Positions 1 to 64,000 of a DNA stretch of 64,000 bases are shown piece after piece; position 1 is the first letter of the stretch, and each line of letters opens with the position of its first letter. The stretch is from Moniliella sp. 'wahieum' (taxonomy: Eukaryota), in NCBI GenBank assembly GCA_003971905.1, contig RSEE01000003.1, forward strand, positions 310,001-374,000, read 5' to 3'. The position numbers and the translations under genes were made by a program. The notes beneath the pieces were generated by a model that had not been told where the DNA came from, did not search any database, and saw only the letters and a program-made list of their open reading frames with translations.

Positions 1-908
1 CTTTAATGAACCCAATCCACATACCTTTAATCCACTCAGCTGCATGGCGAGCCCCCCAAGTGCCAGAGTGACGGGTGTGCCATTCTTTGAAGCCTTGCTT
101 TAGCACTGTGCTCTGGGCCTCACCGGAGAGAATCTTGACCACCTCCTTGATCTTCGGCACAGACAGCTCGGAATCGTTCAGCAACTTGGCCACCACCGGG
201 TCGTACTCGGGCCGTGGGAAGGTGGGCTCGGGCTTGTCTTGAAAGGGAATCACAGGCGGGCGCGCCTGAATCCGAGCAACATGCGTGTCATATGGAAGGA
301 AGCGATCAATGTTGGCGCTCGCATGCTGTCCCTCTCGCGTGGGGGGAGGGAAAGCAATGCATACTCCGAGGTCAACAGCACAATCTGGGGCAGTTCACTG
401 ATCCCCTCGGCGGTAAGGGCATGGACCACTGACGCGCTCCCGGTAGCACGGCGCTGCTGTACACGAAGCGCGGCCGCAGCACCGGTTTCATGCGTACACG
501 AAACGTCCAATCCAAAAGAATCCGCTTCGCCTTCGGGATGAAGGGAGTGGTACAGACGCGCAAACCAAGGGCACGCGTCTGGCTGTGCGACAGCCGTTTG
601 CGAGACCCAAAAAAGGGTGTCTTCTCGGTCGATATGAGCCTGAGCGTTCGATTGGACATGTTGCATGCCCTTCTGAGTGCATCCATCTTCTCCAAAAATG
701 GTGGTGTACCAGTGCTGCTGCTGGTTGGAGGCGTCCCAGGCAGGGTGGGTGCTGAGGCGGAGGGGGCGGGCACAAGCTTCCTGAGTCTGCCAGGCGAGCG
801 CATTGGTTTCTCCCTCAACGGAAGAAAGAGGCAGCACGCGAACCTCTCTCTCTCCGCGAGTACACCGACGAAGGCAGCCGCAAATGCAACAAGGCTAGCA
901 CTGAGCAT
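1..908 (-). CDS. Secreted M28-family Zn exopeptidase, 5' part (runs off the window start)
   Basis: Signal peptide MLSASLVAFAAAFVGVLA from ATG 908. After frameshifts it reads EYDPVVAKLL..KIKEVVKILSGE..WHTRHSGTWGARHAAEWIK, resembling the start of the basidiomycete M28 catalytic domain. A GTATGT donor lies near position 25. Confidence 0.6.
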
Positions 909-2261
909 CGGTGGTGGTGGAAGAAAGTGGAGAGCAAAACAATGGGAATGTCGTCCATGCCGCCCCAACCACGTTGGGCCAGCGTCGCCATCTTATCGGG
1001 CCAATTGGATTACATAATTTCTCATGTGTCACCATCACACCAAGTACGGTGCCATCCATTGCGTGACCCCTACAATACGGGAATTATATACATGGAAGCG
1101 AGACGCAGATGAAGCTTGGAGCTTGAAGGCTCGCAATCGCTCCACGAGAGGATACATCAAGGAAGGAAGGCAGACACCCATATGAGAGACTCCTTGATAA
1201 TGACATGCATTGCAGGAGGAACATGGATTGTAACATGTAATTCAAAGAGCATCACACAATAGGCAGAAGTGCATACATCTGGGCTCGGTCGCAGCGAAAG
1301 TATATCGACCTCAGCAGCCAAACGCCTCCGCCCGAATCATATGCACATTTACCATCGAGGGATGGACCACTGGATGCACCGTGGCCGTAGGGGTGGAGGG
1401 TCAGATCTCAGGAACCTCGACCGTGGTCTCATCTGAATGATATAAAGCAAGAAGCCATGGCCATTGAGTAGCTTGTATGCCACGTCACCGTGACGCTCAC
1501 TGTTCCATCAGTTAAGGGCATAACTGAGGCCCAGCGCGGTGCGGGACACCTTCACAGGTGAGGAAGGTATATACGATTGACTTTGGTTACAGTGGTAATG
1601 TCGTTGTCGAGCATGAACACCGAGACCTTCAATGAGCCTCACCAAAAACAGGTCTTTTTCCAACGCGTATATAGAGCTGTGGGGAACAGCATTGCTTATC
1701 GCGCTCAACCACGCGTAATCCTCATCAACCAAGACGGAGGGGCCACAAGTAACCCTCTCGTCAACCGACGGAAAATCACATCATCCTGGGTGTGGTTGAG
1801 ATCGGATGCGCTCCTCCCACCACCGAAAAGTGGAGGCCTGCCGAGACCGTGGCAGGGGATCGGCCAGCGTTGAGGCCAGCTGTTCGTGGCCAAGGCGATC
1901 ATCTGATCATCGTGGGTTGGGTCGGAGGTTGGACGCTCGTTCCTGCAGTGAAAGCGCTGGCGGCGCTGGCGGGCGGGCTGAGTTAATGGATCAGGTGCCG
2001 TTTCTCTGCGTTCCGCTGGGCGGAAGAAAAAAATGCTTCCGCGTGGGTCACTGCCCCAGTGGCGCCTGCCTTTGCTGCTGCCCTTGGGGGCGCCTGCCCG
2101 CTGCGAGCCGCTCCCCCACCACCCCTCCCCTCCCATCCCACCGCTGCTCAGTCGCAAGACCGAGTCGCTTCAGCCCGGTCCCACCGCGCACAAGGAGCAC
2201 TCTGCAGCTGGTTCCCCTACGCATTGCTGTCTAGCACCGCCACCCATCCCATCCCATCGCC

Positions 2262-5200
2262 ATGTCTCGCCAAGCCGCCGCCCCGACACTGTCCTCAAGC
2301 GCGCCGACGAGCTCGTTGCCGTTGGCCAGAGCGCCGCTGCGCTCCAGGCCCTGCACGACGTCTTTGGCCAGCGCCGCATCCGCCAGGTCAGCGTCAGCCA
2401 GCTCGAGCCCCTCGTCCTTCGCTTCATCGACCTCGCTGTTGAACAGCGCAAGGGCCGCGTTGCCAAGGACGGTCTGGTCCAGTTCAAAAACATTGCTCAG
2501 GGTGCTCCCAACAGCATTGAGGCTGCCATCACCCCACTTCCTCAAGCTTTCCAACGCCCGTGTTCACGAGGCTCAGCAGCAGGCCGCCACCGACGAGCAT
2601 GTCGAAGACCTGGAGCAGGAGGAAACGCCCGAGAGCATGCTTCTCGCTGCCGTTAGCGTCGAGGAGGACCGTGACCGCCGCGACCGCGTGGGGTTGTTCC
2701 TGGCTAAAGTTCCTCTGGGAGGCTTACCGCACCGCCCTTGACATCCTCAAGAACACGCACGTCTGGAGCTGGTGTACCACAATGTGGCCCTGCGTGCGTT
2801 CAAGTTTTGCCTGGCATACCAGCGCAAGACGGAGTTCCGCCGCCTGTGCGAACTGTTGCGCCAGCACGTGACGAATGCAACCAAGTACTCCACCAGTCCC
2901 ATGCTCTCAACCTTACCGACCCAGACACGCTACAGCGCCACCTCGACATTCGCTTTGCCCAGCTCAATGCGGCGGTTGAGTTGGAGCTGTGGCAGGAGGC
3001 TTTCCGTTCGGTCGAGGACATCCACTCGCTCCTCACTTCGAGCAAGAAACAGCCGCGCCTGACGATGATGGCCAACTATTACGAGAAACTGGCTCGCATC
3101 TTCCTTGTGTCGGACAATGCGCTGCTGCATGCCGCCTCCTGGAACCGGTACCACCCGCCCTCGTCCGTGCCGCCTCTCCCAAGGACCAGCAGTTGCTCAA
3201 GGCCTCGACGCCAGAGGAGCAGCGGACCATTGCGGACAATGTTTTGCTGTCTGCTCTGGCCGTCCCCGTCATCACCTCGGCAGCACCCGGCACCGGCAAT
3301 CTGCAGCGGGGCCGGTCTGACTTTTTGATTGGTGGTCTGGATGTGGACAGCAAGACCCGTGCGGGTCGCCTGAATGCCCTTCTGGGTCTTCAGCGTACCC
3401 CACCCGAGCTGGTCTGCTGCGCGATGCGCTGGGCCGCAACGTGCTCCGCATCGCCTCCCCCATATCCGTGCGCTGTACCAGATGCTCGAGCAGCAGTTCC
3501 ACCCGCTCTCGATTTGTGCCGACGCCCAGCCGATCCTGGATCAGATTGTTGCTGCTTCGCCGGCCGCTGCCAAGCGCTACATTCCTGCTTTGCACAACGT
3601 TATTCTCACCCGTCTCTTCCAGCAACTGAGCCAGGTGTATGAGCATGTGACGATCGCCAAGGTGCTTCAGTTGGTCAGCCCGCTTAAGACGGACGTTTCT
3701 GGCACGCAGTTGTCAGAGGTGGACGTGGAGAAGTTTGCGCTCAACGCATGCAAGCGTGGCCACCTTGCATTGTCGATTGATCATGCCTCCCGCTCCATCA
3801 CGTTCCAATGACCTGTTTGACACGGACCGTCACCCATCGATTGAGCCCAGCGCTGCGGCCGCTAGCTCCGACAGTGTCCGTTTGCAGTCGACGCCCGACG
3901 AGCTGGTCCGCACCCTTTAGTCGTCTCGCCTACGCGCTTGACCGAGCCAACGATGTGCTTCACCCCGGTGCCCGAGCGGCGGCAGATGCCGAAAAGCGCC
4001 AAGCTGCGTTCGAGAAGGCAGTGGCCATGGCCAAGGCTGAGCACGAGGCGGCCGTTGCGCGCAAGGAGCTGCTCGCCCACCGCAAAGAGCTTGTCCGTGC
4101 TGCGACTCAGCAGCGCGAGCGTAATGAGGCTGTGGCCGCTGCCGCCAAGGCCAAGGAGCAGGCTGCAGCTGATGCGCAACGCGCCGTTGCTGAGGCTGCC
4201 GCTCGGGAACGTGCTCGCATCGAAAAGGAGTTGCAAGCTGTGCGGATTGACGAGGCGCGCAAGATGGCCCAGAGTCTGCGGGAGAAAGGTGGGCTCAAGC
4301 TCGAGGACAAGGACATTGACCAAATGGACCCCGATACCCTCGTCAAGCTCCAAGTCGAACAGATTGAGCGGGAGAACAAGGAGAAGAACGAGCGGCTTAA
4401 GGCAATCCACCGTAAGATGGACCATCTGGAGCGGGCGTACCGTCGTGCTGTGATCAAGCACCAGGACGAAGACTATGCTGCTCAGCAAATCGCCGACAAG
4501 GCCGCTTACGAACACGTGCGGGTCGTCGCACTCGAGGCTGCGCGAGCCAAGCACCAGGCTGATGTTGAGACTCGGGACCGTCTTCTTGCCATTCTGCCTG
4601 ACTACCGTGGCGCGTGCGCGTCTCGAGGAGACGCGCGCCGAGGCTCTGGCCGCTCGCCGTGCTCATGCGCAAGCCCAGTGCGACAAGGAGAAGGAGAAGT
4701 ACCGCGCTTCTGTCATTGCTCAGCGCAAGGAGCAGCTCCAAGCCAAGAGGGACGAGGAGCGTCGCCAGGCCGAAGAGGAAGCCCGCCGGGCCCAGGCCGA
4801 GGAAGAAGAGCGCCAAGCCGAGGAGAGCCGGCAGGCGGCGATCGCCGAGCGCCGTGCTCGGTTCGAAGCCGAGCAGAAGGAACGCGAGGAGGCTGCAGCC
4901 AAGCAGCGCGAACGCGAGGAAGCTGCTCTTGCTCGCTCCGAAGCTCGCCGCGCCGCACCGGCACCCGGTGGTGGTGCCTGGCGCCCCCCCTCCGTTCCGT
5001 CGAGCGCCGGTGGCGAATTGCCTCCTCGCTCGGCCGGGGCGTGGCGCCCTTCGAGCCGGTTCAACCCTTCGTCACCCTCGCCTTCGTCGCCGTCGTCGCC
5101 AGCGCCACGGTACACCCCTCCTTCGACTGGAACTCCTCGTGCGTACCAGCCGCCGCGGGGCGGGTTTGTTTCTCGTGGCGGCATGAGCGGCGGAGCTTCG

Positions 5201-5308
5201 CCCTCGGCGCGGTCGCCGTCAGGATCGGGAACTGGCTCTCCTGCTCCGTCGAACCCCCCGGCGGGCGGTGCTCGGGGATCGTATGTGCCCCCGCACCTGC
5301 GCAAGTAG
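2262..5308 (+). CDS. TIF32: Translation initiation factor eIF3 subunit A (frameshifted in the assembly)
   Basis: [91 protein letters not shown]; charged coiled coil; ends YVPPHLRK*. Confidence 0.96.
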
Positions 5309-6267
5309 GCATTTCTTCCTTTCCATGTGAGGAAGTATAACCTGCTGCTGTCATTGGTAGCCTGTCCTCCCCCTTTTACCCCTCTTGCTCCTATCCTTAC
5401 TACGACTGTCGTTCCCCTTCCTCTTCCACAACGGCCCACCGGCGTTTGCATATTGATGGCCATATGCGGAAGCTGCATGTGTAGCTAGTACATGATACAT
5501 GACGCGGTGACCTCCCTCGTATGGTGTCGGATAGATGGGAGGTGAATCTAACTTCATTCACATATCAGTTACAGGGCTTTTCATCAAGGCTACTAGAACA
5601 AAAGGAGGCGCTGTGCTTAAATGGCACGCTCATCCGGCGTGTGCTGTTTGATCGTGCCAAACTAGCTGGGAAACCAAAAATGGAGTCGCTAGCTGGTCAG
5701 GCCTCAGGGCTCTCTGGCGCCCGCCATTCGCTCCTAACCAGGATGTTATATCCAGACGCCACTTCACTGTGAGAGGTTGGAGGGGCAAAACCGAGCTAGC
5801 GATTGCACCCATGCCATATTCCCATGGAAGAGCGATGGTCGACGGCGTTTGACTGCAGTCACCGCTGCGGGTCATCGTGACCTCCCCTCATGATGGCAAT
5901 ATAGTGCAGGCCACCGTGACAGCAAATGTAAGAGATGAGATCGTGAAACGTACAGGACTCAACCTCAACCAGTTGAGGCAGGAGCGATATAAGTCGAGGA
6001 AGAGGGGATGGTTGGAGTGCTTGATGTCCAGTGTTTGCGTTTATTGCTCCCGTCGGCACCGACCTCACCGGGCACATCACACGTGATTCTCACGGGAACA
6101 CGTCACGGTCACCGGTCACGCGCTCATGCCGCATTCTGTTTTTCATGAAGCTGGCGGCGGAATTGCGGCGGAACGGCTGCGTGTCCCGCGGCAGAGCGCC
6201 AAGCCGCAGCGTCCACGTGAATTCAAACGGCGGCCAACGCAATCCTTCCATCTCCATCTTGACCGCC

Positions 6268-8003
6268 ATGGCCGACGGAGCAGGCGTCGACGCATCTGCG
6301 CCTGTCCGCGCTGCATCTGACTCTGGGCAGATGGAAGAGGGCGAGCTGGCCTTGGGTGGCCCAAGGACGCCCCCTCGCCCCCTTGAACCCCGCACGCCCC
6401 CCCCCCATCCCGCCCGCCGCCTGTGCACGAGCAGGCGTTTGAGCTTGACTACGACGGCAGCGGGAGCGCCGCGCCTCGCACTCCTGCGGCCCCCCAGGCC
6501 GTCTACCCGCGCTCGGGCCGCTTCAAGCGCGCAAGAGGGTACTATGATCTGGACAATCCACAGCACTCCACCGCCCACCTCCGCCCGGCCCGCCGCCACC
6601 ACCACCGCCCGCCCGCCGCCGCCCCGCCTCCCCCCCCGCCCGGACCTCGGTTCAAACGTACGTGCCAATCTTTCTTCGAGTGGAACTGACATTGCGATTG
6701 TGCACCCTGGCAGCGCTTCCGCCCTCGCATGTACCGCCCCCGGACCACCACCAAGTTTGCCTCTTTCCCGCAAGCCGCCGCCGGGGCCGCCACCGATGCC
6801 CCCATGGCTTCCGCCGGGGCCTCCCCGCCTCCCCCGCCTCTTCCCGCTCATTTGGGCAGGACCAATGGCACCTCCGCCGGCGTTCCCTTTGCGGGGGTTG
6901 CCCCGTCGCACCCATATCTGGCGCCTACAGTCCCGCCGCCGCCGTTGGCAGCACCGCCTCCTTTGGCGCCTGCCCCCCTGGTCCACCCCTCCCACCCATA
7001 GCCAACCCGACCCCTTTCACGCCGCCCGCCACGACCTCACTACCCTCCTCTGTCTCATTCCCCGCCTCTAACATGTGTCCGTCCTCCGCCGCGGCCATGG
7101 CGCTTCCTCCTTGCCGGGCCGATCGCCCCTGCCCCTGTGTCTGCGCCCGCGCCTGTGCCTGCGCCCGCATCTGCGCCTGTGCATCTGGCCAAGGATAAGC
7201 CGCCAACAGAGTCGACGGCAGAGATGGTGGCACAACTCGCTTCGCTTCGTGCGCAGCTGCAAGCCCTATCGAAAAAAGGACCGTTTGTGCCGGAGGTCAA
7301 GGTACAAATTGCACTAACCAACGACGCGCCATCTCCCGCAGCAGGTGTACACATCCTACCCAAACCCCCGAGATGGAGACGAAACGGGCCAAGATGCTCA
7401 CCTATCTTGTTGCGCTCTTGCGGCCTGAAACTTTGGCGCCCAAACCTGCACCTGCATCTGCACCTGTACCTGCACCTGTACCTGCACCTGTGCATGTGCC
7501 TTCACCTGTGCCTCCATCAAGCCTGCCCGCGCCAGACTTGGCTTCGCTCCCTCCGGCTTGGTCCAGTCCATCGTTCAGTTTGAGCAGAGTCTCAAAGTCC
7601 GAACAGGCGCCGCGACCGGTTCGCCATTCCCGCCTGTGCCTGTACCTGTGCCTGTACCTGTGCCTGCCGCCCTGCCGGCGCCTGCATCATTACCCGTACC
7701 GGTACCGGCACCGGCACCTAGTCCCGGCTTGGCCGTGGTAAGCCCGCCCTCGTCCTCGTCCTCTCCCCGCCCCCTGCCGTTCCGACTGTGGTAGCGCCGA
7801 GCGCGGAACTGCTGGCCAAAGAACGTCAAATTCAAGAGATGCAAGCCCGGATTGCGTTGTTGGAACGACGGCGCGCCCAAGCGCACAACCGCGCTGCTAC
7901 TTCCTCCACTCGCGACCGCGACGGTGCCTGCGCCTGCTTTCTGGGTCTGCTTCTCGGTGCGTCGGGTTTGTTCCGCCCCAGCCACATTCAAGCTTCGTCC
8001 TAA
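6268..8003 (+). CDS. Proline-rich low-complexity hypothetical protein with a C-terminal coiled coil
   Basis: ATG 6268 (MADGAG..MEEGEL); canonical introns at about 6658-6713 and about 7296-7343; PAPV repeats; AELLAKERQIQEMQARIALLERRR. The end is uncertain. Confidence 0.5.
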
Positions 8004-8962
8004 CCGGCCCAGTGATTGGTACGCTCTGTTCGTCTTCTCCCGCTGCTTTCGGTCTGACATGCTTTTGGAGTGCCACCTGGTTTGTGGGGTCGCTTGGAAT
8101 AGGGTCACGACAAGGCGCGTGCGGCAGGTTTCAGAGATGGGCACCCGGCCTCGGGGTGTCGGAATGGGGTGCTTGGGGCTGGGACTATCAACAGGTCTGC
8201 CCCACGTGGGTGGTGTTTTGCTGCGTGAGGTGGTGGAAACAGTACTAACCCCCCCCCCCCCTCCCCTCCTTCCCTCCTCCCCGCTGTAGCGTGGAATCTG
8301 TCTAAACTAACGGTTACGTTACCCTTGCGTGCGTCGAGGTTCAAGCTGCGTCTAGGCGTTCTGACTCTGGGGGCTAAGCTCATCAAGCGGAGCTGGGGGT
8401 GAGACGGCGAGCTACTGTCAATGCATACATGCCTGTTATTCTTCATCCGTGCTCTTCTCTCACCCTTGTCCTTCTCGGTCCCGTATTTGTTCGCGCCGTT
8501 CTCTTTATCTTCTCTCTTGGGTTTCGCGTAGACCTCACCTGCAATTGCATGCCCTGTCATCCAGTCCTCCTGCCCTCCGCGGGGTCTTGGCACGGTCCAT
8601 ACCACTTGTCCCCCTACGGCCAACGAACAACCGAGAAACAACTGAGAGAAAAAAGACCACCAACCAGGCAGATCGTACCGGTGGCGGGTTACATTGGAAA
8701 ACGGGAGCTTAGACAGGACGCCGAACAAAAAAAGTGGCGGAGACAAGAGGCGGGGAACGGGCCAAGCGAGAGGGGGGGAAACAGCGCGTTCCAAGACTAG
8801 GTCCAGGTCGCAGAGGCTCACCGCCCGAGTCTCAGGCCCCATCGCACGACGCAAAAAATAAGGAAAGGAAGGCACTGGCTTGATTAGCCTTGCCTGGAAC
8901 CAGAACTGAGGGGAGTGGGGAAAGACGAGGCGTAGCGACGGAGCTGATCGACTATAGGCGGA

Positions 8963-9082
8963 ACGGATGGATGGATGGATCAGTGGCGGATGAATGGATC
9001 AATGGCGGATGAATGGATGGATGGATGAATGAATGGACGAACAGATGGACGAATGGATGGATGAATGTACGGATGGATGGGT
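8963..9082. repeat. Degenerate (ATGG)n microsatellite
   Basis: Run of ggatggatggatg..gaatggatggatggatgaatgaatgg. Confidence 0.9.
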
Positions 9083-9240
9083 GAATGTACGGATCGAAGG
9101 ATGCGTACAGGCGGGTATAAGAAGTGGAATGCGCGAAAAAAGACAAGAAAGATGCCCAAGGGCACCAGAGCGGGCGGCCCAGCGCAACACGACCAGAACA
9201 GCGATGGCCGGAAGACAGAGCCCAAGTCTGGTATTGGCTT

Positions 9241-10004
9241 TCACCTGGTCCCTTGGTCGGCCACGGGGGGGACAGCGGGGGGGCCGACAGCCAGCGGAGG
9301 GACAGGTTTGTGGGCCGATGGAGCTTCGGCCGGCGGGCCGGCTGGGGTGTGGCTACAGGAGGAGATGGAGGTCGAGTCGGACGGGGCAGGGGAGTGGTGC
9401 ATGGGCGAGCTGGGGCGCGAACAGCCATGCTTCAACGGAACATGCACCGAGAGAAAGTGGTCATCAAACTGAGCGCGCACCTTGCGCATATCGGCATCCG
9501 GACCAAACAGCACCCGTCGCTCAAGTGCCCGCCCGACTCGTCGTCCCACTTGTCTGCCGCAATGTGCACCGTGTGACGTGCCTTGACGCTGAGTGTCAGT
9601 CCCCGATGGCAAAGCCAGGTAGGTACAAGCGATGGTCCACCCGCCGGCGTGCGTGTCGACGGTGAGTCGTCTCGGGGGAGCAGGGCGTTGCTCGAGAAAG
9701 GGGATGGTAGGCACAGGCGACTGTTGCAACCACATACTCTGGTTCCCCGCTCTGGCCATTCCAAGACCGAGTACTGCGTGCTGGGCCCGAGCGCTCGGGC
9801 AAGGACAGGGGGGACAGGGTGCGTTGGTGGGCACTTAGGTTGGGGGGCGCAGAGAGGGAGGAGACCTGGTCCAGATTCTCTTCGTCCTGTGCTGGCGCAG
9901 GTGCGGCAGGGAGGGGAGGCGAGCGGGTGGCGGGGGACGACATGGGGCGGCACATACAGCGGATCGTCGGGCAGCAGCGATTTCCAGCTGTTGCGATCCG
10001 CCAT
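9241..10004 (-). CDS. Hsp20/alpha-crystallin-like domain protein (basidiomycete type)
   Basis: Stitched across frames: LPGFAIGD-LTLSVKARHTVHIAADKWDDESGGH-LERRVLFGPDADMRKVRAQFDDHFLSVHVP, matching the alpha-crystallin beta-strand pattern. Confidence 0.65.
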
Positions 10005-10033
10005 TCTGCAGGCGGCGAGCAGCGCGCTAACGC

Positions 10034-10066
10034 GAGGAGGAGGAGGAGGAGAAGGAGGAGGAGGAG
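10034..10066. repeat. (GGA)n microsatellite
   Basis: gaggaggaggaggaggagaaggaggaggaggag. Confidence 0.85.
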
Positions 10067-10395
10067 CAGAGACAAGTCGCGCAGAGGGGAGGCGAGGGTG
10101 TTGGCGAGCCAGCAGGAAGGAAGGCTAGGTTTTTGTTGCGGGGGGTGGTGGTGGTGGGGTTGCGTGCGTGGGCAGTGTGGTGCAATGCGGACGAGTCCAG
10201 TGCTGGTACCGAGTCCTGACTACACACTGGCCGTACTCAGCCTCCGGACAGCTGCTACGTCATCGATCACCCATCCTCCTGGGCTGCTGCCCGCTGCTTC
10301 CTGGGAGGGTGGGATGCATGATGCGTGGGCTGGGCAGGGGGGCGCAGGGCGGGCCGAGTCGGCCTGGCTTGCCGCTTGCGAGGATGCTGGGTGGT

Positions 10396-10431
10396 GCAAC
10401 GCTCGGCGCAACGCTCGGCGCAACGCTCGGC
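10396..10431. repeat. 12-bp tandem repeat x3
   Basis: (gcaacgctcggc)3. Confidence 0.85.
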
Positions 10432-12011
10432 GTGACGTGCCCCCCCGCCGACCCCTCGCGCTCTGCCCGGCCCGCCAATGTGGCGGCGGGGGCAGTGGCA
10501 AGCAGAGGCTGTCGGGCGGTGCGCTGGCAGGGCAGTGCGTCTGGCGGTGCCCTGCAGCGCATTCGCTGGGCTCCAGGCCTCAGGCCAGAGCTGCAGCCCT
10601 TGCGTGGCAAGAGCCAAGAGGGGGCAACGGAGCAGTGTCTGCCGCTGCGCTCTCAGATCCTCCCAGACCCCCCCAGATCCCACCCCACGCCCGGGGGAAG
10701 GCGGGTGCTGGGGCTGCTGCGGCGGGGGGCGCAGGGCGCAGAATGCACCAGGCCGAGCCCGAGGCAAGCACAGACTCATGCACTGACGTCACATTTGGCC
10801 GTGCCGGACCTCCGGGGTGGACTAATAGGATGGACTATAGGCTGGGCCCTGCTGGGCCTGGCAAATGCCTTTAGAACTCGGAGTAGCTGAGGCAGCTGAG
10901 GCTTCGCGCTGAGGCGAGGCCCTCAGCGCTGCCAGCACACCAGCGCATGGGCTCCCGTTCCAGGCCAGCCCGCCGCGAGGTCTCAGCCTGAATTGTGAGT
11001 CTCAGGCCTGTCTGAGTCCAGGCCTCGGCCGCATCGACTTCAAAACCCGTTTTACCCGCCCGGCACAGGTTCCATCTTCGTCCATTGAACCAAACTGCTT
11101 TATCCATCAACTCAAAGCCTTCTGTCCGCATCTACAATCCACCGCGGCTCAGCGCTCAGGCCCAACAGGTATCATATCTGCGCGCTCAACATCAGTGCAC
11201 AGCCTCAGCTCGTTGAATTTTTTGGTCTTTGAAGTAAGTCCCCAACCGTCAAAAGAGGTAAAACGCGTTTTAAATGTTGTGTAAAAGGGCTTGCGGCCGG
11301 CCGAACACAAGGACTGTATTTGTACCGACTACCACTCGACGTCAATCGCCGAACGACAGTAGCATTCACGGGTCACCTCGCACCATAGCCCCCAAAACGG
11401 CGACAGGACAAAAAGTAGATGCATCAGAAGGTGCCTTTTTGATGCACAACGTAACACAGTTGGTTGGCGCTGGGCTACAAAGCCGCCCCAGCCACAGAGC
11501 ACGCCTCCCGCCCATCATCACACGGAATGCGGACCCTTGCTTACAGCTGGCTGCTCCTCTCCTCAGCTCCCGACAGCGAGAGAGCGATGGTGATGGCGTG
11601 GTTGATGGGGCAGTGGGAAGCAGAGGGGAGAGCCGTGGTGATGATTAACGATGCATGATTAACGATGATCGATGATGATTAATGATTGACGTAGGGCAAG
11701 CGGCAATCAGTGCAAACGACGGGGCCACTCGGAGAGTCGGTGCAGCAGGTGCTGCAATGTTGAAAAGCGTAACCCTAGCGGGGGCTGCCGTCGCATCCAT
11801 CTCATCGACGCCATCGATCCTCGCCGATGCCGCGCTCTGGCGTGGACACACGCAGGCCGGCGCAGCCAGCCAGCCCACTGCCACGCGCATCTCCGCCACC
11901 CCGCCTGCCTCCACCACCACCACCGTCCATCGCCGGCGTGCTTCTGGGGCTGTGTGTGCGTCCTGCGCCCCCCCTCAGGCACGCTCCGCCTCTGTTTGCC
12001 GCCAGCCCCCC

Positions 12012-15000
12012 ATGTCCGCCCCTTCCCCCGCCCATCCCGGCGTGCCGTCCAAGCCGCGCCTCGCCGCGCCTCCCCTCGCCGCCCCCGACACCGCGTCGCC
12101 CATGGTGTCCATCCCCGCCTCGGCCCCGCCGTCGGCGCACGCCGGCAGCCCTGCCTCTGCCCCCTCCGTCGCCCGTCGGCCACGCACCTGCGCACGCTCC
12201 AGCCCCTGTCTGAGCGTGCACGTAGCAAGCGCCCTTTCGTCGACCCAAATTTGCCGCTGGACCAGCTACGCAACGACATGCTCCACGAGACCGAGGGTCT
12301 CATCCCGCTCCGCGACATGGTCATCCGCATGGCCAATTTTGCCTATGAGAGTTTCCTCAACCTAGGCGAGACGTGCGTGCCCTGCTTCCCCCGCCTGCGT
12401 CTCTGTTGCGGTGTCTGTCGGCCCCTACTGACCCAGCTTCTGCGTTCAGCATGGGCTCCTTGTCGGGCGACGAGCGACGCAAGAAAATATTCGACACTGT
12501 TCTGGATGTGCGCCGACAACTGGCCAAGTTGCTCGTGGTAGTCATGTGGCGTCCAAGTCCAAAGCGGCGCTGCAGACACGCGACCTGATTGGTCTGGTGA
12601 ATGAGCAGTTTGGTCAGGCCAACCAAGTGATCCATGACTTGATCGCTGTTCGAAAGAGCTTGCCGGGCGCACGAGTGCGACACTATGATATTCTCTCTGC
12701 AATCGACGTGCTCAGCACGGGAAACTACCACCTTGCGCCCGCCTCGGTCACCGGGCTTCCTCCCGACGCCGACGAGCTGTCTGACAAGGAGCAACTGGCT
12801 ATCATTGATGCTCTTTCGTCAGCTGTGCGTCTCCGCCTCGCATGCGGGGAGGACCTGCCATCGGAATTGGCAGAGTACAGTGTCCAGGATGGCAAGGCGA
12901 CTCTACGCGCCGAGGGTCTCTTTACGGCTCAAGTCACCCTATCGGGAAACGAGCCCCATGACCGATGGTATCTGCTCTCCATCGAGTTCCACCTCACGGT
13001 CACCGGCGCCGGTTCGGCCCGCTTCCCTTCCAAGCCCAACGACATCCAAAAAGCTCTCATTCTCTCTCAGGCTGACAGCATCTTATCCCCACCACCGCCT
13101 CCCAATGCCAGTGAGGAGGCGGAGGAGGAAGCCCTGCCCCCCCCACCGGATCGCAAGGCACTTCAACGACTCTTCCACTACCTCCGTCAAGCGGCCTTGA
13201 CATACCAACTCGAAATTCTTCACTACCAAGCCCTCCATCTCGCCAGTCGCGAGTGGGGGTCCAATATACAAGTCCGTTGGAACCCAGGCACTTCGCTTGA
13301 GCTTACTTACTGGTTCCAGCAACGAGCCGAACCACGACGCGGTACAACTGAGCTGCCCGCTCCCAATTGCCTTTCCCCTGGAACGATCACCATCACACCT
13401 CCCGTCCTGGAGGCGCATGCTACCGACGAGCTGCTGGCTCCGCCCCTGCGCTCTCATCTTTCGGCCCATTGGTCCGCCCCCGGCTTGGGGGTGTCGGAAT
13501 CCAGAGCCTTGCAACCCGACGCGTTAGACTTGGAGACAACGCTGCGTCAAACAACGAGCGAGCATGCGCATCGCGCCTTGGAGCACTTGGTGCGCCCCTG
13601 TCAGGGCAGTACACTCACCTCGATGGATCGCAACGACGGCAAGCGGCAACGCTCCCGCTCCCAGCGGACCTGGCGCTGGAACTGAGCCTGAGCACCGTGT
13701 CGGGCGCATTGAGCGCAGCGGTCGTTCCTGCCGGTGCAGGAGGGGACCATGTGCTTCTGTCCTTATCGCAAGGGCCGTACGGTACGCTGCTCGCCCCGCT
13801 GGGCGCACGCCTGCGTAAAGACCCGAACCAGATGCTGGCTTCATGGCAAGAAGTGGCATTGGAGGTGTTGCTGCAAGACCTGGAGCAGCGAATCACGTTT
13901 GCGGGACTGCCGTTGGTACGTACGCTGCCGCTCAACGAGGCGGCATGGATGCAGCTGGACCCAACATTACAGGCGAGCTATGTGTTTGTGCCGGTGCGGG
14001 CGGGGCGTACCTGGTGGTGGGCGCAACGATGCACGCGACGCGGGTAGGGCTGATGGAGACGGTCAAGTCGGCCGGCGAGGCATCCGGTACGCTGCTGCTA
14101 CAGACCATTCGGTGGCTTGACCGCGCCCAGCTAGCCAGCAAAATTGCTCCGTCCACCTGGTCTGCCGATGCGCCCTTGTCGACCGAGGAAATCCGATGGT
14201 TGCACGACTATGCCCGGGTTGTCGCTTCGTACGCCAGTGTGCAGCAGAAGCTTGCCTTCTACCACGCACCCACAACCTTGGTCCACACTCGGCCTGTGGC
14301 TTTGCAAGACAAGGACAAAACAGATGGGAACGAATGGGAAGCACTCGTCCCCTCTCTCTCGATCGAGGCAGCGCCACTGCTGGGCGAGCTGGCAGCGTGG
14401 GTGCGGCCCAACTTGTTTGCTCGGGTCGAGGGGGAAGGAATGTGTTTTGCCCTGTGCTGGTCGTACGAGGTGGGCTTGTCGGATGAGCCGATGCGTTCCG
14501 AGGAAGGGCTGGAGGTGCGATTTGATCCGTCGACACGTGTGATGCGCATCAGTTCGCCCCATGCGGCTCAGGCGGTGGAGCAGGTGCGCGAGCTTGCCGT
14601 GCGTTTGCTCCGGGTGGTTGTGTTGGCGCGTGCAGTGTTATCGCTGCAGGGCAAAAAGGAGGTCCCGCACCTCGGCTTGCAGCAGACAAGGCTGGACCAG
14701 GTCCGCTTTGTCTATGCCAACCGGGCGCTGGCGACGGTGCGCTGGGAGAACGTCAAGAGCGGATGGGAGTATCGGTTGGATGTCGAGCGCTTGCCCCACC
14801 CTTCCTACCCGCATCGCAAACCCGAACGCAACCCGCACGAATGGACATGCTACTTTCTCGAGGCTTACCTCAACGCACCAGGCAACAAGCAGATGGTCCA
14901 CTGGATCCGCTTCCTTCGTCTGTTGCGGGACACGTTCCCGGTGTTGGATGCACTGCAGGGGCTGCAAGCGGCCCATGCGGTCCCGCCAGATAACGTGCCC

Positions 15001-15458
15001 CGGTTCGACATTGATGCGCTGGGCGTGTCCCATGTGCTAGTCACCTTTGGCGGCGGTACGTAGTCTCTCTGCTGCTGCTGCTTTGTTTTCACTGACTGAC
15101 TTTGTGTTTTATTTTGCTCTGTCATTCTTTCATCCAGGAGTGCACTCGACATCCGCCTCATCTCGCAATCCCGCCTCCTTCTGACGGACAGCGTGCGCTC
15201 GTCGGCCTACTCGAACCAGTACCCCTGCTTGGGCTACTCGGTGCACGCGGCCTACAACCCGCTGAGCGAGTTTGAGGCGGTGCTGGCACGGGCCACGGCG
15301 CGCTCGCGAGCGCTGCTGCCCCCGTCCAAGCACACGCGGCTGCTCAACTTGCGCCAGTTGCTGTGCACGGCGGACGAGCCGACGGCGCGGACGGTGGTGC
15401 GGGAGGTGGTGGAGGGCATCCTGGCCCAGGGCGCGCCGTGGCGCAGGCGGGCGGCTGA
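12012..15458 (+). CDS. MED14: Mediator subunit 14
   Basis: LIPLRDMVIRMANFAYESFLNLGET, intron, RKKIFDTVLDVRRQLAKLLVVVMWAS, ARVRHYDILSAIDVLSTG, YSVQDGKATLRAEGLF, YQLEILHYQA. A second intron lies at about 15056-15138. The 3' end is approximate. Confidence 0.88.
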
Positions 15459-15890
15459 GCGGGGGGGATGGAGGAGGCGGTTTGATCGTACCAGTTTGTG
15501 TGGGCTGGGCAGATGCCATAGGACTGCTGCGAGGAGAGAGCGATTGGGTTGTGTGCCGAGGCGCGGAATGGGATCGGCTGCTGGCATGCACGGGGGCCTC
15601 AGAGCAGCCGCCAGGGGCTTATGCATTATGCACGCGCTTATGCCGCACGGCGCTGCGGGCGGCGGCGGTGGGGCACTGCGCCGACAGCGCACCAGTGCCC
15701 ACCCCACCCCCCCGCCTCTCCCCGCACGGGGGCAGTGCAGCGCCCCCCTCTTTAATTAGTCCAACGCGCGCCGCCTCCTTCTTGCGCTGCTGGCTGGATA
15801 AAACGCATAGTACCTTCTGCTTGCCTCCTCCAGCCCCGGCGCCGAACACCACCCCCACCCCCCCCACCACCACCACCCTTGCCGACGGCC

Positions 15891-18800
15891 ATGGCTGCTG
15901 CCCTCGTCCCGCCTGCCCCTCCGCCCGAATGGACGCCCGCCGCGCCCAAACGAGTCGTCTCCCTCGTCGACTTCCCGCCCGACTGGCGGCCTCTCAAGGC
16001 CCCCGTCCTCCTTCTCAAGCAGATCCCCCCATGCTACCCCCCAAATGCTTGCCCAGGTCGCCTTTGCCCACTGCCTCCCCGTCAAGTTGATCTCTCCCCC
16101 GCCGAGTCCGACACGGGCAACAGCTGTGGTAAAGTCTTCTTCCAGACCCTCGACAAGGCCGAACTGGCTCGGTGGCCACGCTCGGCGGCACCTCGGGCCC
16201 CGTCCGCGTTGCCCCGCCACCGGGCGGAATCGGCCGTCAATTGAAGGATCGGACCCAAACCGATTGGATACGGCTTGCACACGCATGTCTACCCCCTTCC
16301 GTCCCTGACGGTAACCCAACAGCTTTGGCGTCCGTCAAGCGGGCCGGTGCGACGCCTGGACGTTCGTCGGAACAATGTACCCATCCCCCATGCCCGCACT
16401 GCCTCCCTCGCCTCTGTTCCTGAGGGACAGCCGCCCCGAGTGATGGTCCTGGAAAACCAGAATCGAAGAAAAAAAACAGACGGCGGTCCTAGTTCAGTTT
16501 ACGCGCCGGCGGCGGCCACTCGGCTGAGCAGCAAGGTCGCTGCCTGGGTCGAGTCCCACCAGGAAGATGAGCAAGATCAGCCGCCGGGACCGATCACGGT
16601 GTATGCCTACGAGGAGTGGAAAAAGATGTACGAGTCCCATGTGAACGGATCTCGGCTGCCTCCTCAACAAAGACTCTGCTTCCCCACTTGGTCATCAAGC
16701 CGCGAGCGTCTGGCACGTCAGGCATCCCCCCCCAGACCCCGCGTTGGCAGCGACGCCCATCCTGGGCCCGCTCATGGACACTCGGATCGGACCGGTCACA
16801 CCGCTTTTGACCTCTCATCGCGCTCCTCCGGCCACCTCTACCCCTCTTCTGACCGCCCACCCGCACCCCACCGCATCGTCCCCGCCCTTGACCCCGCTCA
16901 CGCCCGCAGTGGTCAAGGCCAACTTTCGCACCTCGGTTTATGCCTCGCTGGAAAAACACTTTAATCCTACCTTACCCACCGTGACCGACGCGGAGGACAC
17001 GGACATACCGCCATTACCATCGAGGCGGCCGTGCGCGACGAGAACCAGCCAAGTTTGTTGACTGCCTCCAAATCCGTCCATAAAGCACGAGGACCCCGAC
17101 CCGTCACGTCCAACCTCCTTTCCCCTCGCCGGCCCGGAAAACATTCCTCTTCCTTCGACGCCCCAACTCAACCACCCGTCCGACCGTTCGTGCCCCGCTC
17201 CCTACCCTTCTACGGAGAGCAAAAGGGCCTCCGAAACGCCACGACGGAAGCGCCTCGCCCTTTCTGCTACCTCGTACCCCTACCCCAACGCCGGCGGTAA
17301 AAGCGCAGCCTCTGGGACCACCCATCGAACCTTCCATCCCGACTCTCTTTTCTCCGTTACCGGGACCGACCAAGGTGCCTCCTCTCAGCAGTGCAGCCAG
17401 TCCGTCCAAGCCTGGCGACAACCAGTCGTAACGGTTTTGGTTCCTCCCAAGAAAGCTACGGAGGACACGGTAGCGGAGCGGTGCCGAAGGCAGCAACCTC
17501 CACCGAGGAAGCCACTCCCGCGGGCGACGTCGCACCAGTTGGGAGCTGACAGAGGAACATTTGCTCCGCCTGCCCCCAAGGTCAAGGAGCAAGTGATTTC
17601 AGCCCTGTTGGAGAGGGGAGTGCGCGCGCTGCTTCGACCCATGGGCCCGGCACCGGCGCATCAGCGGCCGAGCTTCCAAGCGGCCGCTCAGACGGAAGCA
17701 GCGTTTGCACCCACCGCTGGCACTGGGGCTGCCCACCCGCATGTGCTGGAAGCCAACCGTGGGGCCGAAGGGGCGGCGGCCATCTTGGGCCTGGACGCGC
17801 GTGTGGCAGCGGTAACAGAGGGTATCGCTAGCTCCCTCTCTTCCGAAGCACTGCTATATGCGCTGAACCACCCCCATGCGCTCGCCCAGGCCGTACGTAC
17901 CGCGCAGCACAAAGCGCGCGTTGGCCAGCAACCTAGCAGCAGTGCTGCGTCGCCCACCAACAAGGTCCGCTTCGATGTCCCGCCCTCGCTGCCCAGCCCC
18001 GAGGGTCCTGCGCCTTCTCAACCCACCATGCCCCCTCCCCCCCCACCAAGGGCTGGGACGACCTTGCGTTGGGCGGCTCCATCGTCCTGGATGCTGGACC
18101 GGGTACCATGTTGGCAGAACTTTGCAGACGCCGCCCAATCCTGTTCCCTTGCGTGCGACCCAGGAGGGGACGGTGGCCAAGGGCGCGTCCGCCTCGGAGC
18201 GCAAGGCCCTCCTTGCCAAGGTCCGCGCCGCCTACCCTTCAGGAACGTCCGAGCAGTGCAGCGCAGCTGTGGCGGCGCTTGTTATGCTGCCCAAGGACGT
18301 CCGGCGCCGGGTGCTCATTTCCCGCAAAAAGCTCCACGATGCGCTGGCCAAGATTGAGGCCCAACGCCCCTGGGCCTTTACACCCGAACCACCTGCTCCC
18401 ACCCAGACCAAGCCATGGGCGAAGCAACCGACGACTGTTGCGGATGCTATTCTCGCTCGGTCTCCTCCGCCTCCGCCTCCTCCGACTCCTGCGCTCCGTC
18501 CTTGCAGGAGATGGGGTCGCCCAACGTGCCTTTGCCGCGACGGTTTCCATGCAAAGCGCCCGCGGGTTCTCGTCGGAGCACAAGGCGCCCCATCGCGCAC
18601 GGATTCGCCTGGGCGCAATATGGATCCACCCCTTGGCGTGGCTGCTCTGGCACGTCTTTCGGCTTTGGAGGTGGACAAGTTGGTTCGTGCGTATGCGGTG
18701 GACGTGGCCCCCGGGGGTCTTGCCCACGGGTATGTCCCAAGCGCGCGCTCCGCAGGCAAAAAGATCGCTTTGAAACCGAAGCGTGGCTAGCCGGGCTGGA

Positions 18801-19202
18801 AAAGCGCAGTGTGCCCGACCAGAAGCAAGCGGTTGGCGAACGCATCTTCCCGCTTGTCAAGGCCGCGCTCGCAGCGGCCGGGCACCGCCGTCCGGGAGCA
18901 CGACGCGTCAGTACGTATTTCTCTTGTGCCTTACTTGTTTCTTTGCGAAGCATGACTACTTCCCTGCTGACCTCTATCGGTGCCTAGCTATCGCCCTGTT
19001 GGACCATGAAGATACGCACGCGTTGGCTCACATTGCTATGGCCCTCCCGGCGGTGGTGGCAGAGAAGGCAAAGAGCTGGGCCGCACGGTTGGCCCAAGAC
19101 GAGGAGAACGTTTCGATGATCGGGTCCAGTGTCGCCGTCACCCAGCCGTCCCGCATTGCCGTCTGGGCTGAACGTACGACCGCGGAGCTGCATGGAATGT
19201 AG
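15891..19202 (+). CDS. Rrm4-like protein: degenerate N-terminal RRM, long disordered linker, C-terminal MLLE/PABC-like domains
   Basis: C-terminus WLAGLEKRSVPDQKQAVGERIFPLVK..PGARR(intron)LAIALLDHEDTHALAHIAMALPAVVAEK is MLLE-like. N-terminus APVLLLKQIPP..CGKVFFQTLDKAELA is RRM-like. Confidence 0.65.
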
Positions 19203-19600
19203 GTTGTAGTCGAGGCTACTAGCTCGAGTGAGGCGGGGCCTCAAAATCCGAATGTCGTCACGTTGATCGGTCAGATTGATCTTCCTGTTTTGCCTTTTCT
19301 CTCAATCGGGTCGGCTGGGTGAAACGCTGCTGCGTTTGTAAGCGTCTACCACCCCTAAAAATGCACATGTCCTTGTCTTTTCCTCCTCTCTTTGCTGCCT
19401 TCGCAGGTGGAACAGAAGCACGGTTGCGTGAATAAGGGTAAGTTGGGCATTGCCACATCACCAAGTGCGGTAAAGAGATCTGGACTATATGGTACACAAG
19501 CGCAAATGCGGTAGCTGATGCAAATTTAGGTTGTATAGAGAGGCGTACCAACGCGGGCACACCAGAGTGACCTAGGGCAGCCAAGCACATCAGTCCCAAT

Positions 19601-22029
<2,429 letters not shown>

Positions 22030-22996
22030 TTCCTCCCTCTCTTGTCATCCTTATCTGCTCATACCCTCCGTTTTCAATCCCATGTTGTTCGTCGGCACAG
22101 GTGGCCCCGGAGGATCCTTAACGTAGAAGTCTTGTGAGAAGTCTCGAGCGGGTCATTGACCCCAAGCGGTCCCTGGGTTACGGCATTTGTACCGAGCATC
22201 ATCACACACATTAGCTGGACACCTGCACGCTCTGACCTGTTCGCACGCTCCGACACATTCATGGCAGGTTTCGCGTTGTAGCCCAACACATCCTTTATCT
22301 GCGGCAGCAGACAGTGTATACAACTGGTACCAGGCAAGGCCACGGACAAATGATAGCGAGCATAGGAACGCGGAACTTTTTGGAAAATACTTCCAGGTGG
22401 AACTAAGAGACGCCGGACGCGGCGATGGGGATGATCGAGAGACCTGAGGGCGAGAGAATCTGAGCATCACGCGCGGAGAAGCTGGAAGCCGAGAGCTGTA
22501 GCTGCGAGGGAGATGGGGCCGACATGGGTGAGGATGGAGATGGAGATAGGCGCCGAGATGGTACTGGGCGCTGGGCTGCAGTGTGGACAGAGGAAGGAGC
22601 AGTGCGCAGCCGACAGTGTCGCACAGGAGCAAAGACCCAAACCACCCTCTATCTCTCTGGGTGGAGAGACACTCCTTACTGGCTTGGTGCGGACGGGCAA
22701 TTATCCGCCCATGCCCCAGAAGCCCCCCGGCGGCACTGGCCCAGTGTGCCACTATATGTCCGCGTGCCCAGCAGGGGCACAGTGTGCGGGGTGTCCTTGC
22801 AAGTTTCAGAGTTCAAGCATAGGCCTGATGATATCCTGATAGCTACTTTGCGGCCAGGCGAGTTTTCCCGCGGCTGAACCGACGATACCGGCTGCCAGGA
22901 TTTCGCTTCAGTTCGCTGTGGGCGGCGCTCAAGAAGCTTGCCTGCCCACCACCACCACCACCACCCCCTCCCACCTTCCCCCGCCCCTTTCCCGCC

Positions 22997-25474
22997 ATGT
23001 TCGCCCTTCGTCTCGGGCGCACTCTCTGCGCCGCCTGCCACCGGCCGCGCTCCCCCGGGCCGCGTCCTGGGCCCTGGGCCCTGTGCGCCTGTCCAGCTCC
23101 CTCGGCGCAGCTGCTGGCACGGGCATGCACAACGGCTTTGACCCCAATACGCTCGCCAGTCTCACCCCCGCGAGCAGAGCATTATCAAGCGTCGCGAGAA
23201 GACAATGGGACCTTCTTACCAGCTCATGTACCAGCATCCGGTTGAGCTCGTCAAGGGCAAGGGTCGTACATGTACGATCCTCAGGGCAACGCCTACCTCG
23301 ATTGCTACAACAATGTCGTCTCTGTTGGGCACTGCAATCCCCGGGTGGTGGAGGCTGTATACAAACAGATGCAGACGCTCAACACGCATACGCGGTACAT
23401 GCATGAGAACATCCTGGATTACTCTGACCAACTTTTGGCCACCTTGAGCCCCATCTGGGCCGTGTCATGTACACCTGCTCGGCGTCCGAGTCGGTTGACC
23501 TTGCTCTGCGGGTGGCCAAATTCAACACGGCGGCGCGGGGATCATCGTGACAAGCTATGCGTACCATGGAACCACAGACCGCTTGCAGCCATCTCCTCAA
23601 CGATGGGTACGCATGTTCCGCTCGACCGTGACGTGCGCACGGTCCGTGCTCCAGACCAGTATCGCTGCGACGATGTGGCCAAGCAGTTGGTGGATGACAT
23701 CAATGCGGCTGTGGACGACATGGAAAAACACGGGATCAAGTTTGCTGGGTTCATTGCCGACATGGCCTTCAGCACTGATGGTCTCTTTACCGAGCCTGCG
23801 GGTTTCCTCCAAGGGGCCATCGACGCAGTTCACAAGCGTGGGGGTCTCTTCATTGCCGACGAGGTCCAGCCCGGATTTGGCCGGACGGGTACTCACATGT
23901 GGGGATACCAGCGGCACGGGATCAAGCCTGACTTGGTGGTAATGGGCAAGCCGATGGGCAATGGCATCCCTATCGCGGCCATGGTCGCTCGTCCTGAGCT
24001 TCTTGACGAATTTGGCGAGAAAGTTAGGTACTTCAACACATTTGCTGGCAACCCTGTGTCTATTGCGGCTGCGAAGGCGACCCTAGACGAGATTCAAGGT
24101 GGGCTTCGCGAAAACTCGCGCAAGATGGGCGAGTACATTCTCAATGCGTTCCGCGAGATTCAGTTGGGCTATCCCCAGATCGGCCATGTCCGTGGTGCTG
24201 GGATGTACTTTGGAGTGGAGTACGTCAAGGATCGTATTACCAAAGAACCTGATGCAGCGCTTGCGGCAGAAGTGGTGCGAGAGATGCGGGAGCGCCGGAT
24301 CCTGATCTCGACCATGGGCCCCGAGGGGGCGACGCTTAAGATCCGTCCCCTCATCTCCTTTAACCAGAAGGAGGCAGATGAGTTGATCAATGGGCTCAAA
24401 GCGACCATGGAAAAGTTGTGCGGCAAAGCTGCGGTGCACACCGACCGCAATGAAGACGGGTTGGCAGCCAAGCAGATCCCACTCTCGACTGACTTTGCCG
24501 AGGGATCCTTAACGAGTTTTACGGGTTTGATGGCAAGGCTCACAAGCACAACAGCGAACGAGACCAGACTTTCTCGGCTAAGGCCAAGTCGGGTAACGGA
24601 GCGCTAATGATCAAGTTTGCCAATCCAGGCGAATCGCACGACGACTCCAACTTGCAAACCGAGCTGATCCTTTGGTTGGGCCGGAATGCTCCGGATGTCA
24701 AGGTGCCTCGTCAGATCCCGGCTCTTACTGGGGAGAATGAGCTGCACATTGACTGCCTAGGGCAAAAGCGGTACGTGCGCGTCAACTCTTTCCTTCCCGG
24801 CATTGTCATGATTGATGCCCCGCGCTCTGTTGCGCAAGCTGGCAACCATGGTCGTGAGGCGGCCAAGGTGACAAAGGGTTTGGAGGGTTTCTCCACCCAG
24901 GCATGCACAACATTCAAGTGTGGGACTTGCAGCACGCCCCGATCAACTACAAGAGCATTGACGTGATCAAGGACCCTGCCACGCGCGAGAAGTTGGAGCG
25001 GGTCTATGCCATGTTCCAAGAAAAGATCCAGCCCAAACTTCACACATTCCGTCGCCAACTGGTCCACAACGATCACTCGGCTTACAACTCCATGGTTGAC
25101 GCTGACCACCCCGAGGAGATCACGGGCATCATCGACTTTGGCGATGCAGTCGAGACAGCGATTGTGTTTGACGCGGCCATTGGAGCATACTATCATTTGG
25201 GCATTGGCAGCGAGGATCCTCTTGAGGCGCCGATTGCGTTCCTCAAGGGGTACAATGAGGTGGTCAAGCTTCTGCCCGAGGAAGCCGAGTTGCTGCACGA
25301 CTTGCTCTTGGTCCGCATTTTCAACAGTCTCATCATCAGCCACTCCGTGTTGTTGATTACCCTGAAAACGCCAAGTACCTTCTGCGCTTTGTCCCTGACG
25401 ACCTCAAGCACCTTGACATTCTACTCAACCACAGCGATGCTGAAAAGGCGCGTTTGGTTAAGGCCGTCGCTTAA
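22997..25474 (+). CDS. Fusion of a class-III PLP aminotransferase/phospho-lyase (ETNPPL/PHYKPL-like) and an APH-family hydroxylysine-kinase-like domain, with a putative mitochondrial presequence
   Basis: YLDCYNNVVSVGHCNP, LNTHTRY, FIADEVQPGFGRTG, GKPMGNG, YFNTFAGNPVS. Then NSERDQTF, IKFANPGE, RQLVHNDHSAYN, ITGIIDFGDAV. There is no stop between the two domains and no visible intron. Confidence 0.85.
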
Positions 25475-25788
25475 AGAGCACTTTGCGCCCTGCTATGATT
25501 GCATCCGAGTCAATATGATACTGCGCTTTGAACCATCCTATAGGTTGTAAGCAGGCGATTTGTTGTACCAATACTCGTATAGACAAGAGTCAATGACGAA
25601 GAGCGGATCCGTTCCGCCTGCAACACGCTCCCTTCAACCGCCTGTCATTTGTTATCCCCCGAAAAGTCACAGCACAGAGAAGCGTCCATTGCACCAGCAA
25701 AAAACAGATCGTTACAGGACGCATTTAGGTGGCGTCAGTACTTGTAGAAGGCGCGCTCTTTGCGGTACTTGACGCATCAGCGACCGAT

Positions 25789-27856
25789 TCAGTTTGAGCA
25801 TCCCCTCGCTGTTCTCTTTCTCCTGCTCAGCTTCCTCTGCTCGTCTCCCTCCTGCTCAGGCCGAGTTGGTGCCCTGGTGACCCTGCTCAGGTACCTCTTG
25901 GTCAGTCTCCTCTTGCCCAGACCCATCCTGCCAGACTCATCCTGCTCAGGCTCCGAGTCAAGAGAACCATCTGCTTGGCGCGCACGCATCCTTTCGAGCA
26001 TGTCCAGCTCAGCGTCGGGCCATGTCCAGATGTAGTCGCTAAGTGTACAAGGTCAGATACGGATAAAGCAAATTAAAGAGACACAGGCAATGTACGCTCC
26101 GTCCCATTTGGTAGGTTCGATCACGGATGCGGAGAGGGAACGTCTGGGCTGCCAACTTTCTTGGTCAATGCATCGGTATCCGCACGGCTTGTCCCATTGT
26201 TTTTCGGTTGGCGTGGATTCGCCGCGCGCGGGGAAGCGTCAGCACCGGGGAGGTCCCACCCGAGCTCTTTGGCCAGCCACGTCACCACCACGTCAGAGCT
26301 CCCAACAGCATAATGTCAGTCTGGAAGTGCATGATGGGCGTCTTGTTGATTACAATGACCGGCACCCGATGGGGCATGAAGGTCAACAGCTCGGCAACAG
26401 GAGCAACCTTGAGGGAAGTGCCGGCTACAATGATCAAGTCGGCCACGGGTCTATCCGCTTCGAGAAGCTGGTCAAACTGGCGGGAAAGTGCCTCACCAAA
26501 GAAAGTGATATCAGGCTAGGATAAAAGAAGACAGGTGAGTTATCAAAAGTTGCAAATGTGCAGGGCGAGGATGGATCGCGTACTTTAATACACCCATGCC
26601 AGGTGGCTCGTCATCTTCACTGTCTGATCCTGGGTCAACCAGAGAGCAGCACCATTCGAGCTCACCTTGGCCTTCTTGCGTCGTTTGTTTTCTCTCCCAG
26701 CACGCCGGGCCTGACAATCGGGACACATCGGCACCTCTTTGGCAAAGATGGCATCCTTGATCTCGCTTCCATCGACCCGCTTGGCGCACAGAGGGTTGGT
26801 GCGTAGCTGTGGCAAAGCTTCCGTGGCACTGCAATACGCGCGTGATCCCAGCGGATTGCTCGAGCGTGTCAATGTTCTGAGTATAGTTGCGCAGCAACTT
26901 GCCCTTGTCTTGCAAAAGCTTGACAAAACGATGGGAAGCAGATGGTTTGAAATTCGATGGGTAGATGGTATGGCTAATAGGATCGTTAGCCCGTCATCCT
27001 TACCCAGGCAAGGGGGCACTTACGCAAAATCAAAGAATATACTTGGGTTGGACATGAACTGCGACTTGTCAAACATGTCTTCAGGCTTGTCCAGACCATA
27101 CTTACCCTCGAGCGACGAGTAGATACCGTCACGAGAACGAAAATCGGGAATGCCGCAGGAAACACTAATACCTGCCCCCGTCAGAACAACGATATTGTCG
27201 GCGTTACGGATCAGGTTGACGGCATCCTCGGGCGAGTTGTACTGCATCAATCGGTTGCGATGACGTAGCCTAGTCGTTCATACCTTCAAAGGTCAATAAC
27301 CAGAGCAGATTTGCAGGCTGGAAGTCACACTCACAATCGCATCAAGACCGTTTTAAGTACCGCCACCAGGCGCACCGACGGAATCTCGACCCCAATGAAG
27401 TCATAAGGCTGCATGGCACACCAGTCAGTAATGGATTACAACTCAAGGGAGTGCGGCGTACCAGTAGAACCCTTGGCAATGAGAAAGTTGCGAATCTGGT
27501 GAAATAGAAGAGCTGGGTGTTAGTGCCTTTCAGTTTGACGGATCTGAGAACACGCACACTGAAGTCGGACTGAATGACATGGCGCTGGATCCAAAGAGAA
27601 ATCCCGAGGTCCTGAAGCTCTTCATCCAGACGAGCAAGTCTTTCCGGAGGGAAGTCAGCCTCCGTGGGTATCAGAAAGGTCAGTTTATTGGGGTTGGGCC
27701 GGGGGAGAAACAAAATAAGAGCACACGCAGCGTACCTTCGGCTGTGAGACGCTGGACAAAGCGCTCTGCCTCCTCAGGCGACATTCCGTCCAGCTCCTCG
27801 GCAGCTGCTACTTCGAGGGCACTGAGCTCGGAGGAGTCAATCCCCGAATCGACCAT
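25789..27856 (-). CDS. SIR2: NAD-dependent deacetylase, sirtuin class I
   Basis: [62 protein letters not shown]; several introns. The end is approximate. Confidence 0.9.
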
Positions 27857-28117
27857 TGCAGCTGGACTTGGCCACGATGGTAGTCAAGAGCCAAAAGATC
27901 GCCTCTTGGGCGAGCGAGCAGATTCAATATTCAACCCAAGGAGTGTTACGTCAGCACTCGGTTTGTTTAATATATGTGATGTAGCTGTGATGCGGGCGCG
28001 AGAAGGGGCAGTGCGGTGCAGTGCGTGGGCAATGCGTATGGCCCCCACGGACGGATGGTTATTTCCATGTAATTAATGTAGTGCAACACAAGTACCCCTA
28101 GTAACCGTGACCTTTGC

Positions 28118-30731
28118 TTAGCCTCTAGCTAAGCACGTGAATGTCGGATTCAGGCGGGATCCCGTTCTTCCCGCTGGCGGCGCAACCTGGCCCTCCTCTT
28201 CTGGCTGATTCAGTACTGACTCGTACGACGGGGGCATGTTGTCGTTCTCGGCGCTCTCGGCCAATGAGTTGAGGCGAGGGATGGCGTCGGCCAGATCAGC
28301 CTGGCGACCCCGAGCGCGAGATTGGGAGCGGGAGCGAGACATGCCGCGGCTGGGGGTAGTCATTCCTGACCCGCCGGGTGTGGGAGCAAGAGGCAGCCTA
28401 GTTACCACAGAGCCATCGAGATTGTCTCGCACCGTGCTCTTCCGAGGTGGGTCAGATGTGTCAATCGAGTGTGTACCTTCCTTGACTTTCTCCCGTTATT
28501 ACTTCTGCGGACAGAGGGCAAACCGTGGGGCCGCATCTTTGGTATGGGTGAGTGTGAACTGGATGGATCCAAGAGGGGCAGATCAGTAGAGAGGGGCTCG
28601 TGAGGTGCAGTGGGAAACACCGTCGGCGTACTTAACCCAGACGCCGGTGGGTGGGTGGAGCCCCGTGGTTGGGAAGAAGGCCCAGCAACGGAGTTACGCT
28701 GCGCTGCGAGTCGTCCACCGGGCATACTCGCCAATTTTTCCATGTAGTTGGTTGACGGGAACATCGTCCCCAGGCGTCCTGGCCAATAGATTTTGTTCTT
28801 GAGCCTCCAAGTCGGCCAGGCTCATGCCACACACACAAAATTCGTGGGTGCCAGGCTGGAGCGGGCCGCGGAAGCGGTCCACGGCGACTCTTCCTGCTGA
28901 ATCAATTCATCAGCGACTTGGTACGAGCGGGGTTTCACCCTTTCCCGATGGACAAGGGCGACTTCTCTTGATACCGGGGCAACGTCACTGCGCTGTAGGC
29001 CACACAGCATGACGGGATAATGACGGGCTGGCGCAACGTGAATGCCTTGAGTCGTCGCTCAGCGTCGGCGGGTAGATCATCAAATGTAGGGTCGCGGGAG
29101 TGAATGATCTCGACGGTAAAAGAGTGGGTGAAACGAATGTCTCCTTTGGACCCAGGAAGAGGTGGTGGGCCGGATGACGTTGTCATTAGGGACACGGGCA
29201 ATCCCTTGGACAGACCAAGCGTGGTCGCTGCCGCACCCCCGAATAATTCGCTCTTTGGCATCATGTGCATCCATCTCGGCGGGTGTGTGGGGTACAAACC
29301 CTTTCTCAAAGAGACGATGTTTGATATGAGGAACGGTCTGCTTGCCGTGTTTGGATGTATAGAGGTCCACTTGCGTCTCGAGGGAGACACGTACCATATA
29401 GACAATGAGATCGGGGGGTGCTTTCGGCGAGTGTACATCGATATTGAAAATTCCACCAACGGAGATGTTGTTGGAGGTACAAGCGATGCTAAGCAGACCG
29501 ACGGTGGGGTGAACATCATGGTACATGACCGCCAACGCGGTCGAAGGTGACTCGATGCTGGGTACCGTCATGGGAAATATATCCCGAGTCGCATCGACAT
29601 TGCTTCTGGCCCGCCCCGCCCAATACAGTTGCTTTGATCGTGTAGCGTACTCGGCCAAACGGCGATCGTTCAAACGGGGCACAGTCCGAAGGCAAAATAA
29701 AAGCAAACTCAAACCTGCATCCCGGCGGTTAATTAGCTGCAGAGCAAACCAAAAGAGGGAAACGTACCCGTGAATACCCTTGGCAACGAACATTCCTTCA
29801 CTTTCAACATCGTCACCATCCTCGTGCTCACTCGCACGAGGGCGGGATACCGAACGATTGAGGAATCCTGCACTAGGCGTGCGGAGTGAGTGAGAAGAAT
29901 GATGGGAATGGTGGAGCAGGCTCATGGAGCGGTGAGAGGAGGTGGAGTGGCCGTGTGTATGTAACGGACCATCTTCCTCGGGCACGGTCGACGGGCGGTG
30001 GAAGGCACGGCCACGAGGTTCCTCCTCATCAAAACTTGGTCGGTTGCGCGAAAGGGATTGGCTGTGTCGGTTCATCGCCAAACCGCTGTGTTCTGAAATT
30101 GTTGACGAGTTGGCCAAACTCTCATCCCTTCGAGTTTGGGATGAAGAGGTATGACGAGATTCTGATCGGCCCCGGCTGGGAGAGGATTGAGGACGAGCAG
30201 ATTTGGAGGAGGAACGTCCTCGTATAACAGAGGCCAAGGCGCTAGCCAGACCAGTTACACTGGGATCCCTCCGCGACCGGCTCGTGGCCCGGGATGATGC
30301 CCTACCTCGGGTCTCGGCGTCGGGTCCATCAATGCTGTCGCGCCGGTTCCGGCTCTGGCTTCGACCAGCTGGTGGGGAGGGGGCCCGTGATGTGGACCGA
30401 CTGTGGCTGGTCGAGTGATGATTGGGGACACCAATCTCGAGTGTCTTATCCATGATGACCCGCTCGCTCCAGCTGATGGGGACGTGGGAAGAGCTGGATG
30501 GGTCCATGATGCCTACTGTCTCGGAACCACGGAGACGGACACGGATGCCGCCGATGTAGCGGTCGCTGGGGACGTGAAGTTCGATGAGACCACGGACTAG
30601 TTCATCGTCTGTTTGTGGCGGCGCGTCTTCAGCCCGGTTGCCAGCGGCCCTCCCTCCGGTGGGTGTAGGAAAATGACGTTCTGGAGCAGATGAATCTTGA
30701 GCTCCGACGGCTGGAACAGCGTCGTGAGCAT
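28118..30731 (-). CDS. Alpha-arrestin-like ubiquitin-ligase adaptor
   Basis: MLTTLFQPSELKIHLLQNVIFLHPP; LVRGLIELHVPSDRYIGGIRVRLRG; KGIHG(intron)FEFAFI..PFERSPFG; Ser/Arg-rich insert; C-terminal PPSY (PY motif). Confidence 0.75.
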
Positions 30732-31517
30732 GGCTTCCAGCAGGGAGGGGGGAGTTGCGCAGGGCGTGAAAGATGGGGGAAGGGCAGAAGACGCAATTGC
30801 AAACACAATGTTGATGCATGGCGAAAATCAACGGTCACTTGGTGAGACCGGTGACCTCATCGCCTCACTGTTGTTTTTACCCAGCGTTCAACTTGAACGT
30901 TCAACGAACGTTCAGCTGAACCGCTGAACGTTGAACGTGCCACGATGCAGCCTGGGCAGCCTGGGCCTGTCTCCTTCGGCGCCCACCGCTCGTAAAAGCA
31001 TACCTCTTCCAAAGGACATGTCCACATCGGTGCTCGGCTAGGAGGTGGCGTCCCAGTTGGATGAGTGATTTGGCGATTTGATCTTTGATCTTTGATCTAT
31101 CATGTGCAGATCGTCTGGCCCTATCACATCACTGACTGCCTCCCATACCGGTCGTACTGGGTTAGTTTTGCTGCGGCAGAGCTTGTGGTTGCACTAGGGC
31201 TGCTGTGTTTAACGAATGTGAACTTCATCCCGCATATGCACTTCCCGGTATTCAGCCGCTCGCTGAGATGGTTCCCCACTGAGCGTCAATTTGCATGCCA
31301 ATCATGCCTTGAATTCGGATCCACCTGCGTCATCGCGCGCTGAGTGGCCCTCTTCCAAACTATACGAAGTAATGGCCCTCTAAGCGTACCAGCGTATGTG
31401 GGGTGTAAGAAACGGGCGAACGAAAAAGTATGCTTTGGCGCAAACAACAGGATGTGGGACGGGTATAAGACAGATGATGGAGTGGCAAGCGATCCGCACC
31501 GAGATTAATGGTGTGTG

Positions 31518-32371
31518 CTAAAAATCCTCGTCGGCTGCATCGTAGTCGCCCTCGTCCAAATCCTTGGGTTCCTTGGGCTCTCCTCTTCACCATATTGAAG
31601 CGCATTGTCAATGTGGGACAAGATGTCGACACGTTCTCGTCGTCGGTCGAGTCAAGTGGAAGGAATGACACCAGGCTGAAGTCAGACACGAGTTGGGCCA
31701 CCGCGTGGTTTAGCGCAGCAAACTTGGTGTTTCCTCCGGGACCTCCGCGCGCCCCGCAGGAGTATCAGCCAAAAGAAGAGGGTCCGGGTCCATGTAACGT
31801 TCTAGCTCAGAACGTGTCCGCTTCTGCGCACCAGGGCGTTGACCAGATCCATTTTGCTCATTAGGTTGACGTGTGGGAGGCCGAGGTGAACCATAGCCGA
31901 GGCCGCACCAAGCACACCTGCAAAGTACTGGGCGTGTCGTCCATAAACTGGGCCTCGAGGAGGAGGTAGGCGGCGGCGAGGCGGAATCCAAGCTGGTTTC
32001 TGCAGCAGATGGCCAAGCGTGGGACCAAGGGCGCATGGGTGTAGAGCTCGATCTGTCCAGGACAGTCGATGATGAGGTAGTCGTCTTCGTACGGCGCCAA
32101 CTGGTCGTGGAGCCATTCGGGGTGGGAAAGACATATTCCAGACAGGCAACCAGGGCACCATTCGGGCCCAAGCCCAGCTCCTCCATCACATCCTCGACGC
32201 TGATGAGTTCACGAATGTCAACCGCGGGCTCGTACCCGAACCGTTCGGCAGCAGGGTCGAGATTGAAGAGATGGACACTGCGCCCGCTTGCTGAGCGGCC
32301 GCGATCAGTGCAGCACTGAATGTGGACTTGCCAGATCCGGCTGGGCCGCAGACCAGGACTCCGTAGCGCAT
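31518..32371 (-). CDS. GPN3: GPN-loop GTPase 3
   Basis: [78 protein letters not shown]. Confidence 0.93.
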
Positions 32372-32731
32372 GATAAACGATGTTCGGAGGTGGCGGTCGT
32401 CGTGCTTATTGACAGCAGCGCGAGTGGGCCTGCGAAAAAAATCAGTCGGTACATCGGAGTTGTGACATGTGGCACGCGAGCCTTGAACGTACCTAATACG
32501 GTCGAAATATCGAAGGGCCATTTCCGCCCCCCCGGCAGGAGAGTGTTGGCTATTTGAACGTTTGAAGTTTGGGGCCGCAGCCGGATCATCTTCCGGCGTG
32601 ATCCGTGCGTATCAATCGGTTCCACATTCCACCCACTGTTTCCGTTTCCCCATTCGGTCGGTACCTTTTCCCCAACCGACAAGCAGCACCCACCCCCCCA
32701 CCCCCACCACCCTTACCTCCTCACTCACGCC

Positions 32732-35467
32732 ATGCACCTTCTCCCACGTGAGCGCGACAAGCTCCTTCTCTCTCAGGCTGGCAGTGTTGCTCAGCGCCGT
32801 CTCGCCCGTGGGCTTCGCCTCAACGTCAGCGAAGCCACAGCGCTGATCGCTTGGACACTACAGGAAAAGGCGCGTGACGGCGAGTTGAGCGTGTCGGAGC
32901 TCATGACATGGGGCAAAAACATCCTCGGTCGCGTGCATGTTCTGGGCGATGTACCCCATTTGCTCCATGAAGTCATGATTGAGGCCACGTTCCCCGATGG
33001 TTCGTTCCTGGTCACTATCCACGACCCCATCGCTACGCCGCAGGAGGCAGCATCGAGAACGCACTCTTTGGCTCCGGTTTGAGCCCCCCTGACCCGCAAG
33101 TCTTCCTAAAGGACCCGCCTAAGGTGCTTTCCGGCCCCGAGCTTCCTGGTGCGATCGTGGTCAAGGCCGACGCTGCCCCGATTGTGCTCAACAAGGGCCG
33201 GGGTCGAATTTCGATTCGTGTCACCAATACGGGTGATCGCCCCATTCAAGTCGGAAGCCGTATGCACATCCTCCAGTGTCCTTCCCCTGTTTCGTGCGGC
33301 TGAACTTCCATCTTTCTTTGTCAGACTACCCCTTTATTGAGACCAATCCGTACCTTTCCTTCCCCCGCCTAGCCACCCTCGGCAAGAAGCTCGACATTCC
33401 TGCTGGGACGCTGTGCGGTTCGAACCGGGAGACGTGCGCACGTCACATTGGTGGATGTGGGTGGAGAGCGCCCGTATCTGGCTGGCGGTAATGGAGTGGC
33501 TACAGGGTACTTGGACGAGTTGGACCCCTGTCGTAGCCGAGAAACTCTTGGCTATGGGGGTGCCCAAGGCCGATGTGGAGCTTGCTGAGGACGGACGTCC
33601 CGCCAAGTCAATCCGGACTGAGGATCCCAACCAGCTACGTTGACACGCGAAGCGTATGTTGCCTTGTATGGCCCTACGGTGGCGACCGTGTTCGTCTGGC
33701 AGACACGGATCTTTGGATCGAGGTGGAGAAGGACTTGACATCGTACGGAGACGAGTGCAAGTTTGGTGGAGGCAAAGTACTCCGGGACGGGATGGGCCAA
33801 GCGAGCGGTGCAGGTGATGAACACGTTGGATACGGTCATTATCAATGCCCTCATTCTCGACTGGTCTGGCGTGACAAAAGCTGATATTGGGCTTAAGGGT
33901 GGTCGGATTGTGGGAATTGGCAAAGCGGGCAACCCCGGCATGATGGATGGCGTTACGCCCGGTATGGTTGTTGGGTCTTGCACCGAGGTAATTGCTGCTG
34001 AAGGTCTTATCTTAACCGCGGGTGCGATCGACGCGCACGTGCATTACATTTGCCCTGACTTGTTCCAAGAGGCCTTGGCAACAGGAGTCACGACCGTTAT
34101 TGGTGGCGGTACGGGCCCTTCAGCCGGGACATCGCTACAACCTGTACGCCTGGAGCGGATAATGTGCGACGGATGTTTGAGGCGACGGATGGAGTTCCGC
34201 TGAACTTTGTCTTTACGGGCAAGGGAAATGATTCAGGCTTGCCTGGCCTCCGGGCTCAGATTGAGGCAGGGTGTGGTGGACTTAAAGTTCATGAGGATTG
34301 GGGCACCACCCCCGCGGTCATCGACGCATGTCTGACCGCATGCGACGAGTATGACGTGCAGTGCCTCATTCACACCGACACGCTTAACGAGTCCTCCTTT
34401 GTCGAGCGTACAATTGACACGTTCAAGGGCCGCACTATTCATGCGTACCACTCTGAAGGTGCTGGTGGCGGCCATGCACCTGACATTATCCGTGTGGCAG
34501 GGGTGGAAAATGTGATTCCCTCCTCAACCAACCCGACTCGCCCATATGCAAAGAACACTCTCGACGAACACGTGGATATGCTTATGGTCTGCCACCATCT
34601 GAGCCGGGACATTGCGGAGGACGTGGCATTTGCCGATTCGCGGATTCGTGCCGAGACTGTGGCTGCCGAAGACGTGCTGCAAGACACGGGGGCTCTAAGC
34701 ATTATTTCTTCCGATTCCCAAGCCATGGGTCGGATTGGGGAGGTGATTTCGCGCACCTGGCGTACAGCGGCTAAGATGCGGACGGTTCGTGGGCCATTGG
34801 CCAAAGCTCCCACTGGCCTTTCTCCCGACTCGGAGGGCAAGGACAATGCCCGTGCTCGCCGCTATGTGGCAAAGTACACTATCAACCCCGCCATTGCACA
34901 GGGCCTGTCGCATGTCATTGGTTCGGTTGAAGTAGGCAAATGGGCGGACTTTATCCTGTACAAGCCCTCCTACTTTGGGACCAAACCCGAGATGGTACTC
35001 AAGGGTGGTCAAATCGCCTGGTCTCAGATGGGCGATGCCAACGGATCCATCCCTACTGTCCAGCCCATTTATGGACGGCCCATGTTTGGGTCGGCCCCGA
35101 AGCTGCTCACAAAAACTCCTTCGCTTTTGTGAGCAAAGCAAGCGTCGACAAAGGTGAGTCCGTGCCATTGCCTTTGTGTGGACTGGAACTGACCGTATGT
35201 GTGAACAGGAGTCATTGCCGGATATGGACTTGATAAGACAATCCAGCTCGTCACGAACTGCCGCAAGATCGGCAAGAAGGACATGAAGCTCAATGACTGG
35301 TTGCCCCAAATTACTGTTGACCCTGAGACGTATGTCCCACACCGTTTCCCCTCTGAGAATGCACTAACCCATTCTACTCCAGATACGATGTGCATGCCGA
35401 CGGCGAGCTTATGACTGCCCCGGCGGCAACGCAACTGCCTTTGACGATTAAAAGCCATTTCTTCTGA
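32732..35467 (+). CDS. URE1: Urease (eukaryotic fused gamma-beta-alpha)
   Basis: [88 protein letters not shown]; about three introns. Confidence 0.97.
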
Positions 35468-36592
35468 TGTTTTGTGGATTGGTGCGGTTGTGATTGAAGC
35501 TTGAAGACCGCGTCCGGCCCTTGCTGGGCGTTTGATGATGAACGGTTGGAAGCACCCTCGAATATATTACGTGCATCCCAAGGAGGAGGCTGACACGTGG
35601 GAGACAGGATTGTATAAACCAAAGCAGGCGGCGTGCATTTCCTTTGTATCCATCCTACAGCTTCAAGCGATCCATTATCTTGCGCTAGCATACGACGGGC
35701 AAGAGAGCCAATCCTCTCCAAGCAGCTTCTTGGTTCACGGGCGCAATCTAATGAGTGGTGATGAATGGAAACATTCACCGGGAACTGATCTAAATTGATA
35801 CGGCAAGAGACGCCAATAGCCTGTGGATTGTAGGAAGACACGGTCTAATCCCATATGGCCGTGCCAGTTTGGATGGCGTTACGCTGTGCTTCATCCGCCT
35901 AGCGCTTTACAGCACCTTTTTTGGGAACGAGTACAGAGTGATCAGATCCAGATGGAATAGAAAACCTCCAAACTCTCCCGTGCTCGCAAACCTTCGCCTT
36001 ATAGTTGTCCTCAACTTCATTTTCAACGTGCTGAGCAACAGGCTCGCAACAGGCCGGACGAGAAAAGGGAGATGAGTGATGAGACCATGCCATGTCGGAG
36101 GGGTGCCTATGCGGAGGGGTAGACCGGAAGGGTGTGCGGCCACTAGAGGAGCTGGTCGCAGCGGGCGGTGGTTTGGGGCACCAGCGGGGACGTCTAACGG
36201 CAACGTCGGCAACAACCGAACAAACGACGATTTGTCACGTGCTGCGTGCGGCCTGGCGCTTGGCAGGGCCATCGACTGAGCTGAAATCTGATTGCGGCGG
36301 CAGCCACAGCAATCACGCGTTCCTCCCACCGCCTTTCTCCGCCGATCGGTGGTCGCCTGCCCTGCCGTTGCCCCTTCCACGCTTCCCGGCGGCCGGCGGA
36401 GGCCGCTGCCCTGGTCGGCATCTGACGAGGTTATCGCCGAACAGCGGCCACCGCGCCAGTGTCCCACCGGGCTTCCCTCGCGGCACCATCGCCGTGGCCA
36501 GGGCCACAACATTTCACTTTTCGACGCGCGCGGCGCCAGTGTGGTCGGTGCGGTCTTCGGCGCTTCTATTGCCCGCTGTTTCGTCCTTTTAA

Positions 36593-37670
<1,078 letters not shown>

Positions 37671-38157
37671 TGTGTCGCATCTCCCTGCTTCTATGTCTAC
37701 CGCGCACACGCCTCTTTCCCTACGAAACTACCCTTGTTGGGGCTACATCCTCCAACTCTGAACACGATACCTCGCCTACCCTGGTTGTGCTCTTGTATAG
37801 TAGTTTCTAGGTGGGCATTTGCTTGGCAAACGTAGTTTTTGCTAAATTTTGGTGTCTTGTTGGATGATGAAAGTGGAAACAGTCGAAGACCTTGTATGCG
37901 GGGGGATCCATTTTCCAAACGTGAAACGGCAAGGATCGCTTGGACCATGGTCAGAGAAATTAGGGTGCAATGGTGCGTCTGCCCAAAAGGCAGGGAAGGG
38001 GTCGCATATGATGGCACAAAAGGCGTAGGTGCAAGTGTAGTTAGTGGTTTGTCCAAAATGGACACGGATTATTCGTGTGGGCGGCAGCGCCCCGGGCGAC
38101 GGGGACGGTGGGCGAGCCCCTGCTTTAACAATACCATGAATGATGGATTTGGTACGT

Positions 38158-39200
38158 TCAAGTAACCCCTGATTCTGGCGCTCTTGCACGCGCGCCTGAA
38201 CCTGCTCCATCCCGGTTGGGTTGAAGAGGGCGAGGGCACGTTGGGCCAAGGCCACGATCTGTTCCTCGTCCCCAGGTCGGAACGGGGAGGGGCCATCTGG
38301 TCGAGCCAAGCATCCAGTCCCTTCTGCAACTCCGCGTCAGGAAGGCCGAGCGAACGCAGGCCGCGTTGGCGACAGGCGCAGGCCAATTCGGCGCCTGTGG
38401 TGGGCACATTGTTGCTCAGCGCCAAGGCGCGCGCTTCGGGAGACGGGTGAGAGGCAATTCGTAACTGGAGTTCGGCAGGGACCACCTGGAGTCGTTCCAC
38501 CAGCGAGGAGACCAGAACAACATCATCACCCATCAGGAATTTGTGATGGGCCACGAGGCGGGAAAGAAGGCGGTTATAGTTGCCCCAGGTAGGCAGACGA
38601 AAGAGGGAAGCAAGTTGGCCCAGTTGCCTGTCATCTATCTTGCCTTCCGGGGTCAGCTCAGGCGGACGCACGGTCAAAAGACGGTGAGCTTCGGCCAACT
38701 TGACCTCGTGCTGCTCACGGGCCTGTTCCACTTGGGCAGGTACATGGCAGGGCGAGGGATGGCACGGGTGAAGAAGAGAACAAGAATGGAAGAAGCTCTT
38801 CGAGAAGCAAGATAAATAAGAGCATGTGAGGGATCTTGAGCATGTCCGTCCGACTGAGGCGGATCAGGCGCCAATCCTGACGGGTAAGCTGGTATGCCGG
38901 CAGGAGCGGGACCGTGCGGCGCGGCGGAGCATGGGGGCCGTCTGCCAGTTCGAGGCAATGCTTGATCCCGCGGAAGTAGAAGACGCAAATCGACTTGAAT
39001 GTGTGCACAAATCCCGTCCTGGGCTCCCCAGGCCGCGGAGTCGACTCGGTTGGCCTGGGGGGGCGGTGCGCAGTGTCGCAGCGGCGGGGCGACATGCAGG
39101 CTGCGGACGAGGATTGGGGGGGCGAGGGCCGGCGGGCGCAGAGGCGCAGCCCCCCAGCCCTGCGCGGAAACAACGGGAGAGGACGGGCCCAGTGGACGTC
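38158..39200 (-). CDS. LETM1-like mitochondrial protein
   Basis: FYFRGIK..LTRQDWRLIRLSRTDMLKIP..LLLEELLP; HHKFLMGDDVVL; ELACACRQRGL. Both ends are approximate. Confidence 0.7.
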
Positions 39201-39736
39201 GGGCACCCGGCAGGAGGAGTAACTAGTAACCCGGTCGTGGCAGCATAGCCGATGGCAGGCTGCAGCCTCGCACGGGCCCGACTTTCTGTGCGCTCGACTG
39301 GTGCATGTCACATGTCAAGCCATGCCTGGCCGCTCGGGGCGGAACGAGGGGCGGGAGGGGGGAATGAAGGGCAGATCACGTGCGAGGCGCCAGGGCATCC
39401 CAGGTGCGCTGCGCAAGGCAGAGCAGGCAGAGCAGCACGAGCGCGTAGCGCCGTGCTCGCCCGATGGGGCCGCCTGAGGGTGGTCAGTGCGGGGCGTATG
39501 CACGGGCTGGGCCATGCGCGCCCAGCGAGCCAATGCGGCTGAAACGTCAGTGTTCGGTTGCTCAGCGCTGACGCTCTCGGCCGGTCCGATGCAAATTGCC
39601 CCCAGCCATTCCGCACCTGCTCTCGGCTCGCGGCCTGGCTCATGCACGCCGTCTCGCCCTTGTCGCTCTCGACATAGGCCCTGCTCCTGCGCCCGTCCTC
39701 CTGCCCCCCCCCCCCCCCCGCCCGCCCACATCCACC

Positions 39737-41440
39737 ATGCCCTCCCAGCCGCCCCCCTCGTCTGCCTCGCCCACCGCCGCCGACTGGCGCTTTGCCCAGT
39801 GCTTTGGCGACAAGGGCGACATCCAGGATATCACCGGGGTAGGTCCGCTTCCCCCTCGTTCCCTCCGCGACACTGACCCCTCTTGCGGTTCTGCTCCCAG
39901 CTGATATTATCTCCACCGTCCAGTTTGACCCCACCGGCGAGTACTTGGCCACTGGCGACAAAGGCGGCCGTGTCGTCTTGTTTGAGCGCAACGACTCGGT
40001 GCGTGGCCTTGGGTGGCTTTCCCGTCCTCTTGCTGCGCACGGACCAGAACACGTCTACTGACCTTCCTTTCCGCAGAAGAAGAGCGTCGAGTACAAGTTC
40101 TACCGAGTTCCAATCACGAGCCTGAGTTTGACTACCTCAAGTCGCTCGAGATTGAAGAGAAGATCAACAAGATCCGGTGGTGCCCGCGCCAAAACGCAGC
40201 TCACTTTCTTCTCACGACCAATGGTGCGTACCCCCCGAACCCTTCTGGGATATCACCCACTCACCCCCCCTCTTTGCTGTGCGTTCACTGCTGGACAGAC
40301 AAGACGATCAAATTGTGGAAGGTGTTGAAAAGTCGTTACAGGTCGTGGCGGAGAACAATCTGTCAGGTGGGGTGGTCCCCGCATCAGCGTTTGACAACCA
40401 TCTCGTGGCTCCTTCCCACATTCAACCCGGTAGTGGCATTCATTGCGGTTGCCGCGAATTAATGTACAGGACACCATTGTGGCGGCCATGCCCCGCAAAA
40501 TCTACGCGAATGCACATGCCTACCATGTCAATTCCATCTCGGTCAACTCGGACGCGGAGACGTACATGTCGGCTGACGACTTGCGAATCAACCTATGGAA
40601 CTTGGACATTTCGGACCAGTCTTTCAACATGGTTGACATAAAGCCTGACAATATGGAAGACCTCACAGAGGTCATCACTGCTGCCGAGTTTCACCCGATC
40701 AACTGCAACCAGTTTGTCTACTCCTCCTCCAAGGGCACCATCAAGTTGGCCGACATGCGCGACGCAGCACTGTGCGACCAACATGCCAAGCTGTTCGACC
40801 AATTCGATGGTGATCTCAGTTCCAAGTCCTTTTCTCCGAGATTATCAGCAGCATTTCAGATGTCCAGTTCTCCCATGATGGACGGTACCTCCTCTCGCGT
40901 GATTATCTGTCGCTCAAGGTTTGGGACCTAAACATGGATCGTGGCCTGCTCACCATTCCGGTTCATGAACACATCCGCTCCAAGCTATGTGACTTGTACG
41001 AGAACGACTGCATCTTTGACAAATTCGAGGCATTGTGGGGGCCGGACAATCGCATGTCCTGACTGGGTCGTATAGCACTACTTCCATGTCTTCGATACGG
41101 TATGTTCTTCCGGCCATATTCTCCCCACTGCCGTTATACTGACCCTCTTGCCCCTTTTCCCGCCTCTTCAGGAGCAGCCAGACCCAGCAGCCAGCGGAGT
41201 GGTCCTCCAAGCCGACAAGTCAGCCTTTAAGCACAGAAGCTGGCGAGCAAAGTGCGAGGAAAGAATGCTGTGCCTGGACCCGTGACCCAAGTGGACGTGG
41301 ACAATGTCGACTTTAGCAAGAAGATCCTCCATGCGTCTTACCACCCCCGCGAGCACACTGTCGCCATCGCTGCCACCAACAACCTTTTTATCTTCACAGC
41401 CGCCCAGCCGTCCTCTCCCGTGGCTCAAGTATCGTCCTAG
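39737..41440 (+). CDS. CDC55: PP2A regulatory B55 subunit
   Basis: [88 protein letters not shown]; four introns. Confidence 0.96.
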
Positions 41441-41943
41441 CCTGGGGTGTAAGCCCCCCAATGCGCCCCCCACGCCCAGGACCTTCTTGACTGGCCTGGG
41501 CAGCCGTCGCCCGCCTTGCTATCTGTACCCCGTCCTTCTCGTACTTTCCCGCACAGTTTGTATCTAACAAAGCTTCTCATCTCTCATGCCTTGTCCCTCG
41601 TATAATGCTGGCGCCATCCTCGTGTCTTTGGAAGCGTGAGTGCATAAAGCTATGTGGTATTCCAGGCCAACCCAAACTCATAACTAATAGGGGAGACATA
41701 ACAGTGTTGGGGAGAGAGCATAGCATGGCGCCGAACGTTTTGGTAGAGGCAAGAGCTACAGCCGATGGATTTAGAGTGCACTCGGGATCGTCGGAAGACT
41801 CTTGGCGTAGGACAGCCCCCAGGCACTGGCGATGAACCAGTGCGAACACAACAGGAAGGGTCACAGGAGATGAGCAACATGGGTTCCAATCGTGAGGTGC
41901 CAATCCCGCGTCGGCCCATGTGCGTGAGCTGCGGCCGTGGTGC

Positions 41944-42670
41944 TTACGCCTGAGCCTTGGGCCGCAGCAACAGCGACACGGTGAGCGTGGTGGGCCGCGG
42001 CCTTGTCCGCGTTGCGCGAAGCGACCAGCTTGACTAGTCGGCCTTCTGTGCCGCCTGCTCACGCTGCTTGCGCACCTTGAGCGCAAACAGGTGACGCTTG
42101 TGCTGCAAGCGCACCGGGGTGATCAGGCGCTGGATCTTAGGCGCCTTGGTGTAGGGCTTCTTGCCCTCAGTCTTGGGCACCACCTCACGGCGGATCACGT
42201 ACTGGCGCAATCGTCCTCCTTGGTCAAGTTGAAGAACTTGCGAATGTGGTTGGCACGCTTGGGACCCAGACGCTTGGGCACAATGCTAGCCTCGTCGGTC
42301 AGCCGGGAATCTCCTGCTCGCCCTGCTTGACAATGATCAAGTGAAGCGCGGCAATGTCGGCCAGCAACAATGCAGCCACGAACCGACTTGCGCCGGCGCT
42401 CACCCGTGCGGCGCTGACGGTAGCACGAGTGGCCCTCGGACAGCAGCAGGCGCACACGGTGCGGGACAAGCACACCCTGCTTCATGGGGAAGCCCTGCTT
42501 GTCGTTACCACCGCCGATGCGGACAACGTAGCCCTTGAACTCGTCGCCGAGAACGTCAATCTCAACGTCCTGGCCCATGCGCTTCTCCCAAAGATGCGCG
42601 TCTTGCGGTCATCGTCAATCTCGAAGCTCTTCTGAGCCCCGGTCGCAGGGTTGGCAAAGTTGAGCTTCAT
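41944..42670 (-). CDS. RPS6: 40S ribosomal protein S6 (eS6)
   Basis: [65 protein letters not shown] 5'-UTR intron lies at 42682-42752. Confidence 0.97.
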
Positions 42671-42752
42671 CGTGGACCAATCTGAAAGCGAGGCAAACGA
42701 GCGTCAGCACTGCGGCGAGGGTGTCCGGCGCAGAGAGAGGAGCACTACCCAC

Positions 42753-43067
42753 CTTAGACCTCAGGGATGCGTCGATGGAGCTTGGTGGCAGCAGCCAACG
42801 GAGCCAGCAGCTGCTACTAGAACAGCCACCAGGATCCAGCGGGGCCCGCTACCAAGGCAGGGCGCCAGTGTCCTGGTAACCCTAGGATCCAACGGACGAG
42901 CATCGCAAACGGCATGCCAATTTGCACAACCCTATTTTTCTCCTTTGGCGCAGGGCTGCCGCAGCAGATTTCCTGCTCCTGCCACCTAAGGCGCGCTGGG
43001 CAGCGTGGGCCAACGCCGCCAACGTCTCCAAGCCAACTCTTCTCGCCGACGCTCATAAATTGATTCG
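42753..43067. promoter_or_regulatory. Bidirectional RPS6/RPS13 promoter with telo-box-like motifs
   Basis: Head-to-head ribosomal protein genes; TAACCCTAG at 42877-42885 and AACCCTA at 42928-42934. Confidence 0.55.
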
Positions 43068-43145
43068 GTAGGTACGACTTTTGCTTCCTGGAGCGTCTGA
43101 CTGACTCCTCGATTTTTGACTTGTTTGGTGGGCGCGGCAGCCAAG

Positions 43146-43596
43146 ATGGGTCGCATGTACGGAAAGGGTAAGGGCATTTCGTCCTCGGCGCTGCCCTACA
43201 GGCGCTCGCCCCCCTCGTGGCTCAAGGCCACCCCGGAGGAGGTCGCCAACCAGATCTTCAAGCTGGCGCGCAAGGGTCTGACTCCTTCGCAGATTGGTGC
43301 AGCTGCGTGACTCGCAGGGCATTGCCCAGGTCCGCTTTGTCACGGGCAACAAGATCCTCGGATCCTCAAGTCGGAGGGTCTCGCGCCCCAGATTCCTGAG
43401 GACCTGTACCACCTCATCAAGAAGGCCGTGTCGGTTCGCAAGCACCTCGAGCGCAACCGCAAGGACATGGACTCCAAGTTCCGTCTGATTTCATCGAGTC
43501 GCGCATCCACCGCCTCACGCGCTACTACAAGGCCAAGGGCGCGTGCCCCCTACCTTCAAGTACGAGTCGGCGACCGCTTCGACCCTCGTTGCCTAA
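43146..43596 (+). CDS. RPS13: 40S ribosomal protein S13 (uS15)
   Basis: [72 protein letters not shown] 5'-UTR intron lies at about 43068-43140. Confidence 0.97.
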
Positions 43597-45268
43597 ACAG
43601 GTGCCTCGATCTCGGTAGCGGTCAAGGTCGAAGCTAGAGTGCGCTTGCTCTCCTTACAGGACGAAGACGGGCCCCACCCCGGTCCTAGTCAGTCGGCCTT
43701 GTGGGACGCAGTTCACTCTTTCGCTTCGTATGCACTCTGCACGCATCGCTGTGTCGCATCTTTGCTCCGGCTCCCCCCTATGGTAGACGTCGCTTGCTGC
43801 TGCTGGACGTTGTCTCGAAAAATACGATGGGATCGTCATGCCCTCTCTGTATGGGTCTTGTGGTTTTCGCTGCAGCGTAGCGATCCGAACGGTGCATTGA
43901 TGTTGATAGATTGGTTGGAACGGACACTAGGGTGGCGTTCTTTGCCGGGTGAGTGTGTTTGCGCATGGGGCACGCCAGAACTACTTTCGGACGGAAACTG
44001 TTGTGTTGGATAGAGGGCACATCGGATTGGGAGATCGGTAGGAAGGCGCGGGGGGGGCGGAGCACAGGACAGTGTCTAGCTCGGTGGGAGAAAATCTCTC
44101 CTAAATTACACTACTTGACGCGCCAACAACTGAGCGACCTCTGTTGGTATGACAGTGCTGATGCGATTCTCATCTCGGCGCCCACCTCAGATCCCAGTCT
44201 TGGACATGTGACTTCTGCATAACGCAGCGCTTGAATACATGCAGAAGAACAGCAGGCAAGAGGTCCCGAGACCAAAGTGTATTAATGACAGGGGGTCGGG
44301 GCGATCCAATTGAAACGACTTGCCAAAAGCCATAGCGAAGCCAAGTGGGTTGCATGGCGTGCTTCTTACGGCTTGGGCTGCACGCGGCTTCGGCAGACGA
44401 AACGAGGACGCGCTGGCGGTGGGCAGAGGTTGCCGCAAGGCGGTCGATTAGAGCCCCTGAGGCTGAGGCTGAGGCAGAACGCCAGAGGCCCGAAGCAATA
44501 TGTGGTTGGTTGGTGAGACGGCTGAGAAGGGAGGCCTGGGGGCCTGAGGGCAGAGAGGGTGGAGGCTTGTGTTGTGTGGGCTGGGTTGGATGGGCAAGGC
44601 ACGACGGTGGCAGTGAGGGCCACACCGGCTGTGGCTGCAGCCGGCACCGGCACAGGAGCGCGACAGCCTCCCACCGAGTGCAGCCGCTGTGCACTGGAGT
44701 ACTGAGCAATATCCTGCCTGCTGTTACATGTTCCTTGCAGACGGCGGCCCAGGCAAAGCGCTGGTGTCGCCGGCAGTCGCCGGCTGCGGGGGTGGGAAGG
44801 CTGGGGTAGCCGGTGGCCAGGCTCCGGCGTCCGCTGGCCATCCGCATCCAAAGTTCCTCTGCAGGAGCAGCATGCATATTGCATGCGCATGACGTCAGTG
44901 CAACAGACGAGCCATGGCGTCAGCGCTCAGCCTCACTAGTCACTTCATCATTGCGGCCGCGTTTGTGCCGGACGCCCAAAGTCTGCTGCCGCCCTGGGCC
45001 AGGCGATGGTCTGGCTCGGAGAAATAGCCTCCGCAGAGGGGCAGTGTGCGTGCGGCCTACCTAGTCCCTCTAGCGCCTAACCCCGCCTTGCCCGCCGCCC
45101 AGCACAGCGGCAGTGTCCCCCAGCACGACCGCAGCCACCCTCCCCCCGCATTTTTTCCGCCCCCCCTGTTCTGTATGGGTCGCGCAAGTTGCCACCCGCC
45201 TCGCCTTCTGCACATTCTTACCACCACTACCACCCGCTCCCACCATCTTCCCGCCAGTTCATTCCACC

Positions 45269-46061
45269 ATGGTATTTGGCCTCGCTATCGCACGCGAGCA
45301 CTCCATTGCTGAAGAGCCTCGCGGCCGTTCGGGTCGCATCCCCCCGTCACCACGGGCCGCGGTGGCGCGGGCAACGTGCGTATCCTGTCCCCACTCTCGC
45401 CTTGCTCCTGCCACTAACATGTACTGTCTCGTCACGGCAGATGGTACGTTCGCCCTCGCGTGGTCGCCCAGGGCCCGACGCGGAGGAGATTGCAGCCTAC
45501 CAGATGACGGCCGACCACCCTCCCACCACCTTTTTCCGGCCGCGGCGGTGGGGCAACGTTCGCTCCCCCTCCCGAGACCCGGACGAGCGGGCACGGATTG
45601 CGAACGAGGAGCAACGCGACCAAGAACTTCAAGAAGAGTACCGCAGGCAAGAAGCGGCTGCACCCCATTATGCGCCCACGGGTCGAGGTGGCCGCGGCAA
45701 CATTCATGCAGAAGGGTCCCTGGACAGGTCGCTTTCGGAGCCGCACGAGCAACAGCCAAGAGCGTGGTCGCCGGGAAGGTCCTGTTGGATCGGTACGTTT
45801 GTGATTCTGCACGGATGAGCTGTTCTAACCCTGTATACCCACTAGTTTTCCGCTCCCTTTCCGTTCTCGATCTCGTGAGACATCGGCTCAGCGACGGGGA
45901 AGCGACGCGGGCGAGTCACCCAGTCGGAATCAGGTTGGGGTGCCATTATCTGCTACTGCTTCGGCCCCCGTGGAACACGCACGAGGCGTACCCATTGCCT
46001 CAGAGCTAGCGGATGTGGATGAGGGCCCAGAAGCCAGCGACAGCAACGAGGCCTGTCCTAG
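45269..46061 (+). CDS. Small protein with repeated GRGGxGN motifs (DUF3602-like)
   Basis: TGRGGAGN(intron)MVRSPSR; GRGGGGNVRSPSRDP; TGRGGRGNI; two introns. The end is uncertain. Confidence 0.6.
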
Positions 46062-46443
46062 TCAGCGTACCCCAAGTTGGCCCGCTTCACGTTCAACAGG
46101 TGCCAACCATTTTTCTGTTTTCTTTGTTCAGCCTCTAGCCTTCATATGTACTCGATGGAATTCGAGTTGGGCAAGAGACCTCGCGTGCTCGTGGCCATGC
46201 ACCCCGTTGCTGCAACCCCAAACAGCCACGGCAAAACGGTTATAACACCCTTGCGGCCTAATTTTTCACCTGCGCTCTCCGTGCTTGCCCCGAAACCTTC
46301 CTTGCTTTGCTTCCTACGTGTCATCCTGCACCGACCCCTTTCTCATTGATCCCACTTTACCTACTTTCTTGTAGTCCTAGGAACACAAAATCAGAAAACG
46401 TAAGCATGAAATGTCGATGGGCACCCTCGGGGGTCTACCACCA

Positions 46444-47104
46444 TCAGGCCAGGCCAGGGGGAGTATCATGGCGTGCGATCTCCTGTCGCTTTTCCTTGCC
46501 CACAAGGCTTCGGCAATTGTCAGAGCAAACTCAAAAGTGGTACCAGGGCCTCGGGAAGTGATAAGGTGTCCGCCTGACACGCGCTGTTCTGATAGTAAAC
46601 AAAGTCATCTGCAGCTGCGCCTTGACCGAGGGATGGGAGGTCAGAGACTTGTCCGTGATGCCGCCGCCTTGGCCGCAAGAGGGCCAGCACAAATAAAGGC
46701 GACCACCTTCCCCCTGATCATAGGCTGCTTGAGCAACGCCGTCACCTCCGAGTGTTCGCCAACGTATCAGCCCCAGGCATTCCACCAGGGACAATGTACG
46801 CGTCGTACCCTACGCTGGTGTGTGCGCCCTCCAAATCAGTGAGGTAGAGGTCGGGGACAATCTTAACCCCCCGCGAGCAGGTGGCATACGCCGGCTTCTG
46901 CTCTGCCATCCACTCCCCGGCTTGCCCACATAAGCGGACGTGACAGAAACGCCGGCACGGACTGGACACGTTATGGAGGTCAACAGGCCGCCTCGCAGGG
47001 CTGGGCGCCAGGCCAGATGACTACGCACCCAGCACATCATATGTGGTGGTAAACTCAATCTCCTCCGAGCCATCGGCAAGGAAAATCAATGCGGTTTTGC
47101 CCAT
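46444..47104 (-). CDS. DJ-1/PfpI family protein (YajL/PARK7-like)
   Basis: MGKTALIFLADGSEEIEFTTTYDVL(intron)VRAG; CSRGVKIVPD; YDAYIVPGGMPGA; ICAGP; LITSRGPGTTFEFAL. Confidence 0.9.
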
Positions 47105-47429
47105 TGTGGTACTGCGGTAACCGCCTGGCGAGACAAAAGAGGAGGTGGTGGGGGCACAAACGCAGACGGGAAGTCGCAAGTGGTTTGCTGAGGCCGACAG
47201 GCGGTCGGTGCGCACGCCGCGCAGGCGTCCGTCAGCATCGCCTTACCGGATATGATCGCGGAGCCCGCTTGGTAACGTGGAACTGCATGCAACCCTATTG
47301 TGTATTACGCAATCATTTCTAGGGTTGGTGTCGCTGGCAGCATGTCTACGCCCCCGTGCCTCATCGCGTGTCCGGCGGTCTGGTTGCGCGGCGGAGCCAG
47401 CAGGTATAACCGCGTTCGCGCCGCGCATC

Positions 47430-48620
47430 CTCTTGCTTCTCTTCTCCCAAGTCGGGCACCCACATCGATCTGCACTTCCCGTCTGGCGCTGCGCTTCGGC
47501 GCGGACCGACGGGGGGCGTAGACGATCCTAACCCTAAGGTTGAACCAAATTGCGTAGCCGCCGACTGGTCCTGGGTGTCTGGTTTGCGGGCCGGGTGCGC
47601 TCCTCCTACCGGATTAGGGACGGGCAAGCCGGCGAGCATGCGTCGTTCCACTTGTGGCGTCCCCTGTGGGGACGTTCCTTGGTTTGACGATCCTCGTGCT
47701 TCTCATTCCTCGCTCATGGGCTTTGGCCTTTTGGGTAGGGGGGGGGAGTGACCGCACCAGATATTCATGTCGGTATCGCGCCACGCCTATCCTCTGCCAG
47801 TTGATGCCTTGAGGTGTCTATCGGGTGCGACTTTCCAGCTTTGCTGCCGTTTTCGGTCCGCACCCCTGGTCGTGCCGGCGACCAGAAAGTTCTCTCCTTG
47901 GGGCAACCCTTTGCTGGGGAACAAGCTAAAGCGTGGACTGTGCCTTCAGAGGGCCTTGCAGGGTGGCCGGCAGGTGGAGCCGCAAGGCCGCCCGCCCTTC
48001 ATCCTCTTGGCTTAGACTTTTGATCTCCCTGCTCGGTGGATGCACGGCGCCCTCGGGGCTGAGTGGTCGCCAGCACTCTTACTTTTCGCCTCCCATGCGG
48101 GTTAGGGAGGTGGGGAGTGGGAGTGCTCTCGCGTTTAGCCGTGTTAGAGCTGCGTGCTCGCCTTGCTCGCCTTCTGCCTCGGCCCTTGGGCTTGGGGTGG
48201 GGGCAGGGAATATTTTTGCACCCCGTTCCGGATGGACGTGTCTGTCTGGTTCTACTCTACAATGCCATTACGCTTGTGCTCTGTGGCGCAGCGTTTCTTG
48301 TCGACGGGTTTTTGGTCGCATTGAGACGATCGACTTTGTTCCAATTGTAGCAGGATCCAGAAGTGGTCAAGGAAAGATCGCGGGGGGGACGGAGGGACCG
48401 ACGTGTTGGAGCATTAGTAGTCGCATGTTGAGCTACCGCGGGTTGCTCGTTAGCGTGCTTTGGCCCAAGGTCCCTTCAGTCCTTCCTCAGGCCTACTAAG
48501 GAGTTCCGTTCTCTCGCACCCGTTTCCTTGTTCCGCAGCCAAGCCCCTAGTGGCGACGGGCTGCTTGATGTTCCTCTGAAGGCGTTGTTTAGCTTAGACT
48601 ACAGCCACCACCACGAGTGG
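47430..48620 (+). ncRNA. Candidate telomerase RNA (TER); ends not defined
   Basis: Template CCTAACCCTAA at 47527-47537, two nt after a hairpin (47480-47524) with a C(UUCG)G tetraloop. Candidate pseudoknot at 47823-47889. 23-bp helix at 48072-48127 with 6 G-U pairs. Multibranch domain at 48382-48487. No credible ORF. Confidence 0.62.
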
Positions 48621-50939
48621 GATTGCGCCACCCTCGAGGACAACCCGGACTTCGGATCTCACTGGCATCGCAGATTTGTTAAGCCTCCCACGCTCCTGAA
48701 GCACAACAGGCACACCACTGTCGAGACGAAGGTTCGCCTGGAGAGGGTGCTGAACTGGACCCAGCTATGTCGAAACTGTGTGACAAAGTGTATTCCACGC
48801 CATGCTTCTGAAACGCATAACATTCGCACAAATAAGGGCATTGGGAAGCCTGATGAACAGTGGCCAATGACTAAATGATCGGGAAGACTTACTGGAATAG
48901 AGCAACTCAGTAACAGGGTGGCCGTGAAGGAAACGAGAAAGGAGTCTGGACATAAAAGCAGGTCGGTCAGTACACCCAATCGTTTGAGCAAAAACATCAA
49001 TTGAGGGCAGGCTGGGAAGTCTCAGACTTCCAAGGAAGGTCTGTGGGCCGTCACTGGGCAAGGCAGGCTTCAACTCGAGGTCAATGCAAACGGACCAATT
49101 CAGTGGGCCGCTGGAGACGCATAACTGGGTTCGTACACGCCCCCACCCCGCACCCGAAGGCCAGAGGGGATGGACACCACCGACATGCCGAAAAGCACGA
49201 GTCCTCTCGACCAAGAGGAGCACTATTGCCCCCACCCACGAGGGGTGGCTTGCGTGCCCTACAGTGGAAACTGCGAATTTGGTTGGATACCAGGTGTATC
49301 GATCATCGACAACCCAGCCTTGCGAAACGGCGAGCAAACATACCAGTTGTTGTTTTGTGCGGGCTCCTCGACCGACGGGTGGAGGGAGAATGTACGTTGA
49401 AGCTACCAATCAAGGCAATGGACGTTAGTAACGATGTATGATGCAAACGAGAAGGATCAGACAACGAGGTGCTGGCAAGCACCGAAGAAAACAATCGTGC
49501 CGAAGCACGTAGCGCCGACGAGACGCCGCCTTGTCGTTTCGGCATGGTCATATAGGCCGGGGCAAGGAAGATGAAGACATCATAAAGAGAGAAGGCCAAC
49601 AACTTACCAGTAAGAGATGGATGCTGGGGGGCGATGGGTGATGGCGGTAGTGGGGGGGGTGGGCTGAGGGGCAATTGGCCCGCCCGCAAACGCCTTTTTA
49701 TCGTGCTGCTCGGTAGGTTGCCTCCACCTGCAAATTTTCTTCGTTGGAAGCAGCCACGTGACCCCTTGGCGCAGGCGGGCGCAGTGCCGAGACAGCCCTT
49801 CCACGCTTATGTCAGAATGGAATCGGCGAACGGGGGGCATAGGGTTAGACGCCTGTGCCACGTCACTAGTCCCTCCAGCGGGCAGAAAGCGCCGAGTCAG
49901 TGTGCGGAAGTGAGCGAGCGGAAAGGACGGGGGTCCTGAATCCTGCGCCGCCGCAGTGGAGCAGGCGGGGGTGTTGGATGGACCAAGTAAGCGGTGGCAG
50001 CGCAAGCAGGGGGGCAGTGTGCGTGTTTAATTGCAGCCTGTGGCGCCCCAAGGCCGAGGGGGGCGCCCCTTGCTTAGAGCACACGCTAGGTGAAATATTG
50101 TGCGGCTGCGCTGCGCTGCGCCGTTCGGGGGCCAAGGCGCACCACCGCCCCACAAGGGCAGCCGCATCCCCAGATGCAAGAGCGACGCATTAAGCGCTAA
50201 GAGCTAAGACCTGGCGCTCAGTCTGAGCCGCTCGAGTCCGGCTTCCAGCTCAGTCAGCTAGTCATAATCAGTCATCGCACCCCGTAGTGGACGTGGAGGG
50301 TGGCAGCCTCCAAGCGCCCCTCTGCATTCGGCCTTCTTCTGGGCCCTCCGTCGTCTCGCTATCGCCATCGCCCTCCCGGTCTTCTGTCCGACCATCCTTC
50401 CGCCCCTGCCGCCCCTACCTCCCAGAACCAGTAGCCCAGCGCACGAGAATGGGTGCAGGCCAGCTGCCCTCGGCCGTTCCCGCCAACACGGCTGTTTCCT
50501 CTCTTGATGGCCGTGTGGCCACCGCCACACCATGTCCCTTGACCGCCGCAAGCCCGCTGGCCCGCCGCCTCCGCCCGGCCTCTACGCTTTTCCGCCGTTC
50601 CCATCGCATTCCTCCCGCCCAGCCCCTAATATACCCTTCGGCCAAGCCGCACCACAGCCCAAACCACCACCAGACCCCCTCTGCCCAGCCGATTAACCCC
50701 CACAGTCATTCGCCCAATAATCCGGCCAATGGAATAGGCCCCTCGGACCCGGCTTGCTCCTTTCTTTCCAATGTCCCCGGCTGTGTTGAAGATGACGTAC
50801 AGAGGGCCTGGGTACGGCTGCTAGTCTTCCTGCTTTTTCCTCGCCCGCGGCTGTGCCTGGGCCAGGCCGAGTTTCCTGGGTTTGCCAGGCTGTTGCAGCC
50901 ATGCATCTCCAGCACACTCCCCTAGGCGAGGGGATAGAC

Positions 50940-53269
50940 ATGCAATCGCCCTTCCATCCCTCCACAGCACCGCCGTTGCCAGTTGCAACAGACATGCCTC
51001 TGCCACATCATCATGTCGACCTTCCGAGGAGACGGCAATCCGTCGGTGGGATACCTTGGCTTGCTGATGGACCACATCGTCCTAAATGCCACATCCGCCC
51101 GAACTCACTTTCGCAACGGTGAGCATATGCAGAGCAAACGATTTCTGGATCAACTGCAGCATGCCCTGGATCAAGTCTTAAACGGTGGCACGTCAAACAC
51201 CCATCTGCCGGAACTTTGCTGCTTGCATCGCATGTAATGGGCGCTGGACCGTCAACACCGTCGGCAGCCTGTCCGGCCATGAGCGCCCTCGACAGCTATG
51301 CCTACCCCAGTGAGAGAGTTGCTAATATACCTATCTTCGATTCTCCTGGGTTGGGAAACGGCGAGCGAGTGATGATGATGACAACATGGACCCAGGCTTG
51401 GTCAAGTTCTTACGTTCTAGCCACATTCAGCATGGGCGCATGCGTCATTCCCTCGTCTACAAGACGGGGTTCACAATGTTTCCATTCCCCAGACATTGCC
51501 AATGGATGGGCTATTAGCTCCATTGACCGCACTATTCCACCCGCGACTGGCAATACGTCCGATGGACTTCTCCTTCTCTCGGCCTCAAACTTCCCTCCTC
51601 GAACGCAAGTGACTCCCCTCATCTGCCTTTAGCCGTGGAGTCTACAGCTCCTGGGGGAATTCATCCGAACCAGTGCTTACAAAACGATTTGAGTACCAAC
51701 ACCGCCAACGAGAGATACCAGTGAACACTGCCTCCTTCACATCCCTCCTCCTTTGGCAACACCTTAGTCGGGGCGATTCGCCTTCAATTCTTCCCATTAC
51801 CAATGTCAAGTCCCTCAGGCGCTTGGTGATGTGACACGGGCCCCGTCCGACCTGAGAGGACAGAGTACTGCCCAGACGCAGATTCAGCGCGAATCGGCCG
51901 CCGCCCACATTATCACCGCTCGTGGTTATGCCTACGGCGCATATGCGCGCCGCATCTGATTCTTACGTTATGGCCCCATCTCTCCTGCGCACTGCGCTTC
52001 CGAGGGTCCCCCTGGCCGTTCCCTCACCCATTTTAGACGATACCCATCTTGAATGTGATGCGGTGGCTTCCTCCGTGAATCCTGACTACGGCTCTGGTTG
52101 GACGAGGTTCTCCTCGAGCTCCTCGATGAGATTTGTTCTGACTGTGAGTAAACCCTCTTTTCTGCTACACGGACGATGTCCATTCTGACCCTCCTTTTTC
52201 TCTCTGTTCAACAGTGGACTTTAAAATAGCGCGGGGGAGCCTGTCTACAACTCTTGATGCCCAAGCGGATGGCTCGACTGGACGAGTCACCTGACTTTCG
52301 TCCGTTCCGGTTCCGGATCAATGCGTTTACCAAGGCGTTCCACGAGCGGGTGTTGCAACGGCAGAAGGGGAACTTGGAGGGAGAGATGACCCTGAAGCAA
52401 CTCAAACTCTACCTCTGGTCTCAGCCTTTGATTTCCCGCTTCAATGAAGATGGGCGCAAGGCCAAGTCGCGCGGGAACCACAATTGGATTATTGATGCGC
52501 GCAAGCGTCCCGAGGGAGGGTGGGAATTTCGCGAGTTTACTCGTCGGATTGCGGGGGGCCGACCCGAGCGTGCCTGAACCAACGATGGGTGTGGAAGTTG
52601 CGGATCTGGGACCCTATCGGGCCGAGCGACGGCATTCAGGCCTCGTATGAAGTCAAGGAGGCACCCAGTTGGGTTCGATGGAGTGATGACAGGGTGCATG
52701 ATACGCTCATTGGTACGCCTACAATGCCAGGGGAGGGAGGGCAGATCACGGTGGTGGCTACCTGTGTCCAAAATGGGCAGCCACAACAGCTCCATCAAAG
52801 TTTTTTCCTCGAAGTCGTCCATGCGGAGCTGATGGATCCCATGGCCTTGACCAATTGCGCCTTGTCCGCCCCACCTGAGGCGACGAGCCGCATTCGGTAT
52901 CCTGGCGATACGGCTTCCTTCGGTACAAGCAGCCGCTCCGCCGCCCCAGCATGCACCCCTGAACCCATCAGCGCTGGCAACATTCCAGTTTCCTCTTCGG
53001 TGTGTCAAACCCAGCTCGGTCCACGAAGTCCCTTTAGCTGCGACTTCGACTTCCTCCGTGGGTTTGAGCCAACTGTCGAATCCGTCAACGAATTCCCAAC
53101 CTCATCCTCATTCGCTCCGTATGGCAATCGAGATGCGTCAACAACACCATGCCAACCAACTTCTCCTTTCTCTCCCAGAGCCGCGAAGTACTGGTTCACA
53201 TCACTCGACTCCTTTTGGCCTAGAAGATGGAGGGGCGCACTAATGGCTCTCTGCGCCACTTCAGCCTGA
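50940..53269 (+). CDS. Conserved basidiomycete protein of unknown function (core 52215-52815; 5' exons uncertain)
   Basis: After intron 52144-52214: FRPFRFRINAFTKAF..YLWSQPLISRFNEDGRKAKSRGNHNWIIDARK..WEFREFTRRI..WVWKLRIWDP..APSWVRW..LIGTP, ending in an Ig-like segment. Confidence 0.55.
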
Positions 53270-53932
53270 GGGAGTGTCCGTCTATTGCTATACGTTCTGC
53301 TGCGGTTGGCCAAGTCCGACTTCCCCCGTTCCTTCTGCTATGCAAGGGACTCGACCGATTCTATTCTCTTGCTGGCAACACTTACCTATGGGTGCCTCGT
53401 TGTGTCGGAGCAGGCTCTCCGTCCTCATTCTGGTACAGCCAACCTTTCGTCGTCGTCGTCATCCAACCCCTCTGGAAGGGGCTCTCCTCCAATCCCATTA
53501 CGCTTCTTGCGCTCCGCCTCCCCTTGGCCGACGGTTGTTCCACTTCTGTGGGCATCTCTAATGGCCATTAGCCTGCAGTTTTTCGGCTCTGTTTTTACTT
53601 GCCCCCTACCGGGTAACAGACCATGTCATCCCAGCCATCATGTGCTTCGCTTGCTCCGTCATCTGTCCTTCTTCACGCTCACGTTACTCATCTTGACCGA
53701 GCTTGCTGGCCCAGCTCAGACCCATCATTGTATTAGTTTTGGCCCCTTAGTGCGCTTCCCCATCAACGGGGGGAGAGGGGTACGTGTGTTCACTCCCCTT
53801 CTTCGGTCCCGACTCATATGTGCAACTGAACGATATCGTTCATGTCCTGAGAGGGGGGGGACATTGGCACGTAGTAATGTAGTAAAAAGGTCATACAGTA
53901 GGTGGAGACCCGGCTAGGGCGAGGGCGAGCCC

Positions 53933-54943
53933 TTACTTGCAGTACTGGTCCCACAGCCATCAATCATCAGTCAGACCATCACGGCAGTTCGCAAAGCAAG
54001 AGGGGGGAAACGTGAGCGTACCTTCTTGACCCACTGAGCGGCCGTTTCATTGTACTGCTTACGGTCGGTCTTGTACTCCTCGGCTAAACGAAGCAAAGTC
54101 AGTATATTGTACCACCGCGCTGGCCACAAGCAAGTGAACAAAGGGGCAACATACCGATCGAAGCGACCAACGCATCGTCCGGGTCGGGCTCGGCAATGAG
54201 TTGCTCAATCGTCAGAAGAACTGGGCAAAGCAAGAAAAGGAACGTCAGCGCTGCGTCTTCCTCATCCCCATAATGGAGAGGAGAAAGGGGGGGACGTACT
54301 AGTGGAAGCCTTGGTTGAAGGTTTCCAAGCTTCGCTTTTAAGCAGCCCGACACACAGGTTTCCGCTGTCGTCGACATTGGGGTGATAAATACGGGTGTTG
54401 AACTTGACCTTGGGCGCGCGGAATGGGTACTCGACGGGAAAGTCGAGCGAGAGCTCAAAGCTACCCTGAGCGTAGGGGCTTTCAGGGGGTCCCTTGATGA
54501 CCGCTGTCCAGGAGTAGAGGTTGTCGCTAGATAAGCATACGTATTAGCCTCCAGAATGTGGTGATGGGTGGATTTGTATGGGGGAGTAGGGGATCAAGAC
54601 GATAGAACATACCCGTTTGGCTCGACAACTTGGGGAATGACAAAAAAGCGATGGAGCGGAGGTAGTAAGACATGGTTAGTACGGAATGTAGATGCCGATA
54701 CGCAGGACATACCAATTCCTTGCAGAGGTTCTTTCTGGAGGTCTTGTAGCTCCTGCCAAACACAAGGTTAGCTCCGACGTTCAGTCACACGATCTGGCGA
54801 ATGGGTTGACGCCAGCGGGCTGTCAGGATGTTGACATTTGCTAACGCTCAAGTGGAGCGTTGACGTTGAAGGCATCACCCAACTAGATAAAAGCAGGGAG
54901 TACGGCCAGAACACACCTTGGTAAGACGACGTGAGCTGGCCAT
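53933..54943 (-). CDS. Ubiquitin-conjugating enzyme E2 (Ubc4/UBE2L3-like)
   Basis: MASSRRLTK|ELQDLQ; GPPESPYAQGSF..FPVEYPFRAPKVKFNTRIYHPNVDDSGNLCVGLLKSEAWKP; EPDPDDAL; multiple short exons; YCK*. Confidence 0.92.
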
Positions 54944-56916
54944 AGTGTATGCGGGGAGAGAGAGGCGGGGCGCAGACAGATGAGGTGGTGGCGGAAGCGT
55001 CGGACGTCGAATGTGGTGAACGTGTAAGATGAACGATGACGCGTGTCGATGAACATTGAACGTACGTTGAACGTTGAACGTTGAACAGATGAACGATCGA
55101 TGAACGATGGTTCGATCCAGGGTGAAAATTAAATGTTAAACGGATTAAGCAATGAAGGTAATGAGAACGAGCCACATACGGTTTGTGCACATGTATCTTC
55201 CACCCGAAGATATGGTCTGTGGAGTATATTCAAGATTGAGAGTATTGGCGGTGGACAACCCTCAGTGGCCTCAGTGGCTATAGATTAGATGTGTGCACGG
55301 GAAACCAAAACAGAGGGAATGTGGTCATGTAACAAACCAAAGAGGGAATGTCCTCAGGCTAGCCTCACATATTATACGCGCGACGCGCACACACGTCTTC
55401 AGGATGTGGATGTGATCAGACCTGGAGTCCGGATGGTCCTCGAGGGCGATGGAATCGCCCTCGTGGTGGTGGTGGTCATCTAATCCAACCAGCAACACCT
55501 ACAGAGGAACATCAAGCAGCGAGTCGCCATCGCCAGGGGCTAAGCTGCGGAACAAGGAAAAAACAGGAGAGAATAGAAACAACGGAACTCCTAGGCCTGT
55601 TGAGGAGGAACCGAAGGGACATTGGCCAAAGCACGAGCCACCTGATGGCTCAACAGTGGGCTTGTCGCAGCGAGCACAGGGAAGAACCGCTGTTCCGATC
55701 ATGGTTGTCAATGAAGAGTGGCGAAGGACATAACCGAGCTTGACCCTCTGGCATCCTTAGCCAGCTTTGGCAACGAAGCAATTATGGTTTCGCTCAGCTC
55801 AGTCGTCTGAGGCGATTCAGGCTCAGGGCCCGGCTGTTGGTAAGATATTTCGGAGTTGTACGCCCCTCACCCATCCCCTTCTCCCCTTGTGTATGCCTGA
55901 ATGTACATTTGTTGCATGGAGGCTGGATCTCGATCATTGCCTTTTCGTCTCTCTCTTCTGCTCCCGACAATAGGTTGTTGTCTGTAATATACGAGGGCGA
56001 TCGTAGTCACGCACATACCACGAGTTCTCCTTCATCCGCAGGCAATACCTCATCGTGTCCGCTTTCACAATATGGAAATCAACAAATGCGGAGCTCAGCG
56101 TCCGAGGATATACGGAGCGCCCCGTAACATCAAAATACCTGCGGGGGTTGGATTAATGCATTACGCGAAAACGAGATGCCAACAGATGCATCGGATCACA
56201 GGCAAGGTGTCGCAGATGTCGGGCGGCTTATCAACACATCAACCCAACCTGAACGTCTCAGATGCAGCTCTTCGCGCTTCGCGTGTGCCACGCATCTGGG
56301 CTGCCGCCCTCCTTCGTTCTCGATGTTCTCTGAACCCGTCCACCTCCAAGCCCATCCAAGCCCCAGCCCTGTTCCAGGCCAGTCTGTGTCCCATATTGCG
56401 TGCTAATATGTCATCCTTACCCTTGAGTTTCTGTCTCCGGAAGCATGTGTCGTTCGTTGAGACCATGTATAGACGCCAGCCACGAACATCTCGTGGCGCG
56501 CCAAGGCCAGCAAAAACGCCTGGCGCCAACAGTGGCCCCATGCAGTGGCGGCGCACACCCACAGTCTGCTCCGGGCCGGCTCAGCAGCCGTCCCGTGCCA
56601 GGCAATGCCGAGATGCAGCCGAGCCCCCCCCCCGCAGCAGTGCAGGCCGCGCTATGTCGACGCACCCATGCCACACACTGCCCCTGTGCAGGAGGGACAA
56701 GCGGGGGCTTGCAGACGATCATATACACACAGCAAGCATGCATCATCCATGTCATGCATCATGAATGCCTGCCGCGCGTCCCGACAGGTCAAGACTGCGT
56801 CCATTGTTACTACGGCTGATATATGTGCCCCTGCACAGTTTAGGCTTGCTACACCGTCCCAACCCCCTGCTTCAGCCACCCACACCACCACCAGCACCAC
56901 CTGCCATCTTGTCTGC

Positions 56917-58417
56917 ATGCAGCTCGCCCCCCTCTTTGTCTCCCTTGCCCTCGCTCTCGGGGCCACCGCTCTGCCCAAGCCCAGCCCCGCAGCAGGCGTC
57001 CTCGAGATCCCGCTAGCTCGCAACCCTGCCCGCAGCGTCCATGCCAGGAACGGTGCCGTGGACTCGGTCCTCATTCAGAAGGAGATCAACCGCGTCAACA
57101 CCAAGTACCAGCGCACCTTTGACAACTACTTCGCAAATACGGGCCTGCGCCACCCTTTGGACACCCGTGACCACTCCAGCCGCCGCGGTACTGGGGAAGT
57201 CGCTTTGACCGACGTGCAGGATGGCTTGCTCTGGACCGGTACGTGCCATCCTTCCCCTATCAGATAGCATCCACACATGTACCTCACTCAACATGTACCT
57301 CACTCATCACTACTCTGTCTGCAGGCATCATTGCGTTCGGCACGCCTTCCCAGTCCATCCCAATTGGTCCGTACCCTCTGCCCCCCCACTTCTAAGCGCG
57401 CGCCGCACCATTGGTGGCGGATAGCCTCTATGAGTCTCTATAAACTGACGTGACCGTTTCCCCCAGACTTTGACACGGGTAGTTCCGACACGCTTGTCAA
57501 CCCTTCTGCTTACAAGCCCTCTGAATCGAGCACTTCCGACGACACTCATACGACCTTTAGCGACTCGTACGGTGACGGCACCACTGCCTCGGGCGAGGTG
57601 TACGCGGACAAGCTATCGATTGGTGGCTTGGGCGCGCCCAAGGCCTACATTGGAAAGTCCAACTCCACCTTCCTCTCGGGCGAGGGAAACAGCCAGGGCA
57701 TCAGTGGCATGGCTTTCCCCAATCTCGCTTCGTTCAAGCAGCAGGAGCCCTGGTTCTACTCCCTTATCAAAGCGAATGTGCTGAGCCAAAAGTCCTTTGT
57801 CTTTGATTTGAAGAAGTCCGGATCCACCTTGTCCATCGGCACGGCCGGAAGTCAACCCTCATGGGCTAAAGTGACTGACGCTTCCTACTGGTCCATCGAC
57901 GCCGAAGTGAACGGCAAGTCGATCAGTGGGATTGTCGACTCGGGTACGTATCTTTGACGGGCGTGTTGTATGACTGCAGAAATTCTGACGCAGGCACTCT
58001 CTTGGTTCTGGCCAACACAGGCACGACTTTGGTGGTGGTAAGTACACGCTTTTTCTGCTCATCCCTACCAAAATATAGCCCACCCTAACCCCTTGACCTT
58101 CTTTCCCCCTGCAGGCACCTTTTCTCGAGGCTCTCGAGCTATACGCTTCACTCGGATTGGCTCCTCAATTCGGATCGGGCTCCGTGCAGGCCACCTACGA
58201 TTGCTCCAGCCCCCCTTCCGTCACTTTCAAGCTCGGCGGCAAGTCTGTCAACTTGGGCAAGTACACGTCGTACGGAACAGACGACAGTGGAAACTGCGTC
58301 TTTGCTGTTGTTGGCAGTTCGGGCACTTCCAGCATTGGCTGGATTTTGGGTGACAGTGTCTTTCAAGCCAATGGCCCCATTACCTTCGATGTGGCCAACG
58401 AGCGTGTGGGCTTCTGA
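56917..58417 (+). CDS. Secreted pepsin-like aspartic protease (A1)
   Basis: Signal peptide MQLAPLFVSLALALGATA and a prosegment; FDTGSSD and IVDSGT catalytic motifs; WILGDSVF; FDVANERVGF*; four introns. Confidence 0.93.
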
Positions 58418-59356
58418 GAAGCTTCGCAAGCGCCCTCCTCCGGCTGTATAAGGCACGGGTAGTTTCCCCTTATTTACTTTTTTCTCCTCATTGTGGGCCT
58501 GTACTGGCCCGTACATTCTTTTCTGTGGGTATTCTGCTGTAATAAGCAGCCTTTTGGTTGCTATGTTCATGTTTTCTTTTTCACGATCCTTGGTGGGTCA
58601 GGGTGGTCGTCATTGTACTGACCAGGACCCAGCTTGATTGATGCTTGAGGCAACGTTTCCAAAGCTGAAAAGCTATAAGTAGCGCTCTTCGGGGCTATAA
58701 CCACAGGCTCGCTTTGTTTGTAGCTGGTACATTTGGATGTTTCCCACTGCGGTTTATGGACACTAAATGCCTAACCTGCAGTCCTGTGGACGGACGGGCC
58801 TGTTTTGGTATTGGCGGAGGGATGCATTGTGGACACAGTGGACAACAACGAGCATACGGTGCCAAAGACATGAAACTGTTGTGGGTGAAGTAGTGGTACC
58901 ACTCTCTTACTGACGAGAATAGACATATCATCGGCCATACATAGTAGACACCTAGACGACCTTTCTAAGAGGGTGCTCGAGCCTTTGATTTCTAGTAGCA
59001 GAGCTCACGTCTCTGATGCTTTCTTCCTTGGTGCATTACGAGTAATATATGCTGTTGCTCTTCGCTCTTCATTTACTCACAGTCTTGACGACATTCGGCC
59101 TGTGGGGAGTAACCCTCACACTTATATACGAAGACCAACACATTGATTCACGCAACCTCTACGGCGCATACCAGATCTCTTGGACATGATAGTTGAAATC
59201 GGGCAACAGAAACTAGAGTAACAACCGCGTGGGGGGATTGCTATCGAAGACCTCTTACTCGTATATACTTGCGTTTTTTTTTGCTGACTCTCCCCCCTCT
59301 TGGATCACTCAACCATCAACATATGCATTCTTCATTTGGGCCCAGAATGCCAAAAA

Positions 59357-60843
59357 TTAAACTGAAGCCACGGCCAACTCGTGAAGGTACACTGCCATCA
59401 CCTTGGAACCTTCAATAAAGTTGCGCAGCTCAAGGGATTCGATCGCATGAGCCCCGTCATCTGCACCCCCCATAGGAAGAAGTAGCAAGTTTTTCTCCAG
59501 TACGTCCGCAAACGAGAGGGCGACAGGGATTGATCCGCCTTCACGAGTCAAGTCGGGGACTACACCATAGACTGCCTCGACCGCCTTGGAAGCCGCCGTG
59601 TAGTTCCAGTGGTCCGTGTCTGCCATCCATGGCTTCCCCCCTGGATTGGCGTCGAGCCGCATCTTGTTTTTGCTCCCCAACTGAGCCCAGAGATGGTTGA
59701 TGTAGTCAGTCGTCAGCTTAATCACCTGTTCAGGCGACATGTCGGGCACGAGACGGAGAGAGAACCGGCCCAGGACCTTGCCTGGGATGGCTGTTTTGGG
59801 ACCTGGTCCAGCCGAGCTCTCGATGCTGTGAACAGACAAGGTCGGGTAGCGCATGCGTGCCATCAGCAGCGCGCTCTTATCCTCGGAGCGAGCGACTTTG
59901 GCCTTGGCACTGTCCTCGAGGGTAGCCAAGTCAAAATCCATCACCTCGTACCGCTTGGCTTCGTCAGGCGTGAGTGGGCGGACAAGATCGTTGATCCCAG
60001 GAATGAGAATCTCCCCTTGGGATGTGACGAGCTGAGAGAGGATACGAATCAGGTCCGTCATCGGCTCATACACCATGCCTCCAAACAGCCCCGAGTGCAA
60101 ATCCACTCCAGGACCCTCAATGTGCAGTTCAAAGTACTGGATCCCCCGTAGGCCATGGGTCAAGCACGGCCGCTTAGAGAGCCATGTGTTGTCAGAGATG
60201 CAGATTGCATCGGCCTGCGCAAAAAAGCCCCCTTTTTCCTGTGCAATGAGGTCATGCAACCCAACAGAACCCGATTCCTCCATCCCTTCGAAGCACATCT
60301 TCAAATTGACTGGAAGCTCCGTTCCCGTTTGGCGGTGGGCATCCAGAACATTGATCCAGCCCAGGACAGGGCCCTTGTCATCGCTTGTGCCCCGACCCCA
60401 CATGCGGCCTTGATCATCCTGGGTTAGCACAAACGGCTCTGTCGCCCATCCATCCACCTTGGCCGCTGGCTGTACATCGTAGTGCTGCCAGACAGACGAG
60501 GTTAAACGCATATTTCAACTCCCGGTGAGATATCGAGAGGAGCACGCACGCCATAGACTAGTAACGTCTTCTTGCTCGGGTCCGTACCGACCTGGGCGAG
60601 GATGACAGGTGGGAGGTCTACCTCAATACCATCGAGAATCTGATTCCCCATTGCCCTCAGCTCTGTTGTTGCCCCAGCTTCGTTCAGCCGAGCAACAAGC
60701 CAGGCAGCCATGCGGTGGACCTCCGGCCGCGCCATCGCCTCGCCCGATACCGATGGGATAGCCACAGCTTCGGCCAGGCGTTGGACATAGGCGCTCTTGT
60801 TGGCCTCGAGCGTGGCAAGGATGTTCTGGACGTCACTCAACAT
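59357..60843 (-). CDS. DUG1: M20 Cys-Gly metallodipeptidase (CNDP2-like)
   Basis: RLAEAVAIPSVS; LVYG|HYDVQPA; GRGTSDDKGP; FEGMEESGS; DLHSGLFGG; TREGGSIP; DDGAH. Confidence 0.88.
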
Positions 60844-61323
60844 CTAATACAAAGGGGGGCGATCGGGTTGTTGCCAAGCGGATGGTGGAGCGAAGAAGAG
60901 GAGGATCGGACTTTAGCGTCCCGAAGCCCAGCAGATCTGCGCCGCGGCTTTCGATGGAGTGACTAGTGACCGGTGACCAATGACTGGCCTGAGGCCTGAC
61001 CGGTGACCGACCGCGCCACAACAGTCGCGCTCAGCGGCTATGCGCGTTCACCGGTCACCGATCGACTGGCCATCTATTTGTAGAGATTGTGTGTTGTTCG
61101 ATGGAACACCACCACCGTCGTCCCGCCGTTCCATAACTAATGCCCAACCCTCTCAAGAGAGCAGCGGGAGGGAGAGGGAATGGGTGCTCCTGTTCCACCT
61201 CCTAAGATCAGGTTGAACTCAACTCAATACTCAATCCTGTGGCAGTTGGGACGGGCAGGCATAACATTAAAGTACAGACAGTAACCGGCTTCTTTCCCCA
61301 CACAAGCGTAGCACGGGGTCTCT

Positions 61324-63790
61324 TCATGGCCGCGCCTCCTTGGAGACCTCCGTTGCGGTCATGCGTTCGGCCAGTTGCGCAGCTGCTATGGCGTCCAGGG
61401 GGTGCTCGTCCGGCACCGGCACATTGGGCATCGGCCCCAACGTGGCGCCCAAGCCAAGGTGCAGTTCCAACTCGGCATCCGACACAGACGGAGGCACGTG
61501 CCCAGAGAGTGACTCGGCAGCCAACGCTTTTTCCTTTGCCCGCAACGCGTCCACATGCGCATCAATCAGGGAGTCGGAAACAGGTCCTCGTCCCGGTCGA
61601 AAAGGATCTTCTCCTTCTCAGGGGAAAACAGGTCACCCGTTTCTTTGTTCGAGTCGGTTAGCTGAGCCCGGACGAGCTTCTCAAACTGGGTCCCAGGCCT
61701 GTTGAGCTCTTGAAAGCTGCCCATTTCGGCCACACGGCCTTGGTCCAGCACGACAATCACGTCAGCCGACTTGATCGTCGACAAGCGATGGGCAATGATC
61801 CATACGGTCGCCTGACCCGACTTGACAATCTTTTGGACGGTACTGTTGATCAAGTGCTCCGAGTTGGTGTCCAGGGCCGAGGTCGCCTCGTCCATGAGCA
61901 GAATAGGTGCGCCGCGGAGAAGAGAACGTGCGATGCTGATCCGTTGCCGCTGTCCGCCCGACAATTGGCGCGCATTCGTGTCGAAGCCCAGAGGGAGAGC
62001 ACGGATAAAGTCCATGCAATTGGCCGCGTCCGCCGCAGCTTCAATCTCGGCCATGCTTGCTCCTGGACGCGAGTACGCAATATTCTCAGCGATTGTGCCC
62101 TCGAACATGACCTATACGTAAAAGTCAGTATACGACAGAGTCTGAATCAAGAAGAGCGCAGAGAACACATACCGGGTCTTGCCCCACCACACCAAAGAGG
62201 TTGCGCAGCTCGTCCAACTGATACTCCTTCACGTCGTGACCTGCAACCCTGACCTGCCCCGCGTCTGGATCGTACAGGCGGAGCACAAGGGAATGCACCG
62301 AACTCTTCCCTACCCCCATGACCCACAGAGAGCAACGTTGGTGCCCGGCTTGATGGTCAAGTTAAAGTCTTGTAGAATGGGCCGCTCCGGACGACTAGGG
62401 TAACTGAAATCGACGTTGCAAAATTCGATTGTTGGATTGGAAGCGTCGGGTGGCTCGAGACGCTTTCCGGACTGAATGTGTGGCTCGCGTTCCATCAAGG
62501 CAAACACACGAGCCCCTGCGCCCATACCCTTCATAATACTGGCAAAGAACCCCGTTAGGTTGGCCAGGCCACCGCCGAGATAGGCAGTATACATCATCAG
62601 CGACGTGAGATCACCCGTGGTGAGGATCCCCTTGGAGACCAGTGTACCGCCGTAGGCAAAAAGTGAGGATGGCACAGTTGCCGATAAAGCCCATGCCAGC
62701 GTAAAAGTAACCTGTTGCCTTGGCCTCCGTCACTTGGACCTGAGAAATAGCCTTGATTTCACCGAGCAAACGCTTGGCCTCCATTCCCTGTGCATTGTAG
62801 GCAGTGATGGTACGGAACGCGTGCGGTGCCAGCCGCTCTTGGGCCACATCTGTCATTTTCCCCACAGCGTCTTGGGTCTTGTGGGTCAGACCACGAATGT
62901 ACCTGCCGTACCATACAGCACCGACAGCCGTGGGAGGGATAATGCCCAGCATGAGGTAGGTCAAGTCGGTTGAAATCCACAGCATTGCCGTGCCCGCCGC
63001 AACAACCGTGACGGCCGCTCGCAACCCATCGCCAACATCCGAAGTGAGACTGTCGCCGACGATGGTCGTGTCAACACTCAGCCGGCTCACTACATCGCCT
63101 GCGTGCTTGTCAGCCCACTCGACGTCCTGGCGCAGTGCCGAGGAAAAGCTGCGCTGACGCAAGTTTTGGATCAACCGGATGGCTGACATGTCAAGTAAAA
63201 TGTTGCTCCCAGCTTGGTCCGCTGCCCCAATCGCAAAAACCAAGACGAGCACCGGAGCCACTTGATTGAAGGTAAGCCCCCAAAAGGCATGCGTGTCGTC
63301 GGTACCAAACAAGTCAATCAAGCGACCAATGACTGCTGGGATGGTGAGAGTAACACCCGAGGAAATGAGCAACAAGGCGAGGGCCAGAATGATGGTCTTT
63401 TTTGGGTTGCCGCAAGTGCCCACAATTTCTTGAGGCTAGGGTATGGTTCTCCCTCTTTCGCAGGGGGACGAATCTGCGCAAGCACTTGCTGGACCAGGCT
63501 CAGCCGAGGACGGGCCGTCCTGTCGGGTTCGGGCTTGGGCGGGGCGTTGGAGAAGATGAGGAGAAGAAGAAGATGGGACAGAGGAAGCAAACCGGACAAG
63601 GGAGGGTGTGGGTAACGAAGACAGGGCGTTGCGCCGGAAAGGCAAGCTCGTTGGTGCCACCACAGCCGAGGGTGTGGGAGGGTGGGTGGAGCCGCCGACC
63701 CAAGTTGGAGGTGGCAAATTGCCGCGAATGGCAGGGCGTGCACAGCCGAGCAATGCGGGTCGAATGGGCAGGAAAAGAAGGAACGCGCAT
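61324..63790 (-). CDS. Mitochondrial half-size ABC transporter (Mdl1/Mdl2/ABCB10 family)
   Basis: Arg/Ser-rich presequence; TMD with GDVVSRLSVD and MKGMGAGARVF; FSYPSRP; GKSS Walker A; LSGGQRQRI; ILLMDEATSALD; IAHRLSTI. Confidence 0.9.
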
Positions 63791-64000
63791 GCTGAGCCTG
63801 GTAACAGACCACGTCTCAAGCACGTTGAGCGTGGAGAAAGCGCAGCGAGAGGGGGAGGTACAGTGACAACGGCAACAACAATGGCAACCGCGACGGCAAC
63901 GGCGCCCGGAGTTGTGGTTGTGACGCCGAAAATCTTGGGGGCGTGTCACTTTTTGAAGCCCTTCTTCCATCAATAACTCCATGGCTACTGCCATCCCAGC

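Follow-up and report, generated by a model that had tools for sequence, protein, structure and literature searches.

A candidate telomerase RNA locus head-to-head with a DJ-1 gene in an Ustilaginomycotina fungus

Does the structured, apparently non-coding DNA beside a fungal DJ-1 gene encode a telomerase RNA (TER)? We addressed this question in a window of 64 kb (the whole stretch of DNA that was analyzed), which is gene-dense, intron-rich fungal sequence of approximately 59% G+C and in which a preliminary description had marked positions 47430-48620 as a TER gene. A telomerase RNA is the best explanation of the locus anatomy, and we judge it fairly probable that this Ustilaginomycotina fungus encodes its telomerase RNA on the plus strand of 47440-48230. 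We favour this reading because an unusually stable helix abuts a template-length motif, the predicted structure is specific to the plus strand, and the elements follow an order like that of Ustilago maydis. The designation as a TER gene is thereby supported in part: motif, abutting helix, plus-strand fold and element order speak for it, while a canonical P6.1 and an Rfam match are missing.

The upstream neighbour of the candidate is a divergent DJ-1/PfpI gene (Table 1). Its exon pieces correspond to positions 1-23, 41-79, 79-106 and 146-164 of DJ-1_PfpI, with scores of 13.7-22.8 bits each against PF01965. Since these pieces are collinear on the minus strand and the ATG lies at 47104, approximately 330 bp from the proposed RNA start, the candidate locus is head-to-head with DJ-1, as had been described. 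The gap of approximately 330 bp common to the candidate and the divergent DJ-1 gene contains the TATAA that had been reported there, a possible promoter element judging from its sequence and place. It is the gene order that suggests stand-alone transcription from the candidate's own promoter. Among sequencing runs, two of unspecified kind contained the stretch in part (shares of 0.27 and 0.22), and four RNA runs with the same species label gave 0 reads over 46200-50699, even on DJ-1, which indicates that the organism is absent from those four runs. A hexamer search found no telomeric array in the 64-kb window, and the candidate region is not repetitive. A transposon identity was rejected on the grounds that the repeat search gave only short two-copy chance families.

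The absence of a credible ORF, also part of the preliminary description, held against codon score, Pfam and a protein search. The codon log-likelihood, trained on 7263 nt of Pfam-confirmed exons from the same window, is negative or near zero from approximately 47100 to 52200. A Pfam scan covered 219 window ORFs (mostly of at least 100 aa within 38-55 kb and at least 130 aa elsewhere). It returned zero matches for the ORFs of the candidate region 47308-48875, and the sole match for ORFs lying partly in 47021-55229 was the DJ-1 exon ORF at 46742-47020 on the minus strand. Stop-to-stop ORFs of 113 and 189 aa are present on the plus strand, and the longer one has no homologs among 1.84 billion representative proteins. 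Another ORF, at 48432-48878, has its first in-frame ATG only near the ORF end. The coding-free stretch spans 5 kb, longer than the 1.2 kb first marked, and the missing ORF is therefore not specific to the candidate.

The putative template is the near two-copy complement of TTAGGG that had been noted on the plus strand. We confirmed CCTAACCCTAA as a single copy in the window (Table 1) and found it in none of 100 dinucleotide shuffles. As RNA, CCUAACCCUAA comprises 11 nt or 1.8 TTAGGG repeats, divided into six templating and five alignment bases. Assuming TTAGGG telomeres, it would specify TTAGGG over at least the 1.5 repeats expected of a template. Canonical TTAGGG telomeres are given for Ustilaginomycotina outside Microstromatales in the available excerpts of PMC13234504. 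The predicted unpaired probability is 0.93-0.97 for six of the 11 bases and 0.03-0.34 for the other five (mean 0.57). Counting all registers and both strands, we estimate that such 11-mers arise by chance in approximately 1 window in 8, or approximately 50 times per genome. Taken alone, the 11-nt motif is weak; its position against a hairpin exceeds chance. The only other long template-like motif in the window, ACCCTAACCC at 58082, was rejected because of its location within an aspartyl protease intron.

A telomerase RNA requires a helix immediately 5' of its template to set the boundary. The preliminary description had placed the motif next to a 5' hairpin, and the 63-nt hairpin predicted here ends exactly at the motif, its last pair closing on the preceding base (gap 0). 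This hairpin has a folding energy of -38.5 kcal/mol (z -4.80; 0 of 200 shuffles as stable), compared with -29.9 kcal/mol on the minus strand. For a null distribution, the 70 nt upstream of random positions were folded and a helix domain was required to end within 2 nt. A helix domain at least as stable as the one seen here (-37.6 kcal/mol, gap 0) was found at 4 of 3000 random window positions and at none of 2000 sampled locally, in the non-coding region of 43.7-52.1 kb. The abutting helix thus lifts the locus well above the estimated chance 11-mers of the genome. The helix against the template is the strongest new evidence and would supply the predicted template boundary. The outer 5' strand of the hairpin carries a 7-of-8 match to the Ustilaginales element CE1 (TCGATCY) at 47465; nine CE1 cores of that match level occur in the window on both strands.

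All structures reported here are single-sequence predictions made without covariation. The 796 nt of 47440-48235 have a minimum free energy of -373.7 kcal/mol on the plus strand (z -3.79; 0 of 20 shuffles as stable), while the minus strand reaches z -1.27, and 3 of its 20 shuffles are as stable. When overlapping 800-nt blocks of both strands were ranked across the whole window, using 200-nt windows with 24 shuffles each and a calibration on the window itself, the plus-strand block 47400-48199 came eighth of 614, and only three other loci in the window fold as extremely. Of the region that had been called packed with helices, 47400-48300 bears this out on the plus strand, whereas beyond approximately 48300 folding shows no advantage over shuffles. 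This narrows the structured unit to approximately 47440-48230, from the 47430-48620 first marked, and it probably represents the body of the proposed RNA.

Table 1. Coordinates of the candidate locus, its predicted elements and its neighbour in the 64-kb window.
Feature	Position	Strand	Basis or remark
DJ-1/PfpI gene, several introns	46380..47104	-	Pfam PF01965, four collinear exon pieces; neighbour, outside the RNA
TATAA	47405..47409	+	Read directly from sequence; approximately 35 nt upstream of proposed RNA start
Proposed telomerase RNA body (probable)	47440..48230	+	Approximately 0.8 kb; ends approximate, inferred
Template-boundary-like hairpin, 26 pairs (4 G·U), UUCG loop	47464..47526	+	Predicted
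Putative template CCTAACCCTAA (RNA CCUAACCCUAA)	47527..47537	+	Single copy in window
UUAGGG copy 1	47614..47619	+	Complementary to template
Pseudoknot-like arrangement	47823..47932	+	Pattern scan
Longest ORF in candidate, 189 aa	47930..48496	+	Stop-to-stop
Long hairpin, 23 contiguous pairs (6 G·U, no mismatch)	48072..48127	+	P6/P6a/P6b-like candidate
UUAGGG copy 2	48102..48107	+	Loop/stem of long hairpin; complementary to template
Short hairpin CGCG-UUUAGC-CGUG, 6-nt loop	48130..48143	+	P6.1 candidate, sequence
Short hairpin GAGC-UGCGU-GCUC	48147..48159	+	P6.1 candidate, sequence
Sm-site-like AUUUUUG	48212..48218	+	685 nt downstream of template

Downstream of the template, a pseudoknot-like arrangement can be drawn. 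Stem 1 would pair GGGUGCG (47823-47829) with CGCACCC (47859-47865), with the U-rich loop ACUUUCC next to it. Stem 2 would pair AGCUUU (47837-47842) with AAAGUU (47886-47891), or GCUUU with AAAGC (47928-47932). Stem 1 and a hairpin at 47866-47885 form in the local fold (z -3.80). The UUU/AAA pairs and U-rich loop fit the topology of a TER pseudoknot with its U-A·U triple helix but are weak evidence, given that the same search pattern has a background of 0.33 per kb per strand in the window.

Further downstream stands the long hairpin, whose loop and stem top consist of GGGUUAGGG. On the plus strand it folds with -39.4 kcal/mol (z -6.74; 0 of 200 shuffles as stable), as against -25.1 kcal/mol on the minus strand. 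From its six G·U pairs and lack of any mismatch we infer that selection on a plus-strand RNA has probably maintained the pairing, unlike what neutral decay of a DNA palindrome would leave. A canonical P6.1 consists of a 4-bp stem with a 5-nt NUNGN loop, according to the available excerpts of Qi et al. (2013; PMC3592445). None was found in 47400-48700 on either strand, where approximately one per strand is expected by chance; the whole window holds 110 matches on both strands. The only P6.1 candidates are the two short hairpins that follow the long one, neither of which fits the NUNGN loop. The absent canonical P6.1 is the main internal evidence against a telomerase RNA.

The proposed 3' end near 48230 was placed there because of the Sm-like AUUUUUG, which is the only A-U(4-6)-G on the plus strand of 47100-49000. 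Background occurrences of this pattern number 28 in 128 kb of strand, or 0.22 per kb per strand, and the site is unpaired in the 796-nt fold and paired in the local fold, where z is +0.43. Inspection by eye revealed no good 5' splice site after 48218. Searches against the Rfam telomerase families, at E-values up to 10, gave no match in 44000-52000 or in 47380-48420 alone. The only weak Rfam match at the hairpin locus was to a miRNA hairpin (E 2.1). We also scanned for the Ustilaginales elements CE1-CE3, which lie 5' of the template, and the Sm form AAU5-6CY, as defined in the available excerpts of Sanpedro-Luna et al. (2023; PMC10035886). Neither CE3 nor AAU5-6CY occurs at the locus, and CE2 is found as an exact match at 47989 but downstream of the template, on the wrong side.

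The host was placed with a urease exon from the window. Its best named matches, at 74-79% identity, come from Violaceomyces, Tilletiaria, Tilletia, Testicularia, Thecaphora and other Ustilaginomycotina. The nearest database urease is only 79% identical, a distance at which a TER would not be expected to show similarity. In the urease tree, the window falls outside a well-supported clade of Agaricomycotina and Pucciniomycotina. Nor does it group within the supported clades formed by Ustilaginomycetes, Tilletia and Microstromatales; its branch is long and otherwise unplaced. On this sequence evidence, the host is a lineage of Ustilaginomycotina with no close relative in the databases. A metagenome scan with a 50-aa DJ-1 exon yielded 364 pattern matches and 15 confirmed loci. 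The best of these had 61% identity and 44% GC, none was a close relative, and a template-like word of at least 9 nt was present at 0 of the 15.

Since the host belongs to the Ustilaginomycotina, the candidate can be compared with the Emi1-linked and NDK1-linked TERs within one subphylum. The preliminary description had stated that the U. maydis TER (UmTER) derives from an Emi1-like mRNA. This is correct: according to the available excerpts of Logeswaran et al. (2022; PMC9564094), UmTER is released by cleavage from the Emi1 mRNA, in whose 3' UTR it resides, an origin tested by experiment in U. maydis. The same excerpts and those of Sanpedro-Luna et al. (2023; PMC10035886) extend Emi1-mRNA-derived TERs to Ustilaginales, Urocystidales and Violaceomycetales. 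The putative TER of Malassezia is flanked by NDK1 and a DUF1115 gene, and its proposed source is an NDK1 read-through transcript (Sanpedro-Luna and Sanchez-Alonso, 2025; PMC12506658). We looked for both kinds of neighbour. A six-frame regular-expression search of the whole window for the twin-Cx9C motif of Emi1-like proteins, from which an intron-split motif would escape, returned three matches, at 14.5, 25.9 and 56.4 kb, all far from the locus. The statement that there is no Emi1-like ORF upstream thus agrees with our search. Neither NDK1 nor DUF1115 appeared among the Pfam matches of the 219 window ORFs scanned. The candidate is a member of neither the Emi1-linked nor the NDK1-linked arrangement. 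The published basidiomycete TERs that we found are limited to Ustilaginales, Urocystidales and Violaceomycetales together with the predicted Malassezia TER, all within the subphylum of the host; we found no TER report for Agaricomycotina, Pucciniomycotina, Tilletia or Exobasidiomycetes.

The resemblance to UmTER is one of element order and spacing taken from published coordinates rather than of sequence alignment. In the excerpts of the two U. maydis reports, the UmTER template likewise contains UAACCCUAA. It is accompanied by 5' elements, a pseudoknot approximately 350 nt further on, a CR4/5 of approximately 90 nt (a long P6 hairpin and P6.1) and, close to the 3' end, a U-rich Sm-like site. 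The candidate, for its part, has the 7-of-8 CE1-like word 5' of its template. We derived the UmTER offsets ourselves by merging the coordinates given in PMC9564094 and PMC10035886. They come to approximately +345 to +390, +590 to +680 and +820. The order and spacing are similar in the candidate, where the pseudoknot-like arrangement lies at +296 to +405 from the template, the long and short hairpins at +545 to +632, and the Sm-like site at +685. By the same excerpts, the candidate differs from UmTER in that its template would be approximately 90 nt rather than approximately 450 nt from the 5' end, and its length would be approximately 0.8 kb rather than 1.29 kb. Its P6.1-like sequence is also different, CE3 and AAU5-6CY are missing, CE2 is misplaced, and the upstream neighbour is the divergent DJ-1 gene in place of Emi1.

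With the putative Malassezia TER, the candidate has in common a compact form, a template approximately 100 nt from the proposed 5' end and an adjoining boundary-like stem (PMC12506658). For that RNA, a pseudoknot of U-rich and A-rich strands and a P6.1-like helix are described, and a U-run of Sm-like form marks the 3' end (PMC12506658); the pseudoknot-like arrangement, short hairpins and Sm-like site of the candidate are possible counterparts. Unlike the candidate, it is only approximately 480-500 nt long, and its Sm-like site reads AAUUUUU where the candidate has AUAUUUUUG (PMC12506658). Comparison can also be made with the TERs of Neurospora crassa and Schizosaccharomyces pombe, which the available excerpts of Qi et al. 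(2013; PMC3592445) describe as independent genes with their own promoters, an arrangement that gene order suggests here. Ascomycete Pol II TERs combine a boundary helix with a template-pseudoknot domain, followed distally by a three-way-junction domain, and have their Sm site close to the 3' end (excerpts of PMC3592445 and PMC9564094); the candidate locus has putative counterparts of these elements. Unlike the candidate, ascomycete TERs carry a P6.1 with the canonical NUNGN loop (excerpts of PMC3592445). Their 3' ends are described, in the excerpts available, as products of spliceosomal cleavage, which uses a 5' splice site located beyond the Sm site; no good one was seen here by eye.

Three other explanations of the locus have to be weighed. 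It could encode a structured plus-strand non-coding RNA unrelated to telomerase, with the 11-mer lying beside a hairpin by chance; we regard this as unlikely, if less so than the other two. Such an RNA could be a divergent transcript of the DJ-1 promoter, or the locus could be a hairpin-RNA or small-RNA precursor. Strand-specific structure fits any structured RNA, and the perfect, G·U-rich duplex of 23 pairs has the shape of a small-RNA precursor, to which the weak miRNA match (E 2.1) would correspond. The missing canonical P6.1 and our own estimate of approximately 50 chance 11-mers per genome favour an unrelated RNA too. Under this reading it would, however, be coincidental that the motif exactly abuts a helix in the top 0.13%, that order and spacing are TER-like, and that an Sm-like site is present. 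It is very improbable that the locus belongs to a fast-evolving protein-coding gene that escaped annotation, or to the long UTR of such a gene. A stretch of 5 kb without recognizable genes is unusual in such a gene-dense window, and the plus-strand ORFs of 113 and 189 aa could be read in its favour. The codon score, the absence of Pfam matches, the failure of the 189-aa ORF to find a homolog and the late ATG of the 48432-48878 ORF all argue against coding.

The telomeric words could also act at the DNA level. Myb-type telomere-repeat-binding factors, of the Tbf1/Teb1/Tay1 kind, would then bind TTAGGG/CCCTAA words in the upstream region of DJ-1 or of some gene that lacks annotation. Three telomeric hexamers fall within 580 nt (at 47532, 47614 and 48102), and the chance of two extra copies within 900 nt, given the template, is small (Poisson p approximately 0.005), a clustering that was noticed post hoc. 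In addition, TAACCCTA recurs at 11770, 42877 and 49840, which makes four occurrences against approximately 1.2 expected by our own estimate. The copy at 42877 is flanked by the ribosomal-protein genes S6e and S15, which are divergent. Given this recurrence, the motif may serve this genome as a regulatory word at the DNA level. Binding sites of this sort leave the strand-specific folding and the perfect, G·U-rich hairpins unexplained, and two of the three hexamers are separated from the DJ-1 start codon by 500-1000 bp, a long distance given how compact fungal promoters are. We rate a purely regulatory cluster as improbable.

The telomerase RNA reading owes its standing to several pieces of evidence, the weights of which are our rough judgement. 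The motif alone would give odds of approximately 1 in 100. The abutting helix would multiply these by some tens. The second hairpin, as an independent feature, would add a few-fold together with the order of the elements and the Sm-like site. The missing P6.1 would cut them by about half. The true TER of this fungus could lie elsewhere in the genome, for example downstream of the host's Emi1 or NDK1 gene.

If the locus does encode telomerase RNA, its parts could work as follows. Pol II would start approximately 30-40 nt after the TATAA, in the short promoter region common to the divergent DJ-1 gene. The hairpin at the 5' side would serve as template boundary element, so that reverse transcription stops after C47527, and CCUAACCCUAA would direct TTAGGG synthesis. 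TERT would bind the T/PK-like pseudoknot approximately 300-400 nt downstream and the CR4/5-like pair of long and short hairpins approximately 545-630 nt downstream. The Sm-type site would define and protect the 3' end near 48230. In a more elaborate scenario, a stand-alone TER would use a promoter region shared with DJ-1, where its relatives use mRNAs, and would carry its own product sequence as a template mask or telomere mimic. Here, GGGUUAGGG at the tip of the CR4/5-like hairpin and the UUAGGG at 47614 would pair with the template as an internal mask or, alternatively, mimic telomeres for telomere-repeat proteins. We know of no described TER that carries its own product sequence as such a mask or mimic, and we hold this combination to be improbable.

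Should the locus prove not to be a TER, it would still be an unusually structured, strand-specific non-coding RNA candidate. If the telomerase RNA reading is true, it would provide a TER from a further Ustilaginomycotina lineage, with its own promoter and different neighbours, which would help to date the origin of the mRNA-fusion route. It would also bear on whether a stand-alone gene is the ancestral state, and a compact RNA of 0.8 kb would be useful for structural work.

The candidate telomerase RNA, a putative transcript head-to-head with the DJ-1 gene, contains two copies of UUAGGG, both of which lie on the strand of the putative 11-nt template and are complementary to it. A long P6-like candidate within the same RNA, the 23-pair hairpin, carries the second copy at its tip, as GGGUUAGGG. 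Given the template, such clustering of UUAGGG in the candidate RNA has a p value of about 0.005. Four of four RNA sequencing runs, which share a species label with a DNA run that partly matches the window, yielded no reads over this locus, the DJ-1 gene included; the labelled species is evidently not the organism of the window and may be a host. The second-longest template-like word in the window, ACCCTAACCC, was rejected as a template and is regarded as a chance match, as it falls within an aspartyl protease gene, in a short intron with the ends GTAAGT...CAG.

Codon scores and Pfam searches showed that the candidate RNA stands at the start of a stretch of approximately 5 kb without coding signal or Pfam match in an otherwise gene-dense window, and it accounts for only the first 0.8-1.1 kb of that stretch. 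Within it, G+C content falls locally to 52-56% and AT skew becomes positive. A second stretch lacking both coding signal and Pfam matches was also observed.

Coordinates of the features discussed in this section, as positions in the window
Feature	Position	Strand
UUAGGG, first copy	47614-47619	+
UUAGGG, second copy	48102-48107	+
ACCCTAACCC	58082-58091	+
Coding-free stretch with candidate RNA	47100-52200	
Low G+C, positive AT skew	48500-49500	
Second coding-free stretch	43600-46300	
Strongest predicted structure	29800-31600	both
584-aa ORF	29083-30834	-
Small tandem repeat	30885-30921	
5_ureB_sRNA match	33780-34071	-
TAACCCTA	11770, 42877 (+), 49840 (-)	

In the fold scan of both strands (200-nt windows, 24 shuffles each), the strongest structure in the window was located elsewhere, with mean z as low as -2.4 on the minus strand and -1.7 on the plus strand. 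This region overlaps a small tandem repeat and a 584-aa ORF, for which a Pfam search returned no match. The Rfam family 5_ureB_sRNA gave a match of 63.9 bits, above its gathering threshold; since this match is antisense within conserved urease coding sequence, it most likely reflects coding similarity rather than an sRNA gene.

The telomere-like word TAACCCTA recurs across the window, in two cases in the form TAACCCTAG, with a total of four occurrences compared with approximately 1.2 expected by our own estimate. The copy at 42877 is flanked by divergently oriented genes for the ribosomal proteins S6e and S15. TAACCCTA may represent a telo-box or Tbf1-like promoter word.

Follow-up and report, generated by a model that had tools for sequence, protein, structure and literature searches.

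A very probable telomerase RNA template preceded by a strong hairpin in Moniliella sp. 'wahieum'

Telomerase RNAs (TERs) evolve fast, and the TER of each fungal lineage had to be found separately. Among basidiomycetes, we found described TERs only for Ustilaginales, Urocystidales, Violaceomycetales and, as a prediction, Malassezia, and the 18 sequences of PMC9564094 might include a closer relative of the locus considered here. The window, the whole 64,000-nt stretch of Moniliella sp. 'wahieum' DNA that was analysed, carries the 11-nt telomere-like sequence CCUAACCCUAA in a stretch free of recognisable genes. Is this sequence a telomerase template with a boundary helix beside it, a protein-binding site in DNA, or a chance occurrence? 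We conclude that the stretch is very probably a TER template preceded by a strong hairpin. The best explanation of the locus, which we consider probable, is that 47459–48224 on the plus strand is a Ustilaginomycotina TER gene, in which CCUAACCCUAA is the template and the hairpin at 47464–47526 sets its boundary (Table 1).

Table 1. Features of the candidate TER locus (positions counted from the first letter of the window)
Feature	Position	Strand	Basis
TATAA, candidate TATA box, 54 nt before the position where the contigs begin	47405–47409	+	sequence; inference
Candidate mature telomerase RNA, about 766 nt	47459–48224	+	contig ends in relatives; fold stability
Long hairpin of 26 pairs abutting the template; proposed template boundary element	47464–47526	+	energy; pair probabilities
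Apical GCGC-UUCG-GCGC hairpin with cUUCGg tetraloop	47491–47502	+	sequence; pair probabilities of 0.99
GGACCGA, inside the 3' strand of the hairpin; putative function	47503–47509	+	invariant in the window and three of three distant relatives
Template CCUAACCCUAA, containing UAACCCUAA	47527–47537	+	sequence read; lies in conserved block 47518/19–47544/47
GGUUGAACCA, conserved 3' flank of the template	47538–47547	+	part of conserved block 1
Large arm after the template, with core helix 47572–83/47756–67	47552–47786	+	fold and changes in relatives
Conserved block 2	47615–47644	+	matched in one distant relative, 4 other letters
Variable hairpin with two double changes in one near relative	47703–47751	+	fold and changes in relatives
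Conserved block 3, holding the 5' strand of candidate pseudoknot stem 1	47805–47829	+	0–1 other letters in two distant relatives
Candidate pseudoknot stem 1, GGGUGCG/CGCACCC (47823–29/47859–65)	47823–47865	+	fold; inference
GCUAAAGC, candidate 3' strand of pseudoknot stem 2	47925–47932	+	read by eye
Conserved block 4	47972–47992	+	0 other letters in one distant relative
CR4/5-like multi-helix junction	48049–48191	+	predicted fold
P6-like hairpin, 23 pairs	48072–48127	+	fold; 48093 C>U retains a G-U pair
P6.1-like GAGC-UGCGU-GCUC, 4-pair stem and 5-nt loop with U and G	48147–48159	+	sequence read
Sm-like AAUAUUUUUG, 6 nt before the contig end	48209–48218	+	position

Named protein matches are almost all from Ustilaginomycotina and place the genome in that subphylum, with no close named relative among the matches listed. 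Specifically, an arrestin-like frame (29080–30834, minus strand) matches Pseudozyma, Ustilago, Malassezia, Exobasidium and Tilletia at 33–57% identity, and the best named matches of a urease exon (34059–35132, plus strand) are Violaceomyces (79%), Tilletiaria (78%) and Tilletia (78%). Published Ustilaginomycotina TERs use UAACCCUAA as template (PMC9564094, section 5; PMC10035886, section 19), including the TER of U. maydis (PMC9564094, section 5). At the Moniliella locus, CCTAACCCTAA starts at 47527, as the first-pass annotation had read it, and the 11 nt of CCUAACCCUAA are in perfect repeat register, which U47526 breaks.

The motif by itself is only mildly unusual and not beyond chance, since 14 of 100 shuffles carry TAACCCTAA at least once; in the 64 kb it is present once, within 47527–47537, where 0.14 copies are expected. 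One alternative is an RNA that is structured but has nothing to do with telomerase, either non-coding or an untranslated region, and that contains a telomere-like 11-mer by chance. Published screens of Ustilago genomes yielded 248 or 782 of these loci in each (PMC10035886, section 19; PMC9564094, section 5), and an Rfam search matched no telomerase family, either in 44000–52000 at E up to 1 or at gathering score in the whole 64-kb window. Against such an unrelated RNA, the 11-mer is the best-conserved block in diverged relatives, it stands 0–2 nt past the strongest local helix, and the order of the downstream elements fits a telomerase RNA. We regard this explanation as highly improbable.

The conservation was read from contigs of four public runs placed on 47300–49000. 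These are the runs listed for the locus; each has a small share, all come from one study whose library kind is not on record, and no RNA run is among those listed. Contigs begin at 47459 in all four runs and end at 48224 in two of the four, without loose ends there. Two near relatives are represented by whole contigs of 776 and 773 nt, which span 47459–48224 exactly and differ from it by 13 and 58 letters, respectively, while no contig of a relative covers 47300–47458 or 48225–48469. The common ends weakly suggest a discrete molecule about 766 nt long, as contigs cannot prove RNA ends; the RNA would be made with ends at 47459 and 48224.

Contigs of three distant relatives (517–789 nt) match only in short collinear blocks, namely 47518/19–47544/47 (to 47561 in one), 47615–44, 47805–29 and 47972–92. 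The best-kept block, with 0, 1 and 4 other letters in the three relatives, comprises the 3' strand of the boundary hairpin (GUAGACGAU), the template and GGUUGAACCA. Within the 30 letters upstream of it, GGACCGA is present in all three. An exact 21-mer around the template gave no match in JGI metagenomes. A gapped GGACCGA...CCTAACCCTAAGG pattern gave three loci there, two of them in AT-rich contigs and one in a stretch resembling coding sequence on a contig from a gut metagenome, and all were dismissed as unrelated chance matches.

The same conservation bears on a reading of the motif as a DNA telo-box, that is, a Tbf1/Tay1 site without a role in RNA, placed in the promoter region either of the divergent DJ-1/PfpI gene or of some other gene. 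For this reading, there is just one site of TTAGGG type, and 423 bp (nearest ends) separate it from the DJ-1 start codon (47104). However, conservation reaches well past the motif on both sides, the contigs of about 770 nt start 68 nt upstream of the motif and leave out the promoter side, double changes that keep pairing are found downstream, and the ribosomal protein genes are about 4–5 kb off. A bare telo-box, against which the first-pass annotation had also argued, is thus barely credible.

Consistent with a telomerase template, the 63 nt immediately upstream form, in silico, a stable helix directly 5' of it. Folded alone, the hairpin at 47464–47526 has an energy of −38.5 kcal/mol (shuffle mean −24.2, z −4.80), a value equalled by 0 of 200 shuffles, and its pair probabilities are 0.83–1.0 locally and 0.76–1.0 in the full RNA. 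Specifically, AUCG (47464–67) pairs with CGAU (47523–26), UCUGC (47469–73) with GUAGA (47518–22), CUUCCCGUC (47475–83) with GACGGGGGG (47508–16), GG (47485–86) with CC (47506–07), and CUGCGC (47489–94) with GCGCGG (47499–504), the last closing the UUCG loop. The last pair, A47464–U47526, adjoins C47527, and two nucleotides (CC) remain before UAACCCUAA.

In the TERs of yeasts and filamentous fungi, the accepted boundary element is a helix immediately 5' of the template (PMC3603654; PMC3592445, section 19), and a putative boundary helix has been drawn for the TERs of U. maydis (PMC9564094, PMC10035886) and Malassezia (PMC12506658). Aspergillus and Neurospora boundary helices (PMC3603654, PMC3592445) resemble the Moniliella hairpin in being stable local helices of about 8 pairs or more that stand about 2 nt from a TTAGGG-type template, the 2-nt spacing given for Aspergillus (PMC3603654, section 22) being the spacing found here; the TERs themselves differ, at 1.5–2.4 kb. 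The boundary helix is what is expected of a fungal TER and is a known kind of element, not a new mechanism. The core idea of the first-pass annotation, a telomerase template adjoined on its 5' side by a stable helix where a fungal boundary element would lie, is borne out.

The pairing that had been proposed for this helix is a different matter. All strings on which the proposal was built lie where it had placed them, namely CGTCTGGCGCT (47480–47490), GCGC-TTCG-GCGC (47491–47502), GGCGTAGACG (47515–47524), TTGAACCAA (47540–47548) and TTGGTTTGA (47679–47687). The C(UUCG)G hairpin at 47491–47502 is genuine, with pair probabilities of about 0.99 both locally and in the full RNA. The outer stem, in which 47480–84 and 47486–90 pair with 47515–24, can be drawn with 10 standard pairs, but it is not favoured: in a 90-nt context the hairpin at 47464–47526 has an energy of −39.1 kcal/mol against −18.1 kcal/mol for the proposed fold, a gain of 21 kcal/mol, and all 10 outer-stem pairs have a probability of 0.0. 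The proposed stem also leaves 47503–14 as a 12-nt one-sided loop, with GGACCGA in it; this is possible, but GGACCGA stays unpaired only if 47475–83 is ignored. By predicted energy, the most likely partner of the conserved GUAGACGAU (47518–26) is AUCG-A-UCUGC (47464–73), not 47480–90. This putative basal pairing of 47464–73 with 47518–26 was chosen by energy and not by covariation, because the 5' strand is not visible in the distant relatives. In the near relatives, an extra C after 47477, opposite a run of six G, and in one of them 47500 C>U, which retains a G-U pair, fit either stem model.

The other half of the proposed architecture is a second helix, 3' of the template, between 47540–48 and 47679–87. 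The complement is complete, nine of nine including two G-U pairs, and a partner as good for TTGAACCAA arises in just 78 of 2000 mononucleotide shuffles (about 4%). Even so, each of the nine pairs has a probability of 0.0 in the ensemble of the 766-nt RNA, whether or not the template is held open, because 47642–91 forms a stronger local hairpin than TTGAACCAA with TTGGTTTGA. One change in a near relative, 47645 G>A, speaks for the proposed helix by weakening the competing stem 47642–47/47686–91. Both pairings thus exist in the sequence, and we consider it very unlikely that the RNA adopts this exact architecture, a boundary stem at 47480–90/47515–24 with its 12-nt loop and UUCG hairpin followed by the second helix. 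None of the other conserved blocks is complementary to GGUUGAACCA, which may be kept as a single strand.

The relatives also distinguish the parts of the 47464–47526 hairpin that are conserved from those that are not. Directly before GGACCGA, the three distant relatives carry stem-loops GCGC-UGUGA-GCGC, GCCC-AUU-GGGU and GCGUC-UAC-GACGC (stems assigned by eye, in loose ends of the contigs). The apical stem is therefore kept or covarying in all three. The UUCG loop of the hairpin is absent from all three, the loops there being UGUGA, AUU and UAC; in the near relatives, no listed change falls within it. As read from these sequences, the tetraloop appears to be a feature of the lineage and not a conserved functional element. 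cUUCGg tetraloop hairpins close UUCG with a C-G pair on a stem rich in G+C, and the apical hairpin here does the same. Because loops in the relatives are 3 or 5 nt long and of other sequences, nothing here implies a specific function of the tetraloop.

GGACCGA and UAGACGAU are conserved in sequence beyond mere pairing, and this observation points to a further possibility, namely that the RNA is a TER whose boundary is set by a long-range helix or by a protein on GGACCGA, with the hairpin serving mainly as a protein-binding arm. Vertebrate TERs use a long-range P1b helix (PMC3603654, section 22), and the minimum-energy fold pairs CCCA at the 5' end with 48193–96. The predicted long-range helix is weak, however, with four pairs, and the hairpin abuts the template as yeast-type boundaries do. 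We consider a long-range or protein boundary unlikely, and prefer the hairpin at 47464–47526 as the boundary element.

With this hairpin in place, the RNA would bind telomerase reverse transcriptase and template telomere synthesis, the enzyme copying CCUAACCCUAA (47527–37) into TTAGGG repeats. The helix probably sets the template boundary: it would block the reverse transcriptase beyond C47527 or C47528, and only telomeric letters would be added. The UUCG-capped tip would be a stabilising cap in this lineage only, and GGACCGA, invariant within the hairpin's 3' strand, is likely to contact a protein.

Burial of the template in stable pairing would have spoken against the proposal. In the unconstrained fold, 47533–39 and 47542–45 pair with 47889–902 at a probability of about 0.4, the 3' half of the template taking 47896–902, and this pairing counts against the TER reading. 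Keeping the template open requires 4.5 of 359 kcal/mol, indicating that it is not stably buried. The strand at 47889–47902 (plus strand), whose complement is the template's 3' half with its flank, shows two changes in relatives that keep pairs, yet each relative carries a 1-nt insertion there. Apart from this, GACGATCCT occurs twice in the candidate RNA, at 47521–47529 (the junction of boundary and template) and at 47686–47694 (the foot of the 47642–91 hairpin); by a rough estimate, chance would give about one repeat of this kind in an RNA of 766 nt.

Downstream of the template come, in this order, a candidate U-A-rich pseudoknot, a P6/P6.1-like junction and, near the end, an Sm-like site. The order matches that described for Ustilago and Malassezia TERs, which supports the reading of the locus as a TER. 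Evidence of selection at the RNA level comes from the large arm after the template. In its core helix, five sites vary, of which four keep the pair and one breaks an end pair. In the variable hairpin of the arm, 47707 U>C and 47747 A>G together turn U-A into C-G, and 47718 G>U and 47729 U>G together turn G-U into U-G; this region is rich in indels, and its alignment is less certain.

The pseudoknot at 47823–47932 is a candidate read from the sequence. The loop of stem 1 contains ACUUUCCA and GCUUUGCU, and in stem 2 GCUUUGCU (47838–45) would pair with GCUAAAGC, with three U-A pairs included. Changes in relatives improve stem 2, since 47844 C>G makes a G-C pair and 47845 U>C turns G-U into G-C. 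The fold of the pseudoknot region is not above that of shuffles (z −1.24; 18 of 200).

The 3' domain (48049–48224, junction and tail) has a predicted energy of −90.0 kcal/mol (z −3.30), with 2 of 200 shuffles equally stable. The P6.1-like stem-loop resembles the P6.1 sequence quoted in PMC10035886 (section 19), which is weak evidence; the minimum-energy fold prefers an alternative GCUC at 48165–68 over this stem. For the Sm-like AAUAUUUUUG, position is the only informative property, ATTTTTG being no rarer than chance (5 in the window against 5.36 expected). Sm-like sites for comparison are AAU5-6CY (PMC10035886) and AAUUUUU (PMC12506658). Strings resembling CE1–CE3, namely TCGATCT (47465–71), CCTTGA (47807–12) and CGCCCGCC (47989–96), were dropped, as their order relative to the template differs from that in Ustilaginales (PMC10035886).

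As a whole, the 766-nt RNA folds to −359.3 kcal/mol (z −3.49), and 0 of 20 shuffles are equally stable. Changes in the two near relatives (13 and 36 listed; 22 more of the second left out) were scored on the constrained fold, where 16 pairs are kept, 17 are broken and 14 changes fall at unpaired places. The fold as a whole is therefore not validated, while some helices are supported, and we dropped the minimum-energy fold as a model. Helices 47634–40/47695–701, 47800–05/47933–38 and 47836–39/47843–46 are ruled out by these changes. The two double changes of the variable hairpin, together with four of five pair-keeping changes in the 47572–83/47756–67 helix, show that selection at the RNA level is visible elsewhere in the RNA. 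At this locus the sequences and the predicted stability are shown, as is the fact that relatives keep the template block, the apical stem and GGACCGA.

Our preferred reading is that the locus is a TER gene standing alone and about 766 nt long (47459–48224, plus strand). The next gene upstream is DJ-1/PfpI, which lies on the minus strand and starts at 47104 (Pfam E 1.3e-4, below cut-off), and 354 bp separate this start from 47459. When 16 and then 95 reading frames around the locus were scanned with Pfam, the only matches were DJ-1/PfpI (below cut-off), S6e, S15, UQ_con and Asp; NDK, DUF1115 and cysteine hydrolase were not among them. No Emi1-like twin-Cx9C frame lies near the locus, the three in the window being at 14.9, 25.9 and 56.7 kb (intron-split exons could escape). 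The locus is thus not arranged as in Ustilaginales, where TER follows Emi1 on one strand and comes from the Emi1 mRNA, nor as in Malassezia, where NDK1 or cysteine hydrolase and DUF1115 are the flanks. The spliceosomal 3'-end signals ATAAGT and GTAAGT are absent from 46500–50500. An ATAAGG at 48832 was rejected as the RNA 3' end, as it lies 600 nt past the contig end. We infer that the TER gene is independent and snRNA-like.

Compared by description and not by sequence, the candidate shares several properties with the U. maydis TER (UmTER/ter1; PMC9564094, PMC10035886), which belongs to the same subphylum. Both have the UAACCCUAA template with a putative boundary helix 5' of it, and the template/pseudoknot domain, the CR4/5 with P6 and P6.1 and the U-rich Sm-like site near the 3' end of UmTER have counterparts that are candidates only in Moniliella. 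UmTER differs in length (1,291 nt against about 766 nt) and in origin, as it is excised from the 3' untranslated region of the Emi1 mRNA (PMC9564094, sections 5, 6 and 11), whereas the Moniliella locus has a divergent DJ-1/PfpI gene 354 bp upstream and no twin-Cx9C frame nearby. The putative Malassezia TER (MgTER; PMC12506658) is likewise a compact basidiomycete TER with a boundary-like stem beside the template. Its P6.1-like helix, its proposed pseudoknot with three U-A-U triples, and its AAUUUUU at the 3' end without spliceosomal cleavage motifs are likened to candidate features of the locus here. MgTER is shorter (about 480–500 nt), and its flanks, NDK1 or cysteine hydrolase and DUF1115, are not seen in Moniliella; it adjoins NDK1 and may be co-transcribed with it (PMC12506658, sections 9 and 13), and some Malassezia templates differ (PMC12506658). 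A third, mid-sized basidiomycete TER with its own promoter region would help to reconstruct the origin of the mRNA-derived Ustilago pathway, and the locus offers a compact boundary hairpin and one invariant motif that are directly testable.

An independent gene also allows a bolder proposal. The ciliate stem II boundary motif is known as a template boundary design. The Moniliella element might likewise be the 5'-terminal hairpin of an independently transcribed snRNA-like gene, with the RNA 5' end about 5 nt before the hairpin and GGACCGA as a sequence-specific anchor for the reverse transcriptase; it would then stand nearer to the ciliate motif than to the P1 or core-enclosing designs of other fungi, and a second helix with 47889–902 may transiently mask the 3' half of the template. 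We hold this combination to be doubtful.

Among the other features of the window, the neighbouring exons match ribosomal proteins S6e (42198–42608, minus strand) and S15/S13 (43311–43634, plus strand), a ubiquitin-conjugating enzyme (54265–54543, minus strand) and an aspartyl protease (57454–57954, plus strand). Low-depth contigs of relatives match 48470–48587 (plus strand), where an unrecognised gene downstream may have an exon; the matched part is preceded by a UACUAAG that resembles a branch site and by a pyrimidine tract with CAG at its end (48522), and the frames tested in 48432–53266 matched no Pfam family. An uninterrupted 453-aa frame at 23246–24607 (plus strand) encodes a class III aminotransferase. 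Named proteins among its best 120 matches listed are all bacterial (Klebsiella and Brenneria 60%, Pseudomonas 56–57%), and the gene may have been acquired from bacteria, or the list may be biased by the word-based candidate filter. The sole weak Rfam match near the TER locus, Lambda_thermo at 44242–44368 (E 0.093, below gathering score), was set aside as chance. At 33780–34071 (minus strand), Rfam 5_ureB_sRNA scores 63.9 bits (gathering score 40) and overlaps the urease exon on the opposite strand by 13 nt; this match most likely reflects conserved urease coding sequence and not a small RNA.
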